This document shows, piece by piece, positions 1-64,000 of a stretch of DNA of 64,000 nt. The DNA is from a candidate division FCPU426 bacterium (lineage in GTDB: Bacteria > Oederibacteriota > Muellerivitia > Muellerivitales > Muellerivitaceae): positions 1,536,001 through 1,600,000 of the forward strand of contig CAWCKJ010000004.1 in NCBI GenBank assembly GCA_963796105.1, in the 5' to 3' direction. Made by a program: the position numbers and the translations under genes. Each line of letters starts with the position of its first letter. Within the stretch, counting starts at the first letter, position 1. The notes under the pieces were generated by a model. It did not search any database. It was not told where the DNA came from and saw only the letters and a list, made by a program, of their open reading frames with translations.

Positions 1-64
1 TTCCAACGGCGAATTGCGCGACTTGTTCGCCCTGAGGCGGGAAGCCCTGGAGGAGGCAACATGA
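1..64 (+). CDS. 3' end of upstream gene, probably SNF2/DEAD-H helicase (partial)
   Basis: Frame from nt 2 reads SNGELRDLFALRREALEEAT*, resembling SNF2 helicase C-termini. Its TGA overlaps the SWIM gene ATG (ATGA). SNF2-SWIM pairing is common. Confidence 0.55.
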   Translation, partial: SNGELRDLFALRREALEEAT

Positions 65-1071
65 GCGAATGGGGCTTGTATTACCCGCGTTCCACGCCGC
101 GAAAGGCCAAGGACGGGATACGCCTTCGGGCGGGGAAGGGAGCCGCCCAAAGCTGGTGGGGGGAGAAATGGGTCGCGGCCCTGGAATCCTTCGGCTGGCA
201 CACCCGCCTGACCCGGGGCCGCAACTACGCCCGGAGCGGCCAGGTGGTCTCCATCGACCTGAAGCCGGGCGAGGTCCTGGCCAGGGTGCAGGGCTCCAAG
301 CCCAAGCCCTATGAGGTCCGCATCGGGCTGAGGCGCACCCCCCGCAAGGATTGGCTGCGGGTGGCCGACATCCTGGCCAAGAAAGCCGTCTTCACCGCGA
401 AACTCCTGGCGGGGGAAATGCCCGAGGGGCTGGATGAGGCGTTCCGGAAAGAGGGCATCCCCTTGTTTCCCAAAAGCAAGAAGGACCTGGAGATGGAATG
501 CTCCTGTCCCGACTGGGAGAATCCCTGCAAGCACATCGCCGCCGCCTACTACATATTGGCCCAGGAACTGGACCGGGACCCCTTTCTGCTGTTGAGGATA
601 CGGGGCTTGGAGAAGGAGGATTTCCTGTCCCAGGTCCGCTCTTCCCGGCGCCAAGGACCCTCCATCCCGGGTGATCCTGACGGACACCGGCCTCCTGGGT
701 TCGCGCCGCCCGCGGGGAAAAAAGCGGAAAAAACGGGCAAAGCCGCCTCCGGGGCAAAATTGTCCGCTGGGGATTTGGGGGATTTTTACCGCCTGGCCCG
801 GGAACTTCCGGCGGACTGGGGGCCCAATCCTGACCGCGTCGCGCGAGCCCCCGCTCCCGGGTCGCTCATCAAGGAAATGGGAGTGCCGCCCTTTTGGAGG
901 GGAGACGTTTCCTTCACGGAAATCCTCCGGAAGGTCATGGAGTCGGTTCGGACTAACGCCGCAGTCCAGGCGGGGATGACTGGACCTCGGGGGAAAGCAA
1001 TGGATCAGGCATTAGCCCGGAAAGCCAGCCGGGGGGATGTTTCACGAAAAAATCCGAATAGCCGATTCTGA
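61..1071 (+). CDS. SWIM zinc finger family protein
   Basis: CSCPDWENPCKH SWIM motif; RLTRGRNYARSGQV N-terminal motif. Confidence 0.9.
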   Translation: MSEWGLYYPRSTPRKAKDGIRLRAGKGAAQSWWGEKWVAALESFGWHTRLTRGRNYARSGQVVSIDLKPGEVLARVQGSKPKPYEVRIGLRRTPRKDWLRVADILAKKAVFTAKLLAGEMPEGLDEAFRKEGIPLFPKSKKDLEMECSCPDWENPCKHIAAAYYILAQELDRDPFLLLRIRGLEKEDFLSQVRSSRRQGPSIPGDPDGHRPPGFAPPAGKKAEKTGKAASGAKLSAGDLGDFYRLARELPADWGPNPDRVARAPAPGSLIKEMGVPPFWRGDVSFTEILRKVMESVRTNAAVQAGMTGPRGKAMDQALARKASRGDVSRKNPNSRF

Positions 1072-1145
1072 GTTCCATGGGCTTGCCAGCGCAGGGTCGT
1101 TGACCTTCCGGATGATGCCGGGGTCCTGCCCGCATTTCAACGGCA

Positions 1146-1318
1146 ATTTTTAATTTTGAATGTTAAATGTTGAATTATTGAGGATTTCCATTTATCGCGC
1201 CAGCCTTCTATAAAACTAAAACGAGGCTGGTACTGTACTAATTTCATTAACTGTCTAATGGGAAATTGGCACGGAAATCTACCAAAATTTAGAATTCAAA
1301 ACTCAAAATTTAACATTG
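1146..1318. repeat. AT-rich heptamer-like inverted arms enclosing a two-hairpin element
   Basis: ttttgaatgttaaatgttgaat on the left versus attcaaaactcaaaatttaacatt on the right. Confidence 0.55.
1199..1272 (+). repeat. Two-hairpin element (GCCAGCCTTC..GAGGCTGGTA-NN-GTAC..GGCAC), copy 1
   Basis: Same arms and 74-bp length as 56832-56905; related in reverse orientation to the 83-bp units before hsdR. Confidence 0.8.
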
Positions 1319-1397
1319 GTTTTCAAGATGCCTTGCCACAGGTGTCAGGAGCCCAACCCGCTCACATTTCCGCCGGTAAACTAGGATAACCTGGTGA

Positions 1398-2012
1398 CAC
1401 CTACCGGCATGGGGGTCTCAGCTACCGGCATGGCGGGAATCACCTACCGGCATGGGGGTCTCAGCTACCGGCATGGCGGGGATCGCCTACCGGCATGAGG
1501 TTCTCAGCTGCCGGCATGGCGGGAATCACCTACCGGCATGAGGTTCTCAGCTACCGGCATGGCGGGGATCGCCTACCGGCATGGGGGTCTCAGCTACCGG
1601 CATGGCGGGAATCACCTACCGGCATGGGGGTCTCAGCTACCGGCATGGTGGGAATCACCTACCGGCATGGGGGTCTCAGCTACCGGCATGGCGGGGATCG
1701 CCTACCGGCATGAGGTTCTCAGCTACCGGCATGGCGGGAATCACCTACCGGCATGAGGTTCTCAGCTACCGGCATGGCGGGGATTGCCTACCGGCATGGG
1801 GGTCTCAGCTACCGGCATGGCGGGAATCACCTACCGGCATGAGGTTCTCAGCTACCGGCATGGCGGGGATCGCCTACCGGCATGAGGTTCTCAACTACCG
1901 GCATGGCGGGGATCGCCTACCGGCATGGGGGTCTCAGCTACCGGCATGGCGGGGATCGCCTACCGGCATGAGGTTCTCAACTACCGGCATGGCAGGGTTC
2001 GCCTACTGGCAT
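1398..2012 (+). repeat. Tandem repeat, 14 x 43 bp (21+22-bp subunits, core CTACCGGCATG) plus partial unit
   Basis: Unit CACCTACCGGCATGGGGGTCTCAGCTACCGGCATGGCGGGAAT repeated 1398-1999 with two biallelic variable positions. Confidence 0.97.
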
Positions 2013-2418
2013 ATTCCTGGGCTCTTATTTGCAGGCGAGTTTTCCACCAATCCGGGGTCAAGTTTTCCGTCGTCCGGTGCCGGGTTTCCGCCATCCGGAG
2101 ACGGGCTTTCCGGCGACATGGCGGTCGGGTGGAGCGGCAGGCATGTCGGAGGCCCTGTCGGAATGGGCGGTCCGACTGCTGGCATTGACGTTGAGTCCGC
2201 CTAATTCTTTATTTCTTGCAACAATTCTTCATTTTTCATTGCCTTGCCGTGAGCTTGTCGAATCCGTCATTTTTCGTTTTTTCCCCGTTTTCTCCTAACT
2301 TTTTTGATGTTCCTCATTTTCCATTCTACATTGTTCATTTTTCATTGTTTTCCGTTGGTGGCATAATGAGGGCCGGTTTTTGGCGTATGACGTAAGATAA
2401 ACTGAAAATTAATAAAAA

Positions 2419-2594
2419 ACTCAACTTTGGAAAATTTTTAGGCCGTTGGTTCTTCCCCCTCTGAAAGAGGGGGATTAAGGGGAAGTTAGAATTGTTTTGG
2501 GTTTTAGCAACAACTAATACCCCCCTATCCCCCCTTTTTCAAAGGGGGGAATAGCTATCTAAAGCATGTCTTTCGAAATTTGCCAAAGTTGAGT
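2419..2594. mobile_element. MITE-like element upstream of hsdM
   Basis: 19-bp terminal IR ACTCAACTTTGG(A/C)AAATTT (18/19), internal CCCCCT..AGGGGG hairpins, A-rich flanks. Confidence 0.75.
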
Positions 2595-2617
2595 AAAAAA
2601 TATAAATAAAGGCCCCC

Positions 2618-4075
2618 ATGTTCGAACAAGCATTTAAAAACATTGATGATGTGCTTTATAAAGAAGATGGTTGCAGCACGGAACTCGATTATGCCGAGCA
2701 ATCCTCTTGGCTCCTTTTCTTAAAATACCTCGATGGGTTAGAGCAGGAACGCGCGACGGCGGCTAAGCTGGACGGCAAGAGATACAGCTATATCCTCGAT
2801 GAACCTTATCGCTGGGCGTCTTGGGCCGCGCCTAAAACTAAGGATGGAAAATTAGACCATAACAATGCCCAAACCGGCGATGATTTGCGCGACTTTGTGG
2901 ATAAAAAACTTTTCCCGTATTTTCGGGCATTTAAGAGTAAGGCGAGTGGGCCCAACACCATCGAATACAAAATCGGGGAAATCTTTAGTGAGATAAAAAA
3001 TAGGATTCAAAGCGGTTACAACATGCGCGAGATCATCGACCACATCGATGAATTGCGGTTCGGCTCACAAAAAGATAAGCACGAACTTTCCCACCTATAC
3101 GAAGCCAAGATAAAGAATATGGGAAACGCCGGGAGGAATGGCGGTCAGTATTACACTCCCCGCCCATTGATCCGGGCCATTATCCAGGTCGTTAAGCCCG
3201 AATTAGGGGAGCGCATTTACGACGGGGCGGTCGGGTCTGCGGGCTTCTTATGCGAGTCTTACAACTACCTCTTGGCCAACAATCCCAAACGATCCACGGC
3301 ACAGGATAAGACCTTGCAAGAGCGTACCTTTTATGGGAAGGAAAAGAAGTCCCTCGCCTATGTCATAGCCATCATGAACATGATTTTACATGGCATTGAA
3401 GCGCCTAATATCATCCATACCAACACGCTTTCCGAGAACCTCGCCGACATCCAGGAAAAAGACCGTTATGAGGTTGTAGTAGCCAATCCGCCCTTTGGTG
3501 GTGGGGAACGAAAGGAAGTTCAGCAAAATTTTCCCATCCGCACCGGGGAAACCGCCTTTTTGTTCCTTCAGCATTTCATCAAAATCCTAAAAGCTGGTGG
3601 ACGCGGCGGCGTAGTTATCAAAAACACTTTTCTATCCAATACCGATAATGCCTCCACCTCTCTGCGTAAACTGCTCTTGGAAAGTTGCAACCTCCATACC
3701 GTGCTCGATTGCCCCGGAGGTACGTTCCTGGGCGCGGGGGTAAAGACCGTTGTACTCTTCTTCGAGAAAGGCGTACCCACCCGGAAGATTTGGTATTACC
3801 AGCTTGATCCTGGCCGCAACATGGGCAAGACCAACTCACTTAACGACGATGACCTTTCCGAATTTGTGAAGTTGCAAAAGAAATTCGCCGATTCACCAAA
3901 GTCGTGGTCGGTGGATGCCAAGGGTATTGATAAGGAAACCTTCGATCTTTCCGTAAAGAACCCCAACGGTGGCGAGGAAGTTAAACACCGTAATCCAAAG
4001 GCGATCATGGACGAAATTGCCAAGCTCGATTCAGAAAGCGCCAAAGTGTTGGGAAACATCAGGAAGTTGGTATGA
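2618..4075 (+). CDS. hsdM: Type I restriction-modification N6-adenine methyltransferase subunit M
   Basis: GQYYTPR, DGAVGSAGF (motif I), ANPPF (motif IV). Confidence 0.95.
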   Translation: MFEQAFKNIDDVLYKEDGCSTELDYAEQSSWLLFLKYLDGLEQERATAAKLDGKRYSYILDEPYRWASWAAPKTKDGKLDHNNAQTGDDLRDFVDKKLFPYFRAFKSKASGPNTIEYKIGEIFSEIKNRIQSGYNMREIIDHIDELRFGSQKDKHELSHLYEAKIKNMGNAGRNGGQYYTPRPLIRAIIQVVKPELGERIYDGAVGSAGFLCESYNYLLANNPKRSTAQDKTLQERTFYGKEKKSLAYVIAIMNMILHGIEAPNIIHTNTLSENLADIQEKDRYEVVVANPPFGGGERKEVQQNFPIRTGETAFLFLQHFIKILKAGGRGGVVIKNTFLSNTDNASTSLRKLLLESCNLHTVLDCPGGTFLGAGVKTVVLFFEKGVPTRKIWYYQLDPGRNMGKTNSLNDDDLSEFVKLQKKFADSPKSWSVDAKGIDKETFDLSVKNPNGGEEVKHRNPKAIMDEIAKLDSESAKVLGNIRKLV

Positions 4076-5247
4076 AAAACGGATGGGAAATAAAAAAACT
4101 TGGCGATGTTAGTGATTTCGAAGGAGGTTCTCAACCGCCGAAATCGAAATTCATATTTGAAAAGAGACCGGGTTATGTGCGTTTTCTTCAAATTCGGGAT
4201 TTTACCAAAGATAAAAATATTACTTATATACCTGAATCGAAAAAGAATCGACTCTGCAAAGAAGATGACATACTGATTGGAAGGTATGGCGCTTCGGTTG
4301 GAAAGATTTTGACAGGTAAGGCGGGTGCTTACAACGTGGCTTTAATGAAGACCAAGCCAAATTTGGCTTTGTTTGAGAAATCTTGGTTTTATAATTATCT
4401 CGTATCAGATGAGTTTCAAGGCCGCTTGGCTAATGTTGCTGACCGTTCAGCTCAAAATGGATTTAGCAAAGAAGATATATTTAATTTTCCTGTGCCCATT
4501 CCTCCGCTTACCGTACAGAAACGGATTGTCGGCATTCTCGACGAAGCGTTTGAGGGTATCACCACTGCCAAAGCCAACGCCGAAAAGAATCTCCAAAACG
4601 CCCGCGCCATCTTTGAAAGTCATCTCCAATCCGTCTTCACCAAGCCCGGCGGGGGGTGGATGGAGAAACGTCTAGTAGAGATTGCGCAAGAATTTGGTCG
4701 TGGTAAGTCTAAGCATCGTCCGCGTAATGACCCCAAACTCTACGGCGGCAAATACCCGTTCGTCCAGACGGGAGATGTCAGCAACGCTGATCACTGGCTA
4801 ACAAACTACTCCCAGACCTATGGCGAAGTTGGTCTAGACCAAAGTCGGTTGTGGCCGAAAGGGACTATCTGCATCGCAATTGTCGGGGCAACTGTTGGCG
4901 AAACTGCAATTCTTAACTTCGAAGCATGTTTTCCAGACAGCGTAATCGGGATCATAGTTAATGAGAAGCTCGCGGATAACGAGTATGTAGAATACTTGCT
5001 TCAATCATACAAAGCACTCTTGAAAGAGAAGGGGCAGGGCACAGCGCGCGATAATATTAATCTTGGGACATTTGAAAACCAAACTTTTCCATTCCCGTCG
5101 TTGAAGTTGCAGAAAGAAATTGTGGTTACGCTTAATGCGCTACACAAAGAAACCCAACATCTTGAATCCATCTACCAGCACAAGCTCGAAGCGCTGGAAG
5201 AATTGAAAAAGTCATTGCTGAACCAAGCCTTCACCGGAGAATTATAG
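4072..5247 (+). CDS. hsdS: Type I restriction-modification specificity subunit S
   Basis: Two TRDs with conserved PIPPLTVQKRIV / PFPSLKLQKEIV and LKKSLLNQAFTGEL; ATGA overlap with hsdM; lower GC. Confidence 0.95.
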   Translation: MKNGWEIKKLGDVSDFEGGSQPPKSKFIFEKRPGYVRFLQIRDFTKDKNITYIPESKKNRLCKEDDILIGRYGASVGKILTGKAGAYNVALMKTKPNLALFEKSWFYNYLVSDEFQGRLANVADRSAQNGFSKEDIFNFPVPIPPLTVQKRIVGILDEAFEGITTAKANAEKNLQNARAIFESHLQSVFTKPGGGWMEKRLVEIAQEFGRGKSKHRPRNDPKLYGGKYPFVQTGDVSNADHWLTNYSQTYGEVGLDQSRLWPKGTICIAIVGATVGETAILNFEACFPDSVIGIIVNEKLADNEYVEYLLQSYKALLKEKGQGTARDNINLGTFENQTFPFPSLKLQKEIVVTLNALHKETQHLESIYQHKLEALEELKKSLLNQAFTGEL

Positions 5248-5250
5248 ATA

Positions 5251-6447
5251 ATGCCCATTCCTGATAACAAACCACCGCAATCCAGCATTGTCCTCTACCG
5301 GACGGAGGACGGACGCACGCGCATCCAATGCCGGTTTGAAAATGAGACAATCTGGCTTACGCAAGTGCAAATCGCAGAACTGTTTCAAACTACCGTGCCT
5401 AATGTCAATCAACATATCAAGGCCATATATGACGAAGGCGAATTAGCCGAAGAGGCAACTATTAAGTCTTACTTAATAGTTCGATCCGAAGGCTCCAGGG
5501 AGGTTTCCCGCGATGTGATGCATTACAGTCTTCCTGCCATCCTCGCTGTCGGCTACCGTGTACGCAGCTCCCGAGGTACGCAGTTCCGCCAGTGGGCGAC
5601 AACGCGCTTGAACGAGTACCTGGTGAAGGGTTTCACCATGGACGATGAACGCCTGAAAAACCCCCCGGGACCAGGCTATACGGACTATTTCGACGAGTTG
5701 CTGGAGCGTATCCGGGACATCCGGGCCAGCGAGCGCCGGGTTTATTTGCGGGTCAGGGAAATACTGGCCTTGGCCGCCGACTACAAGCCCACCGGCGGGG
5801 AAACCAAGGTTTTCTACCAAACCGTCCAAAACAAGCTTCATTTCGCCGCCACAGGCAAAACCGCCTCCGAATTGATCGCGCAAAGGGCTGACGCTAAAAA
5901 GCCCAACATGGGCCTGACCTCCTGGAAAAGCGGCGTGGTGCGCAAGGGCGACGTGACAGTGGCCAAAAACTACCTGCGCGAACCCGAGATCGACGAACTG
6001 AACCGCATCGTCGTCATGTTCCTCGATTTCGCCGAGGACCAGGCCCGCCGGCGCAAACAGATATTCCTGAGGGACTGGAAAACCCGATTGGATGCTTTCC
6101 TGAAATTCAACGAGCGCGCCGTACTGCCCGGGGCCGGGAAGATCAGCCATGAAAAAGCGGAAGCGATGGCGGAAAAAGAATACGAGCTTTTCGCCGAAAG
6201 GCGCCGCGCCCAGCTTGAGGAGGAAGCCGAAACGGATACCCTTCGTCAGCTTGAGGCTGAGGTCAAGGGACGACCCTTCGGGTCGCCACTTGGGCGGGGC
6301 ATGGAACCCCGCCCAAGTACACGGCTAGGCTCTCGGGCATCTGGCTACACTAAAGCTTCGCCAGATAGGCGCCCGGAGCCTCGGCAGCCGGTGAAAAAAC
6401 TGCCCAAGCGGAAGAAACCCAGGAAGGGCAAGCCATGTACCGATTAA
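5251..6447 (+). CDS. Virulence RhuM family protein
   Basis: IWLTQVQIAELF, VGYRVRSSRGTQFRQWAT, LVKGFTMDDERLK, DYFDELLERIRDIRASERR; C-terminal palindromic insertion. Confidence 0.93.
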   Translation: MPIPDNKPPQSSIVLYRTEDGRTRIQCRFENETIWLTQVQIAELFQTTVPNVNQHIKAIYDEGELAEEATIKSYLIVRSEGSREVSRDVMHYSLPAILAVGYRVRSSRGTQFRQWATTRLNEYLVKGFTMDDERLKNPPGPGYTDYFDELLERIRDIRASERRVYLRVREILALAADYKPTGGETKVFYQTVQNKLHFAATGKTASELIAQRADAKKPNMGLTSWKSGVVRKGDVTVAKNYLREPEIDELNRIVVMFLDFAEDQARRRKQIFLRDWKTRLDAFLKFNERAVLPGAGKISHEKAEAMAEKEYELFAERRRAQLEEEAETDTLRQLEAEVKGRPFGSPLGRGMEPRPSTRLGSRASGYTKASPDRRPEPRQPVKKLPKRKKPRKGKPCTD

Positions 6448-6739
6448 TATTTTTATTATTCTAGGGAATCGGCACTATGCTGGGCCGGTTCTCCTATGGA
6501 ACCTGCACCATCAAAACGAGTGCCTCGGCCGGAAGCCTCGGCACAGATAGACTTTTTTAATAATAATTTTAAACAGAAGGTCAGCATGTACCGATTAATA
6601 TTTTCGATAATTCATGGAAATCGGCACTATACCGGCCTCAGTATAAAAACTTCCATTAGAAGGTCAGCATGAACGAAGCCGAGACCAGGGCCGAACACAT
6701 AGACCCGGCGTTGAAAAACGCGGGGTGGGGCGTGGTGGA
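6435..6739 (+). repeat. Direct repeat block: 151-bp unit + 83-bp unit + 71-bp copy of hsdR 5' end
   Basis: 6435-6585 ~ 10935-11085; 6586-6668 ~ 11086-11168 and 11169-11251; 6669-6739 = 11252-11322. Confidence 0.95.
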
Positions 6740-6749
6740 ATGAAGAGCC

Positions 6750-6985
6750 GATAAAGAGGGTTGGAATTGAACCGTCGACAGTTTGTCGACAGTCCAATAG
6801 GGCATACATCTTTGAAGATAAAGAATTGCGCCGGAAAGCAACTGTTCGGAAATTCCGAATAGTTTGAAATGAAGGCGGACGAGAGGCAGTTATCCGGAAA
6901 TCCCGGATAGCTCGTTTTGTGGGTGTGCGCGGTGGCGAATGAGTAGAGCCGGCAACTTGTAAGGATTAATTACAAGTTCGAAAGG
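6750..6985 (+). pseudogene. Four short RhuM/Bro-N gene fragments, each centred on a 25-bp palindrome
   Basis: Fragments read GIEPSTVCRQ, YIFEDKELRRKATVRKFRIV*NEGGRE, AVIRKSRIA and GGE*VEPATCKD*LQVRK; compare rhuM IYDEGELAEEATIKSYLIVRSEGSRE and Bro-N GSESVTNCHQLK. Confidence 0.75.
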
Positions 6986-6992
6986 GGCGTTT

Positions 6993-7829
6993 ATGAAGCA
7001 ACTGTTAGCCAAATTTGAAGGCCATGCCATCCGCCGAGTTTATGACGAGGATACTGAAACCTGGTGGTTCTCCGTGGTAGATATTATGCGGGTGCTGACC
7101 CAACAACCGGATTACCAGACCGCCCGCAAATACTGGAACAAGCTAAAAGAGCGGCTGGTTAAAGAAGGCAGTGAGTCGGTGACAAATTGTCACCAACTGA
7201 AACTTCCCGCCTCCGACGGCAAAAGTTACCTCACCGATGTCGCCACCGCCAAGACGCTATTGCGCCTGGTGCAGTCTGTGCCCAGTCCCAAGGCGGAACC
7301 GATCAAGTTGTGGCTGGCCAAGGTGGGCCACGAGCGCCTGAAAGATATGGCGGACCCAGCTCTTTCCCTGGATCGCGCCCGCGAGTATTGGAAACAGCAG
7401 GGCCGAAGTGAGAAGTGGGTCCAACAGCGCATGATGGGCCAGGAAACCCGGAACAAACTGACGGATTACTGGAAAGGCCACGAGATCAAGGGAGATGACG
7501 AATACGCCCTGTTGACCGACCTGATCCACCGGGAATGGGCGGATGTTTCGGTGAAACAGCACAAACAAATGAAGGGGCTCAAGACCCAAAATCTTCGCGA
7601 CCACATGACGGAGGCGGAATTGATCTTTACGGCTTTGGCCGAGCTTTCCACCCGGCAAATGGCCGAGAGTGTTGAAGCCACCGGGTTGAATGAGAATAAA
7701 ACAGCGGCCAAAAAGGGCGGCCATATCGCCAAAAACGCGCGGCTTGACCTGGAAAGCAAGACCGGGAAAAGGGTCATTACCGGCGATAATTATCTGCCGC
7801 CGCAACGCCGCATCACTGGAAAGAAATAA
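6993..7829 (+). CDS. Bro-N domain / phage antirepressor-like DNA-binding protein
   Basis: IRRVYDEDTETWWFSVVDI, ARKYWNKLKERL, LVQSVPSPKAEPIKLWLA, NLRDHMT. Confidence 0.88.
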   Translation: MKQLLAKFEGHAIRRVYDEDTETWWFSVVDIMRVLTQQPDYQTARKYWNKLKERLVKEGSESVTNCHQLKLPASDGKSYLTDVATAKTLLRLVQSVPSPKAEPIKLWLAKVGHERLKDMADPALSLDRAREYWKQQGRSEKWVQQRMMGQETRNKLTDYWKGHEIKGDDEYALLTDLIHREWADVSVKQHKQMKGLKTQNLRDHMTEAELIFTALAELSTRQMAESVEATGLNENKTAAKKGGHIAKNARLDLESKTGKRVITGDNYLPPQRRITGKK

Positions 7830-7852
7830 TGTACCGATTAATCTTTTTAATA

Positions 7853-9496
7853 CCTGAATTTTGCGCCTAATAAAAAAACCATCTAGGAAACCATTATAGG
7901 ATAAGGGTTGCGAAGCCAACTCATCCTAAAAGAGGGTCCCCCAGATGGTGAAACGTCAAGATACGCCTCAGAAATCAAACCCGCAAGTCCAGAAAAAAGC
8001 CAATCGAAACGGGAGAATCGCGCCCAAGATTACGGCCAATACTCCCGTAGGTATTTGCGAAGACCGCCTAACAGCTTTTGGCGGATTGTTGGCATTGGCG
8101 AAGATGTTCGACCTTCTTGATTTTGAGCGGGAATTCAAAAAACACTATGCCGCACCTAAACGCCTTCCGAATTTGGGCCACTACCGGATGGTAAGCGGCA
8201 TCCTAATGCTTCTTTTCATCGGGTTTCAAAGGCTTGGCCATTTTGCCTACCTGAGGGGTGAGGTCATGCTGTGCGGTTTACTGCGGGTTCCCTTGTTGCC
8301 GGTAGTGACAACTTTTTGGAGATACCTGAGGTCGCTGGGGATCGGGCAGTCGGCATCGTTGCTGAATCTGAGTGGGGCGTTACGGGCCAAGGTTTGGGGA
8401 CAGGTGAAATATGCCCCCAAGAAGGTGGAGATCAACATCGATACCACCACCGCAACGGTCTACGGAAATATCGAGGGAAGCCGAAAAGGATACAACCCCA
8501 AGCACCGGGGCAAGAAGGGACTGAGGCCCATTCTGTGTTTTCTCCAGGAAACCCGGGAATATTTGTGCGGAACCCAAAGACGCGGAACCACCCTTAGTTC
8601 TGAGGAAGTGGCCCGCCAAATTAGACAATTCCGGCGACTCTTGCCGTCCTGTGTCCGGACGATTCTGGTGCGCGGTGACGGTGAAATGATCGGCTGGGAA
8701 AGCGTGAAAGCCTGTGAAAAAGAAGGGTTTTCTTTCATCTTCGGGAACAAGCGGCATGACCCGCCTTTCACGAAAAAGGGTTGGTACCGCCATGGAGAAC
8801 ACGAATACAACGAATGTGTCCATCAACCCATAGGCTGGCAACAACCAGTCCGGTTTGTGGCGATGAGGACGCTGGATGAAAAAGCGCGGGAGAAACAATT
8901 GAGCCTTCCTGAAATGGAAGGATATGTCTACCGAATCTTCGCGACCAACTGTCTGGGAGCACCCCATCGGGTGGTTGAGGAATACGACCTGCGCGCGGAT
9001 GTGGAAAACCTGATTGGTGAGGCGCAACGGGAGGGGTTATTAGCAATTCCCTCTAAGAGTTTCCAAAGCCACCATGCTTTTTTCCAGATCGTGATGCTGG
9101 CTTACAACCTCTGGAGGTGGATGAAACTAATGGTGGGCCATTGTGGAAAAGAAAAGCGACCGGGAAAGAAGCCACAGGAGAAGGAACAGATCACCATGCC
9201 GGACCATACCCTTCGGATCGCACGTTTGAAGATGCTCTTTGTAGCCGCCCGAATCCAGTATCACGGCCATCGGGATGTGGTGAGGTATTCAATCCATGAT
9301 GATAGGACAGCGGGCCTATTGGGTTTCCTCAAATACCTTGATCGAAAACGATTGGAAAGACCCAGGGCGGCCTAGAAGTGGCTTGGTGCAAAAAATTCTT
9401 TGCACATAAGTTCACTTCTGATGAAAATGGCCACTGTCGGGTCCCGATTCAGGCCGATCTGGCCACGGAATCGGTAAACTCGGTGCAAAATTCAGG
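7853..9496 (+). mobile_element. IS1380-family insertion sequence
   Basis: Terminal IRs CCTGAATTTTGCGCC / GGTGCAAAATTCAGG; 5-bp target duplication TAATA at 7848-7852 and 9497-9501. Confidence 0.9.
7945..9375 (+). CDS. IS1380-family DDE transposase
   Basis: LTAFGGL, INIDTT, GYNPKHRGKKG, LVRGDG, YDLRADVENLIGE, LAYNL. Confidence 0.9.
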   Translation: MVKRQDTPQKSNPQVQKKANRNGRIAPKITANTPVGICEDRLTAFGGLLALAKMFDLLDFEREFKKHYAAPKRLPNLGHYRMVSGILMLLFIGFQRLGHFAYLRGEVMLCGLLRVPLLPVVTTFWRYLRSLGIGQSASLLNLSGALRAKVWGQVKYAPKKVEINIDTTTATVYGNIEGSRKGYNPKHRGKKGLRPILCFLQETREYLCGTQRRGTTLSSEEVARQIRQFRRLLPSCVRTILVRGDGEMIGWESVKACEKEGFSFIFGNKRHDPPFTKKGWYRHGEHEYNECVHQPIGWQQPVRFVAMRTLDEKAREKQLSLPEMEGYVYRIFATNCLGAPHRVVEEYDLRADVENLIGEAQREGLLAIPSKSFQSHHAFFQIVMLAYNLWRWMKLMVGHCGKEKRPGKKPQEKEQITMPDHTLRIARLKMLFVAARIQYHGHRDVVRYSIHDDRTAGLLGFLKYLDRKRLERPRAA

Positions 9497-9519
9497 TAAT
9501 AATTAATGGAGAGTCGGCA

Positions 9520-9620
9520 TGTACGAAGCTGAAACCAGAGCCGAACACATAGACCCGGCGTTGAAAAATACCGGGTGGGGCGTTGTGGACGGCAGCCGCG
9601 TACTGCGGGAATACCAAATG
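9520..9620 (+). pseudogene. Degenerate copy of the hsdR 5' end
   Basis: atgtacgaagctgaaaccagagccgaacacatagacccggcgttgaaaaat...gggaataccaaat aligns to 11252-11352. Confidence 0.85.
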
Positions 9621-9723
9621 ACCGCAGGATAGACAAATGCCTAACACCCGGCCTCCTTGACACCCCCCAAAGCCCTGATTTATAATCCTTGAAAATTGAA
9701 AGGCAGGCTTACGGATTTCACGA

Positions 9724-10890
9724 ATGAAAAAATGGATCCCCAGACCCCGGCTTGAACAAGAATTGGCGCGTTCCCTCAAAACGTGGCGCGTCACCTGCCT
9801 ATTGGGCCCCCGCCAATGCGGCAAAACCAGCGCGGCTAAGGCCGTCGCCGGGAAGGCCAAGGCCCATTATTTCGACCTGGAGGACCCCGACGATTTTGAG
9901 CGCCTTCAAAACGCGAAGGCCGTCCTTTCGCCCATCAAGGGCCTGGTGGTGCTGGATGAGGCCCAGCGCATGCCCCAGTTGTTTCCCGTCCTGCGGGTTT
10001 TGGCGGACCGCAAGCCCCTTGCGGCCAGGTTCCTGATCCTGGGCAGCGCCTCGCCTGAACTGGTCAAGGGCGTGACCGAGTCGCTCGCGGGGCGGGTCCA
10101 TTACATCGAAATGGAAGGCTTCCAACTTTCCGAGGTCGGCGTTCCGGGCATGGAAAGGCTTTGGGTCCGGGGCGGCTTTCCCGGTTCCTACCTGGCCGCC
10201 TCCTTGGCCCAGAGCCTTTCCTGGAGGGAAGATTACATCCGGAATTTCCTGGAACGGGACATTCCCCAACTGCATATCCGCATACCCGCCCTGGCCCTCC
10301 GCCGTTTTTGGACCATGGTGGCCCACTACCACGGGCAGATTTGGAACGCCACGGAGATCGCGGGGTCCATGGGAATCAGCCATCCCACGGCCCGCCAGTA
10401 CCTGGACCTTTTGACCGGGGCTTTCGCGATCCGGCAATTGGCCCCATTGGCGGTGAACCTCTCGAAGAGGCTGGTCAAGTCGCCCAAAATTTACATCCGC
10501 GACAGCGGAATTTTTCACGCCCTTCTCGCGGTGCCGGATATGGGAAGGCTCCAGTCCAACCCGAAATACGGCGCCTCCTGGGAAGGTTTCGCCCTGGAGC
10601 ATTTGCTGGCCATGGCGGGGGAAAGGCACGCGGCTTTCTGGTCCACCCATGGGGGGGCCGAGCTGGACCTGGTCATCGAAACGGCAAAAGGCCGGTTCGG
10701 CTTCGAGTTTAAGGCCGCCGGGAGCCCCGGAATGACCCGGTCCTTGCACGAGGCCTTGAAGGATTTGAAACCGAAACGCATTTGGGTGGTTCACCCGGGG
10801 GAGAAAGCCTACCCCCTTCATGAAAAAGTGGATGCTTTGCCGTTAAGCCAATTGGAAACCCTAAGAAAAACGATCGGGGCCCAAACGTAA
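9724..10890 (+). CDS. AAA+ ATPase (AAA_14 + DUF4143 type)
   Basis: GPRQCGKT Walker A, LDEAQ Walker B, SLAGR, RGGFP, KSPKIYIRDSG, ELDLV..FEFK C-terminal nuclease-like motif. Confidence 0.92.
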   Translation: MKKWIPRPRLEQELARSLKTWRVTCLLGPRQCGKTSAAKAVAGKAKAHYFDLEDPDDFERLQNAKAVLSPIKGLVVLDEAQRMPQLFPVLRVLADRKPLAARFLILGSASPELVKGVTESLAGRVHYIEMEGFQLSEVGVPGMERLWVRGGFPGSYLAASLAQSLSWREDYIRNFLERDIPQLHIRIPALALRRFWTMVAHYHGQIWNATEIAGSMGISHPTARQYLDLLTGAFAIRQLAPLAVNLSKRLVKSPKIYIRDSGIFHALLAVPDMGRLQSNPKYGASWEGFALEHLLAMAGERHAAFWSTHGGAELDLVIETAKGRFGFEFKAAGSPGMTRSLHEALKDLKPKRIWVVHPGEKAYPLHEKVDALPLSQLETLRKTIGAQT

Positions 10891-10934
10891 AGGCGCAAGA
10901 ATCCGCCTGGGATAAAACCCAAGAAGGGCAAGCC

Positions 10935-11251
10935 ATGTACCGATTAATATTTTTAACAATTCATGGGAATCGGCACTATGCCGGGCCGGTTCCCCTATGG
11001 AACCGGCACCATCAAAACGAGTGCCTCGGCCGGAAGCCTCGGCACAGATAGACTTCCTTATAAAAATTTCCAATAGAAGGTCAGCATGTACCGATTAATA
11101 TTTTCGATAATTCAAGGAAATCGGCACTATACCGGCCTCAGTATAAAAACTTCCATTAGAAGGTCAGCATGTACCGATTAATATTTTCGATAATTCAAGG
11201 AAATCGGCACTATACCGGCCTCAGTATAAAAACTTCCATTAGAAGGTCAGC
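10935..11251 (+). repeat. 151-bp unit + two tandem 83-bp units immediately upstream of hsdR
   Basis: Each unit begins ATGTACCGATTAATA and ends AGAAGGTCAGC; 11086-11168 and 11169-11251 read identical. Confidence 0.95.
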
Positions 11252-13606
11252 ATGAACGAAGCCGAGACCAGGGCCGAACACATAGACCCGGCGTTGAAAA
11301 ACGCGGGGTGGGGCGTGGTGGACGGCAGCCGCATTTTGCGGGAATACCAAATTACTCCCGGGCGCATCGAGGGGGTGGGGAGACCCAATAAGCCTTCGAT
11401 TGCCGATTATGTGTTGGTCTATCGAAACAACAAGATGGCCGTGGTGGAAGCCAAGGCTTGGGATGAGGAATTAACCGAAGGGGTTGGCCAGGCCAAGGCC
11501 TACGCGGACAAAATGGCTGTTCGGTTCGCCTATTCCACCAACGGCCAGGGCGTTTACCAGATCGACATGCAGACCGGCAAAGAGGGCAAGTTATCTGCTT
11601 TTCCAACGCCCGATCAGCTTTGGGCCGCGACTTTTTCCGAAGCGAACGCCTGGCGGGACCGTTTCTCCGAAGTGCCTTATGAGGACAAAAGCGGCAGTCA
11701 TCCATCGCGCTTTTACCAGGACATCGCCATTGACCGGGTGATGGAGGCTATCGCGGCAAAGAAAAACCGCATCCTGCTTACCCTGGCCACGGGAACGGGA
11801 AAGACCTTTATCGCATTCCAGATCGCCTGGAAACTTTTCCATAGCCGATGGAACCTGAGCGGCCAACCCACCCGCCGTCCCCGAATTCTTTTCCTCGCCG
11901 ACCGCAACAACCTGGCCGACCAGGCCTATAACGCTTTTTCCGCGTTTGCCGAGGACGCATTGGTTCGCATCAAGCCGGACGAGATCCGGAAAAAGGATCG
12001 GGTGCCGACTAACGGGAGCATCTTCTTCACGATTTTCCAAACTTTTATGAGCGGCCCGCCCAAGGAGGGGAAGCCGCCTGTCCCTCAAAGCCCAGCGGGC
12101 GTAGTGGGATCGCCCTATTTCGGCGATTACCCGAAAGATTTCTTCGATTTTATCGTGATTGACGAGTGCCATCGCGGAGGGGCGAACGATGAAAGCAATT
12201 GGCGCGGCATCATGGAATATTTTTCCCCGGCCGTGCAGTTGGGCCTCACGGCTACACCCAAGCGCCAGGAGAACGCGGATACCTACGCCTATTTCGGCGA
12301 ACCGGTTTATATCTATTCCCTGAAGGAAGGCATCAACGATGGGTTCCTCACACCCTTCAAGGTGCGGCAGATATCCACGACATTGGATGAATATGTCTAT
12401 ACCCAGGACGATAACGTTGTTGAGGGTGAAATCGAGGCGGGCAAAAGGTACACCGAGCCCGACTTCAACCGGATCATCGAAATCAAGGAACGCGAAGCCT
12501 ACCGGGTGAAACTGTTCATGGACCAGATCAACCAGAACGAGAAAACCCTGGTCTTTTGCGCCACGCAAGCCCACGCTTTGGCGGTTAGGGACCTGGTCAA
12601 TCAGATGAAGACCAGCACAGATCCCAACTATTGCCAAAGGGTCACGGCCGATGAGGGGGAACTTGGAAACCAGTACTTGCGGGATTTCCAGGACAACGAA
12701 AAGACCATCCCGACCATTTTGACCACTTCCCAGAAGCTCTCCACCGGGGTGGATGCCCGCAACGTGCGCAATATCGTGCTGATGAGGCCGATCAATTCCA
12801 TGATCGAGTTCAAGCAGATCATCGGCCGGGGGACCCGCCTTTATGACGGCAAGTATTACTTCACGGTTTACGACTTCGTGAAGGCCCACCACCACTTTAA
12901 CGACCCGGAATGGGACGGGGAACCACTGGAGCCGGAACCGAAAGAGCCGAAATACAAGGATGATCATCATCACCCGGGGGCGAGTGAAAAAAAGGCTGAA
13001 CATGATAGACCGCAAAGAGTCAAAATAAAACTCGCCGATGGGAAAGCCCGTACCATCCAATCAATGATGGTCACGAGTTTCTGGCATCCCGACGGGACTC
13101 CCATGAGCGCCCAACAATTCATGGAATTGCTATTCGGGAAATTACCAGGATTTTTCAAGAACGAGGCAGAGCTTCGCGCGATTTGGAGCGCGCCGGACAC
13201 GCGCCAGGGATTATTAGAAGGTCTTTCCGAGAAAGGTTTCGGGAAGGATCAACTTACCGAGATGCAAAAGATCATTGACGCGGAAAAGAGCGACTTATTT
13301 GATGTATTGGCTCACGTAGCTTATGCTTTGGCGCCCTTGACCCGCGAGGAACGAGCCCAAAAGGCAAAACCCCAGATCAGCGCCCAATTCAACGCCCACC
13401 AGCAGGCTTTCCTTGATTTCGTGCTCGACCATTATGTAAATGATGGGGTGGAAGAGTTGGAAACCTCGAAGCTGACGCCTCTTCTTCGCCTCAAGTACCA
13501 CAATGCTCTTCAAGACGCCTTGGCTGACCTAGGCCCAGCCGAAACAATCAATAAAATGTTCTTCGGCTTCCAGAAGTACCTTTACCAACCTGTAACATCG
13601 AACTGA
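11252..13606 (+). CDS. hsdR: Type I restriction enzyme subunit R (EcoAI/EcoEI-like)
   Basis: ADYVL..VVEAK nuclease motif, LATGTGKT, IDECHR, GLTATP, QIIGRGTR. Confidence 0.95.
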   Translation: MNEAETRAEHIDPALKNAGWGVVDGSRILREYQITPGRIEGVGRPNKPSIADYVLVYRNNKMAVVEAKAWDEELTEGVGQAKAYADKMAVRFAYSTNGQGVYQIDMQTGKEGKLSAFPTPDQLWAATFSEANAWRDRFSEVPYEDKSGSHPSRFYQDIAIDRVMEAIAAKKNRILLTLATGTGKTFIAFQIAWKLFHSRWNLSGQPTRRPRILFLADRNNLADQAYNAFSAFAEDALVRIKPDEIRKKDRVPTNGSIFFTIFQTFMSGPPKEGKPPVPQSPAGVVGSPYFGDYPKDFFDFIVIDECHRGGANDESNWRGIMEYFSPAVQLGLTATPKRQENADTYAYFGEPVYIYSLKEGINDGFLTPFKVRQISTTLDEYVYTQDDNVVEGEIEAGKRYTEPDFNRIIEIKEREAYRVKLFMDQINQNEKTLVFCATQAHALAVRDLVNQMKTSTDPNYCQRVTADEGELGNQYLRDFQDNEKTIPTILTTSQKLSTGVDARNVRNIVLMRPINSMIEFKQIIGRGTRLYDGKYYFTVYDFVKAHHHFNDPEWDGEPLEPEPKEPKYKDDHHHPGASEKKAEHDRPQRVKIKLADGKARTIQSMMVTSFWHPDGTPMSAQQFMELLFGKLPGFFKNEAELRAIWSAPDTRQGLLEGLSEKGFGKDQLTEMQKIIDAEKSDLFDVLAHVAYALAPLTREERAQKAKPQISAQFNAHQQAFLDFVLDHYVNDGVEELETSKLTPLLRLKYHNALQDALADLGPAETINKMFFGFQKYLYQPVTSN

Positions 13607-13864
13607 AAAAAACCTAGTCCGAACTTGACCCAAATATCCTATGTCCGGAATTGTTCCGATATTTGTGTCTGAAATGGGAACTTATGGCCAATTAAGGCCA
13701 TTATTAAAAAATATGGTGGTATTGTCTTTTGGGTTGGGGGGTTATAATTTTAGTGAAAGAGCGTTAATAATATAGACGTCAAAAAAGACGATGCTATACT
13801 CACCCCCTTAAATTCAAGTTAAGTTCGCGAGTTCATTGCCGTTAGGGAATACAGGAGTTGCCTT

Positions 13865-14341
13865 ATGACCCGCTACCCATTGTTCTTTACCTACAGCTTT
13901 ACGATTCCCGGGAATAATTTTTTGGCCACCATCAGAATATCGAATGGACAGGCTCTGATGGTCCAAGACGAGGATGAGTGGTGGATGTACGGTGTTTGCC
14001 CCGGTTCTATCTCCGACGGCGGCGCTACGCCCCAAGAAGCTTATTTAAAATTCTGCGATACCTTCAAACAGATTCTGGAAGATATCGCTTTTGATAAACA
14101 CGATTTTCAGTCGTTTGAATCGGAAGTTAAAAGCTTTGTCCTGGCCGCGGATGCCAGCGAGCAAAAAGAGTGGTTAAACGCCCGGGAGTCGATACGTTCA
14201 GGACAAATACAGCCGGAGGGCCCATTTAAGGATTTAAAGCGCATTACGACCGATCCTGGCGTAATGGTTACGGTGTCGTGCCTAGACGTTAAAAAATCTT
14301 TTGAAGTTGCGGCCGATAACCAATTAGCTGCCGCGGCTTGA
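13865..14341 (+). CDS. Hypothetical protein, HicB-like antitoxin candidate
   Basis: WWMYGVCPGSISDGGATPQEAYLKF resembles the HicB 'P....G.T.EEA' motif; adjacent to a HicA-like ORF. Confidence 0.5.
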   Translation: MTRYPLFFTYSFTIPGNNFLATIRISNGQALMVQDEDEWWMYGVCPGSISDGGATPQEAYLKFCDTFKQILEDIAFDKHDFQSFESEVKSFVLAADASEQKEWLNARESIRSGQIQPEGPFKDLKRITTDPGVMVTVSCLDVKKSFEVAADNQLAAAA

Positions 14342-14342
14342 G

Positions 14343-14618
14343 TTGACCTCGACTGGTCAATGCCGCCTAAGCATTATCAGGGAAATGCTGGAACATTGCG
14401 TCCCGGGTTCTCATTTGGAGTTAAAAAAACATCATTATTGGGTTTATTGCCCTGGAAAAGAAATTTTCAGGGATTTGCCCAAGGGGGAACATGGTGCGCA
14501 AGACCCGGAAATCCAAATGGGAAAAATCAAGAAAATGGTCCGGTTTCTTGGGATAGAAGAATGCGCATCCGGTTTTATCCCGGGAATAAAGTTCAAGCAA
14601 ACCGCATCGGAAGGTTAA
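14343..14618 (+). CDS. Small protein, HicA-like toxin candidate
   Basis: ~90 aa, KKHHYWV...LPKGEHG..EIQMGKIKKMVRFLGI resembles the HicA pattern. Confidence 0.5.
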   Translation: MTSTGQCRLSIIREMLEHCVPGSHLELKKHHYWVYCPGKEIFRDLPKGEHGAQDPEIQMGKIKKMVRFLGIEECASGFIPGIKFKQTASEG

Positions 14619-14653
14619 CCACATGAGTATTTCCAGGGAAGAAAATTAACACT

Positions 14654-15259
14654 ATGGCTACCCCGTTCCAATACCGGAAAATCACCCAAGCGATAAATTT
14701 TTTCGCTGAAAAAGAAAATAATAAAACCATCAACGTCACAAAAGTCGTAAAACTCCTCTGGGCCGCCGATCGATATCACTTACGTAAATACGGAAGATTA
14801 TTAACTTGCGATAATTACGTCGCGATGGAAAGGGGCCCGGTGGGTTCAACGGTTAAAGACATCGCGGAAGAAAGCAATTTTTTACCCGCCGGCATTGATT
14901 CATATTCGACCAAATACCTGAAGCCTAGGCAATATGTGACCCAGTCATGCCGTGAAGCCGATATGAAAGTGTTTTCACAAACTGATATTGAAGCTTTGGA
15001 ATTTGCCAATACTAATTTTGGCTCCATGTCCCAAAGCGAATTAACGCATTTATCACATCAATATCCGGAATGGAAAAGATTCGAGGGGAAATTAAAGTCC
15101 AAAGCTAGTTTGAAAGAAGATATCGACTTCCTTGATTTCTTTCTCGATCCAAACCCTGAAAACGTCCCGGACGATAAATTCAAAATGGATGACGAGCTTT
15201 TAGCTTTAAGCAAGGATATTTTCTCTGAAGAGACTGAAATTACGGGTTTGCTTTCTTGA
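14654..15259 (+). CDS. Panacea (DUF4065/SocA-like) antitoxin domain protein
   Basis: TKVVKLLWAADRYHLRKYGRLL, YVAMERGPV, ELTHLSHQYPEW. Confidence 0.85.
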   Translation: MATPFQYRKITQAINFFAEKENNKTINVTKVVKLLWAADRYHLRKYGRLLTCDNYVAMERGPVGSTVKDIAEESNFLPAGIDSYSTKYLKPRQYVTQSCREADMKVFSQTDIEALEFANTNFGSMSQSELTHLSHQYPEWKRFEGKLKSKASLKEDIDFLDFFLDPNPENVPDDKFKMDDELLALSKDIFSEETEITGLLS

Positions 15260-15265
15260 AAAATC

Positions 15266-15700
15266 ATGACACTTACACCGGAAGAATTAAATGATTATAT
15301 TTTTCCAGGTTCCGTACTTCGCTTAAGCAATTCCAATACCTTTTCCGTAGAACCCCATTACCATATCATCCTGAATAAAAATCCGCTAACTGATCCGGAC
15401 ATAGTCATGGTTATTGCTTCGACCAACATCGAGGGAAGATTGCGGCATGCGCAAAAAACAGGCAAGGCTCCATCGACATTGTTGATTTTTGAAAATAAAG
15501 ATTGTTCTTTTTTAAGCGAGGAATCTATTTTTGATTGTAATTCGCCCTCCGCCATTTCCTTGAGCGCCCTTTATGACAAATATAATTGTGGGGAATGGAC
15601 AATTAAGAATAAATTTTCAGTGTCACCTGAGATATTGGAGAAATTTAGAAATGCGGTTCGGCTTAGCGCTGCTGCGGCCTATTTTAAGGAATTGCTTTAA
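15266..15700 (+). CDS. Hypothetical protein, PemK/MazF-like toxin candidate
   Basis: PGSVL..PHYHIILN..FLSEESIFDCN pattern; 6 nt downstream of the Panacea gene. Confidence 0.5.
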   Translation: MTLTPEELNDYIFPGSVLRLSNSNTFSVEPHYHIILNKNPLTDPDIVMVIASTNIEGRLRHAQKTGKAPSTLLIFENKDCSFLSEESIFDCNSPSAISLSALYDKYNCGEWTIKNKFSVSPEILEKFRNAVRLSAAAAYFKELL

Positions 15701-15784
15701 GGGCGAAATGCCATGGTTTCGGGCCTCAATTTCATTGGAAAGTATTCCTGAAGCAGTTAAAACCTCTTAAGCACCGGTTGTAAT

Positions 15785-16432
15785 TCAATGCAATAGATCG
15801 GTCAATTGATTGAGGGAATCCACCAGCCAATCGGGATGAAGAGAAACCAGCTTTTCCTTGGGAACAAATCCATGGGCCACCAGTCCCACCCTCAAACCTG
15901 CGGCGCGGGCCGCCTCTAGGTCCACAGACGAATCACCGATCATCACCGCCTCTTCCTGGGTTACTCCCAATTTTTTCAATACTTTTAGCAAGGGGTCCGG
16001 GTTGGGTTTCTTATTCTGGGTAGCGTCCGCCCCCAGTACCGCCGTAAAGAAATGAAACAAGCCCAGTTTTTGAAGGGTTAATTGGGTGAGCTCATGGGGT
16101 TTGTTGGAAACCAGCCCCAGCTTTATCCCCCGGCTCACCAGCGATTCCAGCAATTCCCTGGTGCCCGGAAATACGATGGTTTGATCCACGCAATGCACCT
16201 TGTAATGATCCCCGAGGACCTTCAACCCTTCCGCGAGAATGGCGGGGTCCTCCGTGCCAAGCGCTTTCTTGTTCAAGTGCTCGACGCCCCAGCCGATGTA
16301 GCCCACCAGTGTTTCCAAATCCAGGGGAACCATACCGAAATGCAGGCGCGCGGCGTTCGCGGCGGCGGCGATGTCTTTTTTTGAGTCAATGAGGGTTCCA
16401 TCCAGATCAAACAGTACCGCTTTGAGTTTCAT
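15785..16432 (-). CDS. gph: HAD-family phosphoglycolate phosphatase-like hydrolase
   Basis: FDLDGTLIDS, VSNK, KKPNP, MIGDSSVD. Confidence 0.85.
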   Translation of the reverse strand: MKLKAVLFDLDGTLIDSKKDIAAAANAARLHFGMVPLDLETLVGYIGWGVEHLNKKALGTEDPAILAEGLKVLGDHYKVHCVDQTIVFPGTRELLESLVSRGIKLGLVSNKPHELTQLTLQKLGLFHFFTAVLGADATQNKKPNPDPLLKVLKKLGVTQEEAVMIGDSSVDLEAARAAGLRVGLVAHGFVPKEKLVSLHPDWLVDSLNQLTDLLH

Positions 16433-16500
16433 TTATAGGCCCTTTCATTTTTGAAATACTTTATAGACCGATGATTTATAACAACAAAAATATTAAATTT

Positions 16501-16536
16501 CACCACAGGTTCTTTCAGAACCACAAAGGCACAGTA
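16501..16536 (+). repeat. Dispersed intergenic repeat (CACCACAGG..GGCACAG family)
   Basis: Near-identical to 19416-19451; related inverted arms at 19530-19558 and 53707-53742. Confidence 0.7.
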
Positions 16537-16887
16537 GGGAAAAGCCTAATGTTTTAAAGACTTAAACCCAACGAAGACTTACTTCGGTGCGAAACCCCAC
16601 TGTTTAAAAAAGCAATTTAGTGAGGACCTCATAAATAATTATATGGTGATTCCATGCATGGCAACCTAAGTTCTTGGATTAAATGTTACAACTTCATCTC
16701 ACCACAGGGACTCAGGGTCTCAGCTAAAAACTACTAACTTTCACCACGGCTGTGCTCTTGGCGCGATCTAAATATCACAAAGTGGGGTATTGTCAAAGGC
16801 CGGGGTCGTTGTAGTTTTCGAGGGGCCTGCTAAAATAACGGCTCTGTTCGAGTTGTGTTGAATAACGCGTTAAACAGGAAAATCGCC

Positions 16888-18087
16888 ATGAAACAACTTA
16901 CACTTCCGCTTCCCCTGGGTTATATCGCCTCCGGCGTCCACGCGGGATTGAAGAAAGACCGCAGGTTAGACCTGGCGTTAATTTGCTCCACTCTGCCGGC
17001 ACAGGCCGTTGGAATGGTCACCACCAACCGCGTGAAGGCCGCCCCGGCCCGGCATACCGAAAAGGCCCTGAAGGCCGGACATGCAATCCAGGCGGCCGTG
17101 GTCACAACGGCAAACGCCAACGCCTTGACGGGCAAGCAGGGGGAGAAGGACGTGCAAACCACCGTCAAATCCGCGGCCCATCTTTTGGGTTTAAACGAAA
17201 AATCGGTCCTGATGCATTCCACGGGAGTCATCGGGGTGCCTTTGCCCATGCCCAAAGTATTGACGGGATTGAGGCATGCGGTTCTTTGCCTGAATCGAAA
17301 GGGCGGGATGGACGCGGCCAACGCCATTATGACCACGGATACCTTCGCGAAGGTTTCCGCCAGACCCTTTTCGGTTGGCGGTAAAAACGCCTGGCTGACG
17401 GGAATGGCCAAGGGTTCTGGAATGATTCATCCGAACATGGCCACGATGCTGGTTTATCTATTGACGGATGCCGCCATCACCCGGCCGCTTTTACACAAAG
17501 CCCTCCGGGAGGCGGTTGAGGAAAGCTTCCACCGGATCACCGTGGACGGGGATGTTTCCACCAACGATTCAGTGCTGTTGCTGGCCAACGGAGCCTGCTC
17601 CAACAAGCCCTTGGCTACAGTGGGGGCGGATTACCGGAATTTCGTGAAAGTCCTCAGCGAGGTCTGCCTGGACCTGGCGAAAGCCGTCGTGAGGGACGGG
17701 GAAGGCGCGACTAAATTCGTTACCATCACGGTTCGGGGAGCAAAGTCGGATTCGGACGCTTACCTGGCGGCCATGGCGGCGGCCAAATCCCCCCTGGTAA
17801 AAACCGCCCTGTTCGGGGCGGACCCCAACTGGGGAAGGGTCCTGGCAGCCGTGGGTTATTCCGGGGCGCAGGCGGAAGAGTACAAGTCGAAAGTCTGGAT
17901 CGGGGGCTACCGGGTTTACGACCGGGGGAAAAAAGTGGCCTGGTCGAGGGAAAGATTGAAAAAAATCCTTCAGGGAAACAACGTGGATATCGCGGTGGAC
18001 CTGGGCCTGGGCAAGGGAAAATGTACCGTTTACACATGCGACCTGACGGATGGTTACATCGACATCAACGGCCGTTATACGACCTAA
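16888..18087 (+). CDS. argJ: Ornithine acetyltransferase / N-acetylglutamate synthase
   Basis: STGVIG, IMTTDT, KGSGMIHPNMATML, VDGDVSTND, DGEGATK, DPNWGR. Confidence 0.96.
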   Translation: MKQLTLPLPLGYIASGVHAGLKKDRRLDLALICSTLPAQAVGMVTTNRVKAAPARHTEKALKAGHAIQAAVVTTANANALTGKQGEKDVQTTVKSAAHLLGLNEKSVLMHSTGVIGVPLPMPKVLTGLRHAVLCLNRKGGMDAANAIMTTDTFAKVSARPFSVGGKNAWLTGMAKGSGMIHPNMATMLVYLLTDAAITRPLLHKALREAVEESFHRITVDGDVSTNDSVLLLANGACSNKPLATVGADYRNFVKVLSEVCLDLAKAVVRDGEGATKFVTITVRGAKSDSDAYLAAMAAAKSPLVKTALFGADPNWGRVLAAVGYSGAQAEEYKSKVWIGGYRVYDRGKKVAWSRERLKKILQGNNVDIAVDLGLGKGKCTVYTCDLTDGYIDINGRYTT

Positions 18088-18143
18088 AAGTTCAAATCGT
18101 AAATTCATTCCGGGTTAACTGTTTCGGTGCAACTTCAGTTAGT

Positions 18144-18302
18144 TGTCATTGCGAGAAGCGTTTAATTCCTTGGTTTAAGCGACGAAGCAACCCCGGTTTA
18201 TGCGTTCTAAATACGCCTATACTAAGTTTTAATCTTAGAATAATGGCAAACAACCCATAGACTTGGGTTGCTTCGCTTCATAATTCGAAGCTCGCAATGA
18301 CA
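18144..18302. repeat. Palindromic MITE/REP-like element
   Basis: 12-bp perfect terminal IR TGTCATTGCGAG/CTCGCAATGACA plus inner CGAAGCAACCC/GGGTTGCTTCG. Confidence 0.8.
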
Positions 18303-18361
18303 TCTTAAAGATGAAGGCTTTTTATAAAAATCGGATGGAGTGATTGAAGTAGGAGAGACGA

Positions 18362-19405
18362 TTGAAAAAACCAAAAAACCAAAAGGGCGCTATCGGGGAA
18401 ATCGGTGAATTCGGGTTCATCGGGAGAATCAGGACCCTCTTAAAGTCCGACCATCCCTCCGTCATCCAGGGTTTGGGAGACGATGCCGCCATCTTCAAGC
18501 CCTCGGCGGGCCACGAACTGATCTTCACCACCGACATGTTAGTGGAGGGCCGTCACTTCGATTTCCGCTACATCACGCCCTGGCAATTGGGAGCCAAAAC
18601 CATGGCGGTCAACCTGAGCGACTGCGCGGCCATGGGAGCGAAACCCACCGTGGCGGTGCTTTCACTCGGGGTGCCTTCATCTTTTCCCGTGAAGGACTTA
18701 GAAGCCTTTTATGACGGCCTCAAGGGATGGGGGGAATCCTACGGGGCCAGGGTCGTGGGCGGCGACACGGTCGGAAGCGAAAAGTTCATCGTGAACCTGG
18801 CCTTGATCGGCGAGATTGAGCCGGGAAGATCCTTATTGAGAAGCGGGGCCAAAGCGGGGGACTCGGTCCTAGTGACAGGCACCCTGGGTGATTCCGCCGC
18901 CGGGCTTCACGCCCTCAGCCATCCCTCCCGGAAGGCCCAGGAAGCCGTTCCGCTTTTGGTCAAACGGCACCTGACGCCTGTACCGCGTTTCAACGTAGGC
19001 CGGTACCTTTCCACGAAGAGACTGGCGACCTCCGCCATTGATATCTCGGACGGCCTTTCCAGCGAGATTAACCATTTGTGCCGTGAATCCGGCGTGGGCG
19101 CGGAGATTCAAGAGGATGCCATTCCGCTTTCCATCGCCTTGATCCACTATTGCCATCAGAACAAGTTGAAACCGTTGGATTTCGCCTTGCGGGGCGGGGA
19201 AGACTACGAGCTTTTATTCACCGTGAAGACTTCCCTGGCCGAGCGAGTCTCCCATGAGCTATCCGCGGAAACGGGCGCGCCGGTTCATATCATCGGGAAG
19301 ATGGTTTCCGCTTCCAAAGGGGTTCAACTCATCACCCGCGGGGGAAAAAGAAAATCCTTAAAGCCATCCGGCTATGATCATTTTTCGGGTTTGAAGAAAT
19401 CTTAA
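18362..19405 (+). CDS. thiL: Thiamine-monophosphate kinase
   Basis: GEFGFI, GDDAA, VNLSDCAAMGA, GGDT, IDISDGL, GGEDYELLFT. Confidence 0.95.
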   Translation: MKKPKNQKGAIGEIGEFGFIGRIRTLLKSDHPSVIQGLGDDAAIFKPSAGHELIFTTDMLVEGRHFDFRYITPWQLGAKTMAVNLSDCAAMGAKPTVAVLSLGVPSSFPVKDLEAFYDGLKGWGESYGARVVGGDTVGSEKFIVNLALIGEIEPGRSLLRSGAKAGDSVLVTGTLGDSAAGLHALSHPSRKAQEAVPLLVKRHLTPVPRFNVGRYLSTKRLATSAIDISDGLSSEINHLCRESGVGAEIQEDAIPLSIALIHYCHQNKLKPLDFALRGGEDYELLFTVKTSLAERVSHELSAETGAPVHIIGKMVSASKGVQLITRGGKRKSLKPSGYDHFSGLKKS

Positions 19406-19601
19406 AAACCAAATCCACCACAGGTTCCTTCGGAACCACAAAGGCACAGTAAAAAATGACCGCGAAAGACAAAGGATTAAAACTGTGCCTCGCCTCTTAT
19501 CCTTGTTATCTCAATATAGCCCAGCAAGTCACTGTGCGGTGCGAAGCACCGCTGTGGTAAAAATGAATTTTTTTGAAAGTCCTTAATAACAGGGGTTCTT
19601 T

Positions 19602-20075
19602 TTGCTGACCACGAGTTTTAACTGCGAGACGCCGGAACAGACTCTCCAACTGGGGGAGCTGATCGGCTCCAAGGCATTGCGGGGCGAAGTCTGGTGTCTC
19701 AAGGGTTCCTTGGGGGCCGGCAAAACCCTTTTGGTGAAAGGCTTAGCCAAGGGGCTGGGTTATGAGGGTATGGTGACCTCTCCCACCTTCACGCTCCAGC
19801 ATATTTATGAGGGGCGGCTGGCGCTTTACCATTTCGATTGGTACAGGCTTTCGAGCCCCTCGGAGGTGCAGGGCCTGGGCTGGGAGGAGTGGCTGGAGCG
19901 CGGCGGGGTGGTGGCGGTGGAGTGGGGCGATAAATTCCCGAAACTCATGCCCGAAAAAACCCTTACAATGGAAATTGAAATTCTCTCGGACACAGTCAGG
20001 CGCGTGACGCTGGAAGCCGGGCATCCCGGAAGCATCCAGCGATTGGAGGAATTGATTAAATGCTGGCCGCCCTAG
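19602..20075 (+). CDS. tsaE: tRNA threonylcarbamoyladenosine biosynthesis ATPase
   Basis: GSLGAGKT, VTSPTF, HFDWYRL, VEWG. Confidence 0.95.
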   Translation: MLTTSFNCETPEQTLQLGELIGSKALRGEVWCLKGSLGAGKTLLVKGLAKGLGYEGMVTSPTFTLQHIYEGRLALYHFDWYRLSSPSEVQGLGWEEWLERGGVVAVEWGDKFPKLMPEKTLTMEIEILSDTVRRVTLEAGHPGSIQRLEELIKCWPP

Positions 20076-20749
20076 AAACATCGACGCGATTTTCAAGCGT
20101 AGCCCTTCTCGACTTGGTCACGGGCGAGGAAATCGCCGAATGCTCCCTGCCCGCGGGTTGGGAGAGCTCATCGACCCTAGTTCCGGCCCTGGAAACACTC
20201 CTTCAACAGAAGGGATTTGATCCCAGGGACCTGGACGCGGTGGCGGTATCCACCGGGCCCGGAAGTTTCACGGGCATCCGGGTGGGCATGGCCACGGCGC
20301 AAGGCCTCTGCCTTCCCTCCAACCTCCTGGCTTATGGAGTCAATACCCTGGACGGTTTGGCGGAAAATCTCCGGCAAGCTGAGATGCTGGGGGAGGCCCT
20401 TTGCCTCCTGGACGCACAAAGGGGTGAGTGTTTTACGGGGCATTACCTAATTGAGCAGGAGGGTTTCCGCCACCTGAGTCCCCCGGGAATCATGAGCGTG
20501 GACATGATGCCGGCCCTGCTGAAAGAACGGGCCTGGATCGTCGGCCCAGGCGCCTTGAAATTCGAGAAAGACATCCGGGAATGCATGGGGTCCAGCGCCA
20601 TGTTCGCTTTCACGTCCCTTCACCAACCCAAAGCCATGAGCATCGCCCGTATCGCCTACCGGCGTTGGAGGGATGGAATCCGCTCGACCGTTGACCAGTT
20701 GGAGCCCCTTTACCTGCGCCCCCCAGCCGTGGATGAACAAAAAAATTAG
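20060..20749 (+). CDS. tsaB: tRNA threonylcarbamoyladenosine biosynthesis protein
   Basis: ALETS, GPGSFTGIRVG, DAQRGE, PLYLR. Confidence 0.95.
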   Translation: MLAALETSTRFSSVALLDLVTGEEIAECSLPAGWESSSTLVPALETLLQQKGFDPRDLDAVAVSTGPGSFTGIRVGMATAQGLCLPSNLLAYGVNTLDGLAENLRQAEMLGEALCLLDAQRGECFTGHYLIEQEGFRHLSPPGIMSVDMMPALLKERAWIVGPGALKFEKDIRECMGSSAMFAFTSLHQPKAMSIARIAYRRWRDGIRSTVDQLEPLYLRPPAVDEQKN

Positions 20750-20909
20750 GAGTTGGCAGGGAGGAATTAGAAGTTGAAAAATTTCAAATATTCACCCACG
20801 ACAAACAAAATCCCATTATGCTTTCGAGGAAAAGGAAACCAAAGAAATTGAGCCGAAAATTATTCCCCTTAATTCCTAATTCCTCATTTCTCATTCCTAA
20901 TTCGCCATC

Positions 20910-21359
20910 ATGATCTTCAGGCCCATGCTGTTGGAAGACCTGGACCAAGTGGCGGAGATTGAGAAAAATTCCATGCCCTCCCCCTGGTCCAAGGAATTGT
21001 TCGAGGAAGAACTCCACCGGGATTTGGCGCATTATTTCGTCATGGAAGAGGATGGGAAGGTCGCGGGTTACATGGGCTATTGGGAAGCCCCCCAGGAAGC
21101 CCATATCATCACTTTGGCGGTTCATTCCGGATACCGGTCCAAGGGTTTGGGAAGCAGGATCATCCAACAATGCCTTGCTTATGCCTTCAAGCGGGGGGCC
21201 AGGCTGGCAACCCTGGAAGTTCGGGAAGGCAATGAGGCGGCCAGGGGCCTCTATGAGAAATGCGGGTTTCGGTTCATCGCGATCCGTAAAAAATATTACA
21301 GTGACAACCTGGAAGACGCGATTGTGATGATCCGGGAACTTACGGATGAAACGGCCTGA
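20910..21359 (+). CDS. rimI: Ribosomal protein S18-alanine N-acetyltransferase
   Basis: PWS, YRSKGLG, TLEVREGN, RKKYYSDNLEDAIVM. Confidence 0.92.
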   Translation: MIFRPMLLEDLDQVAEIEKNSMPSPWSKELFEEELHRDLAHYFVMEEDGKVAGYMGYWEAPQEAHIITLAVHSGYRSKGLGSRIIQQCLAYAFKRGARLATLEVREGNEAARGLYEKCGFRFIAIRKKYYSDNLEDAIVMIRELTDETA

Positions 21360-21459
21360 GGGACTGAATAGAGTTTTATTTTTGAAATCAATGATCTATC
21401 ACGAGAATATTTAGTATATAGCTTTGTTTTAATACCGACATTTTGTTAAAAGGTCATTC

Positions 21460-22806
21460 ATGCCTGAACCGTTTCAAAATTTACTATCCACCTTGCGAGA
21501 CACCAGCGAGGAAGCCTTCGAGGTGGTTTTCAAGAAACCCATCAACCTCCTGGGGGAGCAAGGGATTAAGGCCCGCAGGATGTTCCTGGGACTTCCCTCG
21601 CGCCAGAAAACCACTATTTACGCGGGTGTCCTCTGGGTCATCCCGATCGTCATTGTCAACCAATATGTCACCCTCTATATGGTGGATATGGGCCTTTCCA
21701 AGACGGAGGTGGGGGTTTACCAGTCCTTGATGGGGCTGGTGAGTTTGGTCGGGTACTTTCTGGGCGGTTATCTTTCCGACGCCTGGGGAAGAAAAAAAAC
21801 ATTGATTACTTTCGACATACTCAGCTGGGGGGGATATTGTTTTTGCCTGGCGGTGGCGAGCAATAAGTGGTGGTGCGTGGCGGCCATTTTCTTCATGGCC
21901 ACCAATTCTGGATCGACAGCTCCCTACATCTGCCTCTTGGCGGAGGGCGTTTCCGCCAAGGCCAGGTCTCTTGTTTTTTCCGTCCTGGCCATCGTCAACA
22001 TGATTCCGTCCCTGGCGTTTCTTCCCCTCGTGGGGGGGATCTGGGTGAACCAGATGGGCCGATTGAAAGCCTGCCACGAGATGTTCTGGCTTTTCTTCGC
22101 CCTGATCGCCTTGGGCATTGGTTTGAGGTGGAAATTTCTCCCGGAATCCCCGACCTTCGAGAAGCCCCCTGACTCCTGGCTTCAAGTTTTCCGAGAGGGT
22201 CTGCTCCAATATTGGAAATCCCTCCGGATTTTTTTCCAAAAGAAAACATCCAGGGTCCTTCTTCTGTCCAAATTCCTGGATGAATGGATCATCTGGGCCT
22301 GGGGCACTTATTCCTCCCTTTATTATGTAGACCATCTCGGCTTGAAGGATTCCTATCTCTCGATCCTGGGTCCTGTCTCCACCTATGTGGCTTCTTTGGT
22401 GGTTTTCCTGTTCGTCCCCCAGCTTACGCAAAAACAAGTGGTGAAAATCTTGGGGGGGGATCAATTGTTCGGCATTGCCTCCTTCGCGGTCCTCCTGCTT
22501 CTTTCCTCCGGCGGAAACAACATCCTCCTGGTTTGCCTGTTATCCGCGAGCTTGGGCGCCGTCGGGGGAGCCCTTTATGGTTCGGTTACCGTTTCCGTGT
22601 GGATGAACATCATGAGGGAAAAGGAAAGGGGGAAGGTGGTGGCGGCCTCTTACGCTGTCATCAAGCTGGGCCTCCTGACCGGGACGTTTGGCGCCCTTAT
22701 CTATGGAAAAGTCTCACCCGTTGTATTGCTTTATTTGATGATCGCTTTGCGAATTTTAAATTTTTACCTATTGCGGCGCGCCTCAAGACTCCTTCTGAAA
22801 GCTTGA
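21460..22806 (+). CDS. MFS transporter
   Basis: GGYLSDAWGRKK motif A; many hydrophobic segments. Confidence 0.85.
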   Translation: MPEPFQNLLSTLRDTSEEAFEVVFKKPINLLGEQGIKARRMFLGLPSRQKTTIYAGVLWVIPIVIVNQYVTLYMVDMGLSKTEVGVYQSLMGLVSLVGYFLGGYLSDAWGRKKTLITFDILSWGGYCFCLAVASNKWWCVAAIFFMATNSGSTAPYICLLAEGVSAKARSLVFSVLAIVNMIPSLAFLPLVGGIWVNQMGRLKACHEMFWLFFALIALGIGLRWKFLPESPTFEKPPDSWLQVFREGLLQYWKSLRIFFQKKTSRVLLLSKFLDEWIIWAWGTYSSLYYVDHLGLKDSYLSILGPVSTYVASLVVFLFVPQLTQKQVVKILGGDQLFGIASFAVLLLLSSGGNNILLVCLLSASLGAVGGALYGSVTVSVWMNIMREKERGKVVAASYAVIKLGLLTGTFGALIYGKVSPVVLLYLMIALRILNFYLLRRASRLLLKA

Positions 22807-22832
22807 TGAACCGATAACTGAAAAGGGATGGA

Positions 22833-23706
22833 ATGGGTTACCTATACGCCTTAGCGGCTTTCGCCTGCATCGGCAGTTACCTGGTGCCGATTCGCTTTTC
22901 CTCGGCCAAGGGAATATCCTTCCTGCCCCTCATGGGTTTGGGAATGATCCTGATTGAGCTGTTCCGATGGGAGTCGGTCAAATCGCTCTGGGCCCATCCC
23001 CTTTGGTTTTGGGGAAGCCTGGGTTCGGGGTTTCTTTGGGTCCTGGGCCAGGGTTTCGGAAACCTGGCGCTGGAGGAAATAAGCCTGGCGAAAGCCGCCA
23101 CTTTCTACAATATCAATACTTTCATCAACATCGGCCTGGGTTTGGCCCTCTTCAAGGAAGCCTCGGGTTGGAAATCCTACCTCTTATTGCTGGCGGGGGG
23201 ATGCCTGCTTTTCATCGGAGCTCTCTGGGTGTCCAGAGCGTCCGCTACGCCTGCCAAGGAAAATAACCTGAAAAAGGGAATCTGGATGAGCTTGTGCGCC
23301 GGGTTTTTCTGGGGAATTTACTTCGCTCCGGTGAAGGCGCTCCAGGTTTTTTCCCCTGAGCCCGCCCTCTCGTCTTTGGACATTCTCGCTGGTCTTGTGT
23401 TGGGGGGAAGCCTGCCGGCCCTGGCTTTGGGATTGTTTCAATCCCGGAAGATACTGGACTTTCCGAAACACGGCTTGCGGCGTCACCTGCGCCGTGCTTT
23501 GGAACGTCGGGACTTTCTTTTTTTTAATGGCCATCCAGACCCTGGGACTTTCACGCGCCGTTCCCGTGATTAACGCCAACAGCTTGGTTTACGCGGCATG
23601 GTCTTTTTTCGTTTTCAAGGAACTTCCATTGTCCCAAGGCGGAAAAGTCCTGGGGGGAACCGCCTTAGCTGTTATGGGAATAATTCTTCTGGCCTGTTCC
23701 GCGTAA
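22833..23706 (+). CDS. DMT/GRP-family (EamA-like) transporter, frameshifted near 23435
   Basis: Hydrophobic ORF 22833.. continues in ORF 23395..23706 (LGLSRAVPVINANSLV..FKE mirrors ISLAKAATFYNIN..FKE). Confidence 0.75.
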
Positions 23707-23818
23707 AAAACCCGTAATATTTTCAGATTCAAAAGGGCTTAAAAATATATATTTCCGGTGGATTTCGAGTTCTTTAACGCTTGAAAGTTTTTAGTTAAAA
23801 CCACATAATCTTTTTTCC

Positions 23819-24394
23819 ATGAAAACACAAAACAATATCGCATTCAAGGAATGGGCGGTCATCCTCAAGGCTTTGGAGGAAGGCAAGCAAACCATTCTTT
23901 TGGGCAAGGACGGCATCCAGGAAGAGGGCGGGGATTTCAAACCCGAACATCCCGAGTTTTTCCTTTATCCGACCCTGGAGCACGAGTCCGCGCAAGGGAT
24001 CAAGCCGGACTGGCGCCCGCGGCTTGCCGCCATCGAGCGTGAAAACAAGGACCCCAAACGGATCCATTTCAGGCTTTACGGCATATTGGAAAACACGGTA
24101 AAAGTGACCGATTGGGAAATTTGCAAGCGGATCATTCCCTTCACGGTTTTTAGCGATGAGGCTGTGGAAAAACGCTTCAACGGCGGGGATTGGCAGGGTG
24201 TTTTCATTTTTATCGTGCGCGCTTTTTTTTTGCCGGTGCCCCTGGATCTTCCCTTAAAGCCGCCGTACACCGGCTTTAAATCATGGGTCCCCCTGGAAAC
24301 TTCCATGTTTACCTCGGGATCCCTTCCCGTGATCCCCGATGGGGCCTGGCCTTACACCAAAGAACGCATTTTGAAAATGCTGTCAGCCGGTTGA
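23819..24394 (+). CDS. DUF1802 family protein
   Basis: AFKEWAVILKALEEGKQTILLGKDGI, FFLYPTLEHE, YTGFKSWV. Confidence 0.85.
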   Translation: MKTQNNIAFKEWAVILKALEEGKQTILLGKDGIQEEGGDFKPEHPEFFLYPTLEHESAQGIKPDWRPRLAAIERENKDPKRIHFRLYGILENTVKVTDWEICKRIIPFTVFSDEAVEKRFNGGDWQGVFIFIVRAFFLPVPLDLPLKPPYTGFKSWVPLETSMFTSGSLPVIPDGAWPYTKERILKMLSAG

Positions 24395-24433
24395 GCCCAA
24401 TCTGAAAATCCTTGCGGACCAATCCCTGAAACC

Positions 24434-25273
24434 ATGAAACTCAAGACAGCTGTCGCGGGCCAGTTCTATCCCCGGGAAAAAATCCAATTGGAGAAGGTTC
24501 TGGAAACTTTCCGGACCCAGAGCCAGCCGGCCCCTTTGCCAGGCGAGCCTGTCGGAATGCTGCTGCCCCACGCTGGATATCCCTATTCGGGCGCCGTGGC
24601 TTCCTTGGGTTATCTTTCCCTTCTTTCCCGCGGCATTGAGACGGTGGTGGTGGCCGGCCCCAGTCATTATGTTTCCTTCGGCGGGATCTCGATTTTCGCG
24701 GGGGAGGCGGTACAGACCCCCCTGGGGGACCTGCCGGTTGACCAGGAGGCCTGCCGGATTCTGATGGATGAGGACGAGCATTTCGCTGAATTTCCCCAAG
24801 CTTTCACCCGCGAGCATTCCGTGGAGGTGCATTTTCCGCTTATCCGCCATTTCCTTCCCGGCGCGAAAGTTGTGCCATTAGTCCTGGGACAGGGTTCGGA
24901 GGAAACCGCGGTGCCCTTGGTCAAGGGGCTGAAGGCTTTGAGGAAAGTAAAACCGTTTCTATTCGTGGCTTCCTCGGACCTTTCGCATTTTCCGGATTAT
25001 GACACGGCCAACAAGGCGGACCGGCAATTTTTGGAAGCCCTCCTGTCAGGGGACGAGAAAAAGGTAAGGCAAGCCGACGAAAAAATCATGTCCAGCGGCC
25101 TGAGGGATTATCATTGCACCCACTGCGGCAGGGAACCGGTCTCGGCGCTTTTGAAATGGGCCAGGCAGGAAAACGCGGAAAAAATTCAAACATTAGCCTA
25201 CAGAAACTCGGGTGATGTCACGGGGGATCTTTCGCGGGTCGTGGGTTATTCCTGCGTCGCTTTTTGTAAATAA
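24434..25273 (+). CDS. amrB: MEMO1 family (AmmeMemoRadiSam protein B)
   Basis: VAGQFYP, PHAGYPYSG, GPSH, EHSVEV, SSDLSH, SGDV..VVGY. Confidence 0.9.
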   Translation: MKLKTAVAGQFYPREKIQLEKVLETFRTQSQPAPLPGEPVGMLLPHAGYPYSGAVASLGYLSLLSRGIETVVVAGPSHYVSFGGISIFAGEAVQTPLGDLPVDQEACRILMDEDEHFAEFPQAFTREHSVEVHFPLIRHFLPGAKVVPLVLGQGSEETAVPLVKGLKALRKVKPFLFVASSDLSHFPDYDTANKADRQFLEALLSGDEKKVRQADEKIMSSGLRDYHCTHCGREPVSALLKWARQENAEKIQTLAYRNSGDVTGDLSRVVGYSCVAFCK

Positions 25274-25526
25274 AAAAACAAGCGTTGTTGAGCCGTTTGA
25301 GCAAAGCCAAGAAATCCTATTACCCTTTGAGGATCCACTCCGCCGTCATTGTAAGGGGTTCAATTCGGTTTTATAATGCGGTATAACCTTAATTTAATCG
25401 TGAAGTTCTTGACCTGACTGTCCAGCCGAGCTATACCAACTGACCCCGCCCTTGAAAAGACGGCTGGAATTTCTCATCATGACTTAAGTAACTGACTCAT
25501 AAACGTCCATTCCATGGAGAATATTA

Positions 25527-26030
25527 ATGATTGAAATGAAAGTGAGGGGAATCGCGGTTGATCCCAACCTGAAGACCCCCGCGGTGATCCTGACCGATGA
25601 GGAGGAAAAACGATATCTTCCCATTTGGATCGGCGTGGCGGAAGCCACCGCCATTTTTATCCAGTTGAATGAGCAAACCCTTCCCAGGCCCATGACCCAT
25701 GATCTCCTCAAAAGCGTCATTGAGACCCTGGGGGCCAAAGTGATCAAGGTTTTGGTCAACGACATCAACCAGAACACATTTTTCGCGAGGATTTTCCTGG
25801 AGTTTCCCGAGGCGGGTGAGAGGTTCGATATAGACGCGAGGCCCTCGGATGCCATCGCCTTGGCACTGCGGACAAATTCCCCTATCTTCGTGGCGGAAAA
25901 GGTGGTGGTCAACGCCACCATAGTGGATAAGGATAAGTACAAGGAAGAGATGAGCGAGTTCAAGAAATTCCTGGAGAATCTCACCCCGACCGACTTTAAG
26001 GATATTTCAGGGCCCGCCGCGGAGAGTTGA
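25527..26030 (+). CDS. Bifunctional nuclease family (DUF151)
   Basis: LPIWIG..EA, RPMTHDL, DARPSDAIALALR. Confidence 0.92.
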   Translation: MIEMKVRGIAVDPNLKTPAVILTDEEEKRYLPIWIGVAEATAIFIQLNEQTLPRPMTHDLLKSVIETLGAKVIKVLVNDINQNTFFARIFLEFPEAGERFDIDARPSDAIALALRTNSPIFVAEKVVVNATIVDKDKYKEEMSEFKKFLENLTPTDFKDISGPAAES

Positions 26031-26172
26031 GCCTGTATCCCCTGGTTTAAAGATTGGGAATTTCAATATATGGGATCCTTTATAAAGAAGGACCCACCCC
26101 CCTATTTTTCCCAAGAGGTTTATTGGTTTTAACCTTCTGACGGCGCTCAAGTGATCCGGGAAAGGAACAAAG

Positions 26173-26505
26173 GTGTACGCGTCGAATCAAGTTTCCGGCC
26201 CCTTAGCCTTGACGGACGCCCACTTTATCCTTTTATTCCACACGACCCATGAGACCATGCATGCTGAGTCCATTTTAAAGACGAACCGCATGCGGTTTAA
26301 ATTGATCCCGCGGCCCCGGGTCATCGAGGATGATTGCGGGTTGGGCTTGGTGATCGTCAAGGATGACAGGGGCCAGGTTGAGTTTCTCCTGAAAGCCGCT
26401 GAAATCTACATCAAGGCCGCATTTCATGTTGAAAAGGACGGAAATTGGACCAGGGAAAATTATCCACAAGCGCCAATTTACTACGACTCTCCACCCTCGG
26501 GCTGA
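26173..26505 (+). CDS. DUF3343-like protein
   Basis: LFHTTHETMHAESIL...LIPRPRVIEDDCGLGL. Confidence 0.7.
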   Translation: MYASNQVSGPLALTDAHFILLFHTTHETMHAESILKTNRMRFKLIPRPRVIEDDCGLGLVIVKDDRGQVEFLLKAAEIYIKAAFHVEKDGNWTRENYPQAPIYYDSPPSG

Positions 26506-26693
26506 ATTTCAGCTTTTCCATATTCCTGGGAATGGGTTTGGGGTGGTGTCTTTATAAATGGCTGCACTTGGGGGGGTGGGTCATCATCGCCGGCTTATTG
26601 ATCGGCATTGTATCCAGTTATGTCCTACTAATAGAAGATTTAAGAGCCCTCACGGCGCCACCAGGATCCTCCCCAAATGAGAAAAATAAATAA
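26445..26693 (+). CDS. AtpZ/AtpI family small membrane protein
   Basis: Two TM helices, G-x-G-W motif, head of the atp operon. Confidence 0.7.
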   Translation: MDQGKLSTSANLLRLSTLGLNFSFSIFLGMGLGWCLYKWLHLGGWVIIAGLLIGIVSSYVLLIEDLRALTAPPGSSPNEKNK

Positions 26694-27090
26694 TATTTTC
26701 CAAGAGGGCATTCCCTTGAGTGCTTTGCTATGGAAAGCTTGCCTTGGAACCTTGTTGGGTGGATTCCTTTTAGGTATTGGCGCCGCCATTTCGGGAAATC
26801 CACATCTGGCGTTGGGGTTCTTGTTGGGAGCTTTATTGTCAGTTTTAAATTTCCTTTTTTTAAATACCCTGGTCGTGAAAGTGTTATCAGCGGGCGGGGT
26901 AAAGGGAAACAAGATATTTTGGTCCCAGCAAGTCCTTCGCTGGATTGCATTTGCCTTGATTGTTTTAGTCTTGGTGCGTGTTTCCTTTCCCTGTCTTTTA
27001 GGCGCCCTTGGCAGTTATCTTTGGTTTCTGGCGCTTTTGGCCTGGCTGGGTTGGCGTTCCGCCAGGACGGGAAAAAATATTAAACTTTAA
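26677..27090 (+). CDS. atpI: ATP synthase subunit I
   Basis: Four hydrophobic segments, GALLSVLNF, directly before atpB. Confidence 0.75.
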   Translation: MRKINNIFQEGIPLSALLWKACLGTLLGGFLLGIGAAISGNPHLALGFLLGALLSVLNFLFLNTLVVKVLSAGGVKGNKIFWSQQVLRWIAFALIVLVLVRVSFPCLLGALGSYLWFLALLAWLGWRSARTGKNIKL

Positions 27091-27308
27091 GCTAAATAAT
27101 AATTTTCATCCTTCAAAAATATTTTTTGGATATTTCCTCCCGCTTTTAAATAGCGTTGACCATTCAAGAATCCCCCATTAGACTAACCCTTGTTTTTCTG
27201 GGGAGAACTTTTTCTCAAAGTTTACGGCGAGTTCCAACGCTTTTTCCATTCATGCTCCCGAACTTTCAGATCCATTATTGTCACAAGACTTGAGAAAGGC
27301 TCCAGTCC

Positions 27309-28139
27309 ATGCACGAGGCTGAGAACCCCATAATTATTCCCACCCATCTTTTCGCTTTCCTGGGTTTCGATAATCTCATCAATCCCTACACGGTTGCCTT
27401 GCTTGCCTTCGGCCTGGTTTTCCTCCTGATGTGGAGGGCCCGCGCGAACATGAAATTGGTGCCGACGGGCGCCCAAAATTTCGTGGAAATGGTTTTCGAT
27501 TTCGTCCAGAACCTGGCCGAGCCTCTCGTCGGCAAGCACACCGGTTTTTTTTTCCCCGTGTTTTTCATGCTGTTCATGTTCATCTTTTTCGGGAACCTGA
27601 TGGGCCTGGTTCCCGGCTTGGTATCGCCCACCAGCCGCCTGGAAGTCAACGCGGGCATGGCTTTGATTGTTTTTTTCTCCACCCATCTCTGGGGCGTCAA
27701 AGAGAAAGGCCTCAAGTATTTTGAGCATTTCCTGCCGCCCAAAATACCGGCCAACTCGCCCAACTTTCTCCTCAACCTTTTAATGAGGCTCATCTACCTG
27801 GTGCTTCTGGTCTTAATGCCCATCATCCACGTCATCGGGGAACTTGTGAAACCCGTCTCCCTTACCTTCCGTTTATTCGGCAACATGATGGCCAAGGAGA
27901 AACTTCTGGCCATCCTGGTTTTCCTGGTCACGGTTTTTTGGGACCAAAACCTCGCCCTGAAGATCGCGTCCTCCTTTCCCTTCCTTTTAAGGGTGGCCAT
28001 CGTGATTCTGGGGGTTTTCGTTTCTTTCGTTCAGGCTTTTGTATTCATGCTTTTGGCCATGGTTTACATCGGGGGAGCCGTCCAATCCCACGAGAGCCAC
28101 ACGGAAGGCGGGGAGGAACACAGCCACTCCGCTTCCTGA
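27309..28139 (+). CDS. atpB: F0 subunit a
   Basis: PTGAQNFVE, NLMGLVPG, PVSLTFRLFGN, QAFVF. Confidence 0.96.
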   Translation: MHEAENPIIIPTHLFAFLGFDNLINPYTVALLAFGLVFLLMWRARANMKLVPTGAQNFVEMVFDFVQNLAEPLVGKHTGFFFPVFFMLFMFIFFGNLMGLVPGLVSPTSRLEVNAGMALIVFFSTHLWGVKEKGLKYFEHFLPPKIPANSPNFLLNLLMRLIYLVLLVLMPIIHVIGELVKPVSLTFRLFGNMMAKEKLLAILVFLVTVFWDQNLALKIASSFPFLLRVAIVILGVFVSFVQAFVFMLLAMVYIGGAVQSHESHTEGGEEHSHSAS

Positions 28140-28218
28140 AGGATTCCTTGCCGGTTGCAAGGGCGAATGAATATTGATGTACCCTCGTTAAGAGGGTTCC
28201 CCGGCCAGCCCCCGCTGA

Positions 28219-28611
<393 letters not shown>

Positions 28612-28678
28612 ATCAGGTTAAAGAACGCTCGCCAAGGGGTTTGAGGCCCCTTGGCGAACAACTTAGAAGAGGGAATCC

Positions 28679-29167
28679 ATGGAATTCAACGTCAATTTTT
28701 TCGTCTTGCAGCTGGTCACCTTCGCGATCGGGATTTGGCTGGCCACCCTGATCTTCATTCCTTACCTTAAGAATTGGATGCAAAGCCGCCAAAAACGCAT
28801 CGAGGACCAGCTTAACACCGCCGAAAAACGCCAAAAAGAGTCGGAATCCCTTAAAGCGGATTTGGAACGCAAGTTGAAGGACCTCGAGCAAAGAACCACT
28901 GAGACCCTGCAGGAAGCCCGTAAGGAGGCCGCCCGGATGAAGGACGATATCGTCCATGCCGCCCGCAAAGAAGCGGATCTCTTCCTGGCGGACGCCCGCA
29001 GAACCATTGAGAACGAGAGCCAAGCTGTTTCCCTGGCCCTTCAAAAAGAAGTCGGTTCTTTGGCCGTCTCCATAGCGGAAAAACTCATCCGTTCCTCCGT
29101 GGACGCGAAGGTGCAGGATAAAATCGTTCAGGAAAGTATCAAAGAAATAAACGCGCAAAAGAATTAA
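28679..29167 (+). CDS. atpF: F0 subunit b
   Basis: N-terminal TM, long coiled coil, SIAEKLI; operon position. Confidence 0.92.
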   Translation: MEFNVNFFVLQLVTFAIGIWLATLIFIPYLKNWMQSRQKRIEDQLNTAEKRQKESESLKADLERKLKDLEQRTTETLQEARKEAARMKDDIVHAARKEADLFLADARRTIENESQAVSLALQKEVGSLAVSIAEKLIRSSVDAKVQDKIVQESIKEINAQKN

Positions 29168-29191
29168 TTCCGCAGTTTTGGGAGTGAAAAT

Positions 29192-29737
29192 ATGGAATCG
29201 GTCATCGCAGAGAAGTACGCCGTAGCCCTTTTGCAGGTGGCCCGTGAGTTGAAAACCGTGGACGAGCTTGGCGCCGAGATCCAGTCCGTCCAGGATCTCG
29301 TGGATTCCTATCCTGACCTCAAAGCGACCCTGGAGCATCCGCGGATCAAGTCCCAGGAGAAGCTCGATGCATTGAAGGCCCTTTTGGGAAACAAGCTTTC
29401 CCGGACCCTGGAAAATTTCCTTCGCCTCCTTTTGGCTAAGAAGCGCATCGGGCACCTGAAGGCCGTCACGGAGCATTACGAGAGGTTGTGCCTGCAGATG
29501 AAAGGAAAAGCCGCCGCGCGGGTTTTAACGGCCATGCCCTTATCCGCGGCCCAAAAAGGGGCTTTGTCCCAAAAGCTCACCCAGATGTTCGGCTTGACGG
29601 TCGAGTTGAAAGAGGAAGTCAAGCCGGATTTGATCGGGGGTATGATGGTTTACCTGGGGGACCAGCGCATGGACGGAAGCATCCTGGGACAATTGGAAAA
29701 AATGAAGCAAAGGCTGATGAAGGTGGAGATCGATTAA
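29192..29737 (+). CDS. atpH: F1 subunit delta
   Basis: AEKYAVAL, NFLRLL, LIGGM..GDQRMDGS. Confidence 0.93.
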   Translation: MESVIAEKYAVALLQVARELKTVDELGAEIQSVQDLVDSYPDLKATLEHPRIKSQEKLDALKALLGNKLSRTLENFLRLLLAKKRIGHLKAVTEHYERLCLQMKGKAAARVLTAMPLSAAQKGALSQKLTQMFGLTVELKEEVKPDLIGGMMVYLGDQRMDGSILGQLEKMKQRLMKVEID

Positions 29738-29771
29738 GGCGTTTTAACACAAGAAATTCGGGAGGTTCGAC

Positions 29772-31272
29772 GTGGCCATCCAAGCTGATGAAGTGACGAA
29801 AATATTAAAAACCCGCATCAAGGAATTCAAACCCGAGGCCGAACTCACCCAGGTCGGAGAGGTCATCAAGGTCGGGGACGGCGTGGCCGTCGTGTACGGA
29901 TTGAAAAACGCTATGGCGGGAGAGCTGCTGAAATTTCCCAACGATGTTTATGGAATCGTCTTCAACCTGGAGACCGATTCGGTGGGAGTGGTGCTCATGG
30001 GGGAAACCCAGAAGGTCCACGAGGGGGATCCCGTCTCTTTGACCGGGCGAATTTCCGAAGTGCCGACAGGGAAGGAGCTTTTGGGACGCGTAGTCAACCC
30101 CTTGGGCGAGCCCTTGGATGGAAAAGGCCCCTTGAACGCCTCCTCCAGCCGGCGAATCGAGTTCAAGGCCCCGGGCGTGGTGCAAAGGCAGCCGGTCAAG
30201 GAACCCCTTCATACCGGCATCAAGGCCATCGACTGCATGATTCCCATCGGCCGGGGACAACGGGAGCTCATCATCGGGGACCGCCAGACCGGAAAGACCG
30301 CCATCGCCCTGGACACCATCCTGAACCAAAAAGGAAAGGACGTGGTTTGCGTCTATGTCGCCATCGGCCAGAAGCAATCCACTGTGGCCCAGTTCGCCCG
30401 CACCCTGGAAGAGCATGACGCATTGAAATACTGCATCATCGTTTCGGCCACGGCCTCCACTCCCGCGCCCCTGCAATATATCGCCCCATACGCCGGCTGC
30501 GCCATGGCGGAGGAATTCACCTATAATGGCGGCCATGCCCTGGTGGTTTACGACGACTTGTCCAAGCAAGCCGTGGCTTACCGCGAGTTGTCCCTCTTGC
30601 TGCGCGGCCCCCGGCCGCGAGGCATACCCGGGGGATGTTTTCTACCTTCATTCCCGCCTGCTGGAGAGGGCCTGCAAACTCAACGAGAAATTAGGGGGCG
30701 GTTCCCTGACGGCGCTTCCCATCATCGAGACCCAGGCCGGGGACGTGACGGCTTATATTCCCACGAATGTCATTTCCATCACGGACGGCCAGATCTACCT
30801 GGAATCCAACCTGTTTTACTCGGGGGTTCGTCCCGCCATCAACGTCGGTATTTCGGTCTCCCGCGTGGGCGGCAACGCCCAAACCAAGGCCACGAAAAAG
30901 GTGGCGGGAAGGTTGAAACTGGACATGGGGCAATACAACGAGCTGGCGGCTTTCGCCCAGTTCGGCGCGGAACTGGACAAGGTGTCCATGGCCCAGTTAA
31001 GCCGGGGCGCCCATATGGTGGAACTCCTCAAGCAGCCCCAGTACTCGCCCATGCTGATGGATGAGCAGGTCGCCTCGGTTTTCGCCGGGGTCAATGGGTA
31101 CATGGACAGCCTCCCGATCGAAAAGGTCAAGGCGTTCGAGACCGGCCTTTTGGCGTTCTTGAAGAACAAGCGTCCCGAAATTCTCAAGGATATCCGCGAC
31201 AAGAACGACTTGACCGACGACAACAAGACGAAACTAGTGGCGGCCATAGAGGAATTCGCGAAAACCTTCTGA
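29772..31272 (+). CDS. atpA: F1 subunit alpha, frameshifted at ~30605
   Basis: [28 protein letters not shown] motif is broken by an apparent 2-nt loss and continues in ORF 30526..31272. Confidence 0.95.
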
Positions 31273-31285
31273 GGAGTCTTTTTCA

Positions 31286-32150
31286 TTGGCACAGATTAGG
31301 GAAATCAAGCAGCGCCTGAAAAACGCCAAAAACATCAACCAAATCACCATGGCCATGAAAATGGTGGCCACGGCGCGGCTGAAAAGGGCACAACAGCGCA
31401 TCATGGGGGCCAGGCCATACGCCTACCGCATGAGGGATGTCATCCAGAATCTCGCCTCCAGCGTCAGCGAGGATGTTCATCCGCTGATGGCCTCCCGGGA
31501 GAAGGGGCACCTCGGGCCTATTGGTGGTGACGGCCGACAGGGGATTTTGCGGCAGTTTCAACGCCAATATTATCCGCCGGGCGCAGGCCTATATCCGGGA
31601 AAATCCCGATACGGTTCTTCTCACCGTGGGGAAAAAGGGCCGGGATTTTTTCAAACGGCGGAGCTTCAATATCCGCAAGGAATGGATGCAAATTTTCCCC
31701 CAGGTTCCATACGAGTCGATCCAGGAGATGAGGGATGTGATCGAGACCCTTTACGTTAAGGAGGGGTTCAAATCCATCACGGCCCTTTACAACGAGTTTA
31801 AGAGCGTTGTCCAGCAGAAGGTCACATTGGAGACCCTTCTTCCCTTGAAAATTTCGGGGGAGGAAAAAGAGGGGAAAGCCGATTATGCCGGAGGGGATTA
31901 CGCTTTTGAGCCGGATGTGAGCACCATCCTGGAATCCCTGCTTTCCAAATACCTGGCCACTGAAATCCACCGGATATTACTGGAGAGTTTTTCCTCAGAA
32001 ATGGGGGCCAGACGCAGCGCCATGGAAGCCGCCACCAAGAACGCCAAGGAAATGATCGGTAAGTTGACATTGGAGTTCAACCGGGCCCGCCAAGCGGTCA
32101 TCACCAAGGAAATTTCAGAGATTGTTGGCGGCGCCGAGGCCTTGAAGTGA
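31286..32150 (+). CDS. atpG: F1 subunit gamma, frameshifted at ~31500-31515
   Basis: ITMAMKMVATARL in the first frame; TADRGFCGSFN and NRARQAVITKEISEIVGGA in the second. Confidence 0.95.
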
Positions 32151-32192
32151 TAATCGCGGTTTTTTCGGTTAAATGACTTTAGAAATCAATAG

Positions 32193-33626
<1,434 letters not shown>

Positions 33627-33641
33627 CAAGGCGGTTGGAAA

Positions 33642-34061
33642 ATGGCGAACAGCTTAAAATTTCAAGTGGCCGCCCCTGACCGGCCCGCCCTCGATGAGGA
33701 AGTGAATTTAGTCATTCTTCCGGGCGGCATGGGGGAATTCGGGGTCATGCCGAGGCATATGAAGTTCTTGTCCAACCTAAAACCCGGAACCCTTCAAGTT
33801 CTCAAGGACCAACAAAGGGATTTTTATTTTGTCTCAGGGGGATTCGTCGAGGTGAATCCGGATTCCGTGATCGTGCTGGCGGAAGCTTACGAAAAAGCCG
33901 AGGAGATCGACGTGGAAAGGGCCCAGAAGGCCAAGAAAAAGGCCGAGGAAAAGCTGGCGGAAAAAAAGGACGCCTCCGACGTGGTTCAAGCCAAGGCCTC
34001 CCTGGCCAGGGCCGAAGCCCGGTTAAAAGTCGTCGAGGAAGCGAAAAAGTCGAGGAAGTAA
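33642..34061 (+). CDS. atpC: F1 subunit epsilon
   Basis: GEFGVMPRH, VSGGFVEV, IDVERA. Confidence 0.95.
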   Translation: MANSLKFQVAAPDRPALDEEVNLVILPGGMGEFGVMPRHMKFLSNLKPGTLQVLKDQQRDFYFVSGGFVEVNPDSVIVLAEAYEKAEEIDVERAQKAKKKAEEKLAEKKDASDVVQAKASLARAEARLKVVEEAKKSRK

Positions 34062-34277
34062 AGTTCCGATCCCCCGAGGGGCATGGACCTAATTCCGGGT
34101 CCGGTCATAAAAACCGGATGGAAAAAGAAGGATGTCCGGGGATCACCACTGCCTGATTCTCAAAATAACTGGAAAAGAAAGTATAGTTAGTTAATCTCCC
34201 GGTTTTCTTCCCCTTGAGTTCAAGTTGTATCAAACGGTAAAATAACGGTGTTTTTCACGCAATAAAGGGTGTGGTTC

Positions 34278-34676
34278 ATGATCGTTGGAACGGGTGTGGA
34301 TTTAATTGAAATCGAACGGGTGGAACAAGCGCACGTCAGATTCGGCCGCCGTTTCATTGACCGCCTTTATACCCCCGCGGAATCGGAATATTGCCTCAAA
34401 AAAAAAGACCCCTACCCTTCCTTGGCCGGGCGTTTCGCAGCCAAGGAAGCTGTGATCAAGGCTTTCAGCCAGGGCTTCGGGGGCCGTTGGAAGTGGCGGC
34501 ATATCGAGGTGGTCAGGGAAAAAAGCGGCAAGCCCACCCTCCGCTTGAATGGCATCCTGGAAAAGCTCCGCTTGGATAGAAAAATCAGCGTCATTCATTT
34601 GTCCATCGCGCACAGCAAAAGGGACGCGACCGCGACGGTGATCCTGGAAACAGGGATTTCAGGTGATAAGGCATGA
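34278..34676 (+). CDS. acpS: Holo-ACP synthase
   Basis: GTGVDLIEIER, AGRFAAKEA, GKP, LSIAH. Confidence 0.95.
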   Translation: MIVGTGVDLIEIERVEQAHVRFGRRFIDRLYTPAESEYCLKKKDPYPSLAGRFAAKEAVIKAFSQGFGGRWKWRHIEVVREKSGKPTLRLNGILEKLRLDRKISVIHLSIAHSKRDATATVILETGISGDKA

Positions 34677-36151
34677 CGCGCACGGGGGAATGGAAACCAC
34701 GCCAATTAAGCCAAACCCAATGGTTTTGGTTTCTCCTCTTTATCGGGTTATTGACCAGAATCCCGATGTTAAATGTGGCCAAAGCGGAAACTACAGACGG
34801 TATCCTTAGCCTGACTTATTTTTCCCCGAGCCTCGTTGACACTCCCCGGTTTTGCATTCTTCCGGGGTATTCCGTCCTGCTTTGGCTTGGCCAGTCGTTG
34901 GGCGCCGACGGAATTTTATGGGGCAGGATTTTGGCGGCGGCCGCGGGCCTTTTATTCCTGATTCCGCTTTGGAAATTCGCGGCGAGGTGGGTATCCACCG
35001 AGATGGCGGGAATGATCTGCCTCTTCGCGCTTTTTTCCCCCTTGCTCTGGCAATGGTCCCTGAAGGTCATGGCGGATACCTTGTTTTTGTTCTTTTTCTG
35101 GTGGTGCCTGGAGAGATTGACCACCGCCTCGATTGACCGGAACGAAAAATCCTGGCTGACGGCATGCCTCGCGGGAGCCCTCGCGGCGTTGGTCCGCCCC
35201 GAGGGATTCCTGTTATTGCCCTGGATCATCGCTGTTGGAAAGCCGTTAGGCTTTTTCAGGCGCGAAAGGTTTTTCCTGCTGTTCTGGCTCGGCCCCCTCT
35301 TTTTTTTAAAAGAAAAAATCCTCACGATATTAATAGCCTACCGGGAAGGCCTGGGACTGACTTCCGGTCCGGAACATGTTGCATTCCCATTCGTTAATTT
35401 CATGGAGCACCTTTACGCCTACATGACCCAGCCTTTTTTCGTGTTTACGCCCCTTCTTTATTTGTTCGCCATCCTTGGAACCGCGAAAATGTTTGTCCGG
35501 AATGACCCGGTCGGGGGCAGTTTCAGGCGGATCGTTCTTCAGGTCTATTTCTTGGTTTTGGTTTCCCGGCTGGTCCCGACCACTTACCAGGACCGGCATA
35601 TGCTTCCGTTTCTTCCGGTCATCCTGGTCGCGGCTGGCTATCACCTGGAGACTTTTTTGGAGCAATGGAGAAGCCAAAGCACGCCCTTGAGGATGATGCT
35701 ATGGAAAAACGGACTCATCACCTTGTGCCTCTGCTTCAGCGCCCTTTATTCCTCCGGGGTTTTGATCGGTCAATACGATTCTTTCGGGGATATCAAACGC
35801 TCCGCCGAGTTCCTGAAAACCCTGCCCAGGGACGCCGTGATCTATTCGGATGAAATCCCGAAAACCCAGTATTGGTCGGGCCGATCCCTGAGGCTCTTGA
35901 CCCTTCCATTCAATCCCCAGCCGGGGGATTATCTCGTGCTTCATAGCTTTTACACCCAGCGGCTGAGGTTTGTGGACGAGAACCTTTGGGGGCGTCACGG
36001 CGCGGTCCAGCTTCGCCAGGACCATAGCATGGTGGTTCCCCTGCTGACTGACTTGATGGAAGATCCAAGCATGCAAAACAGGACTGTTTCCACCGCCTAC
36101 CGGTTCCAACCCCAATTTTTCCTAAGCTTGGTTTACCGGATCGCCAAATAA
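34673..36151 (+). CDS. Multi-TM membrane protein, GT-C (PMT/ArnT-like) glycosyltransferase candidate
   Basis: Many TMs, PGY, MADTLF, LVRPEG, RHMLP. Confidence 0.6.
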   Translation: MTRTGEWKPRQLSQTQWFWFLLFIGLLTRIPMLNVAKAETTDGILSLTYFSPSLVDTPRFCILPGYSVLLWLGQSLGADGILWGRILAAAAGLLFLIPLWKFAARWVSTEMAGMICLFALFSPLLWQWSLKVMADTLFLFFFWWCLERLTTASIDRNEKSWLTACLAGALAALVRPEGFLLLPWIIAVGKPLGFFRRERFFLLFWLGPLFFLKEKILTILIAYREGLGLTSGPEHVAFPFVNFMEHLYAYMTQPFFVFTPLLYLFAILGTAKMFVRNDPVGGSFRRIVLQVYFLVLVSRLVPTTYQDRHMLPFLPVILVAAGYHLETFLEQWRSQSTPLRMMLWKNGLITLCLCFSALYSSGVLIGQYDSFGDIKRSAEFLKTLPRDAVIYSDEIPKTQYWSGRSLRLLTLPFNPQPGDYLVLHSFYTQRLRFVDENLWGRHGAVQLRQDHSMVVPLLTDLMEDPSMQNRTVSTAYRFQPQFFLSLVYRIAK

Positions 36152-36164
36152 AAGGGAGGAATCC

Positions 36165-37817
36165 ATGAAAGTCGCCTCAAGCCAGGATATGAGAAAAATC
36201 GATGAGACTGCCGTTAAGGAATTTTCCCTGCTCACCGGGAAATTGATGGAATCCGCCGGTAAAGCCGTGGTGGACGCCATGGCCGACAAGTTCGGGGACC
36301 TTTCCCATAAAACGGTGGGTGTTCTTTGCGGTCCCGGGCATAACGGCGGTGATGGCCTCGCGATCGCTCGCCTCCTGAAAGAGATCAAGACCAGTGTCGT
36401 GGCCGTCGCGGTGGGCGACGCGGAGGATATGGCCGATGAAACCCTCAAACAGTTCCAAAAGGCCAAGACGGCCAAGGTGCCGATCCTTTTTTTAAATGAC
36501 CTGGAAGGGATGAAGACTGTCCTATTGGCCCTGGAAGAATGCGACCTATTGGTGGACGCGCTCTTCGGGACAGGACTATCCCGGCCGGTGGAGGGTCTCT
36601 TCCGGGAATTGATCCGGTCGGTGAAATCCCTGCAGAAACCCATCGTGGCGGTCGACATGCCCTCGGGATTCTCCTCCGATCTGGGCGTTCCCCTGGGGGA
36701 GTCTTTCACGGCCCAACTCACCGTCACCTTCGGGCTTCCGAAATTGGGTTTTTATTCCCAGACGGCCGCGGCTTTCCTGGGAGATTGGAGGGTGGATAAA
36801 ATAGGATTCCCGGATCAACTCTTGAACGCCCCTTTTTTAAAGCATGAAGTCACGGAGCTGGAAACTGTCAGGAAATGCCTCCCGCCCTATGACGATTTTA
36901 CGCACAAAGGGACGCGCGGCCGGGTCTTGATCGTGGCCGGGGCCACGGGATTGACGGGGGCCGCGGTTTTGAGCGCGCTCGGAGCCCAGAGGATCGGGGC
37001 CGGATTGGTGACAGTGGCTTGCCCCGAAAGCCTGAACCCCATCCTGGAAGCCAAATTAACCGAACCCATGACGGCGCCGGTGCCCGAAGTGGAAGGCGGA
37101 TTTTTTTCCCTGAAAGCCGCGGGCCGGATCATCCACTTGGCCACGAATGTCAATTCGGTGGTGATCGGCCCCGGAATCGGCCGGCATAGGGAAACCGGGC
37201 AATTGTTGAGGGAGCTGTTGACGAAAATGACCCTGCCCATGGTCGTGGACGCGGACGCCCTCTATCTCCTGGGGGGGCAATTAGACATATTCAAGGCCGT
37301 CAAGGCTCCCGTCCTCATGACCCCGCATCCCGGGGAAGCGGCCTGGCTTTTAAAGACCACGATCAACGATGTCGAACAAAACCGCGTTAAAGTTGCGAAG
37401 CAAATTGCCCAAGGATATAATGTCGTTGTTATTTTGAAAGGGCATCACACCGTTATCGCGAATCCCAAGGGCGAGGTTCGGATCAATCCCACAGGGGGCC
37501 GGGCCTTGGCGACCGCGGGCACGGGGGATGTTCTTTCGGGCATTCTCGGCGGATTGCTGGCCCAGCGCGTCCCCCTATTTGAGGCCGCCACGGCGGGTGT
37601 TTACCTCCATGGGTTGGCGGGGGACAAGGCCACCCAAAGAATGGGGCCGGACGGGGTTTTAGCGGGAGACCTGCTGCCTCTTCTCCCGAAAGTATTGCGG
37701 TTCGTGAGAGAAAATAAAAGGGAGCCCCTATGGCCGTCTCAAAAGAATTCCAAGCCCATTGGGAGGCGTTCCTCAAAGTCCTCCAAGTCCGGGAACCCCG
37801 CCTCTATGAGCACTTAA
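36165..37817 (+). CDS. nnr: Bifunctional NAD(P)H-hydrate epimerase/dehydratase
   Basis: GPGHNGGDG, DALFGTG, VDMPSG, HKGTRG, DADAL, TPHPGE, AGTGDVL. Confidence 0.95.
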   Translation: MKVASSQDMRKIDETAVKEFSLLTGKLMESAGKAVVDAMADKFGDLSHKTVGVLCGPGHNGGDGLAIARLLKEIKTSVVAVAVGDAEDMADETLKQFQKAKTAKVPILFLNDLEGMKTVLLALEECDLLVDALFGTGLSRPVEGLFRELIRSVKSLQKPIVAVDMPSGFSSDLGVPLGESFTAQLTVTFGLPKLGFYSQTAAAFLGDWRVDKIGFPDQLLNAPFLKHEVTELETVRKCLPPYDDFTHKGTRGRVLIVAGATGLTGAAVLSALGAQRIGAGLVTVACPESLNPILEAKLTEPMTAPVPEVEGGFFSLKAAGRIIHLATNVNSVVIGPGIGRHRETGQLLRELLTKMTLPMVVDADALYLLGGQLDIFKAVKAPVLMTPHPGEAAWLLKTTINDVEQNRVKVAKQIAQGYNVVVILKGHHTVIANPKGEVRINPTGGRALATAGTGDVLSGILGGLLAQRVPLFEAATAGVYLHGLAGDKATQRMGPDGVLAGDLLPLLPKVLRFVRENKREPLWPSQKNSKPIGRRSSKSSKSGNPASMST

Positions 37818-38413
37818 AACTTGCCAGGCCCAAGGAAATGACCAAGTATAACCTGGTTATTTTGGCCAAAACACAGGAAGAACTTAAGGAAATGGAGGTT
37901 GGTTTAAAAGTTTATCATGATAAGATAACCGAGTTTGTCCCTTTGGTTTTCGGGGATAACCGGGGGATCAAGACCGAGCTGGCGAAGGAAGCGGAATGGG
38001 AGTTGTTCGCTCCCGAGGAGCCGGTCCAGGAGGTTGCCCGGAAAAACACGACGGAGCCGCCTGTTCCCGCCCCGCCCTCGATGGACCAGAACGAGCTATT
38101 TCGGGTTTTGGAAACGAGCATCCGCCAAAAGCTCGAGGCCGAGATCAGGGTCTCTTTAGAGGCTGAAAAGGAAAACCCGGAAAGGCAGAGGGAGCTTCTC
38201 CGCAAACTCAAGGAAGATCTTGAACTGGAGGAGGAAAACCGAAGGTTGGCGATTCGAATGGCCATGATCGCCGAAGGGGACAAGATCCTCACCCAACTCG
38301 TGATGATTTGGCAGCAAGCCAAACAAAACGGGGATGGCGGGCAACAGTGGAACGAAGTGAAGCAGCGATTGTTGGAGCTTCTGGACGCCACCGTCCAGCT
38401 GACGCGCTCATAA
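37730..38413 (+). CDS. Hypothetical coiled-coil protein
   Basis: 227-aa ORF with GGAG RBS, in operon context. Confidence 0.7.
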   Translation: MAVSKEFQAHWEAFLKVLQVREPRLYEHLKLARPKEMTKYNLVILAKTQEELKEMEVGLKVYHDKITEFVPLVFGDNRGIKTELAKEAEWELFAPEEPVQEVARKNTTEPPVPAPPSMDQNELFRVLETSIRQKLEAEIRVSLEAEKENPERQRELLRKLKEDLELEEENRRLAIRMAMIAEGDKILTQLVMIWQQAKQNGDGGQQWNEVKQRLLELLDATVQLTRS

Positions 38414-38437
38414 TTTGATTTAAAGGATGGAGGAAAA

Positions 38438-39031
38438 ATGATCAATCAAACCGTGGATTCCGCCCTGGGATATTTGGCCCTTTCTTTCATAACATGGACC
38501 GTGACTTTCGCGGTCATCGTTTTCGGATTCATGCTTCGGCGCAGAATCCTATTGTGGGACGATCAATGGAAGGAAAAACTCGAGGAATCCGGCGTTTCGG
38601 TCAAGGAGTTCGCGGAGGAACTTGAGGTCACTCATGAGAAAATCCGCTACACTTTCCGCCTGCTTGGCTTTTTCCTGGTCATCATCGTCGCCCTGATGGG
38701 ATTGGTGGTTTATCTGGCCATGATCCAGAAACCCATTTTGGGTTTTTCCCAAGTCTTGAACGGCCTCTGGCTCCTGGTCTTGGTGGCCCTCTCGATGATC
38801 ATTCCGGCTTTCGTCAATTTCGCGGTGGGCACCTATGTTTCCGAGACCATGCTCTTGAAGGCCAACGGGTTCGTGTTCCGCGAGGTCCGCGAGGAAATCA
38901 TGCAGAAGAAAGCCAAGTTGAAAATCATGGAAAAAGCCAAACAACTCAGGGCGCAAAGGGAAGCGTTGAGAACGGCCGCGCCGGGCCCCCCTGGTTCCGG
39001 GTCGCAAGCCTCCGCGCCCGCGGGCAAGTAA
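38438..39031 (+). CDS. Hypothetical membrane protein (3 TM)
   Basis: GGAGG RBS; three hydrophobic segments. Confidence 0.75.
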   Translation: MINQTVDSALGYLALSFITWTVTFAVIVFGFMLRRRILLWDDQWKEKLEESGVSVKEFAEELEVTHEKIRYTFRLLGFFLVIIVALMGLVVYLAMIQKPILGFSQVLNGLWLLVLVALSMIIPAFVNFAVGTYVSETMLLKANGFVFREVREEIMQKKAKLKIMEKAKQLRAQREALRTAAPGPPGSGSQASAPAGK

Positions 39032-39106
39032 AAGCCCCGAGAAGTCATTTTCCCGCCGGGTTTCCCCGGACTCTTGAAGCCGCCATTTCACGCAAAGGGA
39101 TCCATC

Positions 39107-39466
39107 ATGCTTAAAAAATTTCTTGTTATTTCCTTTTTGATTTTGGGCCTTACGGGCTGCGCGTCCGTGGGAATCGTCGATTCCAGCCTGCGGGTGGAAA
39201 TAACGCCCAGTCCCGTGGAACGTGGAAAGCCCGCGTTGGCGGAGATCAACGCCCCCATGGAGGCGGAAAAAGTCGTGGGGACCGTGATGGTTTTCGGAAG
39301 CCCCCAGCTTTTGTTCCGGAAAAATGAGGAAAAAAACATTTGGTATTTTTACGGCACCATCCCTTTCTCCCCCTGGGTTAAACCGGGCTCCTACCGGGTG
39401 AGGGTCCTTGTTTATTTGCCGAAGGGAAGCCCCCGCTATACCGAGATTAAAGTCGATCTTAAATGA
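39107..39466 (+). CDS. Hypothetical lipoprotein
   Basis: MLKKFLVISFLILGLTGC lipobox. Confidence 0.75.
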   Translation: MLKKFLVISFLILGLTGCASVGIVDSSLRVEITPSPVERGKPALAEINAPMEAEKVVGTVMVFGSPQLLFRKNEEKNIWYFYGTIPFSPWVKPGSYRVRVLVYLPKGSPRYTEIKVDLK

Positions 39467-40326
39467 GGAAAACAGAGTCCGTCTCCGTCATCATCCCGGC
39501 CTATAACGAGGAGGGGGCGGTCGCCAAGGTGGTCCAGTCGGTCCGGGGCCGACTTAAAAAAGCCGGGATGGATTTCGAGATCCTGGTAGTGGACGACGGA
39601 AGCACCGACCGGACCTCCCAGGAAGCGCGAAAAGCCGGCGCGCGGCTGGTTTCCATGGGTGAAAACCGGGGATACGGGGCTTCCCTCAAGGCCGGCATCC
39701 GCCAGTCCCGCCACAACCTGATCGCCATTATGGACGCGGATGGGACCTATCCCCCGGAGGAATTGCCGGAACTCATCCGATTGGTCCAGACGGCCGATAT
39801 GGCCGTGGGAGCCAGGATCAAACCCCTAGCCGCGATCCCTTTTCTTCGAAGATTTCCCAAGTGGGTCCTTGGAAAGTGGGCCAACTACCTGGCGGAAAGA
39901 AAGATCCCGGACTTGAACTCGGGGCTGAGGGTTTTCAGGAAAAATATCGCGGCCCGCTACGAGGGGCTCTTCCCGAACGGTTTTTCCTTCACGACCACCC
40001 TGACCTTGGCGCTGGAATGCCACGGGTATATCGTCAAATACCATCCCATCAATTACCGCGTCAGGATCGGTTCCTCCAAAATCAGGCCATTTCAGGACAC
40101 GATTAACTTCTTTTCCCTTGTTTTAAGGGTGGTCATGTATTTTAAACCCTTGAAGATTTTCATCCCCCTGAGCGCTATGATCCTATTGAGCGGGGTTGTC
40201 AGCGGGGTTTTGTCCTACTCCCGCGTCCAGGCAGTCAACGGCATGTCCATGTTCTTGCTGGTGGCGGGACTTCAAATCGCCGCGTTAGGGCTTTTGGCGG
40301 ATCTGCTGGTGAAAAGGGGGAGATAA
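39463..40326 (+). CDS. Glycosyltransferase family 2 (polyprenol-phosphate type)
   Basis: IIPAYNEE, VDDGSTD, NRGYG, MDADG, C-terminal TMs. Confidence 0.92.
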   Translation: MRKTESVSVIIPAYNEEGAVAKVVQSVRGRLKKAGMDFEILVVDDGSTDRTSQEARKAGARLVSMGENRGYGASLKAGIRQSRHNLIAIMDADGTYPPEELPELIRLVQTADMAVGARIKPLAAIPFLRRFPKWVLGKWANYLAERKIPDLNSGLRVFRKNIAARYEGLFPNGFSFTTTLTLALECHGYIVKYHPINYRVRIGSSKIRPFQDTINFFSLVLRVVMYFKPLKIFIPLSAMILLSGVVSGVLSYSRVQAVNGMSMFLLVAGLQIAALGLLADLLVKRGR

Positions 40327-40329
40327 ACC

Positions 40330-41748
40330 ATGAAGGTATTGCTGGTCAATCCCCCCAGTGAAAACATGATCACCACCAACATCCCCTCGGTCGTGGACGA
40401 GGAGAGGGGATTCAACCCGCCCCTGGGCCTCCTTTACGTTGCGGCCTACGCCAAGGCGAATACCCGCCATGAGATTCTTGTCCTGGATTGCCAGGTCGAG
40501 GAGGTTTCCCAGGACGAGGTGGAAGGCCGCATCCGCGAAATCAATCCCGACGTGGTCGGCATTCAAACCCTCACCTTCACCGTCCTGGACGCGCGTCTGG
40601 TGGCGAAGGCCGCCAAGAGGGCCAACCCCGCCTGCAAGGTCGTCCTGGGCGGGCCTCATGTCCATATTTACGCCCGCGAGACCCTCGCCATGCAGGAGGT
40701 GGATTTCGCGGTCAAGGGCGAGGGGGAAATCGCCTTCACCCAGCTTCTCTCGGCCCTGGAGGGGATGACCCCGATGGAACAGGTGTTCGGGCTGGCTTAC
40801 CGCGACGCCTCCACCGGGCAGGTCAAGGATAACCCCCCGGCCCCGCCGATGGAGGACCTGGACCACCTGCCCTACCCCGCCAGGGAATTGACCCCGATAC
40901 ACAAGTATTACTCCATCCTCGCCAAGCACAATCCCATCACCACCATGTTCACGAGCAGGGGCTGCCCCTACCGCTGTCTATTCTGCGACCGTCCCACCAT
41001 GGGCCGGAGGTTCCGGAGCCACTCGGCGGTGGCCGTGGTCGACGAGATGACGGCCTGCGTGAAAATGGGGATCCGCGAGTTTTTCATCTACGACGACACT
41101 TTCAACGTGAACCGCAAGAGGGTTTTCGAGATATGCGGGGAGATCAAGCGCCGCAAACTGGAGATCGCATTCGACATCCGCGCCCGGGCGGACCGGATGG
41201 ACGAGGAGATGCTCAAGGAGCTTGCCTCGGCCGGATGCGACCGCATCCACTACGGCGTGGAATCCGGGAACGAGGAAGTCCTCGAGACCCTCTTGAAGGA
41301 CTTGAACCTGGACCAGGTCCGGGAGGTCTTCAAGGCCACGCGCAAACACGGCATGAAAACCCTGGCTTACTTCATGATCGGCAATCCGGGCGAGACCCGG
41401 GCCATGGCCCTGAAAACCATCGAGTTCGCGAAGGAACTGGATCCGGATTACGTGCACTTTTCCGTCCTCACCCCTTTCCCGGCCACGGCCATATATTACA
41501 AGGCCCTGGAAGAGGGGCGCTTCGACCACGATTATTGGGCGGAGTTTGCCAAGAATCCTACCCCCGATTTCAAGCCCCGCTTGTGGGAGGAATTCATGAC
41601 GCGGGAGGAATTGATCGCCTTGCTGAAGGAGGCCTATAAGTCCTTCTACCTCCGTCCGAAAATCCTCATGAAAAATATGGCCAGCACCCATTCCGCGCTC
41701 GATCTTTTTCGAAAAGCCCGTGTGGGATTCAAAATGCTTCGGATATAA
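40330..41748 (+). CDS. B12-binding radical SAM protein
   Basis: PPLGLLYVA, GGPH, GEGE, SRGCPYRCLFC (CxxxCxxC), DDTF, GVESG. Confidence 0.93.
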   Translation: MKVLLVNPPSENMITTNIPSVVDEERGFNPPLGLLYVAAYAKANTRHEILVLDCQVEEVSQDEVEGRIREINPDVVGIQTLTFTVLDARLVAKAAKRANPACKVVLGGPHVHIYARETLAMQEVDFAVKGEGEIAFTQLLSALEGMTPMEQVFGLAYRDASTGQVKDNPPAPPMEDLDHLPYPARELTPIHKYYSILAKHNPITTMFTSRGCPYRCLFCDRPTMGRRFRSHSAVAVVDEMTACVKMGIREFFIYDDTFNVNRKRVFEICGEIKRRKLEIAFDIRARADRMDEEMLKELASAGCDRIHYGVESGNEEVLETLLKDLNLDQVREVFKATRKHGMKTLAYFMIGNPGETRAMALKTIEFAKELDPDYVHFSVLTPFPATAIYYKALEEGRFDHDYWAEFAKNPTPDFKPRLWEEFMTREELIALLKEAYKSFYLRPKILMKNMASTHSALDLFRKARVGFKMLRI

Positions 41749-41854
41749 TCTTCTGCGATGTCCCGACCCGTCTCCTGGCGCTTAAGATTGGGTTTTCCGT
41801 ATTTCCGGGACAATCAAGACGGGTTCATATTTCTTAAAAGGAATTTATAAAACC

Positions 41855-42814
41855 ATGCGACGCTATCTGCCCATTGTAATCGGCCTTTTGTTATTCGGAT
41901 GGGTCCTGACCAAAGTCAACCTGCCCGACACGATGGTCTACTTGAAAAAAGCCGATTGGAAGCTTCTCTTCCTGGCCCTGATCTGCTTTCTCGTCATGGT
42001 TTACATCAAGGGGATCCGCTGGAGCTTCCTCCTGAGGATGCAGTCGGCGCGCTACTCAATCTGGAATTGCTTCCTGATCTACATGTCGACCTTGTTTTGG
42101 GGAAATTTCACCCCTGGCCGGGCTGGTGATTTTTTCAAGGTCTTTTACCTGAGGGAGGATTTGAAATTTTCAACCGGAACAGGCATGGCCAGCGTCCTGG
42201 TGGACCGGGTGTTCGATTTGTACCTGCTTCTCGTCCTGGGAGGTCTGGGAATCCTCGTTTATCCCATGCCGGCGGACCCGACCTCCCTCAAGATGATCCT
42301 TGCGGTAAAAGTGCTTTTTGGGGTCCTCATCGTCCTCACGCTTTTGGCCTTCAACAAGAAAATCGGGGAGGTTTTCCTGAAGGCGGCTTTCCAGCGCCTC
42401 CTGAAGCAGGAGCACCGGGAAAAGACGGACAAGCTTTTCGAGGATTTCCACAAGGGAATGGCCTCTTTTTACAAGCCCGCCATCCTGGTTCCGGCTCTCC
42501 TTTCCCTGGCTTCCTATGTCTCCTTCTTCTGGGGCTGTTACATGATCGCGCTCTCCATCGGGATTCCCGTCAACCTCTTTTACCTTTCCTTCTGCGTTTC
42601 CGTGGTGAACATCGTGTCCCTCCTGACTTTCCTGGGCATGGGGACCAGGGAAGCGGCCTTGATTTTTCTTTTTGCCCTGGTGTCCGTCACCAAGGACCAG
42701 GCCCTGGCTTACTCGCTTCTGCTTTTATTCGTGGGGAACATTCTCTTCAACCTCTTGGGCCTGGTTTGTTTTTACCTGAAACCCATCCGGATCAAGGGAC
42801 TGACCCTCTCCTAA
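41855..42814 (+). CDS. Lysylphosphatidylglycerol synthase TM / flippase-like protein
   Basis: RW..LL, PGRAGDFFK, VDRVFD, GMGTRE. Confidence 0.85.
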   Translation: MRRYLPIVIGLLLFGWVLTKVNLPDTMVYLKKADWKLLFLALICFLVMVYIKGIRWSFLLRMQSARYSIWNCFLIYMSTLFWGNFTPGRAGDFFKVFYLREDLKFSTGTGMASVLVDRVFDLYLLLVLGGLGILVYPMPADPTSLKMILAVKVLFGVLIVLTLLAFNKKIGEVFLKAAFQRLLKQEHREKTDKLFEDFHKGMASFYKPAILVPALLSLASYVSFFWGCYMIALSIGIPVNLFYLSFCVSVVNIVSLLTFLGMGTREAALIFLFALVSVTKDQALAYSLLLLFVGNILFNLLGLVCFYLKPIRIKGLTLS

Positions 42815-42835
42815 TTCGAGAGCAAGACTGGAACG

Positions 42836-43597
42836 ATGGCCAAAATCATCTGCGTCACTAATCAAAAAGGCGGGGTCGGCAAAACCACCACGACCGTCAA
42901 CCTGGCCGCCTGCCTCGCGGCCCTGGAGAGAAAAACCCTGCTGGTGGACATGGACCCCCAGGGAAATTCCACCAGCGGGGTCGGCCTGGCGAAAAACGAC
43001 TATGAGACCAACATCTACCAGGTCTTGATGGGGGAGGCGGACATCCTGGGGGTGGTCAAAACCACTGAGTTAAAAAAGCTTTTTTGCCTTCCCTCCAACG
43101 GCCATTTGACCGGGGCCGAGGTGGAGCTGGTTGGCATGGAAGAGCGGGAAACCAGGCTGAAAAAGGCCCTGGCCCAGGTCCAGGACGAGTATGAGTACAT
43201 CCTCATCGATTGCCCCCCCTCCCTTGGTTTCTTGACGCTCAACGCCCTGACCGCGGCCCATTCGGTCCTGATTCCCATCCAGAGCGAGTATTACGCCCTG
43301 GAGGGCTTGAGCTCCCTCATGGAAACCGTGGAGCGCGTCCGGGAAAGCTTGAACCCGAACCTTGAAATCGAGGGGGCGCTATTGACCATGGTGGATTCCA
43401 GGACCCGCATCTCCTCCCAGGTTTCCGACGAGGTTCGAAAGTTCTTCGGGAAAAAGGTGTACAATACGATGATTCCCCGGAACGTCCAGCTTTCCGAGTC
43501 GCCCTCTTTCGGAAAACCCATCATCCTTTACGATATCCGGTCCAGCGGGGCCCAAGCCTATCTCAATCTCACCAAGGAGGTCGTCCGCAATGGTTAA
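42836..43597 (+). CDS. parA: Chromosome partitioning ATPase ParA/Soj
   Basis: NQKGGVGKTTT, DMDPQGN, IDCPPSLG, IPRNVQLSESPSFG. Confidence 0.96.
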   Translation: MAKIICVTNQKGGVGKTTTTVNLAACLAALERKTLLVDMDPQGNSTSGVGLAKNDYETNIYQVLMGEADILGVVKTTELKKLFCLPSNGHLTGAEVELVGMEERETRLKKALAQVQDEYEYILIDCPPSLGFLTLNALTAAHSVLIPIQSEYYALEGLSSLMETVERVRESLNPNLEIEGALLTMVDSRTRISSQVSDEVRKFFGKKVYNTMIPRNVQLSESPSFGKPIILYDIRSSGAQAYLNLTKEVVRNG

Positions 43598-44450
43598 GAA
43601 AGCCCTCGGCCGCGGTTTGGAAGCCTTGATACCCAAAAAGGCCCCGGAGGATAAAAAAGGCCAAGCCCTGCAGATTCCCCTTTCCCTCATCAAACCCAAC
43701 CCCTTTCAACCCCGGAAAATTTTCCGGCCGGAAGACCTTCAGGAATTGATCCATTCCATCCGGGAAAAGGGCGTCCTCCAGCCCATCCTGACTCGGAAAA
43801 AAGGGGACCATTGGGAGATCATCGCGGGGGAGCGCCGCTTCCGCGCCGCCCAGAAACTGGGCATGCTCACGGTCCCGGCGGTGGAGGTCCAGGTCTCCGA
43901 CGTCGAGGCCCTGGAAATGGCCCTGGTGGAGAATCTCCAACGCACCGACCTGTCCCCACTGGAGGAGGCCGCGGGTTACCAAAGGCTCCAGGACGAGTTC
44001 AACATGACCCAGGAGCAGATCGCCCAGAAGGTCGGCAAGGACCGGGCCACCGTGGCCAATACACTGCGCTTGTTGAAGCTGACGGCCGAGGTGCAGTCCA
44101 TGCTTTCCTCGGGCCAAATCACCGCGGGCCACGCGCGCGTTCTCGCTGCCCTTTCCAACCCGCAGGAACAATTGAAATGGGCGAAAAAAATTTCTCAGCA
44201 AGGACTCCCGGTCAGGGACGTCGAGAAATGGCTGCAAAACCAAAAGGGCACGACGCGAAAAACAAAAACCTCGGGCGGTTTAAAAGACCCCAATTTGACA
44301 AAATTGGAGGAAAACCTCCGCAACTGGCTCGGCACGAAAGTTTCCATCCGGACCTCCGGAAAACAAAAGGGAACTATTTCCTTCGAGTATTATTCCCTGG
44401 ACGATCTGGACCGGATCTTGAATATGTTCCGCAAATCCGGGTATCGTTGA
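43590..44450 (+). CDS. parB: Chromosome partitioning protein ParB/Spo0J
   Basis: LGRGL, NPFQPR, AGERRFRA, ENLQR, HTH. Confidence 0.96.
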   Translation: MVKKALGRGLEALIPKKAPEDKKGQALQIPLSLIKPNPFQPRKIFRPEDLQELIHSIREKGVLQPILTRKKGDHWEIIAGERRFRAAQKLGMLTVPAVEVQVSDVEALEMALVENLQRTDLSPLEEAAGYQRLQDEFNMTQEQIAQKVGKDRATVANTLRLLKLTAEVQSMLSSGQITAGHARVLAALSNPQEQLKWAKKISQQGLPVRDVEKWLQNQKGTTRKTKTSGGLKDPNLTKLEENLRNWLGTKVSIRTSGKQKGTISFEYYSLDDLDRILNMFRKSGYR

Positions 44451-44542
44451 CATTCAAAGTGGATGTGTTAAATTATTTTATGAAGGAAATATTTGTTTGG
44501 GTTTGATCCCTTCCTTAATCCAACTTTTTTAAGGAGTGAAAA

Positions 44543-44827
44543 GTGCCCCAGACCGCGGCAGAAATCGTCGCTAAAAAAATCGAAGCTGAAACCAAACGAC
44601 TCGCTCCCCAGGCCGTCTTCCGGGCTGATTACGGCAACTACCATGATGACGGGGTCGATATTTACCTGTATGCGCCCCGGAAGGTTTCCGACATGCTCAG
44701 GGGCAGGCTGAAGGGCTTGATGGATGGGGAATTGAGAAGGGTGAAAAACGTGCGCGCCCGGTTGATCATGGAAGACATCGAGAACATGACCGAGGAAGCG
44801 AAGAGGAAATACGGGGTTCCTGTTTAA
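44543..44827 (+). CDS. Hypothetical protein
   Basis: AAGGAG RBS + GTG start; 94 aa. Confidence 0.65.
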   Translation: MPQTAAEIVAKKIEAETKRLAPQAVFRADYGNYHDDGVDIYLYAPRKVSDMLRGRLKGLMDGELRRVKNVRARLIMEDIENMTEEAKRKYGVPV

Positions 44828-45068
44828 CCATTCCTAAAAACGTTTCCCGCTTCAGCCCTGAAAATCCTTCAAAAAATGTCTTTATGAACCATTTTTTATT
44901 TATTCTTGTTCCTCCAACCGGTTCTTCGCTTGAAAAACACCTTCATTTAGGCTCCCGAAGGGGGCCTTGACTCTGTGCTCAGGGGGGGTAACATGCCCCC
45001 GTTCCTTGCTTTTACATTGGAAAATATTCAGGCTGCGGCCTTAATTCATAATCTCGAAAGATTTCAAA

Positions 45069-47846
45069 ATGCCTAAACCCCGTTTATTCCTCCTGGATGG
45101 CGCCGCGGTAGCCTACCGGGCCTATTTCGCCTTCATCAAAAATCCCCTTACCAACGCCAACGGATTGAACACCTCGGCGGTGTTCGGTTTTTTGAACATC
45201 CTGCTCACCTTGCTGGAAAAGGAAAAACCGGAATTCTTTTCCGTGATTTTTGACTCCCGGGAGCCCACCTTCCGGCACAAGCGCTACAAGGAGTACAAGG
45301 CCACCAGGGAGAAGATGCCGGAGGACATGGCCGAGTCCCTACCTTATATCGACAAGGTGGTCAAAGCCTTGAACATACCGTCTTTGGTCCTTCCCGGTTT
45401 CGAGGCGGATGACCTGATCGGAACCCTGGTAACCAGGACTAAAAAAGAAGATATCCAAAGTTTTATCGTTTCCGGGGACAAGGATTTCATGCAGCTCATC
45501 GGCCCCGATGTGAAGATGTACAACCCAAAGAAACCCGACGACATGGTGATCGTGGACGAGAAGGGAGTTCTGGAAAAATTCGGGGTGAGGCCCGACCAGG
45601 TCATCGACGTTCTGGCCCTCATGGGGGACGCCTCCGACAACGTGCCGGGGGTTCCCGGCATCGGGGAGAAAACCGCCTCAGTTCTCATCAACGAGTTCGG
45701 CTCGCTGGACAACCTGTACCAGAACGTTAACAAGGTTTCCAAGCCCAAATTGAGGGAAACCCTCCTGAAAAACAAACCCTTGGCGGAACTTTCCAAAGAG
45801 CTGGTCACCATCGAGTGCGCGGTGCCGATCAAGGAAAAGCTGGAGGACTTGGTTTGCGGCAAGCCGGACATGGAGGAGATCAAGAAACTCTTCAAGGAAT
45901 TGGAGTTCAACCGGTTGCTGTCCCGCGTGGAGCGATACTCGGACGGCCTCCAGGGGGGGGCGGAGAAAAAAGAAAAAGCGGAACCGAAGCAGAAAGTCAA
46001 AAAGGAAAAGGCGCCTGAGGGGGACTTCGTTCCGGAGATCAAGATCGTCTCCTCTAAGTACAAGGCACTCCTCACCCCGGAGGCGATCCAGGAGGCGTTG
46101 GACTCCGCCGCGAAAGCGGGGGAGGCGGCGGTGGACACCGAAACGACCGGCCTGGACCCCTTGTCCGCGGAACTGGTGGGCGTTTCCCTGGCCTGGAAAG
46201 AGAAGGAAGCGGTATTCATTCCCCTCAACCAGGAACTGGGGAGGGACAAGGTCCTGAAGATCCTCAAGCCGTTCCTGGAAAACCCGAAAATCAGGAAGGG
46301 CGGACAAAACAGCAAGTATGACTGGGCGGTCTTCAAGACCCACGGCATCGAGCCCCAGGGATTCGCCTTCGACACCATGGTGGAAAGCTACCTGCTGGAT
46401 TCCTCCAGCCGCCAGCACAACCTGGACGCGATGGCGCTCAAGCATTTCAACTACACCAAGATTCCCACCGAGGCCGTGATCGGAAGCGGCAAGAGGCAGA
46501 TCACGATGGACAAGGTTCCCCTGGAGGCCATCACCCAATACGCCTGCGAGGACGCGGACTTCACTTTCCGGGCCCACGCCCTTTTCTCGCCCCGCGTCAA
46601 ACAAGAGGGTTTGGAGCAGCTTTACCAGGAGGTGGAACTGCCCCTGGTGATGGTCCTGGGGGACATGGTGCGCCGGGGAATCTCGATTGACGTGAAACTG
46701 CTCCAGAAACTGTCGGCTGAAGCCGGGGAAGAGCTGGAAAAGCTCACCAAAAAGATCTTCAAGGAAGCGGGCGAGGAGTTCAACATCGGGTCACCCCAGC
46801 AATTGGGAAAAATCCTGTTCGAGAAAATGCAGGTGCAAAAGATCTCAGGCACCAGGGTGAAGAAGACCAAGACAGGCTATGCCACCGACGTGGACGTGCT
46901 AGAGTCCCTCAAGGGCATCGCGGTGGCGGACATGCTTTTGGATTTCAGGCAAATTTCCAAGTTGAAAAACACCTACCTGGACGTCTTGCCCACGCTGGTC
47001 CATCCCCAGGACGGCCGCATCCACACCTCCTACAACCAGACGGTGGCCGCCACGGGCCGGCTTTCCTCCACCGACCCCAACTTGCAGAACATACCCATCC
47101 GATCGGAATTCGGCCGGAAGATCCGCGCGGCTTTCGTGGCGGAGGGCGGCCAGATGACGCTTATCTCGGCCGACTACTCCCAGATTGAGTTGAGGGTTTT
47201 GGCGCACATCACCGAGGACCCGAATTTGATCGAGACTTTCCAGAACGAGGAGGACGTCCATGCCCGCACCGCCTCGCTGATCTTCGGGGTGCCATTGGAA
47301 AAGGTCACGCCGGGGCAGAGAAGCCAGGCCAAGACCATCAATTTCGGGGTCATCTACGGCATGGGTCCCCAGCGCCTCGCCAGGGAGAACGGCGTTTCCA
47401 TGGTTGAGGCCAAGAAATTCATCGAGGATTATTTCGCCAAGTACCCGGGCATCCAGAAATTCACCACCGAGCAGGTGGAATTGGCCAAGAAACAGAATTA
47501 CGTCTCGACCATCCTGGGAAGAAAAAGACACATCCCGGAAATCCACTCCGCCAACATCGGGCTTCGGATCAACGCGGAACACATGGCTGTGAACACGCCC
47601 ATCCAGGGGTCGGCCGCGGACCTTATCAAGGTGGCCATGGTGCGGTTGCATGAGAAACTGAAACAGAAGAAAATGAAAACCGCAATGCTTCTGCAGGTGC
47701 ATGACGAGTTGGTTTTCGAGGCGCCCAAGAACGAGGCCGAGGACGCCAAGAAAATGATCGTCCATGAGATGGAAAACGCCATGAAACTGAAAGTACCCCT
47801 CAAAGTGGATGTGGGTACCGGCAGGACCTGGCTGGAAGCCCACTAA
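45069..47846 (+). CDS. polA: DNA polymerase I
   Basis: EADD, GDASDNVPGVPGIG, DTETTG exonuclease, ADYSQIELR, AKTINFG, LQVHDEL. Confidence 0.98.
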   Translation: MPKPRLFLLDGAAVAYRAYFAFIKNPLTNANGLNTSAVFGFLNILLTLLEKEKPEFFSVIFDSREPTFRHKRYKEYKATREKMPEDMAESLPYIDKVVKALNIPSLVLPGFEADDLIGTLVTRTKKEDIQSFIVSGDKDFMQLIGPDVKMYNPKKPDDMVIVDEKGVLEKFGVRPDQVIDVLALMGDASDNVPGVPGIGEKTASVLINEFGSLDNLYQNVNKVSKPKLRETLLKNKPLAELSKELVTIECAVPIKEKLEDLVCGKPDMEEIKKLFKELEFNRLLSRVERYSDGLQGGAEKKEKAEPKQKVKKEKAPEGDFVPEIKIVSSKYKALLTPEAIQEALDSAAKAGEAAVDTETTGLDPLSAELVGVSLAWKEKEAVFIPLNQELGRDKVLKILKPFLENPKIRKGGQNSKYDWAVFKTHGIEPQGFAFDTMVESYLLDSSSRQHNLDAMALKHFNYTKIPTEAVIGSGKRQITMDKVPLEAITQYACEDADFTFRAHALFSPRVKQEGLEQLYQEVELPLVMVLGDMVRRGISIDVKLLQKLSAEAGEELEKLTKKIFKEAGEEFNIGSPQQLGKILFEKMQVQKISGTRVKKTKTGYATDVDVLESLKGIAVADMLLDFRQISKLKNTYLDVLPTLVHPQDGRIHTSYNQTVAATGRLSSTDPNLQNIPIRSEFGRKIRAAFVAEGGQMTLISADYSQIELRVLAHITEDPNLIETFQNEEDVHARTASLIFGVPLEKVTPGQRSQAKTINFGVIYGMGPQRLARENGVSMVEAKKFIEDYFAKYPGIQKFTTEQVELAKKQNYVSTILGRKRHIPEIHSANIGLRINAEHMAVNTPIQGSAADLIKVAMVRLHEKLKQKKMKTAMLLQVHDELVFEAPKNEAEDAKKMIVHEMENAMKLKVPLKVDVGTGRTWLEAH

Positions 47847-47971
47847 GCGGTCTGGGTATCAAAATCGCAAACTCTCGACGTTGGGGGATAGATGTTTTCG
47901 GGTAATGGTTTGTGGAATATAATGAGCACATTTCTGGGCCGCATATTCGTGGGATATTTTGGGGGAAACCC

Positions 47972-48295
47972 GTGGGAATCAATGAGGACGTCGTAAAAAA
48001 AATAGTCAGGCGCATTCTTAAGGTTTATAAAGCCGATAAGATTATCCTTTTCGGATCAGCCGCGACCAACCGTATGCTTCCTGATAGCGACATTGATTTA
48101 TTAATCGTCAAGAAGGGCGTTAAGGACGCGCTTAGCGAAAGCGTCAAGATCGACACCGCTTTGAATGGCTTGGGTTATCCTTTCGACGTCATCGTCATGC
48201 CCCTGGAAAGGTTCGAGGAAACCAAGAACCATATCGGGGGTCTTGCTTTCCCCGCCAACAAGTACGGCAAAGTCATTTATGCCAAAACAGCCTGA
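47972..48295 (+). CDS. Minimal nucleotidyltransferase (MNT)
   Basis: IILFGS...DSDIDLLIV; start codon uncertain (47912 or 47972). Confidence 0.88.
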   Translation: MGINEDVVKKIVRRILKVYKADKIILFGSAATNRMLPDSDIDLLIVKKGVKDALSESVKIDTALNGLGYPFDVIVMPLERFEETKNHIGGLAFPANKYGKVIYAKTA

Positions 48296-48686
48296 TAAAG
48301 TCACCCGAAAGCTTGTGGATGAATGGCTTCAAAAGGCTGATCCTGATATTCGCCTTGCGGAATTTCTCCTAGCTGAAAACACCCCTTTTTGGGATGCCAT
48401 CGCATTCCATTGCCAACAAGCCGCTGAAAAATACTTGAAAGCCTTCCTTGTCAGCCGGCAAATAGAATTTCCAAAGACCCATAACATCCGCGAATTATTG
48501 GGCTTTATCGCGAGCACCGATAAAAAGCTGGCTCAATACCTTAAGCCAACCACGGTATTGACGCCTTATGGGGTATTGGTTCGTTATCCCGACGATGCCC
48601 AGCGAGTCGATCCCAAGAAGGCCGCTATGGCCGTGGTTTTGGCCCAAAAGGTGGAAAAAAGCATTAAAAAGAAATTGAAACGTTAA
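48279..48686 (+). CDS. HEPN domain protein
   Basis: FHCQQAAEKYLKA, PKTHNI, RYP; overlaps MNT. Confidence 0.88.
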   Translation: MPKQPDKVTRKLVDEWLQKADPDIRLAEFLLAENTPFWDAIAFHCQQAAEKYLKAFLVSRQIEFPKTHNIRELLGFIASTDKKLAQYLKPTTVLTPYGVLVRYPDDAQRVDPKKAAMAVVLAQKVEKSIKKKLKR

Positions 48687-48747
48687 TTGGTCATTTCCTG
48701 AAAATAAAACCTCAATTAAAAACAGATTTTAATTGTTTAAGCGCTAA

Positions 48748-49572
48748 TCAATCCGCGTTTTTCATCCGGGTCGCGATGGAAATCAGGATCACGGCCATCC
48801 CGAAGAAACACACGATCGTCGCCCCCATGGGCCAATCCTTGACGTAGGACAAGGTGGAGCCCAGCAGGGAAACCACCAAGCCGATCCCCCAAGCCCAATA
48901 GAGCCTGTGATGTCCCTTGTGGCCCATCAAATTGGCGCAAACGACCGGCACGATCAGGAACGAAAATACCGCCAATACGCCCGACACGCGCACCGCGTCC
49001 GTCACCACGAACCCGAAAGCCATATAAAAGAGGAAATCCCACAGCTTGAGGGACAAGCCCTGGCTTTGGGCCAGCTTGGGGTCGGAGGAGCAAAGCATCA
49101 GGGTATGGTGCTTGCGGTAAAGGAAAATCCCGACCACAGCGTAAAAGGCCGCCATGATGGCGATATCCTTCCAGGTCACCCAGCCCAAGGCCTCCCCGCT
49201 CAAGGTTCCTTGCACGTGCTCGGCCCCGTGGGGCGAGTTGGCGAGCAGAAGAAGCGTCGTGGCGGTGGCGAAGGCGAAAGCGATCCCGATGAAGGCCTCT
49301 TGCAGGACCGAATGGTTCCGGTCCCAGAGGAAGCTGAATAGGGCCGCCCCCAGCAGGGTGAATCCGAAAGACCAGTAATAGGTGGCTGGATCGTGGGGCT
49401 CGGCTCCCAGGAGAAAAGCCACCGATTGGCCCAGGGCCGCGATCTGGGCCAGGGCCAGGTCCACGAAAATGACCCCCCGGGCCAGCACGTGCTGGCCCAA
49501 AGATGGAAGAATCAACACCAAGAGAAGGCACGCCAGCATCGGCAATGCCATGACCGAGAAGAAGTTAGACAT
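48748..49572 (-). CDS. Metal ABC transporter permease (ZnuB/ABC-3 type)
   Basis: HVLARGVIFVDLALAQIAALG, SGVLAVFSFLIVP, PMGATIV. Confidence 0.88.
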   Translation of the reverse strand: MSNFFSVMALPMLACLLLVLILPSLGQHVLARGVIFVDLALAQIAALGQSVAFLLGAEPHDPATYYWSFGFTLLGAALFSFLWDRNHSVLQEAFIGIAFAFATATTLLLLANSPHGAEHVQGTLSGEALGWVTWKDIAIMAAFYAVVGIFLYRKHHTLMLCSSDPKLAQSQGLSLKLWDFLFYMAFGFVVTDAVRVSGVLAVFSFLIVPVVCANLMGHKGHHRLYWAWGIGLVVSLLGSTLSYVKDWPMGATIVCFFGMAVILISIATRMKNAD

Positions 49573-49580
49573 GGTTTACC

Positions 49581-50495
49581 TCACTTTCCGGAAAAGGCTT
49601 TAACCAGCGTGGACACGATGAAATCGAATTTCGAGAAGACATCCTTGGCCTCCGGCACGCCCTTGACCTCGGTGGGGATCTCATAGGCGGTCCCATCCGC
49701 CTTCTTGGCCAATTGCTCGGCCGCGTCAGCCTCGTAATAGGGCTGGTACAGCACCACCTTCACGCCCGCCGCTTTCATGGCCTCCGCTGTCTCGTTCAAG
49801 TAGCGCGGGTTGGGCGGGATGCCGGGCTTTGGTTCCACCGTCCCGAAAAGTTTCAAGCTGAAGCGGTCGATGAAATAATCGAAATTCTTGTGGTAGGTCA
49901 CGACCTGCGCCCCCTTGTAAGGTTTCAAGGCTTTTTTCCATCCGGCCAAGGCTTTGTCGATTCTCGCGTCGAAATCCTTGGCGTTGGCCGCGTAATCGGC
50001 GGCGTTTGCGGGGTCCAGGTCGGAAAAAACCTGGGCCAGGTGGTCGGCCACGACCTTCAAGTTGAGAGGGTCGGTGTAATAGTGCGGGTTCCCCAGGGGA
50101 TGCACGTCTCCCTCGGCCCGGCTGACGGTCCCGATTGGTTTCTCCAGGACGTTGACTCCCTCGGAGGCGTCCACGAAACCCTTGGCCCCGGCCTGGATCT
50201 TGGGATTGCGGCTTCCGGGAAGAACCAGGGGAAGCCAGCCCCCGTCCAGTTCCAGGCCCACCGAGATGAACACGTCGGCGTTCTGGATGGCCTTCATCAG
50301 GCTGGGCTTGGCCGGCACGAAGTGCGGGTCCTCATATCCCTTGCAAAGACTCGTGGCCGTCACGTGTTTGCCTCCCACCTCCTGGGCCACGGAGGCTAGG
50401 TCCTCCAACGCTGTGGCCACCTTCAGGTCCGCGAAGGCGGGCAGGGCTAAAAACCAGGCTAACATCACCGTCATGATTGCTTTTGTAAATTTCAT
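49581..50495 (-). CDS. Metal ABC transporter substrate-binding protein (ZnuA type)
   Basis: Signal peptide, DPH, GLELD, GDVHPLGNPH, TYHKNF, EPKPGIPP. Confidence 0.92.
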   Translation of the reverse strand: MKFTKAIMTVMLAWFLALPAFADLKVATALEDLASVAQEVGGKHVTATSLCKGYEDPHFVPAKPSLMKAIQNADVFISVGLELDGGWLPLVLPGSRNPKIQAGAKGFVDASEGVNVLEKPIGTVSRAEGDVHPLGNPHYYTDPLNLKVVADHLAQVFSDLDPANAADYAANAKDFDARIDKALAGWKKALKPYKGAQVVTYHKNFDYFIDRFSLKLFGTVEPKPGIPPNPRYLNETAEAMKAAGVKVVLYQPYYEADAAEQLAKKADGTAYEIPTEVKGVPEAKDVFSKFDFIVSTLVKAFSGK

Positions 50496-50611
50496 CTTTT
50501 TCTCCTTTTTTAAGTTTGTATCTGATTTTTTGTTTTGAATTTAAAGTTTTAAATTGTTGGGATTTCCGAGAAACGGAAATTTCATTAATTCAAAATTGCC
50601 TTTCTCTGTTT

Positions 50612-51736
50612 TTAGTAAGAGTGAGGCGGGTGGAACCCGATCACGTAGTTGAATTGAAGCATCACCCGGTTGTCCACTTGCCCCGCGTCGTTGCGGGCGT
50701 AGCTGTAGTCGGCCCGGACTTCCGAGAATTCCGAGGCCAGCCAAGCGATGTCAAAGGTGCCCCGCTGGACGTGTCCCGTGAGCGAGTTTTCGGTGGGGTC
50801 CACCGCCAAATCGTTCACGGTGTGGAAGCATTCCTCGGCGCGGATTCCGGTCCACCATTCCTGGCTCAACCGGTACTGGAAGGAACCGTACCACCCGTCC
50901 GACTCCTGGTTGTAGGTGCCGTCGTCGTAGGAAACCTTCTTGAGGTATTCCCCCTGGAGGATCCAGCCGTTCTGGTTGGACCGCCGCAAGGGAACGTTCC
51001 GGAAAGTCAGGTCAGCCCCATAGACCGCGTGGTGAAGGCCGTCAACCCCCATGCCTGTTAGGTCGGAAGCGCCCAATTCCATGGTGGTGTTCTCGTCCAC
51101 GTCGAAGAGGTTCTTCAAGTGGGCCAGGTAGGGGATGTTGTCCTGCGAATTGGAGCCGAAATCCAGGGGATGGTTGCCCTGCCCGCCGTTCGCGGTTTCG
51201 TCATTGGCCACGGGGGTATAGGCCCCGCCGGTCAGTTCGCAAAACCAAGGGAAGGGGGTAAGCCAGGATGCCTGGATTCCCGCGTCCTTGAAACCCTCCA
51301 TGCCGATGGTATTGCCCATGACGATGGGGGACTGAATGAAAGGGAAGGCGTGGGTGTGCAACTGGCCATGCTTCCCGAACTGGGCCCGCAACTCTCCGAC
51401 CTTCAATTGCAGGTCCGGGATGCTTTCGCAGGTGGCGTAGGCTTCCTCGGCTTCAACGGTATCTGGAATTCCGTGGGCCGGGTCGGCCGCGAAAACCAAA
51501 TTGGCCGTCAGGGTCCAGTAGGGGTCCACCGTTGAAATCACGCTGAGCTCTGCCTCCTGGAACTGCATACCCATGGGCTCGCTCAGGTTGGGGGCCGCCT
51601 GCCCCAGGAAAAGCGCGCTCATGCCGATGGCCGGGTTGGCCAGGTTGGAGATGATCGAGCGGGTTTGGGCCTGCGAGAAAGCCGGCGCCAAAGTGAGGGT
51701 GAAGATGAATACTAATAATTTAAAGCGATTGGACAT
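50612..51736 (-). CDS. Probable outer-membrane beta-barrel associated with metal uptake
   Basis: Signal peptide, NPAI, EAEL..VDPY, EEAY, HTHAFPF, SEFS, IGFHPPHSY end. Confidence 0.75.
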   Translation of the reverse strand: MSNRFKLLVFIFTLTLAPAFSQAQTRSIISNLANPAIGMSALFLGQAAPNLSEPMGMQFQEAELSVISTVDPYWTLTANLVFAADPAHGIPDTVEAEEAYATCESIPDLQLKVGELRAQFGKHGQLHTHAFPFIQSPIVMGNTIGMEGFKDAGIQASWLTPFPWFCELTGGAYTPVANDETANGGQGNHPLDFGSNSQDNIPYLAHLKNLFDVDENTTMELGASDLTGMGVDGLHHAVYGADLTFRNVPLRRSNQNGWILQGEYLKKVSYDDGTYNQESDGWYGSFQYRLSQEWWTGIRAEECFHTVNDLAVDPTENSLTGHVQRGTFDIAWLASEFSEVRADYSYARNDAGQVDNRVMLQFNYVIGFHPPHSY

Positions 51737-51786
51737 AATTCCTCCCGTGTAATCGGCTTGATTTAAGCCGTTAATGAACTTCTAAA

Positions 51787-52080
51787 TTACAGGAGGTTTT
51801 TGGGAGGGGACCTGCCGGAGGGAGAGATGAAATGGAATGAGAAGACGAAAGGCTGGAAGAAAAAAACAAGAGAGACTAGGAGAATGGGAATGAGCGGTGG
51901 GGGAGGGGCGGGCGTGGAAGGGGCCTGGGAGCCTGTCACCTGCCAACTGCAAATGGTGCAGTCGTCACTGCCTTCCAAGCTCTCGTGATGGTGGAAAGTC
52001 TCAATCGTCAGGATGGCCAGGAATGCCGCGAGGGCTGAACAGGCCAGGAATATCGAGATTTTTTTCTTAAACAAACCCAT
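51787..52080 (-). CDS. DUF2946-like leader protein
   Basis: TM, HHHE, CTIC, Pro-rich segment, C-terminal GRSPP. Confidence 0.7.
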   Translation of the reverse strand: MGLFKKKISIFLACSALAAFLAILTIETFHHHESLEGSDDCTICSWQVTGSQAPSTPAPPPPLIPILLVSLVFFFQPFVFSFHFISPSGRSPPKNLL

Positions 52081-52287
52081 TCTTTTTCAGGTCCGAGTTG
52101 GCTTTATTTTTGGCTTAGATAACCGTGATAGTGTAAGGAGAATGGGACCGAAACGGCAAGGGGTAAAAGGGAACTTATGGTTAATTTAAAGGCTTAACCT
52201 TTGGAAAAGGCGGGCTGGAAAACCACGGCCCGATTGGAATACATAAATCCGAAATTGAACCGCTCCGGGTTTAACCACCGGGCGATT

Positions 52288-53535
52288 CTATCGGATAGGA
52301 AAACCCTGCCCCCCATAAGGGGAGGTGTCCTCCGGTGTGGGGGTGGGGGGCGGGAGTGGAGTCGCTGTCGCGCCGGGATTCCCCGCCGGCGCTATCACCG
52401 GCTCATCGGGTTTGATCAACTTAAGCCGGATGACGCAGTTGTTTTGGATGTCCGTGATATAGAGACGGTTCTTGGAATCGCAGGCCACACCGCGGAACCT
52501 CGGGGGGGCGGCTAGTTTCAAGTTCTCGTCCTCGGCCCGCCATTGGCCGACGAAGTCGAAGCGCCCGTTGATGAATTCCACCCGGCCGGTCTGGCCGTCG
52601 GCCACGGCGATCATGCCGGATTTGGTCATGCACACCCCCGCCGGCTCCTTGAATTGGTAGGGACCGTCCCCATACCAGCCCATGACCGTGACGGGGCTGT
52701 TGCTGGTGGGGGTGGGCTCGATCGTGACGACGCCCGAATCGGTGCTGACCGGCGACGCCTCGATGCTGGCCGGTGTCCGGTCGTTAAAGACCTGGATGCG
52801 GAAGTTACCTGTGTCGGCCAGGATCCCCTGGTCGATGCCGTTTAAGGCCATTCCCAGGGGAAGGTTGAGGAAACCGTCCTGGGTGCCGTAAGTCCCCCAT
52901 GTGAAGTTGAATTTCCCCATGTTAGTGAAGTTGGAGACCCGGGAGTTCCCCGAATCCAGCACCCAGATGTTCCCGAAATGGTCCCTGGCCACGACGCGCG
53001 GATTGTCGAACTGGCGGTGGTGGGTCCCCAGGCTTCCCCAGGAAAGGTTGACGAGGCCGTCGGGGTCCAGCACGACGACGCGGTGGTTGAGCGTGTCGGC
53101 GACGTAGATCTGGCCGCCGGGCGCCACCATCACCCCCGCGGGATGGTCGAATTGCGGATCATTGCGCCAGACGGCGGCGGGGCCCCGGGAGCCGATGGAT
53201 TTGAGGGGCTGTCCGTCGCAGGTCCACACCTGGATGCGGCTATTCTGGGTGTCCGCGATGTAAAGCTTGTCGTCGGGGCTCACGAAAATTCCCTCAGGAC
53301 CGTCGAGTTCGTTCGGGCCCGTGCCTTTTGTCCCCAAGACGGTGTCGAAGGTGTAAATTTTCTCGCCGGTCCAGCTTTTAGGCAGGGCGTTGGGCGGGGG
53401 AGTCTGTTCGGGCGGGACAGCGACGGTGGGCGTTGAAGCCTTATTGGCGTCATCAGTCCAAGTGACGCCGGGAACGGCCATGAAAGCCAGGCAGAGGATT
53501 AGTAAACCGAGTATTATTTTTAAGTAGGAAGACAT
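52288..53535 (-). CDS. Secreted NHL-repeat beta-propeller protein
   Basis: Repeated P.G..V...YVADT.NHR / DSGNSR units; signal peptide; PTPTP tail. Confidence 0.9.
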   Translation of the reverse strand: MSSYLKIILGLLILCLAFMAVPGVTWTDDANKASTPTVAVPPEQTPPPNALPKSWTGEKIYTFDTVLGTKGTGPNELDGPEGIFVSPDDKLYIADTQNSRIQVWTCDGQPLKSIGSRGPAAVWRNDPQFDHPAGVMVAPGGQIYVADTLNHRVVVLDPDGLVNLSWGSLGTHHRQFDNPRVVARDHFGNIWVLDSGNSRVSNFTNMGKFNFTWGTYGTQDGFLNLPLGMALNGIDQGILADTGNFRIQVFNDRTPASIEASPVSTDSGVVTIEPTPTSNSPVTVMGWYGDGPYQFKEPAGVCMTKSGMIAVADGQTGRVEFINGRFDFVGQWRAEDENLKLAAPPRFRGVACDSKNRLYITDIQNNCVIRLKLIKPDEPVIAPAGNPGATATPLPPPTPTPEDTSPYGGQGFPIR

Positions 53536-53784
53536 GAAAACAATGCTATACGCCTAATTAATTCCCGTCAATGCTTCGATGGATGAGAACTTGCGTTTCA
53601 TATTCTCGATTTAGAAGATCTAACGAAATTACAGGCTTGGGAAAATTGCTCTGCCAATCACACATTAAGACGTTTTGATTTCTTTTGATTAATGGCATTT
53701 CCTTGCTGTGCCTCTGTGCGCTGTCGAAGACAGCCTGTGGTGAAAGAATTTTTGTTAGAAGTTCTTAATTTAGGGGCGCGCCGG

Positions 53785-54645
53785 CTATTTGCTTTTTTGA
53801 TCTATTGATGGAGTAACAACGTCCGTTGGGGATGGCTTGAATTGATCCGCCCTTTTTTTGGCCTCGCTTATTTGCCCGGCGCTCAAGCGTTTTTTCAGCC
53901 AATTAATTTCATCCTGAAGCTCCGCGGTTTTGCCGGCTTCCAGGCCGTCATGCCTCAGGGCCAGCAAGAACCACTTATAGGACTCCACCAGGTCCTTGGG
54001 GGTTCCCTCGCCGAGTGAAGCCATCTGTCCCAGGTTGACCTGGGCCTCCTCATCCCCCTGCCGGGCGGCTTTTTGGAACCAGTAATAGGCCTCGTCCCAA
54101 TCCCTTTCCATGCCCTCTCCCTGCGCGGCCATCAAGGCCAGGTTCATTTGCGCCGAGCCCAGGCCTCCCCTGGCCGCTTTCCTGAACCAGGAAACGGCCA
54201 TGGAGTCATCGCGTTTCACTCCCCAACCTGAATGGTAGAGAACGCCCATGTTGTTTTGGCCCCCCGGGTCGCCCTTTCGTGCGGAGCGCTCGAACCAAAG
54301 CTTCGCCTTGGCGTAATCCCTTTTGACCCCCAGGCCTTTCTCGAACATCAAACCCAAGGCGCATTGGCCGGCGGGAACGCCCTTTTTGGCGCTTTGCCGG
54401 AAATAAACGAGGGCCGAGGCAAAGTCCCGGTTTATCAAGGCCTGTTGGCCCAAACCGAGGGAATCCTCCGCTGACCGGCTGATTTCAGGCCCCGGCTTTA
54501 GCCGGGGACTAGCCGTGTACTTGGCCGGGGATTCTACCCCGGCCAAGTGGTGACCCGAAGGGTCATCCCTTGACGCCGGGAATGCTCCGGCTATTAAAAG
54601 GAAAAACATGAATAAGGATTGGAAGAAATGAGATCGGTTCATCAT
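53785..54645 (-). CDS. Sel1-repeat protein
   Basis: Repeats ALGLMFEKGLGVKRDYAKA, NNMGVLYHSGWGV, NLGQM..GEGTPKD. Confidence 0.9.
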   Translation of the reverse strand: MMNRSHFFQSLFMFFLLIAGAFPASRDDPSGHHLAGVESPAKYTASPRLKPGPEISRSAEDSLGLGQQALINRDFASALVYFRQSAKKGVPAGQCALGLMFEKGLGVKRDYAKAKLWFERSARKGDPGGQNNMGVLYHSGWGVKRDDSMAVSWFRKAARGGLGSAQMNLALMAAQGEGMERDWDEAYYWFQKAARQGDEEAQVNLGQMASLGEGTPKDLVESYKWFLLALRHDGLEAGKTAELQDEINWLKKRLSAGQISEAKKRADQFKPSPTDVVTPSIDQKSK

Positions 54646-54676
54646 GGGGAAGCTTTACTCTATGGATGAGAGGATT

Positions 54677-54994
54677 TTAGGCGCTCTTTTTACCGCGGAC
54701 AAGTTCCTTCGCGAAAACAATCCGCACTCCAAAGGCATGAAGAATCTTTTCAAGACTGGTAAGGGTTGGGTTTCCTTTTTCGGAAAGCGTGGTATAGAGG
54801 GCTTCCCTGGCCAACTGTGTTTCTTGGGAAAGTTTTTTCATCCCCCCCAGGGCGTCTGCCACGTTCTTCAAGGCTCTTAAAAAGTATTTAAAGTCCCCGG
54901 TTTCCCAAGCGGCGTTGATGTATCCAATCCGCCTTGCGGGTTTTTTCAATTCCTCGAATAAATATTCTTTGTGGTCAATTAACCTGAATTTCAT
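54677..54994 (-). CDS. Addiction module antidote protein (HTH)
   Basis: FLRALKNVADALGGMKKLSQETQLAREALYTTLSEKGNPTL. Confidence 0.9.
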   Translation of the reverse strand: MKFRLIDHKEYLFEELKKPARRIGYINAAWETGDFKYFLRALKNVADALGGMKKLSQETQLAREALYTTLSEKGNPTLTSLEKILHAFGVRIVFAKELVRGKKSA

Positions 54995-54995
54995 T

Positions 54996-55124
54996 TTAAA
55001 CTCCGTTAATCGCCGTCTGAATGCGTTCCTTGGCGGTATTATCCTTCAAACGACGGTGCCACTCTTTGTAAAGCTCTTTTCCGTCAACTTCCAAAAATTT
55101 CACTTCAAAAGAGTGGTTTTCCAT
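54996..55124 (-). pseudogene. Truncated RelE/HigB-like addiction module toxin
   Basis: MENHSFEVKFLEVDGKELYKEWHRRLKDNTAKERIQTAINGV* matches only the N-terminal half; directly upstream of the antidote. Confidence 0.65.
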
Positions 55125-55510
55125 GCCTGGGCCTAGAGTAATATATATATTACTTATTTTCAAGCCTTTCTTTCGCGAAAAGTTCCCTCAAGCCGCTTCC
55201 CCCTTCTTCCCGAATTTCACCAGCCAATATTTGCCCTGGGCTTTTATCGGGGCTGGCTGTGTACTCGTGAACTTTACCTGGACATCCGTCTTTTCAATGA
55301 AAGAGGGCTGTGGAAAATACGAGTGGCGGCTTGAAGAGCCGTTCTTGAAGGCTGCGGGGGCTGCGGACGGCGAGCCGTCTTTTATAAAAAATCCATAGCG
55401 TGGAAATTTAAGGTTTAGGGCCGGAAAGGGCAAGCGGATCTGGAGAAACAAGGGCAACCATTTTGGTTTTGTTGGAAATATGAACCGAAGGAAAATTAGA
55501 GAACTAAATT

Positions 55511-55735
55511 TTATTGAATTTCTCGGATCTGATTGTTGTTACTATCCGCAACATAAATAGTTTCAAAAGCATCAACTGCGACTCCATTAGGCCAATAGAA
55601 AGATGCAGCGGTTCCAGTTCCATTTGTGGCACTACCTGGTCCTCCTCCTGCCAGAGTCGAAACTACTCCTCCAGGTGTAATTTCTCGGATAAGATTATTG
55701 CCTGTATCCCCGACATATACATTTCCGCAAGAATC
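55511..55735 (-). pseudogene. C-terminal remnant of NHL-repeat protein
   Basis: GNVYVGDTGNNLIREITPGGVVSTLAG..PNGVAVD..YVADSNNNQIR. Confidence 0.8.
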
Positions 55736-55739
55736 GGCT

Positions 55740-56228
55740 GTATTCGGCAAGAGAGAAAAGGAAAACCAGGCTGAAGTGCTGGTGGCGGTTGAAAGCAAAG
55801 AATGGATAGATGAGAAAGGGCGCAAAAAAGAGAAAGCGGGTTTTGCAAAGATAAAGGTGACCGCAGAAACCAAGTGGGAAGCCCAAGCATTCGTCGATCA
55901 AGCAATCCAGAAAGGCGCCATGATAAACACGGATGCCAGTCCCAGCTTGAGAAACTTGGAAAACGTGGATGTGGAGTACCAGGTAACAGCCAATGACCCA
56001 GTGGTGTTAAATCACTGGTTACCTTGGGTCCACCGATTCATTTCCAACGCCAAGGCTTGGATCCTAGGAACCCATCATGGAGTCAACGTGAAATATCTGC
56101 CTGGATACTTGAGCGAATATACTTATCGGTTCAATCGTCGCCATGACCCAGATTCCTTATTTCACCGGGCCTTAACCGCTTGCGCTTTGGCAAAACCCAT
56201 TACTGCGCAAGCGTTGTTCGGATAGGCA
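55740..56228 (+). mobile_element. IS1595-family transposase, 5'-truncated remnant
   Basis: VLVAVE, INTDA, LPWVHRFISNAKAWILGTHHGV, YLSEYTYRFNRR. Confidence 0.85.
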
Positions 56229-56343
56229 TGTCAAACTGCTTTGGCATGGAAGGGGTACTAATATTTCTGGAACATCCAGCCATAATGGTAAAAACCGACA
56301 AAACCAGAATAGTTAGCGTTTGCAGAACTAATTTTTGAATCAT
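56229..56343 (-). pseudogene. N-terminal lipoprotein signal remnant (probable 5' part of the NHL gene)
   Basis: MIQKLVLQTLTILVLSVFTIMAGC lipobox, interrupted at the IS end. Confidence 0.55.
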
Positions 56344-56831
56344 ACTTGCCTCCGAATCTGACCGGCAATCCGAATTTGGGTCATTTGGCAAAGCAATATG
56401 ACCCTATTTTCTACCCTATAGACGGCATTATGGGGTTTTATTGCCTATATTTTATTTTTGGAAAAAAGCTAAGAAATTAACGGTATTTATGGTTGATGAA
56501 ACAAAGCGATATCTGAAGGTTTTCTGGCAATGGCCGAAAGTTCATAGGCTTCCACTCAATTGACCATAAATGAATGACTTCTGCGGTCAGTGTTACCTGA
56601 AGCTTGCCCAGCCGCTGGGCAAAATTGCCGTATTTATTAGCTTGCGACCACAGAACTGTCCAGCGGCTGGACAGATAACACCCATGGGAATCGAATCGCG
56701 CAACTTTTGCGGAATCGCGCAACTTACCAGCACAAGTCTTGCACCGACTCGGGGCAAAATGACGGTAGGTGTCACCAGGTTATCTCGGGTTATCGACGGA
56801 AATGTGGGCAGAAAGCCAATATTCACCACAT

Positions 56832-56905
56832 GCCAGCCTTCCACTAAGCTTTTAAAGAGGCTGGTATCGTACCGATCTCAATAATAACAAACGAAAGATC
56901 GGCAC
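56832..56905 (+). repeat. Two-hairpin element, copy at second locus
   Basis: GCCAGCCTTC..GAGGCTGGTA-TC-GTACCGAT..ATCGGCAC. Confidence 0.8.
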
Positions 56906-56978
56906 AGGGTCCCAGAGACTCAGCCAAAGGGGTGATTTATTGAAAAATTCACCCAGCTATGCCGATAGGCCCTCTCCA

Positions 56979-57272
56979 TGCGAGCGGGATCCCCGGCGTC
57001 TGCGGGCAGGGCTTCCTGTGCCTGCGGGCAGGGTTTCGGGACCTGCGGGCAGGACTTCCAGCGTCTGCGGGCAGGGCTACTGGCGTCTACGGGCAGGGCT
57101 TCCGGCACCTGCGGGCAGGACCCCCGAAACTTGCGGGTAGGGCTACTGGCATGTGCGGGCAGGGTCTTGGGACCTGCGGGCAGGCCTACCGACGTCTGCG
57201 GGCAGGACTACCAACACCTGCGGGCAGGGCTACCAGGACATGCGGGCAGGACTCCCGAAACTTGCGGGCAGG
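56979..57272 (+). repeat. Tandem array, period 22 (21) bp, core TGCGGGCAGG
   Basis: Cores at 57001, 57023, 57044, 57066, 57088, 57110, 57132, 57154, 57175, 57197, 57219, 57241, 57263 plus a degenerate one at 56979. Confidence 0.95.
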
Positions 57273-57531
57273 GGATCCACTGGAACTGCCCTGGAACCTT
57301 GGAACCCAGGAATCCTGGAACTCTGGATGCATATTCCAATTGAAAGCGCGCACCCAATCCAATCGAATCCGCGCACTAAATCCAATCCAAAGCGCGCACC
57401 TAATCCAATCGAAAGCGTGCACCCCTAGAAAGCTATTTCTAGGGTTTGAAGGGAGGGCGAACGATGCGGGATAACCTTCAACAGGGTTATTCTTGGCCTT
57501 TTTTGGTTGTTCCAAAACCAAGGAGGTCGGA

Positions 57532-59079
57532 ATGCCAAGGGAGCGTTCATCCATGCGTCAAATCAGGGAAGTATTGCGGTTGAAGTACGAGAAGGGGCTG
57601 AGTCTTCGAAATATTGCCCGAGGCTGTGGACTAGGCGAAACAACTGTTCGGGAATATATCATCAGGGCGCAGAAAGCCGGGTTGGTTTGGCCGCTTCCAG
57701 CCGATTTGGACGATGCCACGTTGGAAACACGACTATTCCCCTCGGGTCCCATCGAACCCAGAAATAAATCCAGACCCCTGCCCACCTGGAATCAAATCCA
57801 CCAGGAACTTAAACGCAAGGGCGTTACCATGGAGCTCTTGTGGCAAGAGTACAAGAATATCCATCCCGATGGATACCTGCGAAGCCGTTTCTTCGGGCTC
57901 TACCGGGACTGGACCCAAACCTTGGATGTTTCCATGCGGTTGGACCACAAGGCCGGTGAAAAGTTAATGGTCGATTACGCCGGCCTAACCATGCCCGTTG
58001 TGGATCGCTTGACCGGGGAAATTCGTGAAGCCCAAATCTTCGTGGCCGTGTCCTGCGCCAGTAATTACGCCTATGCCGAGGCCACCTGGACCCAGGGACT
58101 TCCAGATTGGATCGCCTCCCACCAAAGGGCTTTCAGATTCTTCGGTGGTATCCACGAGTTGATAGTTCCCGACAATCTCAAAAGCGGCATTACCCGTCCT
58201 TGCCGCTATGAGCCCCAACCCAATGCCACCTACCAGGAACTCGCCAACCATTACGGTACTGCCATCCTTCCGGCCCGGGTCCGAAAACCAAGGGACAAGG
58301 CCAAGGTAGAAAAAGGCGTTCAGGATATCGAGCGTCAAATCCTAGCGGTTCTTCGCCACCGGCAATTTTTCTCCCTCGCCGACCTCAACGAGGCCATCGC
58401 CGAGCTTTTGGTGAAGTTCAATGCCAAACCCTTCCAGAAGATTCCCGGTTCCCGAAAGTCCCTCTTTGAGGAGCTGGAAAAGCCCCTTTTGAAGCCTCTT
58501 CCTGAGGTTCCCTACGACTTCGCCCAATGGAAACAAGCCCGGGTGCATATCGACTACCACGTCGAAATCGACCGACACTATTACAGCATTCCCTACCAAT
58601 TGGTCGGCCAAAGTATTTGGGTTCGAACCACATCCTCCATCGTGGAATGTTTCCACCAACACAAGCGGGTGGCCAGCCATTTACGGTCCTTCGTGAAAGG
58701 CTATCACACTACCTGCAAGGACCATATGCCCAAGAATCACAAGGACTACGGGGATTGGAGCCCCGAAAGACTTTTGCGCTGGGCTCATTCGCTGGGGGAT
58801 TCAGTCGAGAAATGCGTGGAACAGATATTGGCTTCCAAAGTTCATCCCCAGCAGGGTTACCGGGCCTGTCTGGGACTTATCCAACTTTCCAAGCAGTTCG
58901 GCGCGGCGAGGCTCAACGCCGCCTGCTCGCGCGCTTTGGCTTCCAACGCTGTTTCCCGAAGGAGCATCCAGTCCATCCTCAAGACCGGCCTGGATCAGCG
59001 TCCCTTGGAAAGCCAAGTGGTGTGTTTACCCCTTCCCCTGCACGACAACGTACGGGGATCGGCCTATTACCAGCTTTGA
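57532..59079 (+). CDS. istA: IS21 transposase
   Basis: HTH, VDYAG, VPDNLKS, PRDKAKVE; AGGAGG RBS. Confidence 0.95.
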   Translation: MPRERSSMRQIREVLRLKYEKGLSLRNIARGCGLGETTVREYIIRAQKAGLVWPLPADLDDATLETRLFPSGPIEPRNKSRPLPTWNQIHQELKRKGVTMELLWQEYKNIHPDGYLRSRFFGLYRDWTQTLDVSMRLDHKAGEKLMVDYAGLTMPVVDRLTGEIREAQIFVAVSCASNYAYAEATWTQGLPDWIASHQRAFRFFGGIHELIVPDNLKSGITRPCRYEPQPNATYQELANHYGTAILPARVRKPRDKAKVEKGVQDIERQILAVLRHRQFFSLADLNEAIAELLVKFNAKPFQKIPGSRKSLFEELEKPLLKPLPEVPYDFAQWKQARVHIDYHVEIDRHYYSIPYQLVGQSIWVRTTSSIVECFHQHKRVASHLRSFVKGYHTTCKDHMPKNHKDYGDWSPERLLRWAHSLGDSVEKCVEQILASKVHPQQGYRACLGLIQLSKQFGAARLNAACSRALASNAVSRRSIQSILKTGLDQRPLESQVVCLPLPLHDNVRGSAYYQL

Positions 59080-59100
59080 AATCAATCACAAGGAGGACGT

Positions 59101-59850
59101 ATGCTTCAACACCCTACCCTGGACAAGCTTTATCAACTGAGATTGCCCGGCATGCTCAAGGCCCTGCAAGAGCAGATGGAAAATCCTGAATGCAGTTCCT
59201 TGAGTTTCGAGGAAAGGTTCGCTTTGTTGTTGGACCGGGAGGAGATGATGAGATCCAACAGCCGCCTCACCGCCAGGCTGCAAAGGGCGAAACTACGTCT
59301 TCCGGCAACGATGGAGGACGTGGATTACCAACAGCCCCGCGGTCTAGACAAGGCGAAAATCCTGTCACTGGCATCCTGCGCTTGGCTTCGATCCCATGAC
59401 AACTGCCTGATTACAGGGCCCACGGGCTGTGGAAAGAGCTACCTAGCCTGTGCCCTGGGGCACCAGGGCTGCCGTGAAGGGTTCCACGTTCTTTACTTGA
59501 GGGTTCCCAAACTTTTCCAAGACTTGGCCCTGGCCAAGGCGGATGGACGATATGGGAAAATCCTCGTCTCCTTCTCCCACTATGACCTTTTGATCCTGGA
59601 CGATTGGGGAACGGCGGTTCTCACCGATGAGCAACGCAAGGACTTGTTTGAGATATTGGAGGACCGATATGACCGGCGATCCACCTTGGTAACTTCCCAA
59701 GTCCCGCCAAGCCATTGGCACGAAATCATCGGAGACCCGACTTTAGCTGACGCCATTCTTGACCGGCTAATCCACAACTCCCATTCCATCGTCTTGAAAG
59801 GAGAATCCATGCGGAAAAATCGTAAAATCCAGGCCAACCCTGACGGCTAA
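59101..59850 (+). CDS. istB: IS21 helper ATPase
   Basis: GPTGCGKS, LILDDWG, ADAILDRLIH, GESMR. Confidence 0.96.
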   Translation: MLQHPTLDKLYQLRLPGMLKALQEQMENPECSSLSFEERFALLLDREEMMRSNSRLTARLQRAKLRLPATMEDVDYQQPRGLDKAKILSLASCAWLRSHDNCLITGPTGCGKSYLACALGHQGCREGFHVLYLRVPKLFQDLALAKADGRYGKILVSFSHYDLLILDDWGTAVLTDEQRKDLFEILEDRYDRRSTLVTSQVPPSHWHEIIGDPTLADAILDRLIHNSHSIVLKGESMRKNRKIQANPDG

Positions 59851-60028
59851 ACCATTTTCTTCTTTCAGAATTGGTTCTTGGCCGTGTAGCATCGGAAATT
59901 AATAAATCAGTCAAAGGAATTTAAAACCAGAATAACCCCGCGTCGAACACCTTCTAAATGCGCGCTTTGGATTGGATTTAGTGCGCGGATTTAATTGGAG
60001 GGAATGCGCGCTTTCGTTGGATTATGAA

Positions 60029-60262
60029 CTCTGGAACTTCTGGAACTGGCCCTCCCTACGCATTAAGCTTCGGGAGGCAGGCCTGGAACCTTGGAACTCG
60101 GGAATCCTGGAACTCCTGGAACTGGCCCGGAACTCCGGAATTGCCCCGGAACCCCGGAACTGGCCCTCCCTACGCATTAAGCTTCGGGAGGCAGGCTTGG
60201 AACCACTGGAACTCGGGAATCTTAGAACTGTTCTGGAACCACTGGATACCGGGAATTTTAGA
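60029..60262 (+). repeat. Short (C/T)GGAAC-type repeats interleaved with two REP-like hairpins
   Basis: Many ctggaac/ccggaa units, continuing 57280-57327 across the IS21; CCTCCCTACGCATTAAGCTTCGGGAGGCAGG at 60051-60081 and 60165-60195. Confidence 0.8.
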
Positions 60263-60372
60263 AATTTAAAGCCAGGGCCCAAGTCGTAGGGCATTTCAGG
60301 GTGTTTGGCCGTCTTGATAATAGATCATTGAAATATGTACGATAGTCGTTCAATATTCAAGAAACCATTAAA

Positions 60373-61521
60373 GTGATCCAACGTCCAGAACTTATTAAAC
60401 GGATCGAGTCCGGTTTGAAATCCAGCCCCATCACCACGCTCTTGGGGCCCCGCCAATGCGGCAAGACTACCCTGGCCCGGCAGGTTTCCCAAACCGGGAA
60501 GTCCCATTACTTCGACCTGGAAAAAAGAGGGGACTTGGCGCGCCTGGAGAATCCCGAAAGGACCTTGGAGGGATTGCGGGGCATGGTGGTGTTGGACGAA
60601 ATCCAGCGCAAACCGGACCTCTTCCCCCTCTTACGGGTCCTTGCGGACCGCAAACCCCTGCCAGCCCGGTTTCTATTATTGGGCAGCGCTTCACCTTGGC
60701 TGATGAAGCACACCTCCGAATCGTTGGCGGGCCGGGTGCGTTTCATTGAAATGGGTGGTTTCGCGCCTTGGGAAGCGGGTTGGAAAAACCAGGAACTCCT
60801 TTGGGTCCGGGGGGGGTTCCCGCCTTCCTTCCTCGCCTCGACAGGAGAGGACAGCTTGGCTTGGCGTGAAAACTTCATCCAAACTTTCCTGGAAAGGGAT
60901 ATTCCCCAGCTTGAAATCCGCGTTCCAGCCGCGACCCTCGGGCGATTCTGGACGATGGTGGCCCATTACCACGCCCAGGTTTGGAACGCGTCTGAGATCG
61001 GGGCATCCCTGGGTTTCTCCCACAACGCGGCACGCCGGTACCTGGACGCGCTTTCCGGGGCTTTTGTCCTGCGCCAACTGCGGCCTTATTTCGCCAACCT
61101 TGGCAAACGGCTCGTGAAATCCCCGAAGGTCTATGTCCGGGACAGCGGTTTGTTGCACGCGCTTTTAAACCTCCGGACCATCAAGGAACTGGAGTCCCAT
61201 CCCATACTGGGCGCTTCTTGGGAGGGCTTCGCCTTGGAACAGGTCTTGCGTCTTACGGGGGAACGGAACGCCTTCTTCTGGGGAACCCATGCCGGCGCGG
61301 AATTGGACTTGCTGGTGGAGAAAGGGGGGAAACGGTGGGGCTTTGAGTTTAAGATGGATGACGCCCCCTCCTTGACTAAATCCATGCGGATGGCCTTGGG
61401 GGATTTGAAGCTGGAGCATTTGTGGGTGGTTCATCCGGGGGAAGCCGCCTACTCCTTGGACAAAAAGGTGGATGTCATTCCACTAAGCGGTTTGGAACGG
61501 CTGCCCAAAGCTTTGTATTAG
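60373..61521 (+). CDS. AAA+ ATPase (AAA_14 + DUF4143 type), paralog of 9724..10890
   Basis: GPRQCGKT, LDEIQ, SLAGR, KSPKVYVRDSG, ELDLL..FEFK. Confidence 0.92.
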   Translation: MIQRPELIKRIESGLKSSPITTLLGPRQCGKTTLARQVSQTGKSHYFDLEKRGDLARLENPERTLEGLRGMVVLDEIQRKPDLFPLLRVLADRKPLPARFLLLGSASPWLMKHTSESLAGRVRFIEMGGFAPWEAGWKNQELLWVRGGFPPSFLASTGEDSLAWRENFIQTFLERDIPQLEIRVPAATLGRFWTMVAHYHAQVWNASEIGASLGFSHNAARRYLDALSGAFVLRQLRPYFANLGKRLVKSPKVYVRDSGLLHALLNLRTIKELESHPILGASWEGFALEQVLRLTGERNAFFWGTHAGAELDLLVEKGGKRWGFEFKMDDAPSLTKSMRMALGDLKLEHLWVVHPGEAAYSLDKKVDVIPLSGLERLPKALY

Positions 61522-61611
61522 TTTTTTCCGGCGCAACTTCGCGTAAAAAAATCGGATGAATCCGTGGCTCATGCCGCCTGTCTGGCCAAGCTTTAGCGTA
61601 GCCAGATGGGT

Positions 61612-62691
61612 TTACTTTTGGGAATCGGTTTTCTTGAGGTTAATGCCGAGGCCCAGGTCGAAAGGCATTTGGGCCATGATCCGTACAGAGTTGGCGGAGG
61701 TATCCTCGATCCAATGGGCCCTCACTTCCGCGTCGAAGGTGATGCCCGAGTCGATTTCCGTGATGAATTGGGCGCCGAGTTCCTCATAAGTGCGGTTGGA
61801 AAGGTAATAAACACCGTTGTAACCGATCGAATTGTAGTTGGAATCTCCCTCAACCGAGTAAAAGTCTTTTCCGACCCAATCGATGCCGAAAAGGTTGAGC
61901 CCTGGAACCAGCCAAACCACAGCCTTGGCGTAAAAGGCCCAGCCGACTTCGGGGCCGGGATAAGCGTCCAGGTTGAGGGTCTTGCTGGTGAGACCCATGA
62001 CCGCCAGGGTATCGGGGGATTTATCCGCACCGGGGATTTTAAGGGCAGGCCCCAGGGCCACCGCGAAATTGTTCCAAACCGGTCCGGGATAGCCGACTCC
62101 GCCCATATGGTACCCGTGGAATTGTCCCATCAAGGAAAGGAAGGATGCCGCCGGTAGTTCCGCGGTGCCTCCATAGTCGAAGGTCTCCCTTTGATCCGGG
62201 GTTAAAAGGTCCTGCCAGTCGAGGAAGGCGTCCATCTTGAAGACATCCCCCGTCTGAAGCCATTGGACGCCGTATTCCACCGGCCTTGTCAGTTCCAGGA
62301 TCGTGGACTCAAGCGGCTCGATATATCCGTGGCGATGGAGGGTTTGCAGGGTCCCCATCACGCCGGTGGAATCATTGTCATGGAACCGGAAGGAAAGGAT
62401 GGGTTTAACATCAACGGAGGTGTCTTGGGCGCTGGGGTGGTCCAGGAAGATCCCGGCCCAAAACCCAGTCCGGTCGCCGGTCGTCCCATCCAAATAACTC
62501 TCGAATTGCTGGCCCAGGGTGGTCGCCCTTAAGCGGAAAGGCTCGAAGAACTCGGTGTTGTCCCCGTAACAAGTGAGGTTGTTCCTTAAGGTCACATCGT
62601 CCGCGCGGACAGCCGGGGCCGCGCATCCCAAGAGGAACACGGCTGCGAGGACTGTTTTCAAGGCAGTGTGATTCTCACGAGTTGGAGTCAT
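61612..62691 (-). CDS. Probable outer-membrane beta-barrel protein (paralog B)
   Basis: Signal peptide ending VRA-DD; DNTEFFEP..GQQ motif shared with the neighbour; start uncertain. Confidence 0.65.
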   Translation of the reverse strand: MTPTRENHTALKTVLAAVFLLGCAAPAVRADDVTLRNNLTCYGDNTEFFEPFRLRATTLGQQFESYLDGTTGDRTGFWAGIFLDHPSAQDTSVDVKPILSFRFHDNDSTGVMGTLQTLHRHGYIEPLESTILELTRPVEYGVQWLQTGDVFKMDAFLDWQDLLTPDQRETFDYGGTAELPAASFLSLMGQFHGYHMGGVGYPGPVWNNFAVALGPALKIPGADKSPDTLAVMGLTSKTLNLDAYPGPEVGWAFYAKAVVWLVPGLNLFGIDWVGKDFYSVEGDSNYNSIGYNGVYYLSNRTYEELGAQFITEIDSGITFDAEVRAHWIEDTSANSVRIMAQMPFDLGLGINLKKTDSQK

Positions 62692-63754
62692 GGTCCTCAT
62701 TTTTCTCGGTTTTCTTTTTTTTATAGACCGGCACATCGAACGGGGCGTAAACCGCCAGCCGGAAGGAATAGGCCCAGAAGTCATCAATCCAATGGGACCT
62801 TGCCTCCGTCACGAAAGAGGCGCCCCCCTCCAAAGGAAATGACTTTTGCCCGCCGATTTCCTCGTAGCTTCGGTTCGCCTGATAGAAATTCTGGTACTGG
62901 CTGTAGGAATTGTAATTGTAATCGCCTTCCTGGGACAGGAAGTTGTGGGCCGTCCAGCCGATGGCGAAGAATTCCCATCCGTTCCCGGGGTCCAGGGCGG
63001 CCTTGGCGTAGCCGCCTTGCCCCCAATCAATCCCATTCACGTTCCACCCGTCTTTCATGGTCCCGCTGGCGATCCCGAAGGCGTCCAGGTGGAGGTCGCC
63101 GAGCGAGCCCAGCGGGGTCTTGAAGCGAAGGCCCAGGGCCGGCACGTAATTGTTGTAAACCGTCACGTAATAAAGTTTTCCTCCCTCGTGGTAGCCGTGG
63201 TATTGAAACTCCAGGGACAGGGGACTGTCAGGCCAGAATTTAGCCACCCAGCCATAGTCGAAGGTCTCGGGAACGCCCGGAGTGTTCAGGAGCTGCCAAT
63301 TGAGGAAAAGATCGGCGTGGAAATCAGGATCTTTTTGGAGCCATTGGGCGCCGTATTCCACTGGGCGGGTGAATTCCAAGGTGGTGACTTCCAGGGGCTC
63401 CAGGAAACCGTGGCGGTTGACCGTTTGAAGGCTTCCCATGATCAACTGGGTGCCCCCTTCCCGGTACTCGAAGGAAATGAGGGGTTTGACCGTCAAGTCC
63501 GGGTCCGTGACACTGCGGTAGTCCGCGAAAACGCCCGCTGTCAGGAAATCCTTCCCGCCCAATCCCGCCTCCAGCCAGGTTTTTCCCTGCTGGCCCAGGA
63601 TGGTTTCCCTCAGGCGGTAAGGCTCGAAGAACTCGGTATTATCGGCGTAAAAGGTGAAATAGTTTTTCCAGGTCACGTCATCGGCGAAGGCGCGGGGGAC
63701 AAAACTGATGACAAACCCCGCGAGAAATATATATCGAAGGATTCTTCGGTTCAT
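62675..63754 (-). CDS. Probable outer-membrane beta-barrel protein (paralog A)
   Basis: Signal peptide AFA-DD; aromatic-rich amphipathic strands. Confidence 0.7.
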   Translation of the reverse strand: MNRRILRYIFLAGFVISFVPRAFADDVTWKNYFTFYADNTEFFEPYRLRETILGQQGKTWLEAGLGGKDFLTAGVFADYRSVTDPDLTVKPLISFEYREGGTQLIMGSLQTVNRHGFLEPLEVTTLEFTRPVEYGAQWLQKDPDFHADLFLNWQLLNTPGVPETFDYGWVAKFWPDSPLSLEFQYHGYHEGGKLYYVTVYNNYVPALGLRFKTPLGSLGDLHLDAFGIASGTMKDGWNVNGIDWGQGGYAKAALDPGNGWEFFAIGWTAHNFLSQEGDYNYNSYSQYQNFYQANRSYEEIGGQKSFPLEGGASFVTEARSHWIDDFWAYSFRLAVYAPFDVPVYKKKKTEKNEDHDSNS

Positions 63755-63770
63755 GTAATAGGACTCCTCG

Positions 63771-64000
63771 TTAAAAAACAGGTTTTTGACCCCAGGCTGA
63801 AACAGTCGAATAGTATATCGCGGCTTGGTTCGGGTCGCCCGCGATTTTGACGTACAGGTCCAGGTCTGATTCCGTTGCGGCTCCGGTCTGGAGGTACTGA
63901 TCCCGCAATTGCAATGCCGAGAGCCGCATGATTTCCGCCGTTCCTTTCCCCCCTTGTTCCAAAGGGGCGTAGGCCTCTTCCTTTATATTCATGAATCCCT
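63771..64000 (-). CDS. C-terminus of a protein, possibly SAM-dependent methyltransferase (partial)
   Basis: Open to the window edge; ends VSAWGQKP. Confidence 0.45.
   Translation of the reverse strand, partial: GFMNIKEEAYAPLEQGGKGTAEIMRLSALQLRDQYLQTGAATESDLDLYVKIAGDPNQAAIYYSTVSAWGQKPVF

Follow-up and report, generated by a model that had tools for sequence, protein, structure and literature searches.

The present study suggests that rhuM and the Bro-N gene, both lying between hsdS and hsdR of a type I restriction-modification locus in a candidate division FCPU426 bacterium, each carry within their coding sequence a palindrome that their own product very probably binds, and that silent copies of such sites ("orphans") stand between the two genes. 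We put the probability at about 0.55 that the palindrome is a self-encoded DNA immunity site resembling the BstA-aba system and that the orphans are clipped remains of earlier rhuM/Bro-N alleles, kept as passwords.

Table 1. Features of the hsdS-hsdR interval and its borders, in positions of the window (the whole 64-kb stretch of DNA analysed)
Feature	Position	Strand	Basis or remark
hsdM, type I restriction-modification methylase (context)	2618..4075	+	Pfam N6_Mtase, HsdM_N
hsdS	4072..5247	+	Pfam Methylase_S; cargo zone starts directly after
rhuM, predicted N-terminal winged helix-turn-helix	5251..6447	+	Pfam PF13310, PADLOC candidate PDC-S05, structure model
rhuM specificity cassette: predicted recognition helix (codons 47-57), palindrome, wing	5389..5527	+	identity drop
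In-gene palindrome of rhuM	5457..5481		10-5-10, core ATTAAG; score 11/12
Truncated duplicate of hsdR upstream region and first codons	6415..6739	+	alignment to 10903-11345
Orphan site 1, Bro-N-type	6770..6794		core GTCGAC in both arms; score 9/12
Orphan site 2, RhuM-type	6806..6886	+	palindrome 6840-6864, cores GTTCGG/ATTCGG; score 11/12
Orphan site 3, RhuM-type	6888..6912		core ATCCGG; score 10/12
Orphan site 4, RhuM-type	6934..6985	+	palindrome 6954-6978, core TGTAAG; score 10/12
Bro-N gene	6993..7829	+	Pfam PF02498, PADLOC candidate PDC-S13
Bro-N helix codons covarying with own palindrome	7122..7157	+	sequence covariation
In-gene palindrome of Bro-N gene	7174..7198		core GGTGAC; score 11/12
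hsdR, EcoEI-type C-terminus	11252..13606	+	Pfam ResIII, EcoEI_R_C; end of cargo zone

RhuM matches its profile over the full length (PF13310, 373.7 bits against a cut-off of 33.7; PADLOC PDC-S05, E 1e-161). The Bro-N gene, relatives of which are named DNA-damage-inducible protein D in the sources, reaches 35.9 bits with PF02498 (cut-off 25.6) and E 2e-116 with PDC-S13. Among the PADLOC matches listed, RhuM corresponds to PDC-S05/S23 and Bro-N to PDC-S13/S04, with none to BstA; NCBIfam assigned no family, and PHROGs held none for RhuM. In the source phylum, 37 of 99 genomes contain a RhuM match. Contigs of other organisms join position 5237 straight to the hsdR start, and in the window the palindrome array begins right behind the truncated hsdR leader duplicate. 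No cas genes were found among the ORFs scanned with Pfam.

The six palindromes are real, and chance does not remotely account for them. A sequence-only reading of the window had listed them with their scores, and recomputation found each in its place with the score given. Only three sites of at least 11/12 occur in the entire window, all of them among the six. The 250-bp intergenic stretch holds four sites of at least 9/12, whereas 400 dinucleotide shuffles averaged 0.09 and never exceeded 2; likewise, three sites at 11/12 lie within 5440-7215, where dinucleotide shuffles give 0.005. The symmetry described earlier as 12-1-12 stands, with the unit refined to 10-5-10, because genes frequently leave the innermost two pairs unmatched (87/264 and 67/264, compared with 1-4 at positions 6-10).

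The 25-bp inverted repeat occupies codons 69-77 in RhuM and 61-69 in Bro-N, and its DNA symmetry, which the sequence-only reading had proposed to seek in homologs, is kept there across both families. All 83 RhuM segments score at least 9/12 at the homologous position, where the mean is 11.08 compared with 3.14 over the gene, and Bro-N segments score at least 10/12 in 84 of 85 cases; in wider sets, 153/156 RhuM and 111/116 Bro-N segments reach at least 9/12. Furthermore, the bases of the half-site follow the residues of the helix encoded by the same gene. In 147 rhuM genes, bases 5-6 are AT with Asn53 (60/63), GT with Ser53 (33/34) and TG with Thr53 (32/34), while bases 8-10 are CGG with Glu54 (45/47), GCA with Arg/Lys54 (12/12) and CGA with His/Tyr54 (7/7). 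The synonymous base 7 is C when residue 50 is Arg/Lys and T when it is Pro/Asn, without exception in 39 genes (39/39) and in a larger set (48/48), in which the next-best column of the cassette attains 0.85. The core of the resident rhuM equals the one predicted from its own helix, and Bro-N shows a helix-core pairing of its own, by sequence covariation.

These rules were fixed before 80 new genes were examined (L468, L490 and L517 being left out). Bases 8-10 were predicted correctly in both arms in 62/77 and base 7 in 20/22; for bases 5-6, both arms were correct in 47/72 and at least one in 61/72. The code was wrong in both arms in 11/72 (bases 5-6) and 12/77 (bases 8-10), and in 6 of the 80 genes the registered place held no 8/10 palindrome. 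Since helix and palindrome travel on one cassette, part of the covariation reflects shared descent. The synonymous test on the body tree comprised 5 independent pairs (p 0.0625), and the poorly resolved cassette tree offered just 2 well-supported independent pairs. Mismatches are G.T in 19 cases and A.C in 18, and this equality indicates a constraint acting on double-stranded DNA; of the DNA- or RNA-level constraint suggested earlier, the DNA part holds and the RNA part is very improbable. The match between each protein variant and its cognate element is seen as sequence covariation only; since the palindrome bases follow the gene's own helix residues, synonymous bases included, the protein most likely binds its own gene.

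The structure model of RhuM (H38-44, H49-61, E71-80, E83-92; block pLDDT 74-90) predicts an N-terminal winged helix-turn-helix with residues 49-61 as the second helix. Its comparison with the DNA-binding domain of pSK1 Par (8csh, VIA) gave a middling Z of 6.4, with an rmsd of 1.4 over 51 residues; Foldseek returned no match at E 0.001. The single-sequence model of Bro-N has a pLDDT of 42, too low for fold assignment. The two families had been taken as unrelated, which is now doubtful: in hhalign their N-terminal profiles align end to end over 85-104 colinear columns that set the palindrome codons of the two opposite each other, although the match is weak (probability 14-17%, P 0.0005-0.0014; 0.1% with one single Bro-N sequence).

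Comparison of 13 disjoint pairs of near-identical rhuM genes delimits a variable region (nt 138-276) in which identity falls to 0.50-0.67 from 0.77-0.91 outside, with 0.71 in a 24-nt downstream edge. From these sequences, helix and palindrome are swapped together as a cassette of ~140 bp, the boundaries of which lie in conserved flanks, ~70 nt upstream and ~45 nt downstream of the palindrome. On the tree of 147 genes (9 of 156 segments were left out for low coverage or a score under 9/12), we counted 46-50 changes of specificity, close to the 58-62 obtained with shuffled labels.

The orphans of this locus proved to be what the sequence-only reading had taken them for, i.e., clipped gene pieces centred on the palindrome, with RhuM- or Bro-N-type flanks and cores. 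The core of orphan 1 is identical to that of an intact Bro-N allele (L307), so that the reading frame given to it earlier was correct; a 26-nt identical stretch exists in genome G016 of the same family. Its assignment as RhuM-type was considered and dropped because of this core. Orphan 2 retains 34 nt of rhuM-like flank on the left, the longest left flank here, and 22 nt on the right. The three RhuM-type orphans share one reading frame with three stops, one of which, created by a single damaged base in orphan 4, lies inside the palindrome. Spacing is irregular (70, 48, 66), and the last orphan ends 14 nt upstream of the Bro-N start. None of the four cores matches either resident gene, and no reader protein for them was found in this genome, which is 96.8% complete and yielded one RhuM domain and one Bro-N domain. 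The array as a whole had no counterpart in the DNA of 40 relatives searched. Three sequencing runs with weak DNA matches, and none of RNA, were found for the source population and gave short pieces only.

Similar stacks, which had been anticipated at other loci, exist in further bacteria: six sites between hsdS and a Bro-N gene (L100), four in L298 and three each in L305 and L167, at irregular spacings of 21-95 nt. Orphans are nonetheless uncommon, with 1 upstream orphan in 87 new loci. Among non-coding remnants, the palindrome survives much more frequently than other parts of the gene: apart from the own-genome loci L161, L171 and L281, 16 remnants cover the rhuM palindrome window, against a median of 1 and a maximum of 6 in 27 other rhuM windows, and 12 cover that of Bro-N, against a median of 0 and a maximum of 4 in 22 others. 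Orphans measure 25 bp plus median flanks of 4.5 and 5 nt, a flank comparison biased by their having been located via the palindrome itself. Their arms are matched, their legible flanks both come from one gene type, and their cores equal alleles known from intact genes elsewhere. Homologous non-coding positions can bear different, fully symmetric cores (L086, L092, L093, L094; L016 and L077). Upstream orphans cluster 220-340 nt before the next gene's site, and 29/33 point the same way as the gene downstream of them. One orphan looks like a terminator. Decay has gone further in host orphans than in the sites within genes (45/480 unpaired positions against 97/2640, 4 of 52 orphans being left out as long remnants), and 8 of 48 contain a stop codon; thus, lasting selection on them is weak.

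Palindromes of this kind also occur in viral contigs. In IMG/VR, whose contigs may contain host DNA, rhuM arms were found in 19 contigs and swapped arms in 0, and Bro-N arms in at least 120, compared with 1 and 5 for two controls. Of 133 distinct contexts, 121 lie outside rhuM/Bro-N genes. Another site lies within 300 nt in 19 of these 121 (host genome, 0.003 per 600 bp), and 30 place the site inside a long open frame of another gene. Some viral sites with different cores abut at 26 nt, and the free sites require the 5-nt spacer. Viral sequences scanned with the Bro-N protein contained 1 locus; BLAST with short queries against phages and plasmids yielded mostly weak or in-gene matches, which were kept out of the counts.

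We propose that a dimer of RhuM or Bro-N would bind the 10-5-10 palindrome and that binding would disarm the protein or spare the DNA carrying the site; given binding, an immunity role for the in-gene site is rather probable. Tandem passenger genes at the hsdS-hsdR junction may collapse through deletions that spare the palindrome, the orphans likely being kept because DNA bearing the site would be protected by it. Phages, in turn, might gather such sites as counter-defence.

Alternatively, the protein may bind its own gene only to curb its own expression, the bound dimer shielding ~35 bp or halting deletions, so that orphans are passively surviving footprints captured by hosts and phages. We hold this to be unlikely, at odds of roughly one in five, although the covariation fits it equally, the size of the orphans approximates a dimer footprint, host orphans decay and their spacing is irregular. 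The frequent specificity swaps, the abutting of different cores in viral contigs and the sites within open frames of other genes would be left unexplained.

It is improbable that the palindromes serve as signals for recombination, by which cassettes would be exchanged or genes inserted, with orphans as junction scars. Frequent swapping, different symmetric cores at homologous positions and the clustering upstream of the next gene would agree with site-specific recombination, which had been suggested earlier. However, the swap boundaries lie tens of bases away from the palindrome and not inside it, orphan arms are matched with legible flanks from one gene type, and the site of a recombinase would not follow helix residues. 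The 13 ORFs scanned with Pfam include a DDE transposase but no recombinase.

Slightly less credible still is an array of operators through which resident or other cell proteins regulate the Bro-N gene. The nearness of the last orphan to the Bro-N start and the terminator-like case would suit it, and 5 of 33 upstream orphans do match the downstream gene's core (3 in both arms, 2 in one); 28/33 do not, nor does any of the four here, in a genome with a single RhuM and a single Bro-N domain. The earlier idea of captured operators for RhuM/Bro-N-type proteins comes closest to ours, with the difference that the sites would belong to absent alleles and not to the residents.

That the orphans are silent donors from which gene conversion would renew the palindrome segment, an idea also raised earlier, is very improbable. 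Orphan cores do equal alleles of intact genes, most orphans are oriented like the downstream gene, and three here share a frame. Yet the helix codons lie 44-68 nt before the palindrome, beyond the left flank of any orphan here. Since specificity moves as helix plus palindrome and the silent pieces lack helix codons, while matching neither resident protein, they most probably serve neither as donors nor as operators for these genes. Moreover, a swap of the palindrome alone would break the code, which is broken in only 6/125 genes, none at loci with curated orphans, and the RhuM-type orphans carry stops. Selection on an mRNA hairpin is the least credible reading: every site could fold as a stem-loop, but G.T is not in excess over A.C, Rfam has no match within 1-20000, the bases are linked specifically to helix residues and free viral sites need the 5-nt spacer.

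PDC-S05 and PDC-S13 have been listed as single-protein candidates; one PDC-S05 (RhuM-family) gene in E. coli B protected against T7, T5 and T4, reducing T7 and T5 plating ~1,000-fold, and the passages on the tested member describe no DNA element or mechanism, nor do they say if its palindrome was preserved in the synthesised gene (10.1101/2024.09.26.614923). The precedent for self-immunity through a cognate DNA is BstA-aba (Owen et al. 2021, PMC8585504). BstA has an N-terminal KilA-N-like helix-turn-helix, and its aba element overlaps coding sequence in its own locus; aba variants are mutually specific and protect a phage carrying them (PMC8585504). The element is 63 bp with terminal direct repeats over the gene start, and the main text never calls it a palindrome (PMC8585504). 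The rhuM and Bro-N loci are alike in pairing a candidate defence protein with a variant-matched DNA element in its own coding sequence. They differ in that the element is a 25-bp inverted repeat well inside the gene, and a recognition code, cassette swap or orphan arrays do not figure in the passages describing BstA-aba.

Palindromic protein-binding sites within coding sequence are familiar from lac O2 and the PurR box in purB, where the regulator is encoded elsewhere and the sites are not hypervariable; here, the predicted reader is the gene's own product, and the site changes along with the helix. Contact-dependent and type VI toxins have orphan immunity arrays, in which immunity is kept after loss of the toxin gene. 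That immunity is a protein, whereas the unit kept here is a 25-bp DNA site. In hsdS, target-recognition domains are exchanged when conserved flanks recombine, but the exchanged domain does not bring its own target, unlike the present cassette, which contains both the predicted reader and its site. CRISPR arrays and silent-cassette antigenic variation also rely on arrays of short variable sequences. The orphan stacks likewise adjoin a defence locus, but they lack a constant repeat, are irregularly spaced with differing cores, and no tandem array was called in the one studied here; unlike silent cassettes, the pieces could not supply a working specificity. No description of rhuM/Bro-N palindromes was found in the literature covered, which did not extend to subscription journals and bioRxiv supplements.

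The broader proposal, for which we see even odds, is a widespread defence class in which one gene would encode a DNA-reading helix and the exact palindrome it reads, the two being swapped as a 140-bp cassette with the site as antidote; bacteria and phages would build keychains of foreign passwords, and the natural alleles would form a modular code. If true, this would be a DNA-level immunity memory needing neither RNA nor integrase. It points to counter-defence via DNA sites and not proteins, invisible to protein-based searches. Even if only autoregulation holds, the palindrome would still be an unusual self-encoded operator. Natural helix-site pairs are legible directly in single genes and number in the hundreds, a rare data set for rules of protein-DNA recognition. 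Our study offers a testable mechanism for RhuM and Bro-N, both very common families of unknown function.

Re-scoring confirmed all six palindromes that the sequence-only reading had placed in rhuM, in the Bro-N gene and in the silent DNA between them, in both position and symmetry. Only three sites reach 11/12 in the whole window, all among the six, and the observed cluster was reached in 0 of 400 shuffles. The in-gene palindrome is a trait of both families, RhuM and Bro-N. At the homologous codon, 83/83 RhuM segments score at least 9/12 (their mean is 11.08, whereas the average along the gene is 3.14) and 84/85 Bro-N segments at least 10/12; in wider sets, 153/156 RhuM and 111/116 Bro-N segments score at least 9/12. 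Among homologues the cores differ widely and both arms change together. Across 264 genes, positions 6-10 are unpaired in just 1-4, position 11 in 87 and position 12 in 67; therefore, the unit consists of two half-sites of 10 bp separated by a 5-bp spacer. Since G.T and A.C mismatches are about equally frequent (19 and 18), the constraint points to double-stranded DNA and not to an RNA stem. Three RhuM-domain genes with shorter matches (loci L512, L513 and L514) have no palindrome at the registered position, possibly through natural loss or offset. The source genome, G000, also holds a third palindrome-bearing gene type, putatively ORF6N-like by its motif.

The comparisons show that the palindrome tracks the helix of its own protein. 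In the RhuM model, helices are predicted at residues 38-44 and 49-61 and a hairpin at 71-92, with the palindrome encoding the hairpin's first strand; among DNA-bound structures, the pSK1 Par domain comes closest (a middling Z of 6.4, rmsd 1.4, 51 residues). Among 147 rhuM genes, residue 53 is tracked by half-site bases 5-6, and residues 51 and 54 by bases 8-10; these base groups recombine freely among alleles, and each residue still tracks its own bases. Identical peptides are encoded by differing palindromes and the helix goes with the DNA, base 7 being C where residue 50 is Arg or Lys and T where it is Pro or Asn, in all 39 genes of this synonymous test. Because the helix follows the DNA where the peptide is unchanged, residue-residue contact is argued against. 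The pairings (Arg/Lys-G, Asn-A, Glu-C, Thr-T) agree with general protein-DNA preferences. With the rules fixed beforehand, a test on 80 segments drawn from three further taxonomic samples gave bases 8-10 correct in both arms in 62/77, base 7 in 20/22, and bases 5-6 in both arms in 47/72 and in at least one in 61/72; six of these segments lacked an 8/10 palindrome at the registered place. Bro-N shows a parallel helix-core pairing, from a less diverse set. This evidence is limited, since helix and site are linked and independent origins on supported branches are few (5 pairs, p 0.0625), with just 2 independent pairs in the cassette tree.

Aligned genes show, too, that specificity is swapped as one cassette of helix, palindrome and wing. 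We compared 26 rhuM pairs that differ in core but share 84-94% identity in the gene body. In the 13 disjoint pairs, identity is 0.77-0.87 before nt 138, drops to 0.50-0.67 over nt 138-276 and is 0.88-0.91 from nt 300. Both edges of the cassette fall in conserved codons, ~70 nt on the 5' side of the palindrome and ~45 nt on its 3' side, and neither is inside it.

A family search of 13 ORFs identifies the locus as a type I restriction-modification operon ordered hsdM-hsdS-[cargo]-hsdR. In contigs of other organisms the hsdS end runs directly into the hsdR start, and the junction is thus an insertion zone. RhuM genes are described as neighbours of such loci (PMC9881135).

Features of the locus and related sites (window positions unless a contig or locus is named; cargo numbered in order)
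Feature	Position	Remark
43-bp tandem repeat	1400-2012	14.3 copies, 92% matches; upstream of hsdM
Cargo 1, rhuM	site 5457-5481	short motif of 83-bp repeat at gene end, 6434
Cargo 2, truncated copy of hsdR leader and first codons	end 6739	contains 83-bp repeat, 6560-6674
Cargo 3, four silent palindromes	6770, 6840, 6888, 6954-6978	last is orphan 4, RhuM-type, core TGTAAG
Cargo 4, Bro-N gene	site 7174-7198	same short motif at gene end, 7828
Cargo 5, DDE transposase		
Cargo 6, second hsdR stub	9520-9632	after transposase gene; more diverged
Cargo 7, AAA gene	9724-10890	AAA_14/DUF4143; matches PADLOC candidate PDC-S01
83-bp tandem repeat	11059-11254	2.4 copies; in hsdR leader
Four small genes	13865-15700	3' of hsdR; one with SocA/Panacea antitoxin domain, no family matches for three
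Bro-N fragment	G000 C4:781534-781644	middle part of the gene, broken; same contig as window
Third gene type, palindrome	G000 C3:536712-536736	perfect, in frame, same geometry
Second, different palindrome	G000 C3:536951-536975	239 nt upstream of the preceding
Bro-N palindromes in homologous non-coding flanks	L086 3946, L092 3946, L093 3564, L094 3126	symmetric, each different
Orphan RhuM palindrome	L066 764	in frame within upstream gene's C-terminal tail

The silent copies are indeed clipped gene pieces, as first proposed: three are RhuM-type and one Bro-N-type, all without helix codons, and 7/8 of their half-site cores equal intact known alleles. In 52 curated orphans (silent palindromes outside an intact gene), a set found by palindrome and hence biased, the family-like flank has a median length of 4.5 nt on one side of the palindrome and 5 nt on the other. 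Free of that bias, equal 31-nt profiles along each gene were compared with the loci's non-gene DNA: RhuM left 16 non-coding remnants at the palindrome (the other 27 windows have a median of 1 and a maximum of 6) and Bro-N 12 (median 0, maximum 4 in 22). Of the 33 upstream orphans, which precede an intact gene by no more than 720 nt, 28 mismatch the downstream gene's core and 29 share its orientation. Comparable arrays do occur elsewhere, though uncommonly: in L100, six sites separate hsdS from a Bro-N gene, every core unlike that gene's, L298 has four, and L305 and L167 three or more; 87 new loci gave one upstream orphan. The orphan at L086, L092, L093 and L094 seems replaced, or co-evolving outside coding sequence.

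The sites recur in viral DNA. In IMG/VR contigs, some of which may contain host DNA, exact arms of the window's rhuM site occur in 19 (arm-swapped control, 0), Bro-N-type arms in at least 120 (controls, 1 and 5) and orphan 4 arms in at least 120. After merging near-identical contexts (19, 45 and 69), 17/19, 41/45 and 63/69 lie outside rhuM/Bro-N genes. A further site, mostly with a different core, lies within 300 nt in 19 of these 121 out-of-gene contexts, whereas the host genome has a background of 0.003 per 600 bp and 435 shuffles gave 0; several neighbours abut at 26 nt. Open frames of at least 150 codons enclose 30/121, one (L324) presumably within a helicase motif, and an annotated Streptococcus prophage has one site between head genes. 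Temperate phages and streptococcal satellite phages also carry the rhuM gene itself.

The fast swaps of specificity, the over-retention of orphans and the stacks in viruses are most simply accounted for by a protective site. The main rival, self-repression with protein footprints surviving passively, appears rather unlikely: it agrees with the decay of host orphans, which are eroding since more arm positions are unpaired (45/480) than in genes (97/2640), but it leaves the abutting viral stacks unexplained. Taken together, the swap, flank, retention and core-mismatch results reject both a donor library, as silent copies lack helix codons and cassette boundaries fall outside the palindrome, and operators for resident proteins, given the mismatched upstream cores and no reader found for the four orphans in a genome holding one RhuM and one Bro-N domain.

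No description of RhuM/Bro-N palindromes was found in the literature searched. A RhuM-family gene is reported to lower T7 and T5 plating about 1,000-fold (10.1101/2024.09.26.614923), and BstA, with a KilA-N-like domain, to be restrained by a cognate DNA element of its own locus (PMC8585504). The proposed protective site would resemble BstA-aba in mode of working, although by that family's element test the palindrome falls outside it. The protein is predicted to bind its own in-gene site as a dimer, and a stack would arise as tandem passenger genes collapse through deletions sparing the site. With a probability of about 0.55, judged from sequence comparison, the site may serve an immunity role, protecting the DNA that carries it.

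Follow-up and report, generated by a model that had tools for sequence, protein, structure and literature searches.

Duplicated gene ends mark seams between accessory genes stacked inside a type I restriction-modification operon that also carries a twin-hairpin mobile repeat

Three accessory genes lie between hsdS and hsdR in a complete type I restriction-modification operon, and two extra copies of the start of hsdR, together with a repeat of the final 21 bp of rhuM, are the seams between these stacked genes. The operon lies in a 64,000-nucleotide stretch of bacterial DNA (the window), and every feature described here is on its + strand. The genes for the methyltransferase (hsdM, 2618..4075), the specificity subunit (hsdS, 4072..5247) and the restriction subunit (hsdR, 11252..13606; EcoAI/FtnUII family, NF046051 above the cut-off) are all intact. 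Between hsdS and hsdR, and likewise on the + strand, are rhuM (5251..6447; PF13310), broN, encoding a Bro-N protein (6993..7829; PF02498), and an AAA_14/DUF4143 ATPase gene (9724..10890); the gene calls of the original prediction hold, and the HsdR is of the EcoEI/EcoAI type. The matching PADLOC models, all of which represent defence candidates, are PDC-S05 for rhuM (E 1e-161), PDC-S13 for broN (2e-116) and PDC-S01 for the ATPase gene (3e-79). The ATPase gene has a GC content of 61% versus 54% for hsdR, and a 12/12 sigma-70 match (9657..9686; consensus only) stands upstream of it. An in-frame 129-bp insertion in rhuM (6262..6390) is another genome-wide palindromic repeat, lacking in the related genome G002.

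All features on which the original prediction was built are present in the sequence, with hsdR starts at 6669, 9519 and 11252. The first belongs to a 325-bp junction copy (6415..6739) made up of the terminal 21 bp of rhuM, a 151-bp repeat unit, an 83-bp repeat unit and the first 71 bp of hsdR; this hsdR piece (6669..6739) forms a 24-codon mini-ORF and is identical to the real start (71/71). Behind it lies a decayed remnant (6740..6992) that resembles the front of a RhuM-like gene, a putative assignment by motif likeness (its translation and an X4 contig) rather than by profile. The second hsdR start (9519..9628) shares 86% identity with the real start over 110 bases and at most 77% with any other locus compared. 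Its differences fall at codon positions 5/0/10, so that 10 of the 15 changes are at third positions and none at second positions (p = 0.009). By this pattern of substitutions the copy appears to be a sister allele that was captured rather than a duplicate that decayed in place. The second rhuM end (10915..10935) is one base off the resident rhuM and equals the G002 allele. Similarity between the two long junction copies is uneven: the 151-bp units (L1 and L2) match in 137 of 152 columns, a divergence of 9%, and the adjoining sequence differs by 0-1% (83-bp unit, 82/83; hsdR part, 71/71), with a 165-bp stretch 99.4% identical. The insert between them (6740-10914, about 4.2 kb) contains the accessory genes and only the 110-bp piece of hsdR.

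A later arrival interrupts this arrangement. An IS1380-family element (7853..9496; transposase 7945-9375), with about 20 near-identical copies in the genome, inserted with its own 5-bp target duplication (TAATA at 7848-7852 and 9497-9501) and split a 41-bp single-hairpin unit into a left part (7830..7852) and a right part that, with the target duplication, occupies 9497..9519. Recombination between the direct repeats, also part of the original prediction, would by computation remove 4500 or 4583 bp, and a 4.5-kb deletion of this kind is plausible. It would not place hsdR directly behind rhuM as had been proposed, since 304 or 221 bp would remain after the rhuM stop. No joint of a 4500- or 4583-bp deletion occurs among those listed from the thin contigs of six sequencing runs, in which coverage is too low to judge absence.

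The genome of a relative demonstrates the junction in its empty state. In G002, which belongs to the same family but to another genus and is not a conspecific strain, there is a single rhuM/hsdR junction with no repeat units, and the rhuM stop overlaps the hsdR start. This bears out the proposal that genes were added at the rhuM/hsdR junction together with duplicated pieces of that junction. A close hsdR is found in only G002 and G026 among 30 family genomes, and both lack the stack; rhuM, common to the two, is the older cargo. A viral contig with this hsdR has neither cargo nor seam, and the genome's second type I hsdR (C12) has no hsdS match upstream and no seam.

The original prediction of an expandable site with differing cargo in relatives also agrees with other type I loci, as the stacking recurs in unrelated genomes. 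The gap between hsdS and hsdR exceeds 300 bp in 73/123 loci, drawn from 160 loci that are best-scoring matches rather than a random sample and of which L100 and L187 are related. Copies of the hsdR 5' end occur in this slot in 4/140 loci and matches to the hsdS 3' end in 6/118 (two of these were set aside as noise), versus 0/84 for the hsdM 5' end and 0/143 for the hsdR 3' end, which served as control gene ends. By slot length, the hand-curated union of 10 seam loci comprises 8/18 non-redundant loci with slots of more than 1.5 kb, 2/49 of 0.3-1.5 kb and 0/46 below; L039 (repeated 7-mers of a four-helix-bundle gene), L024 (a 24-bp match beyond the slot) and L170 (a weak 17-mer) were dropped from the count. 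The hsdR pieces measure 71 and about 110 bp here and about 17-186 bp elsewhere, and this variation argues against one fixed recombination site. In L089, L054 and L100 the hsdR start is fused to the hsdS end, which is the joint expected if a piece running from the hsdS end through cargo to the hsdR start had closed on itself; the window has no fusion of this type. The joint falls on a word common to both genes in L089 (7 bases) and L100 (4 bases), and a first reading of microhomology in L054 was dropped because extra bases intervene. Long words shared by the hsdR 5' and hsdS 3' ends are common by chance (mode 7 bases), so only their coincidence with the joint counts. One joint appears twice in L089, in diverged copies. 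Differences by codon position in these loci are not uniformly biased (2/2/3 and 7/1/8 in L089; 0/0/4 and 5/7/9 in L187).

On balance, these patterns somewhat favor a route in which a piece of a sister allele was circularised at a chance joint and then entered through a single homologous crossover within the hsdR start that both alleles share. The donor piece would have run from the remnant through broN, an old hsdR start, the ATPase gene, the rhuM end and the repeat units to the first 71 bp of hsdR, and its closure at an illegitimate joint would have produced the 6739/6740 joint. The crossover would fall within the 165-bp stretch, and with the crossover placed there L1 would derive from the recipient and L2, 9% diverged, from the donor; gene conversion after the event could also have produced the near-identity of this stretch. 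The donor allele probably arose in its turn through similar earlier events, with joints near 9630 and 10914. Each addition would leave hsdR with an intact start, so that restriction would survive, and IS1380 arrived last. The presence of seams at the slot and not at the control ends, the empty G002 junction and the identity of the 21-bp rhuM copy with the G002 allele all favor this route. A comparable process is known from E. coli, where re-circularised donor DNA and a single crossover gave duplications of 109-950 bp in 56/60 clones (PMC3240628). No dedicated recombinase would be needed. As originally noted, none is encoded nearby: the window has no match to PF00589, PF00239 or PF02371 (tyrosine, serine and IS110 recombinases), and the nearest on the contig of 36 genome-wide PF00589 matches is more than 1 Mb away. 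A competence gene is also present. The analysis found neither a circle, nor a donor allele, nor any close conspecific genome.

Other routes to the same arrangement differ in how probable they appear. A one-ended event with a linear donor or sister chromosome, homologous on the hsdR side and illegitimate on the opposite side, where a short word is shared, gives the same product as a circle and is a lesser though serious possibility. Here the illegitimate joint would lie inside the recipient hsdR start, and later stacking would follow by unequal crossover between copies, as the repeated joint in L089 suggests; the placing of seams on short words common to the hsdR 5' and hsdS 3' ends is likewise in its favor, as are the 3-10 bp microhomologies described for the process (PMC3240628). 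However, the process generally yields deletions, and it accounted for 4/60 clones versus the 56/60 circle duplications in that study. Duplication of the target in place, with a break at the junction repaired by a foreign insert and copying of the resident target, has been suggested for restriction genes whose insertion left long target duplications (PMC2853133). The 325-bp direct repeat over a stop and a start, the 4.2-kb insert and the lack of an integrase recall those cases, and the two hsdR parts agree at all 71 bp. Such a repair is nevertheless improbable, given that divergence between the copies is 9% in L and 0-1% beside it, that the second rhuM end carries the G002 allele instead of the resident one, that the changes in the 9519 copy are mostly third-position, and that seams elsewhere run in the order hsdR start, hsdS end, cargo, which is not expected from target copying. 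Least probable of all is an assembly chimera of strain variants. The genome appears from its run list to come from an uncultured population, and the joints near 9630 and 10914 are covered by no contig of the six runs compared (all as contigs; best word share 0.13). Against a chimera, a separately assembled 248-base contig from run X1, possibly the source sample, spans the 6739/6740 joint with a single difference; the copies are not identical in sequence, the IS target duplication is clean, and the same architecture occurs in unrelated assemblies.

The repeat units at the junctions have a history of their own. L1, a composite 151-bp twin-hairpin unit (6436..6586), is inserted at the TG of the hsdR ATG and is followed by the 83-bp unit S1 (6587..6669); L2 (151 bp) and the identical S2 and S3 (83 bp each) stand in tandem, sharing TG, at 10936..11252, where the end of S3 supplies a GAAGG purine run 5' of the hsdR ATG. 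The motif ATGTACCGATTAAT starts at 6435, 6586, 7829, 10935, 11086 and 11169, and within the 4.98-Mb genome TGTACCGATTAAT has no exact copy besides the six at the locus. The units with ATGTACCGATT are members of a genome-wide, approximately 78-bp twin-hairpin mobile repeat, which duplicates 2 bp on insertion at TG. They are thus not specific to the locus, as had been supposed: the family comprises 196 units in 164 places, including 11 tandem arrays, and the unit pattern has 80 genome matches versus 0 in each of three shuffles. The same two bases stand on either side of 145/153 full units (TG 130, CG 12, TA 3), and reconstructed empty sites are exact for 56/114 units versus 0-1 for four control joins. 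Paralogues with and without a unit were found on C1 and C16, and the units combine a terminal inverted repeat with a target-site duplication, as MITEs do. Among 22 hand-picked units the stems are 96% paired, a value reached by 0/500 shuffles; the window's own 83-bp units fold weakly (z -0.2 to -1.6), and support for their hairpins comes from covariation across the family. Units occur in 23/30 genomes of the family and 0/30 outside it, and the locus-specific motif occurs in none of the 30 family genomes. Viral contigs gave no match to one narrowed unit pattern, and the single Rfam match in 6200-11400 was at chance level.

Searches for an enzyme that moves the units gave the following. Genes adjoining units include no recurrent family, no IS with matching ends was found beside them or, with unit-like ends, among the multi-copy elements listed, and no HUH-motif genes were found besides the Y1 elements. 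Each of the 14 long Y1 genes carries inverted repeats of its own (the single gene tested passes NF047646), and Y1 numbers are unrelated to unit numbers across genomes, for example 10 units and no Y1 match in G021 and 8 units and 20 matches in G026.

The pattern of a unit followed by an hsdR 5' end is real as predicted, but its role as a cassette boundary is not supported: the units are independent passengers and not cassette sites, because seams elsewhere vary in position and lack a twin-hairpin unit. None of 166 other loci, including all those bearing seams, has a unit. The repeat entered the hsdR start codon at its TG as a separate event, and it extends the homology on which later crossovers could draw. 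Two readings would give the units a greater role. It is improbable that an enzyme cuts at the TG border, with hsdR-tailed cargo excised and re-joined at the start codon; if it did, a mobile repeat would have grafted a transposase-run cassette array onto an ordinary recombination hotspot and also given hsdR a new ribosome-binding site. Slightly less probable still is that the units are recombination sites whose enzyme swaps cargo at the TG border in an integron-like array. One locus-specific subtype precedes all three hsdR starts, and rhuM and broN both end exactly at a TG border (the rhuM stop now lies within the first unit, and that of broN abuts the TG of the next ATG). The family is also mobile with covarying stems, and the dinucleotides cut by REP transposases include CA, which is complementary to TG (PMC8266576). 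Yet the cargo stop overlaps the hsdR start in 34/67 loci without units, so that an exact joint at the ATG needs no unit, and the right-hand joints fall inside hsdR at differing positions. Only 18/197 low-copy unit flanks have a local duplicate (five from this locus and several long-array self-matches), and no clear gene-start seam was recognised among the remainder, not all of which were inspected fully. The lack of a relationship between Y1 and unit numbers also weighs against such sites.

Embedded genes in type I operons are a main source of new defence candidates, and seams built from hsdR starts and from hsdS or cargo ends, seen in 8 of the 18 long slots compared, point to a concrete entry route without a dedicated recombinase. 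Seams also mark module borders, showing which cargo genes travelled together, and no description of seams in the hsdS-hsdR slot was found in the literature searched. The twin-hairpin repeat adds a second mobile element, restricted to the family, whose empty sites are proven and for which no enzyme is known. Both the embedding of cargo and insertion with long duplications have been published before, and neither the seams nor the repeat amounts to a new kind of system.

PrrC is the classic case of a gene embedded in a type I operon, and integron gene-cassette arrays are the familiar example of same-strand genes stacked with hairpin-like repeats between them. The locus resembles such arrays in its stacked genes and hairpin-like repeats, but the window contains no integrase, a tyrosine one included, no fixed crossover point serves all cassettes, and seams occur without repeats. 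The units resemble REP dimers, BIMEs and REPINs (PMC3733652, PMC3116915, PMC8266576) as high-copy hairpin doublets that form tandem arrays, nest in other palindromes and are lineage-restricted. Unlike these elements as described there, they have no GTAG or CGTC tag at the stem foot (CTA, CGA or CAA stands between the hairpins in the 22-unit alignment), their loops are long and A+T-rich, a 2-bp duplication is demonstrated, and they insert at start codons with no unit-flanked transposase gene. Re-circularisation with a single crossover, or homology-facilitated illegitimate recombination (PMC3240628), similarly produces end duplications of variable length with no dedicated recombinase, although the published E. 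coli system relies on an engineered plasmid, at a rate of about 6 per 10^9 recipients, rather than natural restriction-modification cargo, and the homology here is short (about 165-325 bp). Insertions with long target duplications (PMC2853133) share with the locus an insert of less than 20 kb (about 4.2 kb here), a long imperfect direct repeat of more than 30 bp over a stop and a start (325 bp here), an empty site in a relative and the lack of an integrase. The inserts described there are whole restriction-modification systems with R and M gene homologs, whereas here the insert has no such pair and brings accessory genes into the operon, additions are stacked, and the copies resemble separate alleles and not a copied target. 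A further parallel is with the operons described under 'guilt by embedding' (bioRxiv 10.1101/2024.01.29.577857), which likewise have same-strand accessory genes, among them the PDC-S05, PDC-S13 and PDC-S01 families, inside a complete type I operon. The words 'recombination' and 'duplication' are absent from the accessible text of that work, which leaves the route of embedding open; in distinction from it, the seams are described here, around three genes that are themselves defence candidates.

The window encodes a complete type I restriction operon comprising hsdM (2618-4075), hsdS (4072-5247), and an hsdR of the EcoAI/FtnUII family (11252-13606), and the slot between hsdS and hsdR holds rhuM, a Bro-N gene, an IS1380 element, and an AAA_14/DUF4143 ATPase gene. 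The PADLOC candidate models PDC-S05, PDC-S13, and PDC-S01 match rhuM, the Bro-N gene, and the ATPase gene, respectively. A perfect sigma-70 consensus match, recognized by the consensus alone, precedes the ATPase gene, and this putative promoter could drive hsdR as well. The rhuM gene is interrupted in frame at 6262-6390 by a 129-bp copy of a genome-wide palindromic repeat, another copy of which (C4:617939) is itself split by a different repeat, the twin-hairpin unit. The ATPase gene has a paralogue at ~60431-61497 (66% DNA identity), and two further relatives in the source genome adjoin twin-hairpin units (C4:423264-424865, which has a direct copy of a repeat containing a unit on each side, and C2:116058-117746). 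Downstream of hsdR, four small genes at 13865-15700 (158 aa and 91 aa, no family match; a SocA/Panacea-domain gene; 144 aa, no match) look like two toxin-antitoxin pairs. Short units form a tandem array immediately 5' of hsdM (~1400-2000), a similar array adjoins a Y1 element on contig C7, and a reverse twin-hairpin unit lies at 1199-1272.

Each repeat described in the original prediction was found in its place or at most one base away. Similarity between the two long junction copies (6415-6739 and 10915-11322) varies along their length, with identity of 137/152 columns in the 151-bp unit, 82/83 in the 83-bp unit, and 71/71 in the hsdR part, and their near-identical stretch spans 165 bp (99.4%). 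Collapse between them would, by calculation, remove 4500 or 4583 bp and leave 304 or 221 bp; no such deletion showed up in the sequencing runs, whose coverage was thin. The joint at 6739/6740, where the first copy of the hsdR start (6669-6739) ends, is spanned by one contig of sequencing run X1, which may be the source sample, and the remnant beyond it (6740-6992) is presumably RhuM-like. In another run, X4, one contig (depth ~2) matching 9411-9502 runs from the IS1380 end into the twin-hairpin right arm of another copy, while a contig matching 9519-9550 (depth ~2) carries a 32-bp hsdR start amid unrelated sequence, a possible further seam (a leftover hsdR start, or hsdS or cargo gene end, between stacked genes).

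The second hsdR start in the slot, at 9519, differs from the real start at 15 of 108 bases, distributed 5/0/10 over the codon positions (third-position excess, p = 0.009), and is nearest to the resident hsdR (86%, with the other hsdR starts compared reaching at most 77%). Its sequence fits a putative working allele from a sister lineage with broN before hsdR. This gene order is also present in genome G053, and the second rhuM end is identical to the allele of a same-family genome, G002; no donor allele was found among 30 family genomes. The codon-position test gave mixed results at outside loci (2/2/3 and 7/1/8 in L089; 0/0/4 and 5/7/9 in L187), which count against a sister-allele origin of the 9519 start.

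The units at the junction belong to a genome-wide family of ~78-bp twin-hairpin repeats, with 80 pattern matches versus none in each of three shuffles, and a profile search found 196 non-overlapping matches spread over 164 places, including 11 tandem arrays, the largest with eight units. The same dinucleotide, mostly TG, stands on both sides of 145 of the 153 full units. When the unit and one dinucleotide are removed, the resulting word has a second occurrence in the genome, exact for 56 of the 114 places and with one mismatch for 88 (versus 0-1 exact, and 1, 1, 10, and 1 with one mismatch, for four control joins), these 114 places not being independent, since many targets are repeats and two of the 56 exact cases are this locus. 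Two filled/empty pairs at ATG codons come from paralogous regions on contigs C1 and C16. In G002 the junction is empty and the rhuM stop overlaps the hsdR start, which places the window units in the TG of the hsdR ATG. Units occupy the TG of start codons at C1:59802, C1:68043, C4:750249, C6:188542, C13:4731, and C2:389977 as well as at 11170-11252 in the window; several of these codons belong to lipoprotein-like genes, both C1 sites have empty paralogues on C16, and the right end of such units gives a purine run directly 5' of the ATG. Stem pairing stands at 96% in 22 hand-chosen units, together with 35 compensatory cells, a level reached by none of 500 shuffles, a control biased in favour because the structure was derived from the same alignment; the window's own units fold weakly. 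The pattern is present in 23 of 30 same-family genomes versus 0 of 30 others.

Seams were sought in the best 80 of 435 genome loci, the best 80 of at least 552 metagenome loci, and five relatives. Of 140 testable loci, four have a copy of the hsdR 5' end upstream of hsdR, and of 118 loci, six have an hsdS 3' match downstream of hsdS (two discarded as noise), compared with 0/84 for hsdM 5' and 0/143 for hsdR 3' control ends. Four loci (L045, L187, L138, L075) were added through slot self-comparison and a 17-base start motif, which gave nine matches in 101 kb of slot versus seven matches of poor quality in 966 kb of control sequence. The ten curated loci, a union that pools three tests and includes L045, which begins at a contig end, and the related L100 and L187, represent 8/18 non-redundant slots longer than 1.5 kb, 2/49 of 0.3-1.5 kb, and 0/46 below. 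The named loci come from Bacteroidota, Oryzomonas, Nitrospirales, and Polyangiaceae bins, and their cargo is diverse (e.g., GmrSD, Fic, Zeta toxin, IrrE with DUF4411, nucleotidyltransferase pairs, an amidase, and a SnoaL protein). Duplicated hsdR pieces range from ~17 to 186 bp. An hsdR start fused to an hsdS end precedes the next cargo in L089, L054, and L100, the joint falling on a 7-base word common to hsdR and hsdS in L089 and on a 4-base word in L100. Among the 67 loci with cargo, 34 have the stop codon of the last cargo gene overlapping the hsdR start; therefore, an exact ATG joint is common without units.

The hsdS 3' copies in L187 (64-4579), L100, L105, and L045 begin near one spot, ~95 bases before the stop, each preceded by a vestigial start codon, reflecting either shared descent or a preferred joint. 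Many single-cargo slots (L037, L041, L042, L055, L065, L081, L123, and others) carry genes, of four-helix-bundle and PD-(D/E)XK types where checked, between short tandem or palindromic repeats, a signature different from seams.

The observation behind the original prediction is confirmed, and its reading as a hotspot expanded by serial insertion is supported in part. Seams are a real, recurrent signature of defence-cargo stacking in type I operons; the units that the prediction had included are an unrelated mobile repeat overlying that signature, absent from all 166 outside loci (2.0 Mb searched). A donor fragment probably circularised at hsdR+71 and then entered the locus through one crossover inside the 165-bp stretch, which would leave hsdR intact with the recipient 151-bp unit (L1) on one side and the donor unit (L2) on the other. 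In the experiments of PMC3240628, re-circularised donor DNA gave duplications of 109-950 bp in 56 of 60 clones, and one-ended illegitimate recombination accounted for the other 4/60. A linear donor would yield a product with the same sequence as the circle.

The original prediction held that no recombinase is encoded nearby, and no serine, tyrosine, or IS110 recombinase match was found in the window; a genome search for one in trans returned 2 serine and 36 tyrosine matches and 1 IS110, and the variable joints argue against their use. That one locus-specific unit subtype precedes all three hsdR starts is the reason for considering transposase-run cassettes with the units as joints, which we regard as very improbable. 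No enzyme moving the units was found in searches of their neighbours and of other candidate genes in the genome. At 14 places (e.g., L196 and L197), Y1 transposases of ~310 aa with a DnaA-like C-terminus lie within terminal inverted repeats, and the one checked scores above the cut-off for REP-associated transposases.

Integron features were also used for comparison. A literature search judged by titles and abstract openings found no paper on seams in hsdS-hsdR slots. Embedding of genes in type I operons is already published (bioRxiv 2024.01.29.577857), in a main text that, as available, lacks the words 'recombination' and 'duplication'. Insertion of whole R-M systems with long variable duplications across starts or stops has likewise been described, as far as the accessible text of PMC2853133 goes, with R and M inside the insert, unlike the window locus. 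Of known kinds, the units come nearest to REP dimers and to REPINs (PMC3733652, PMC3116915, PMC8266576), from which the twin-hairpin family differs in having no tag and no established link to a cognate transposase. Seams and units are variants of kinds already known.
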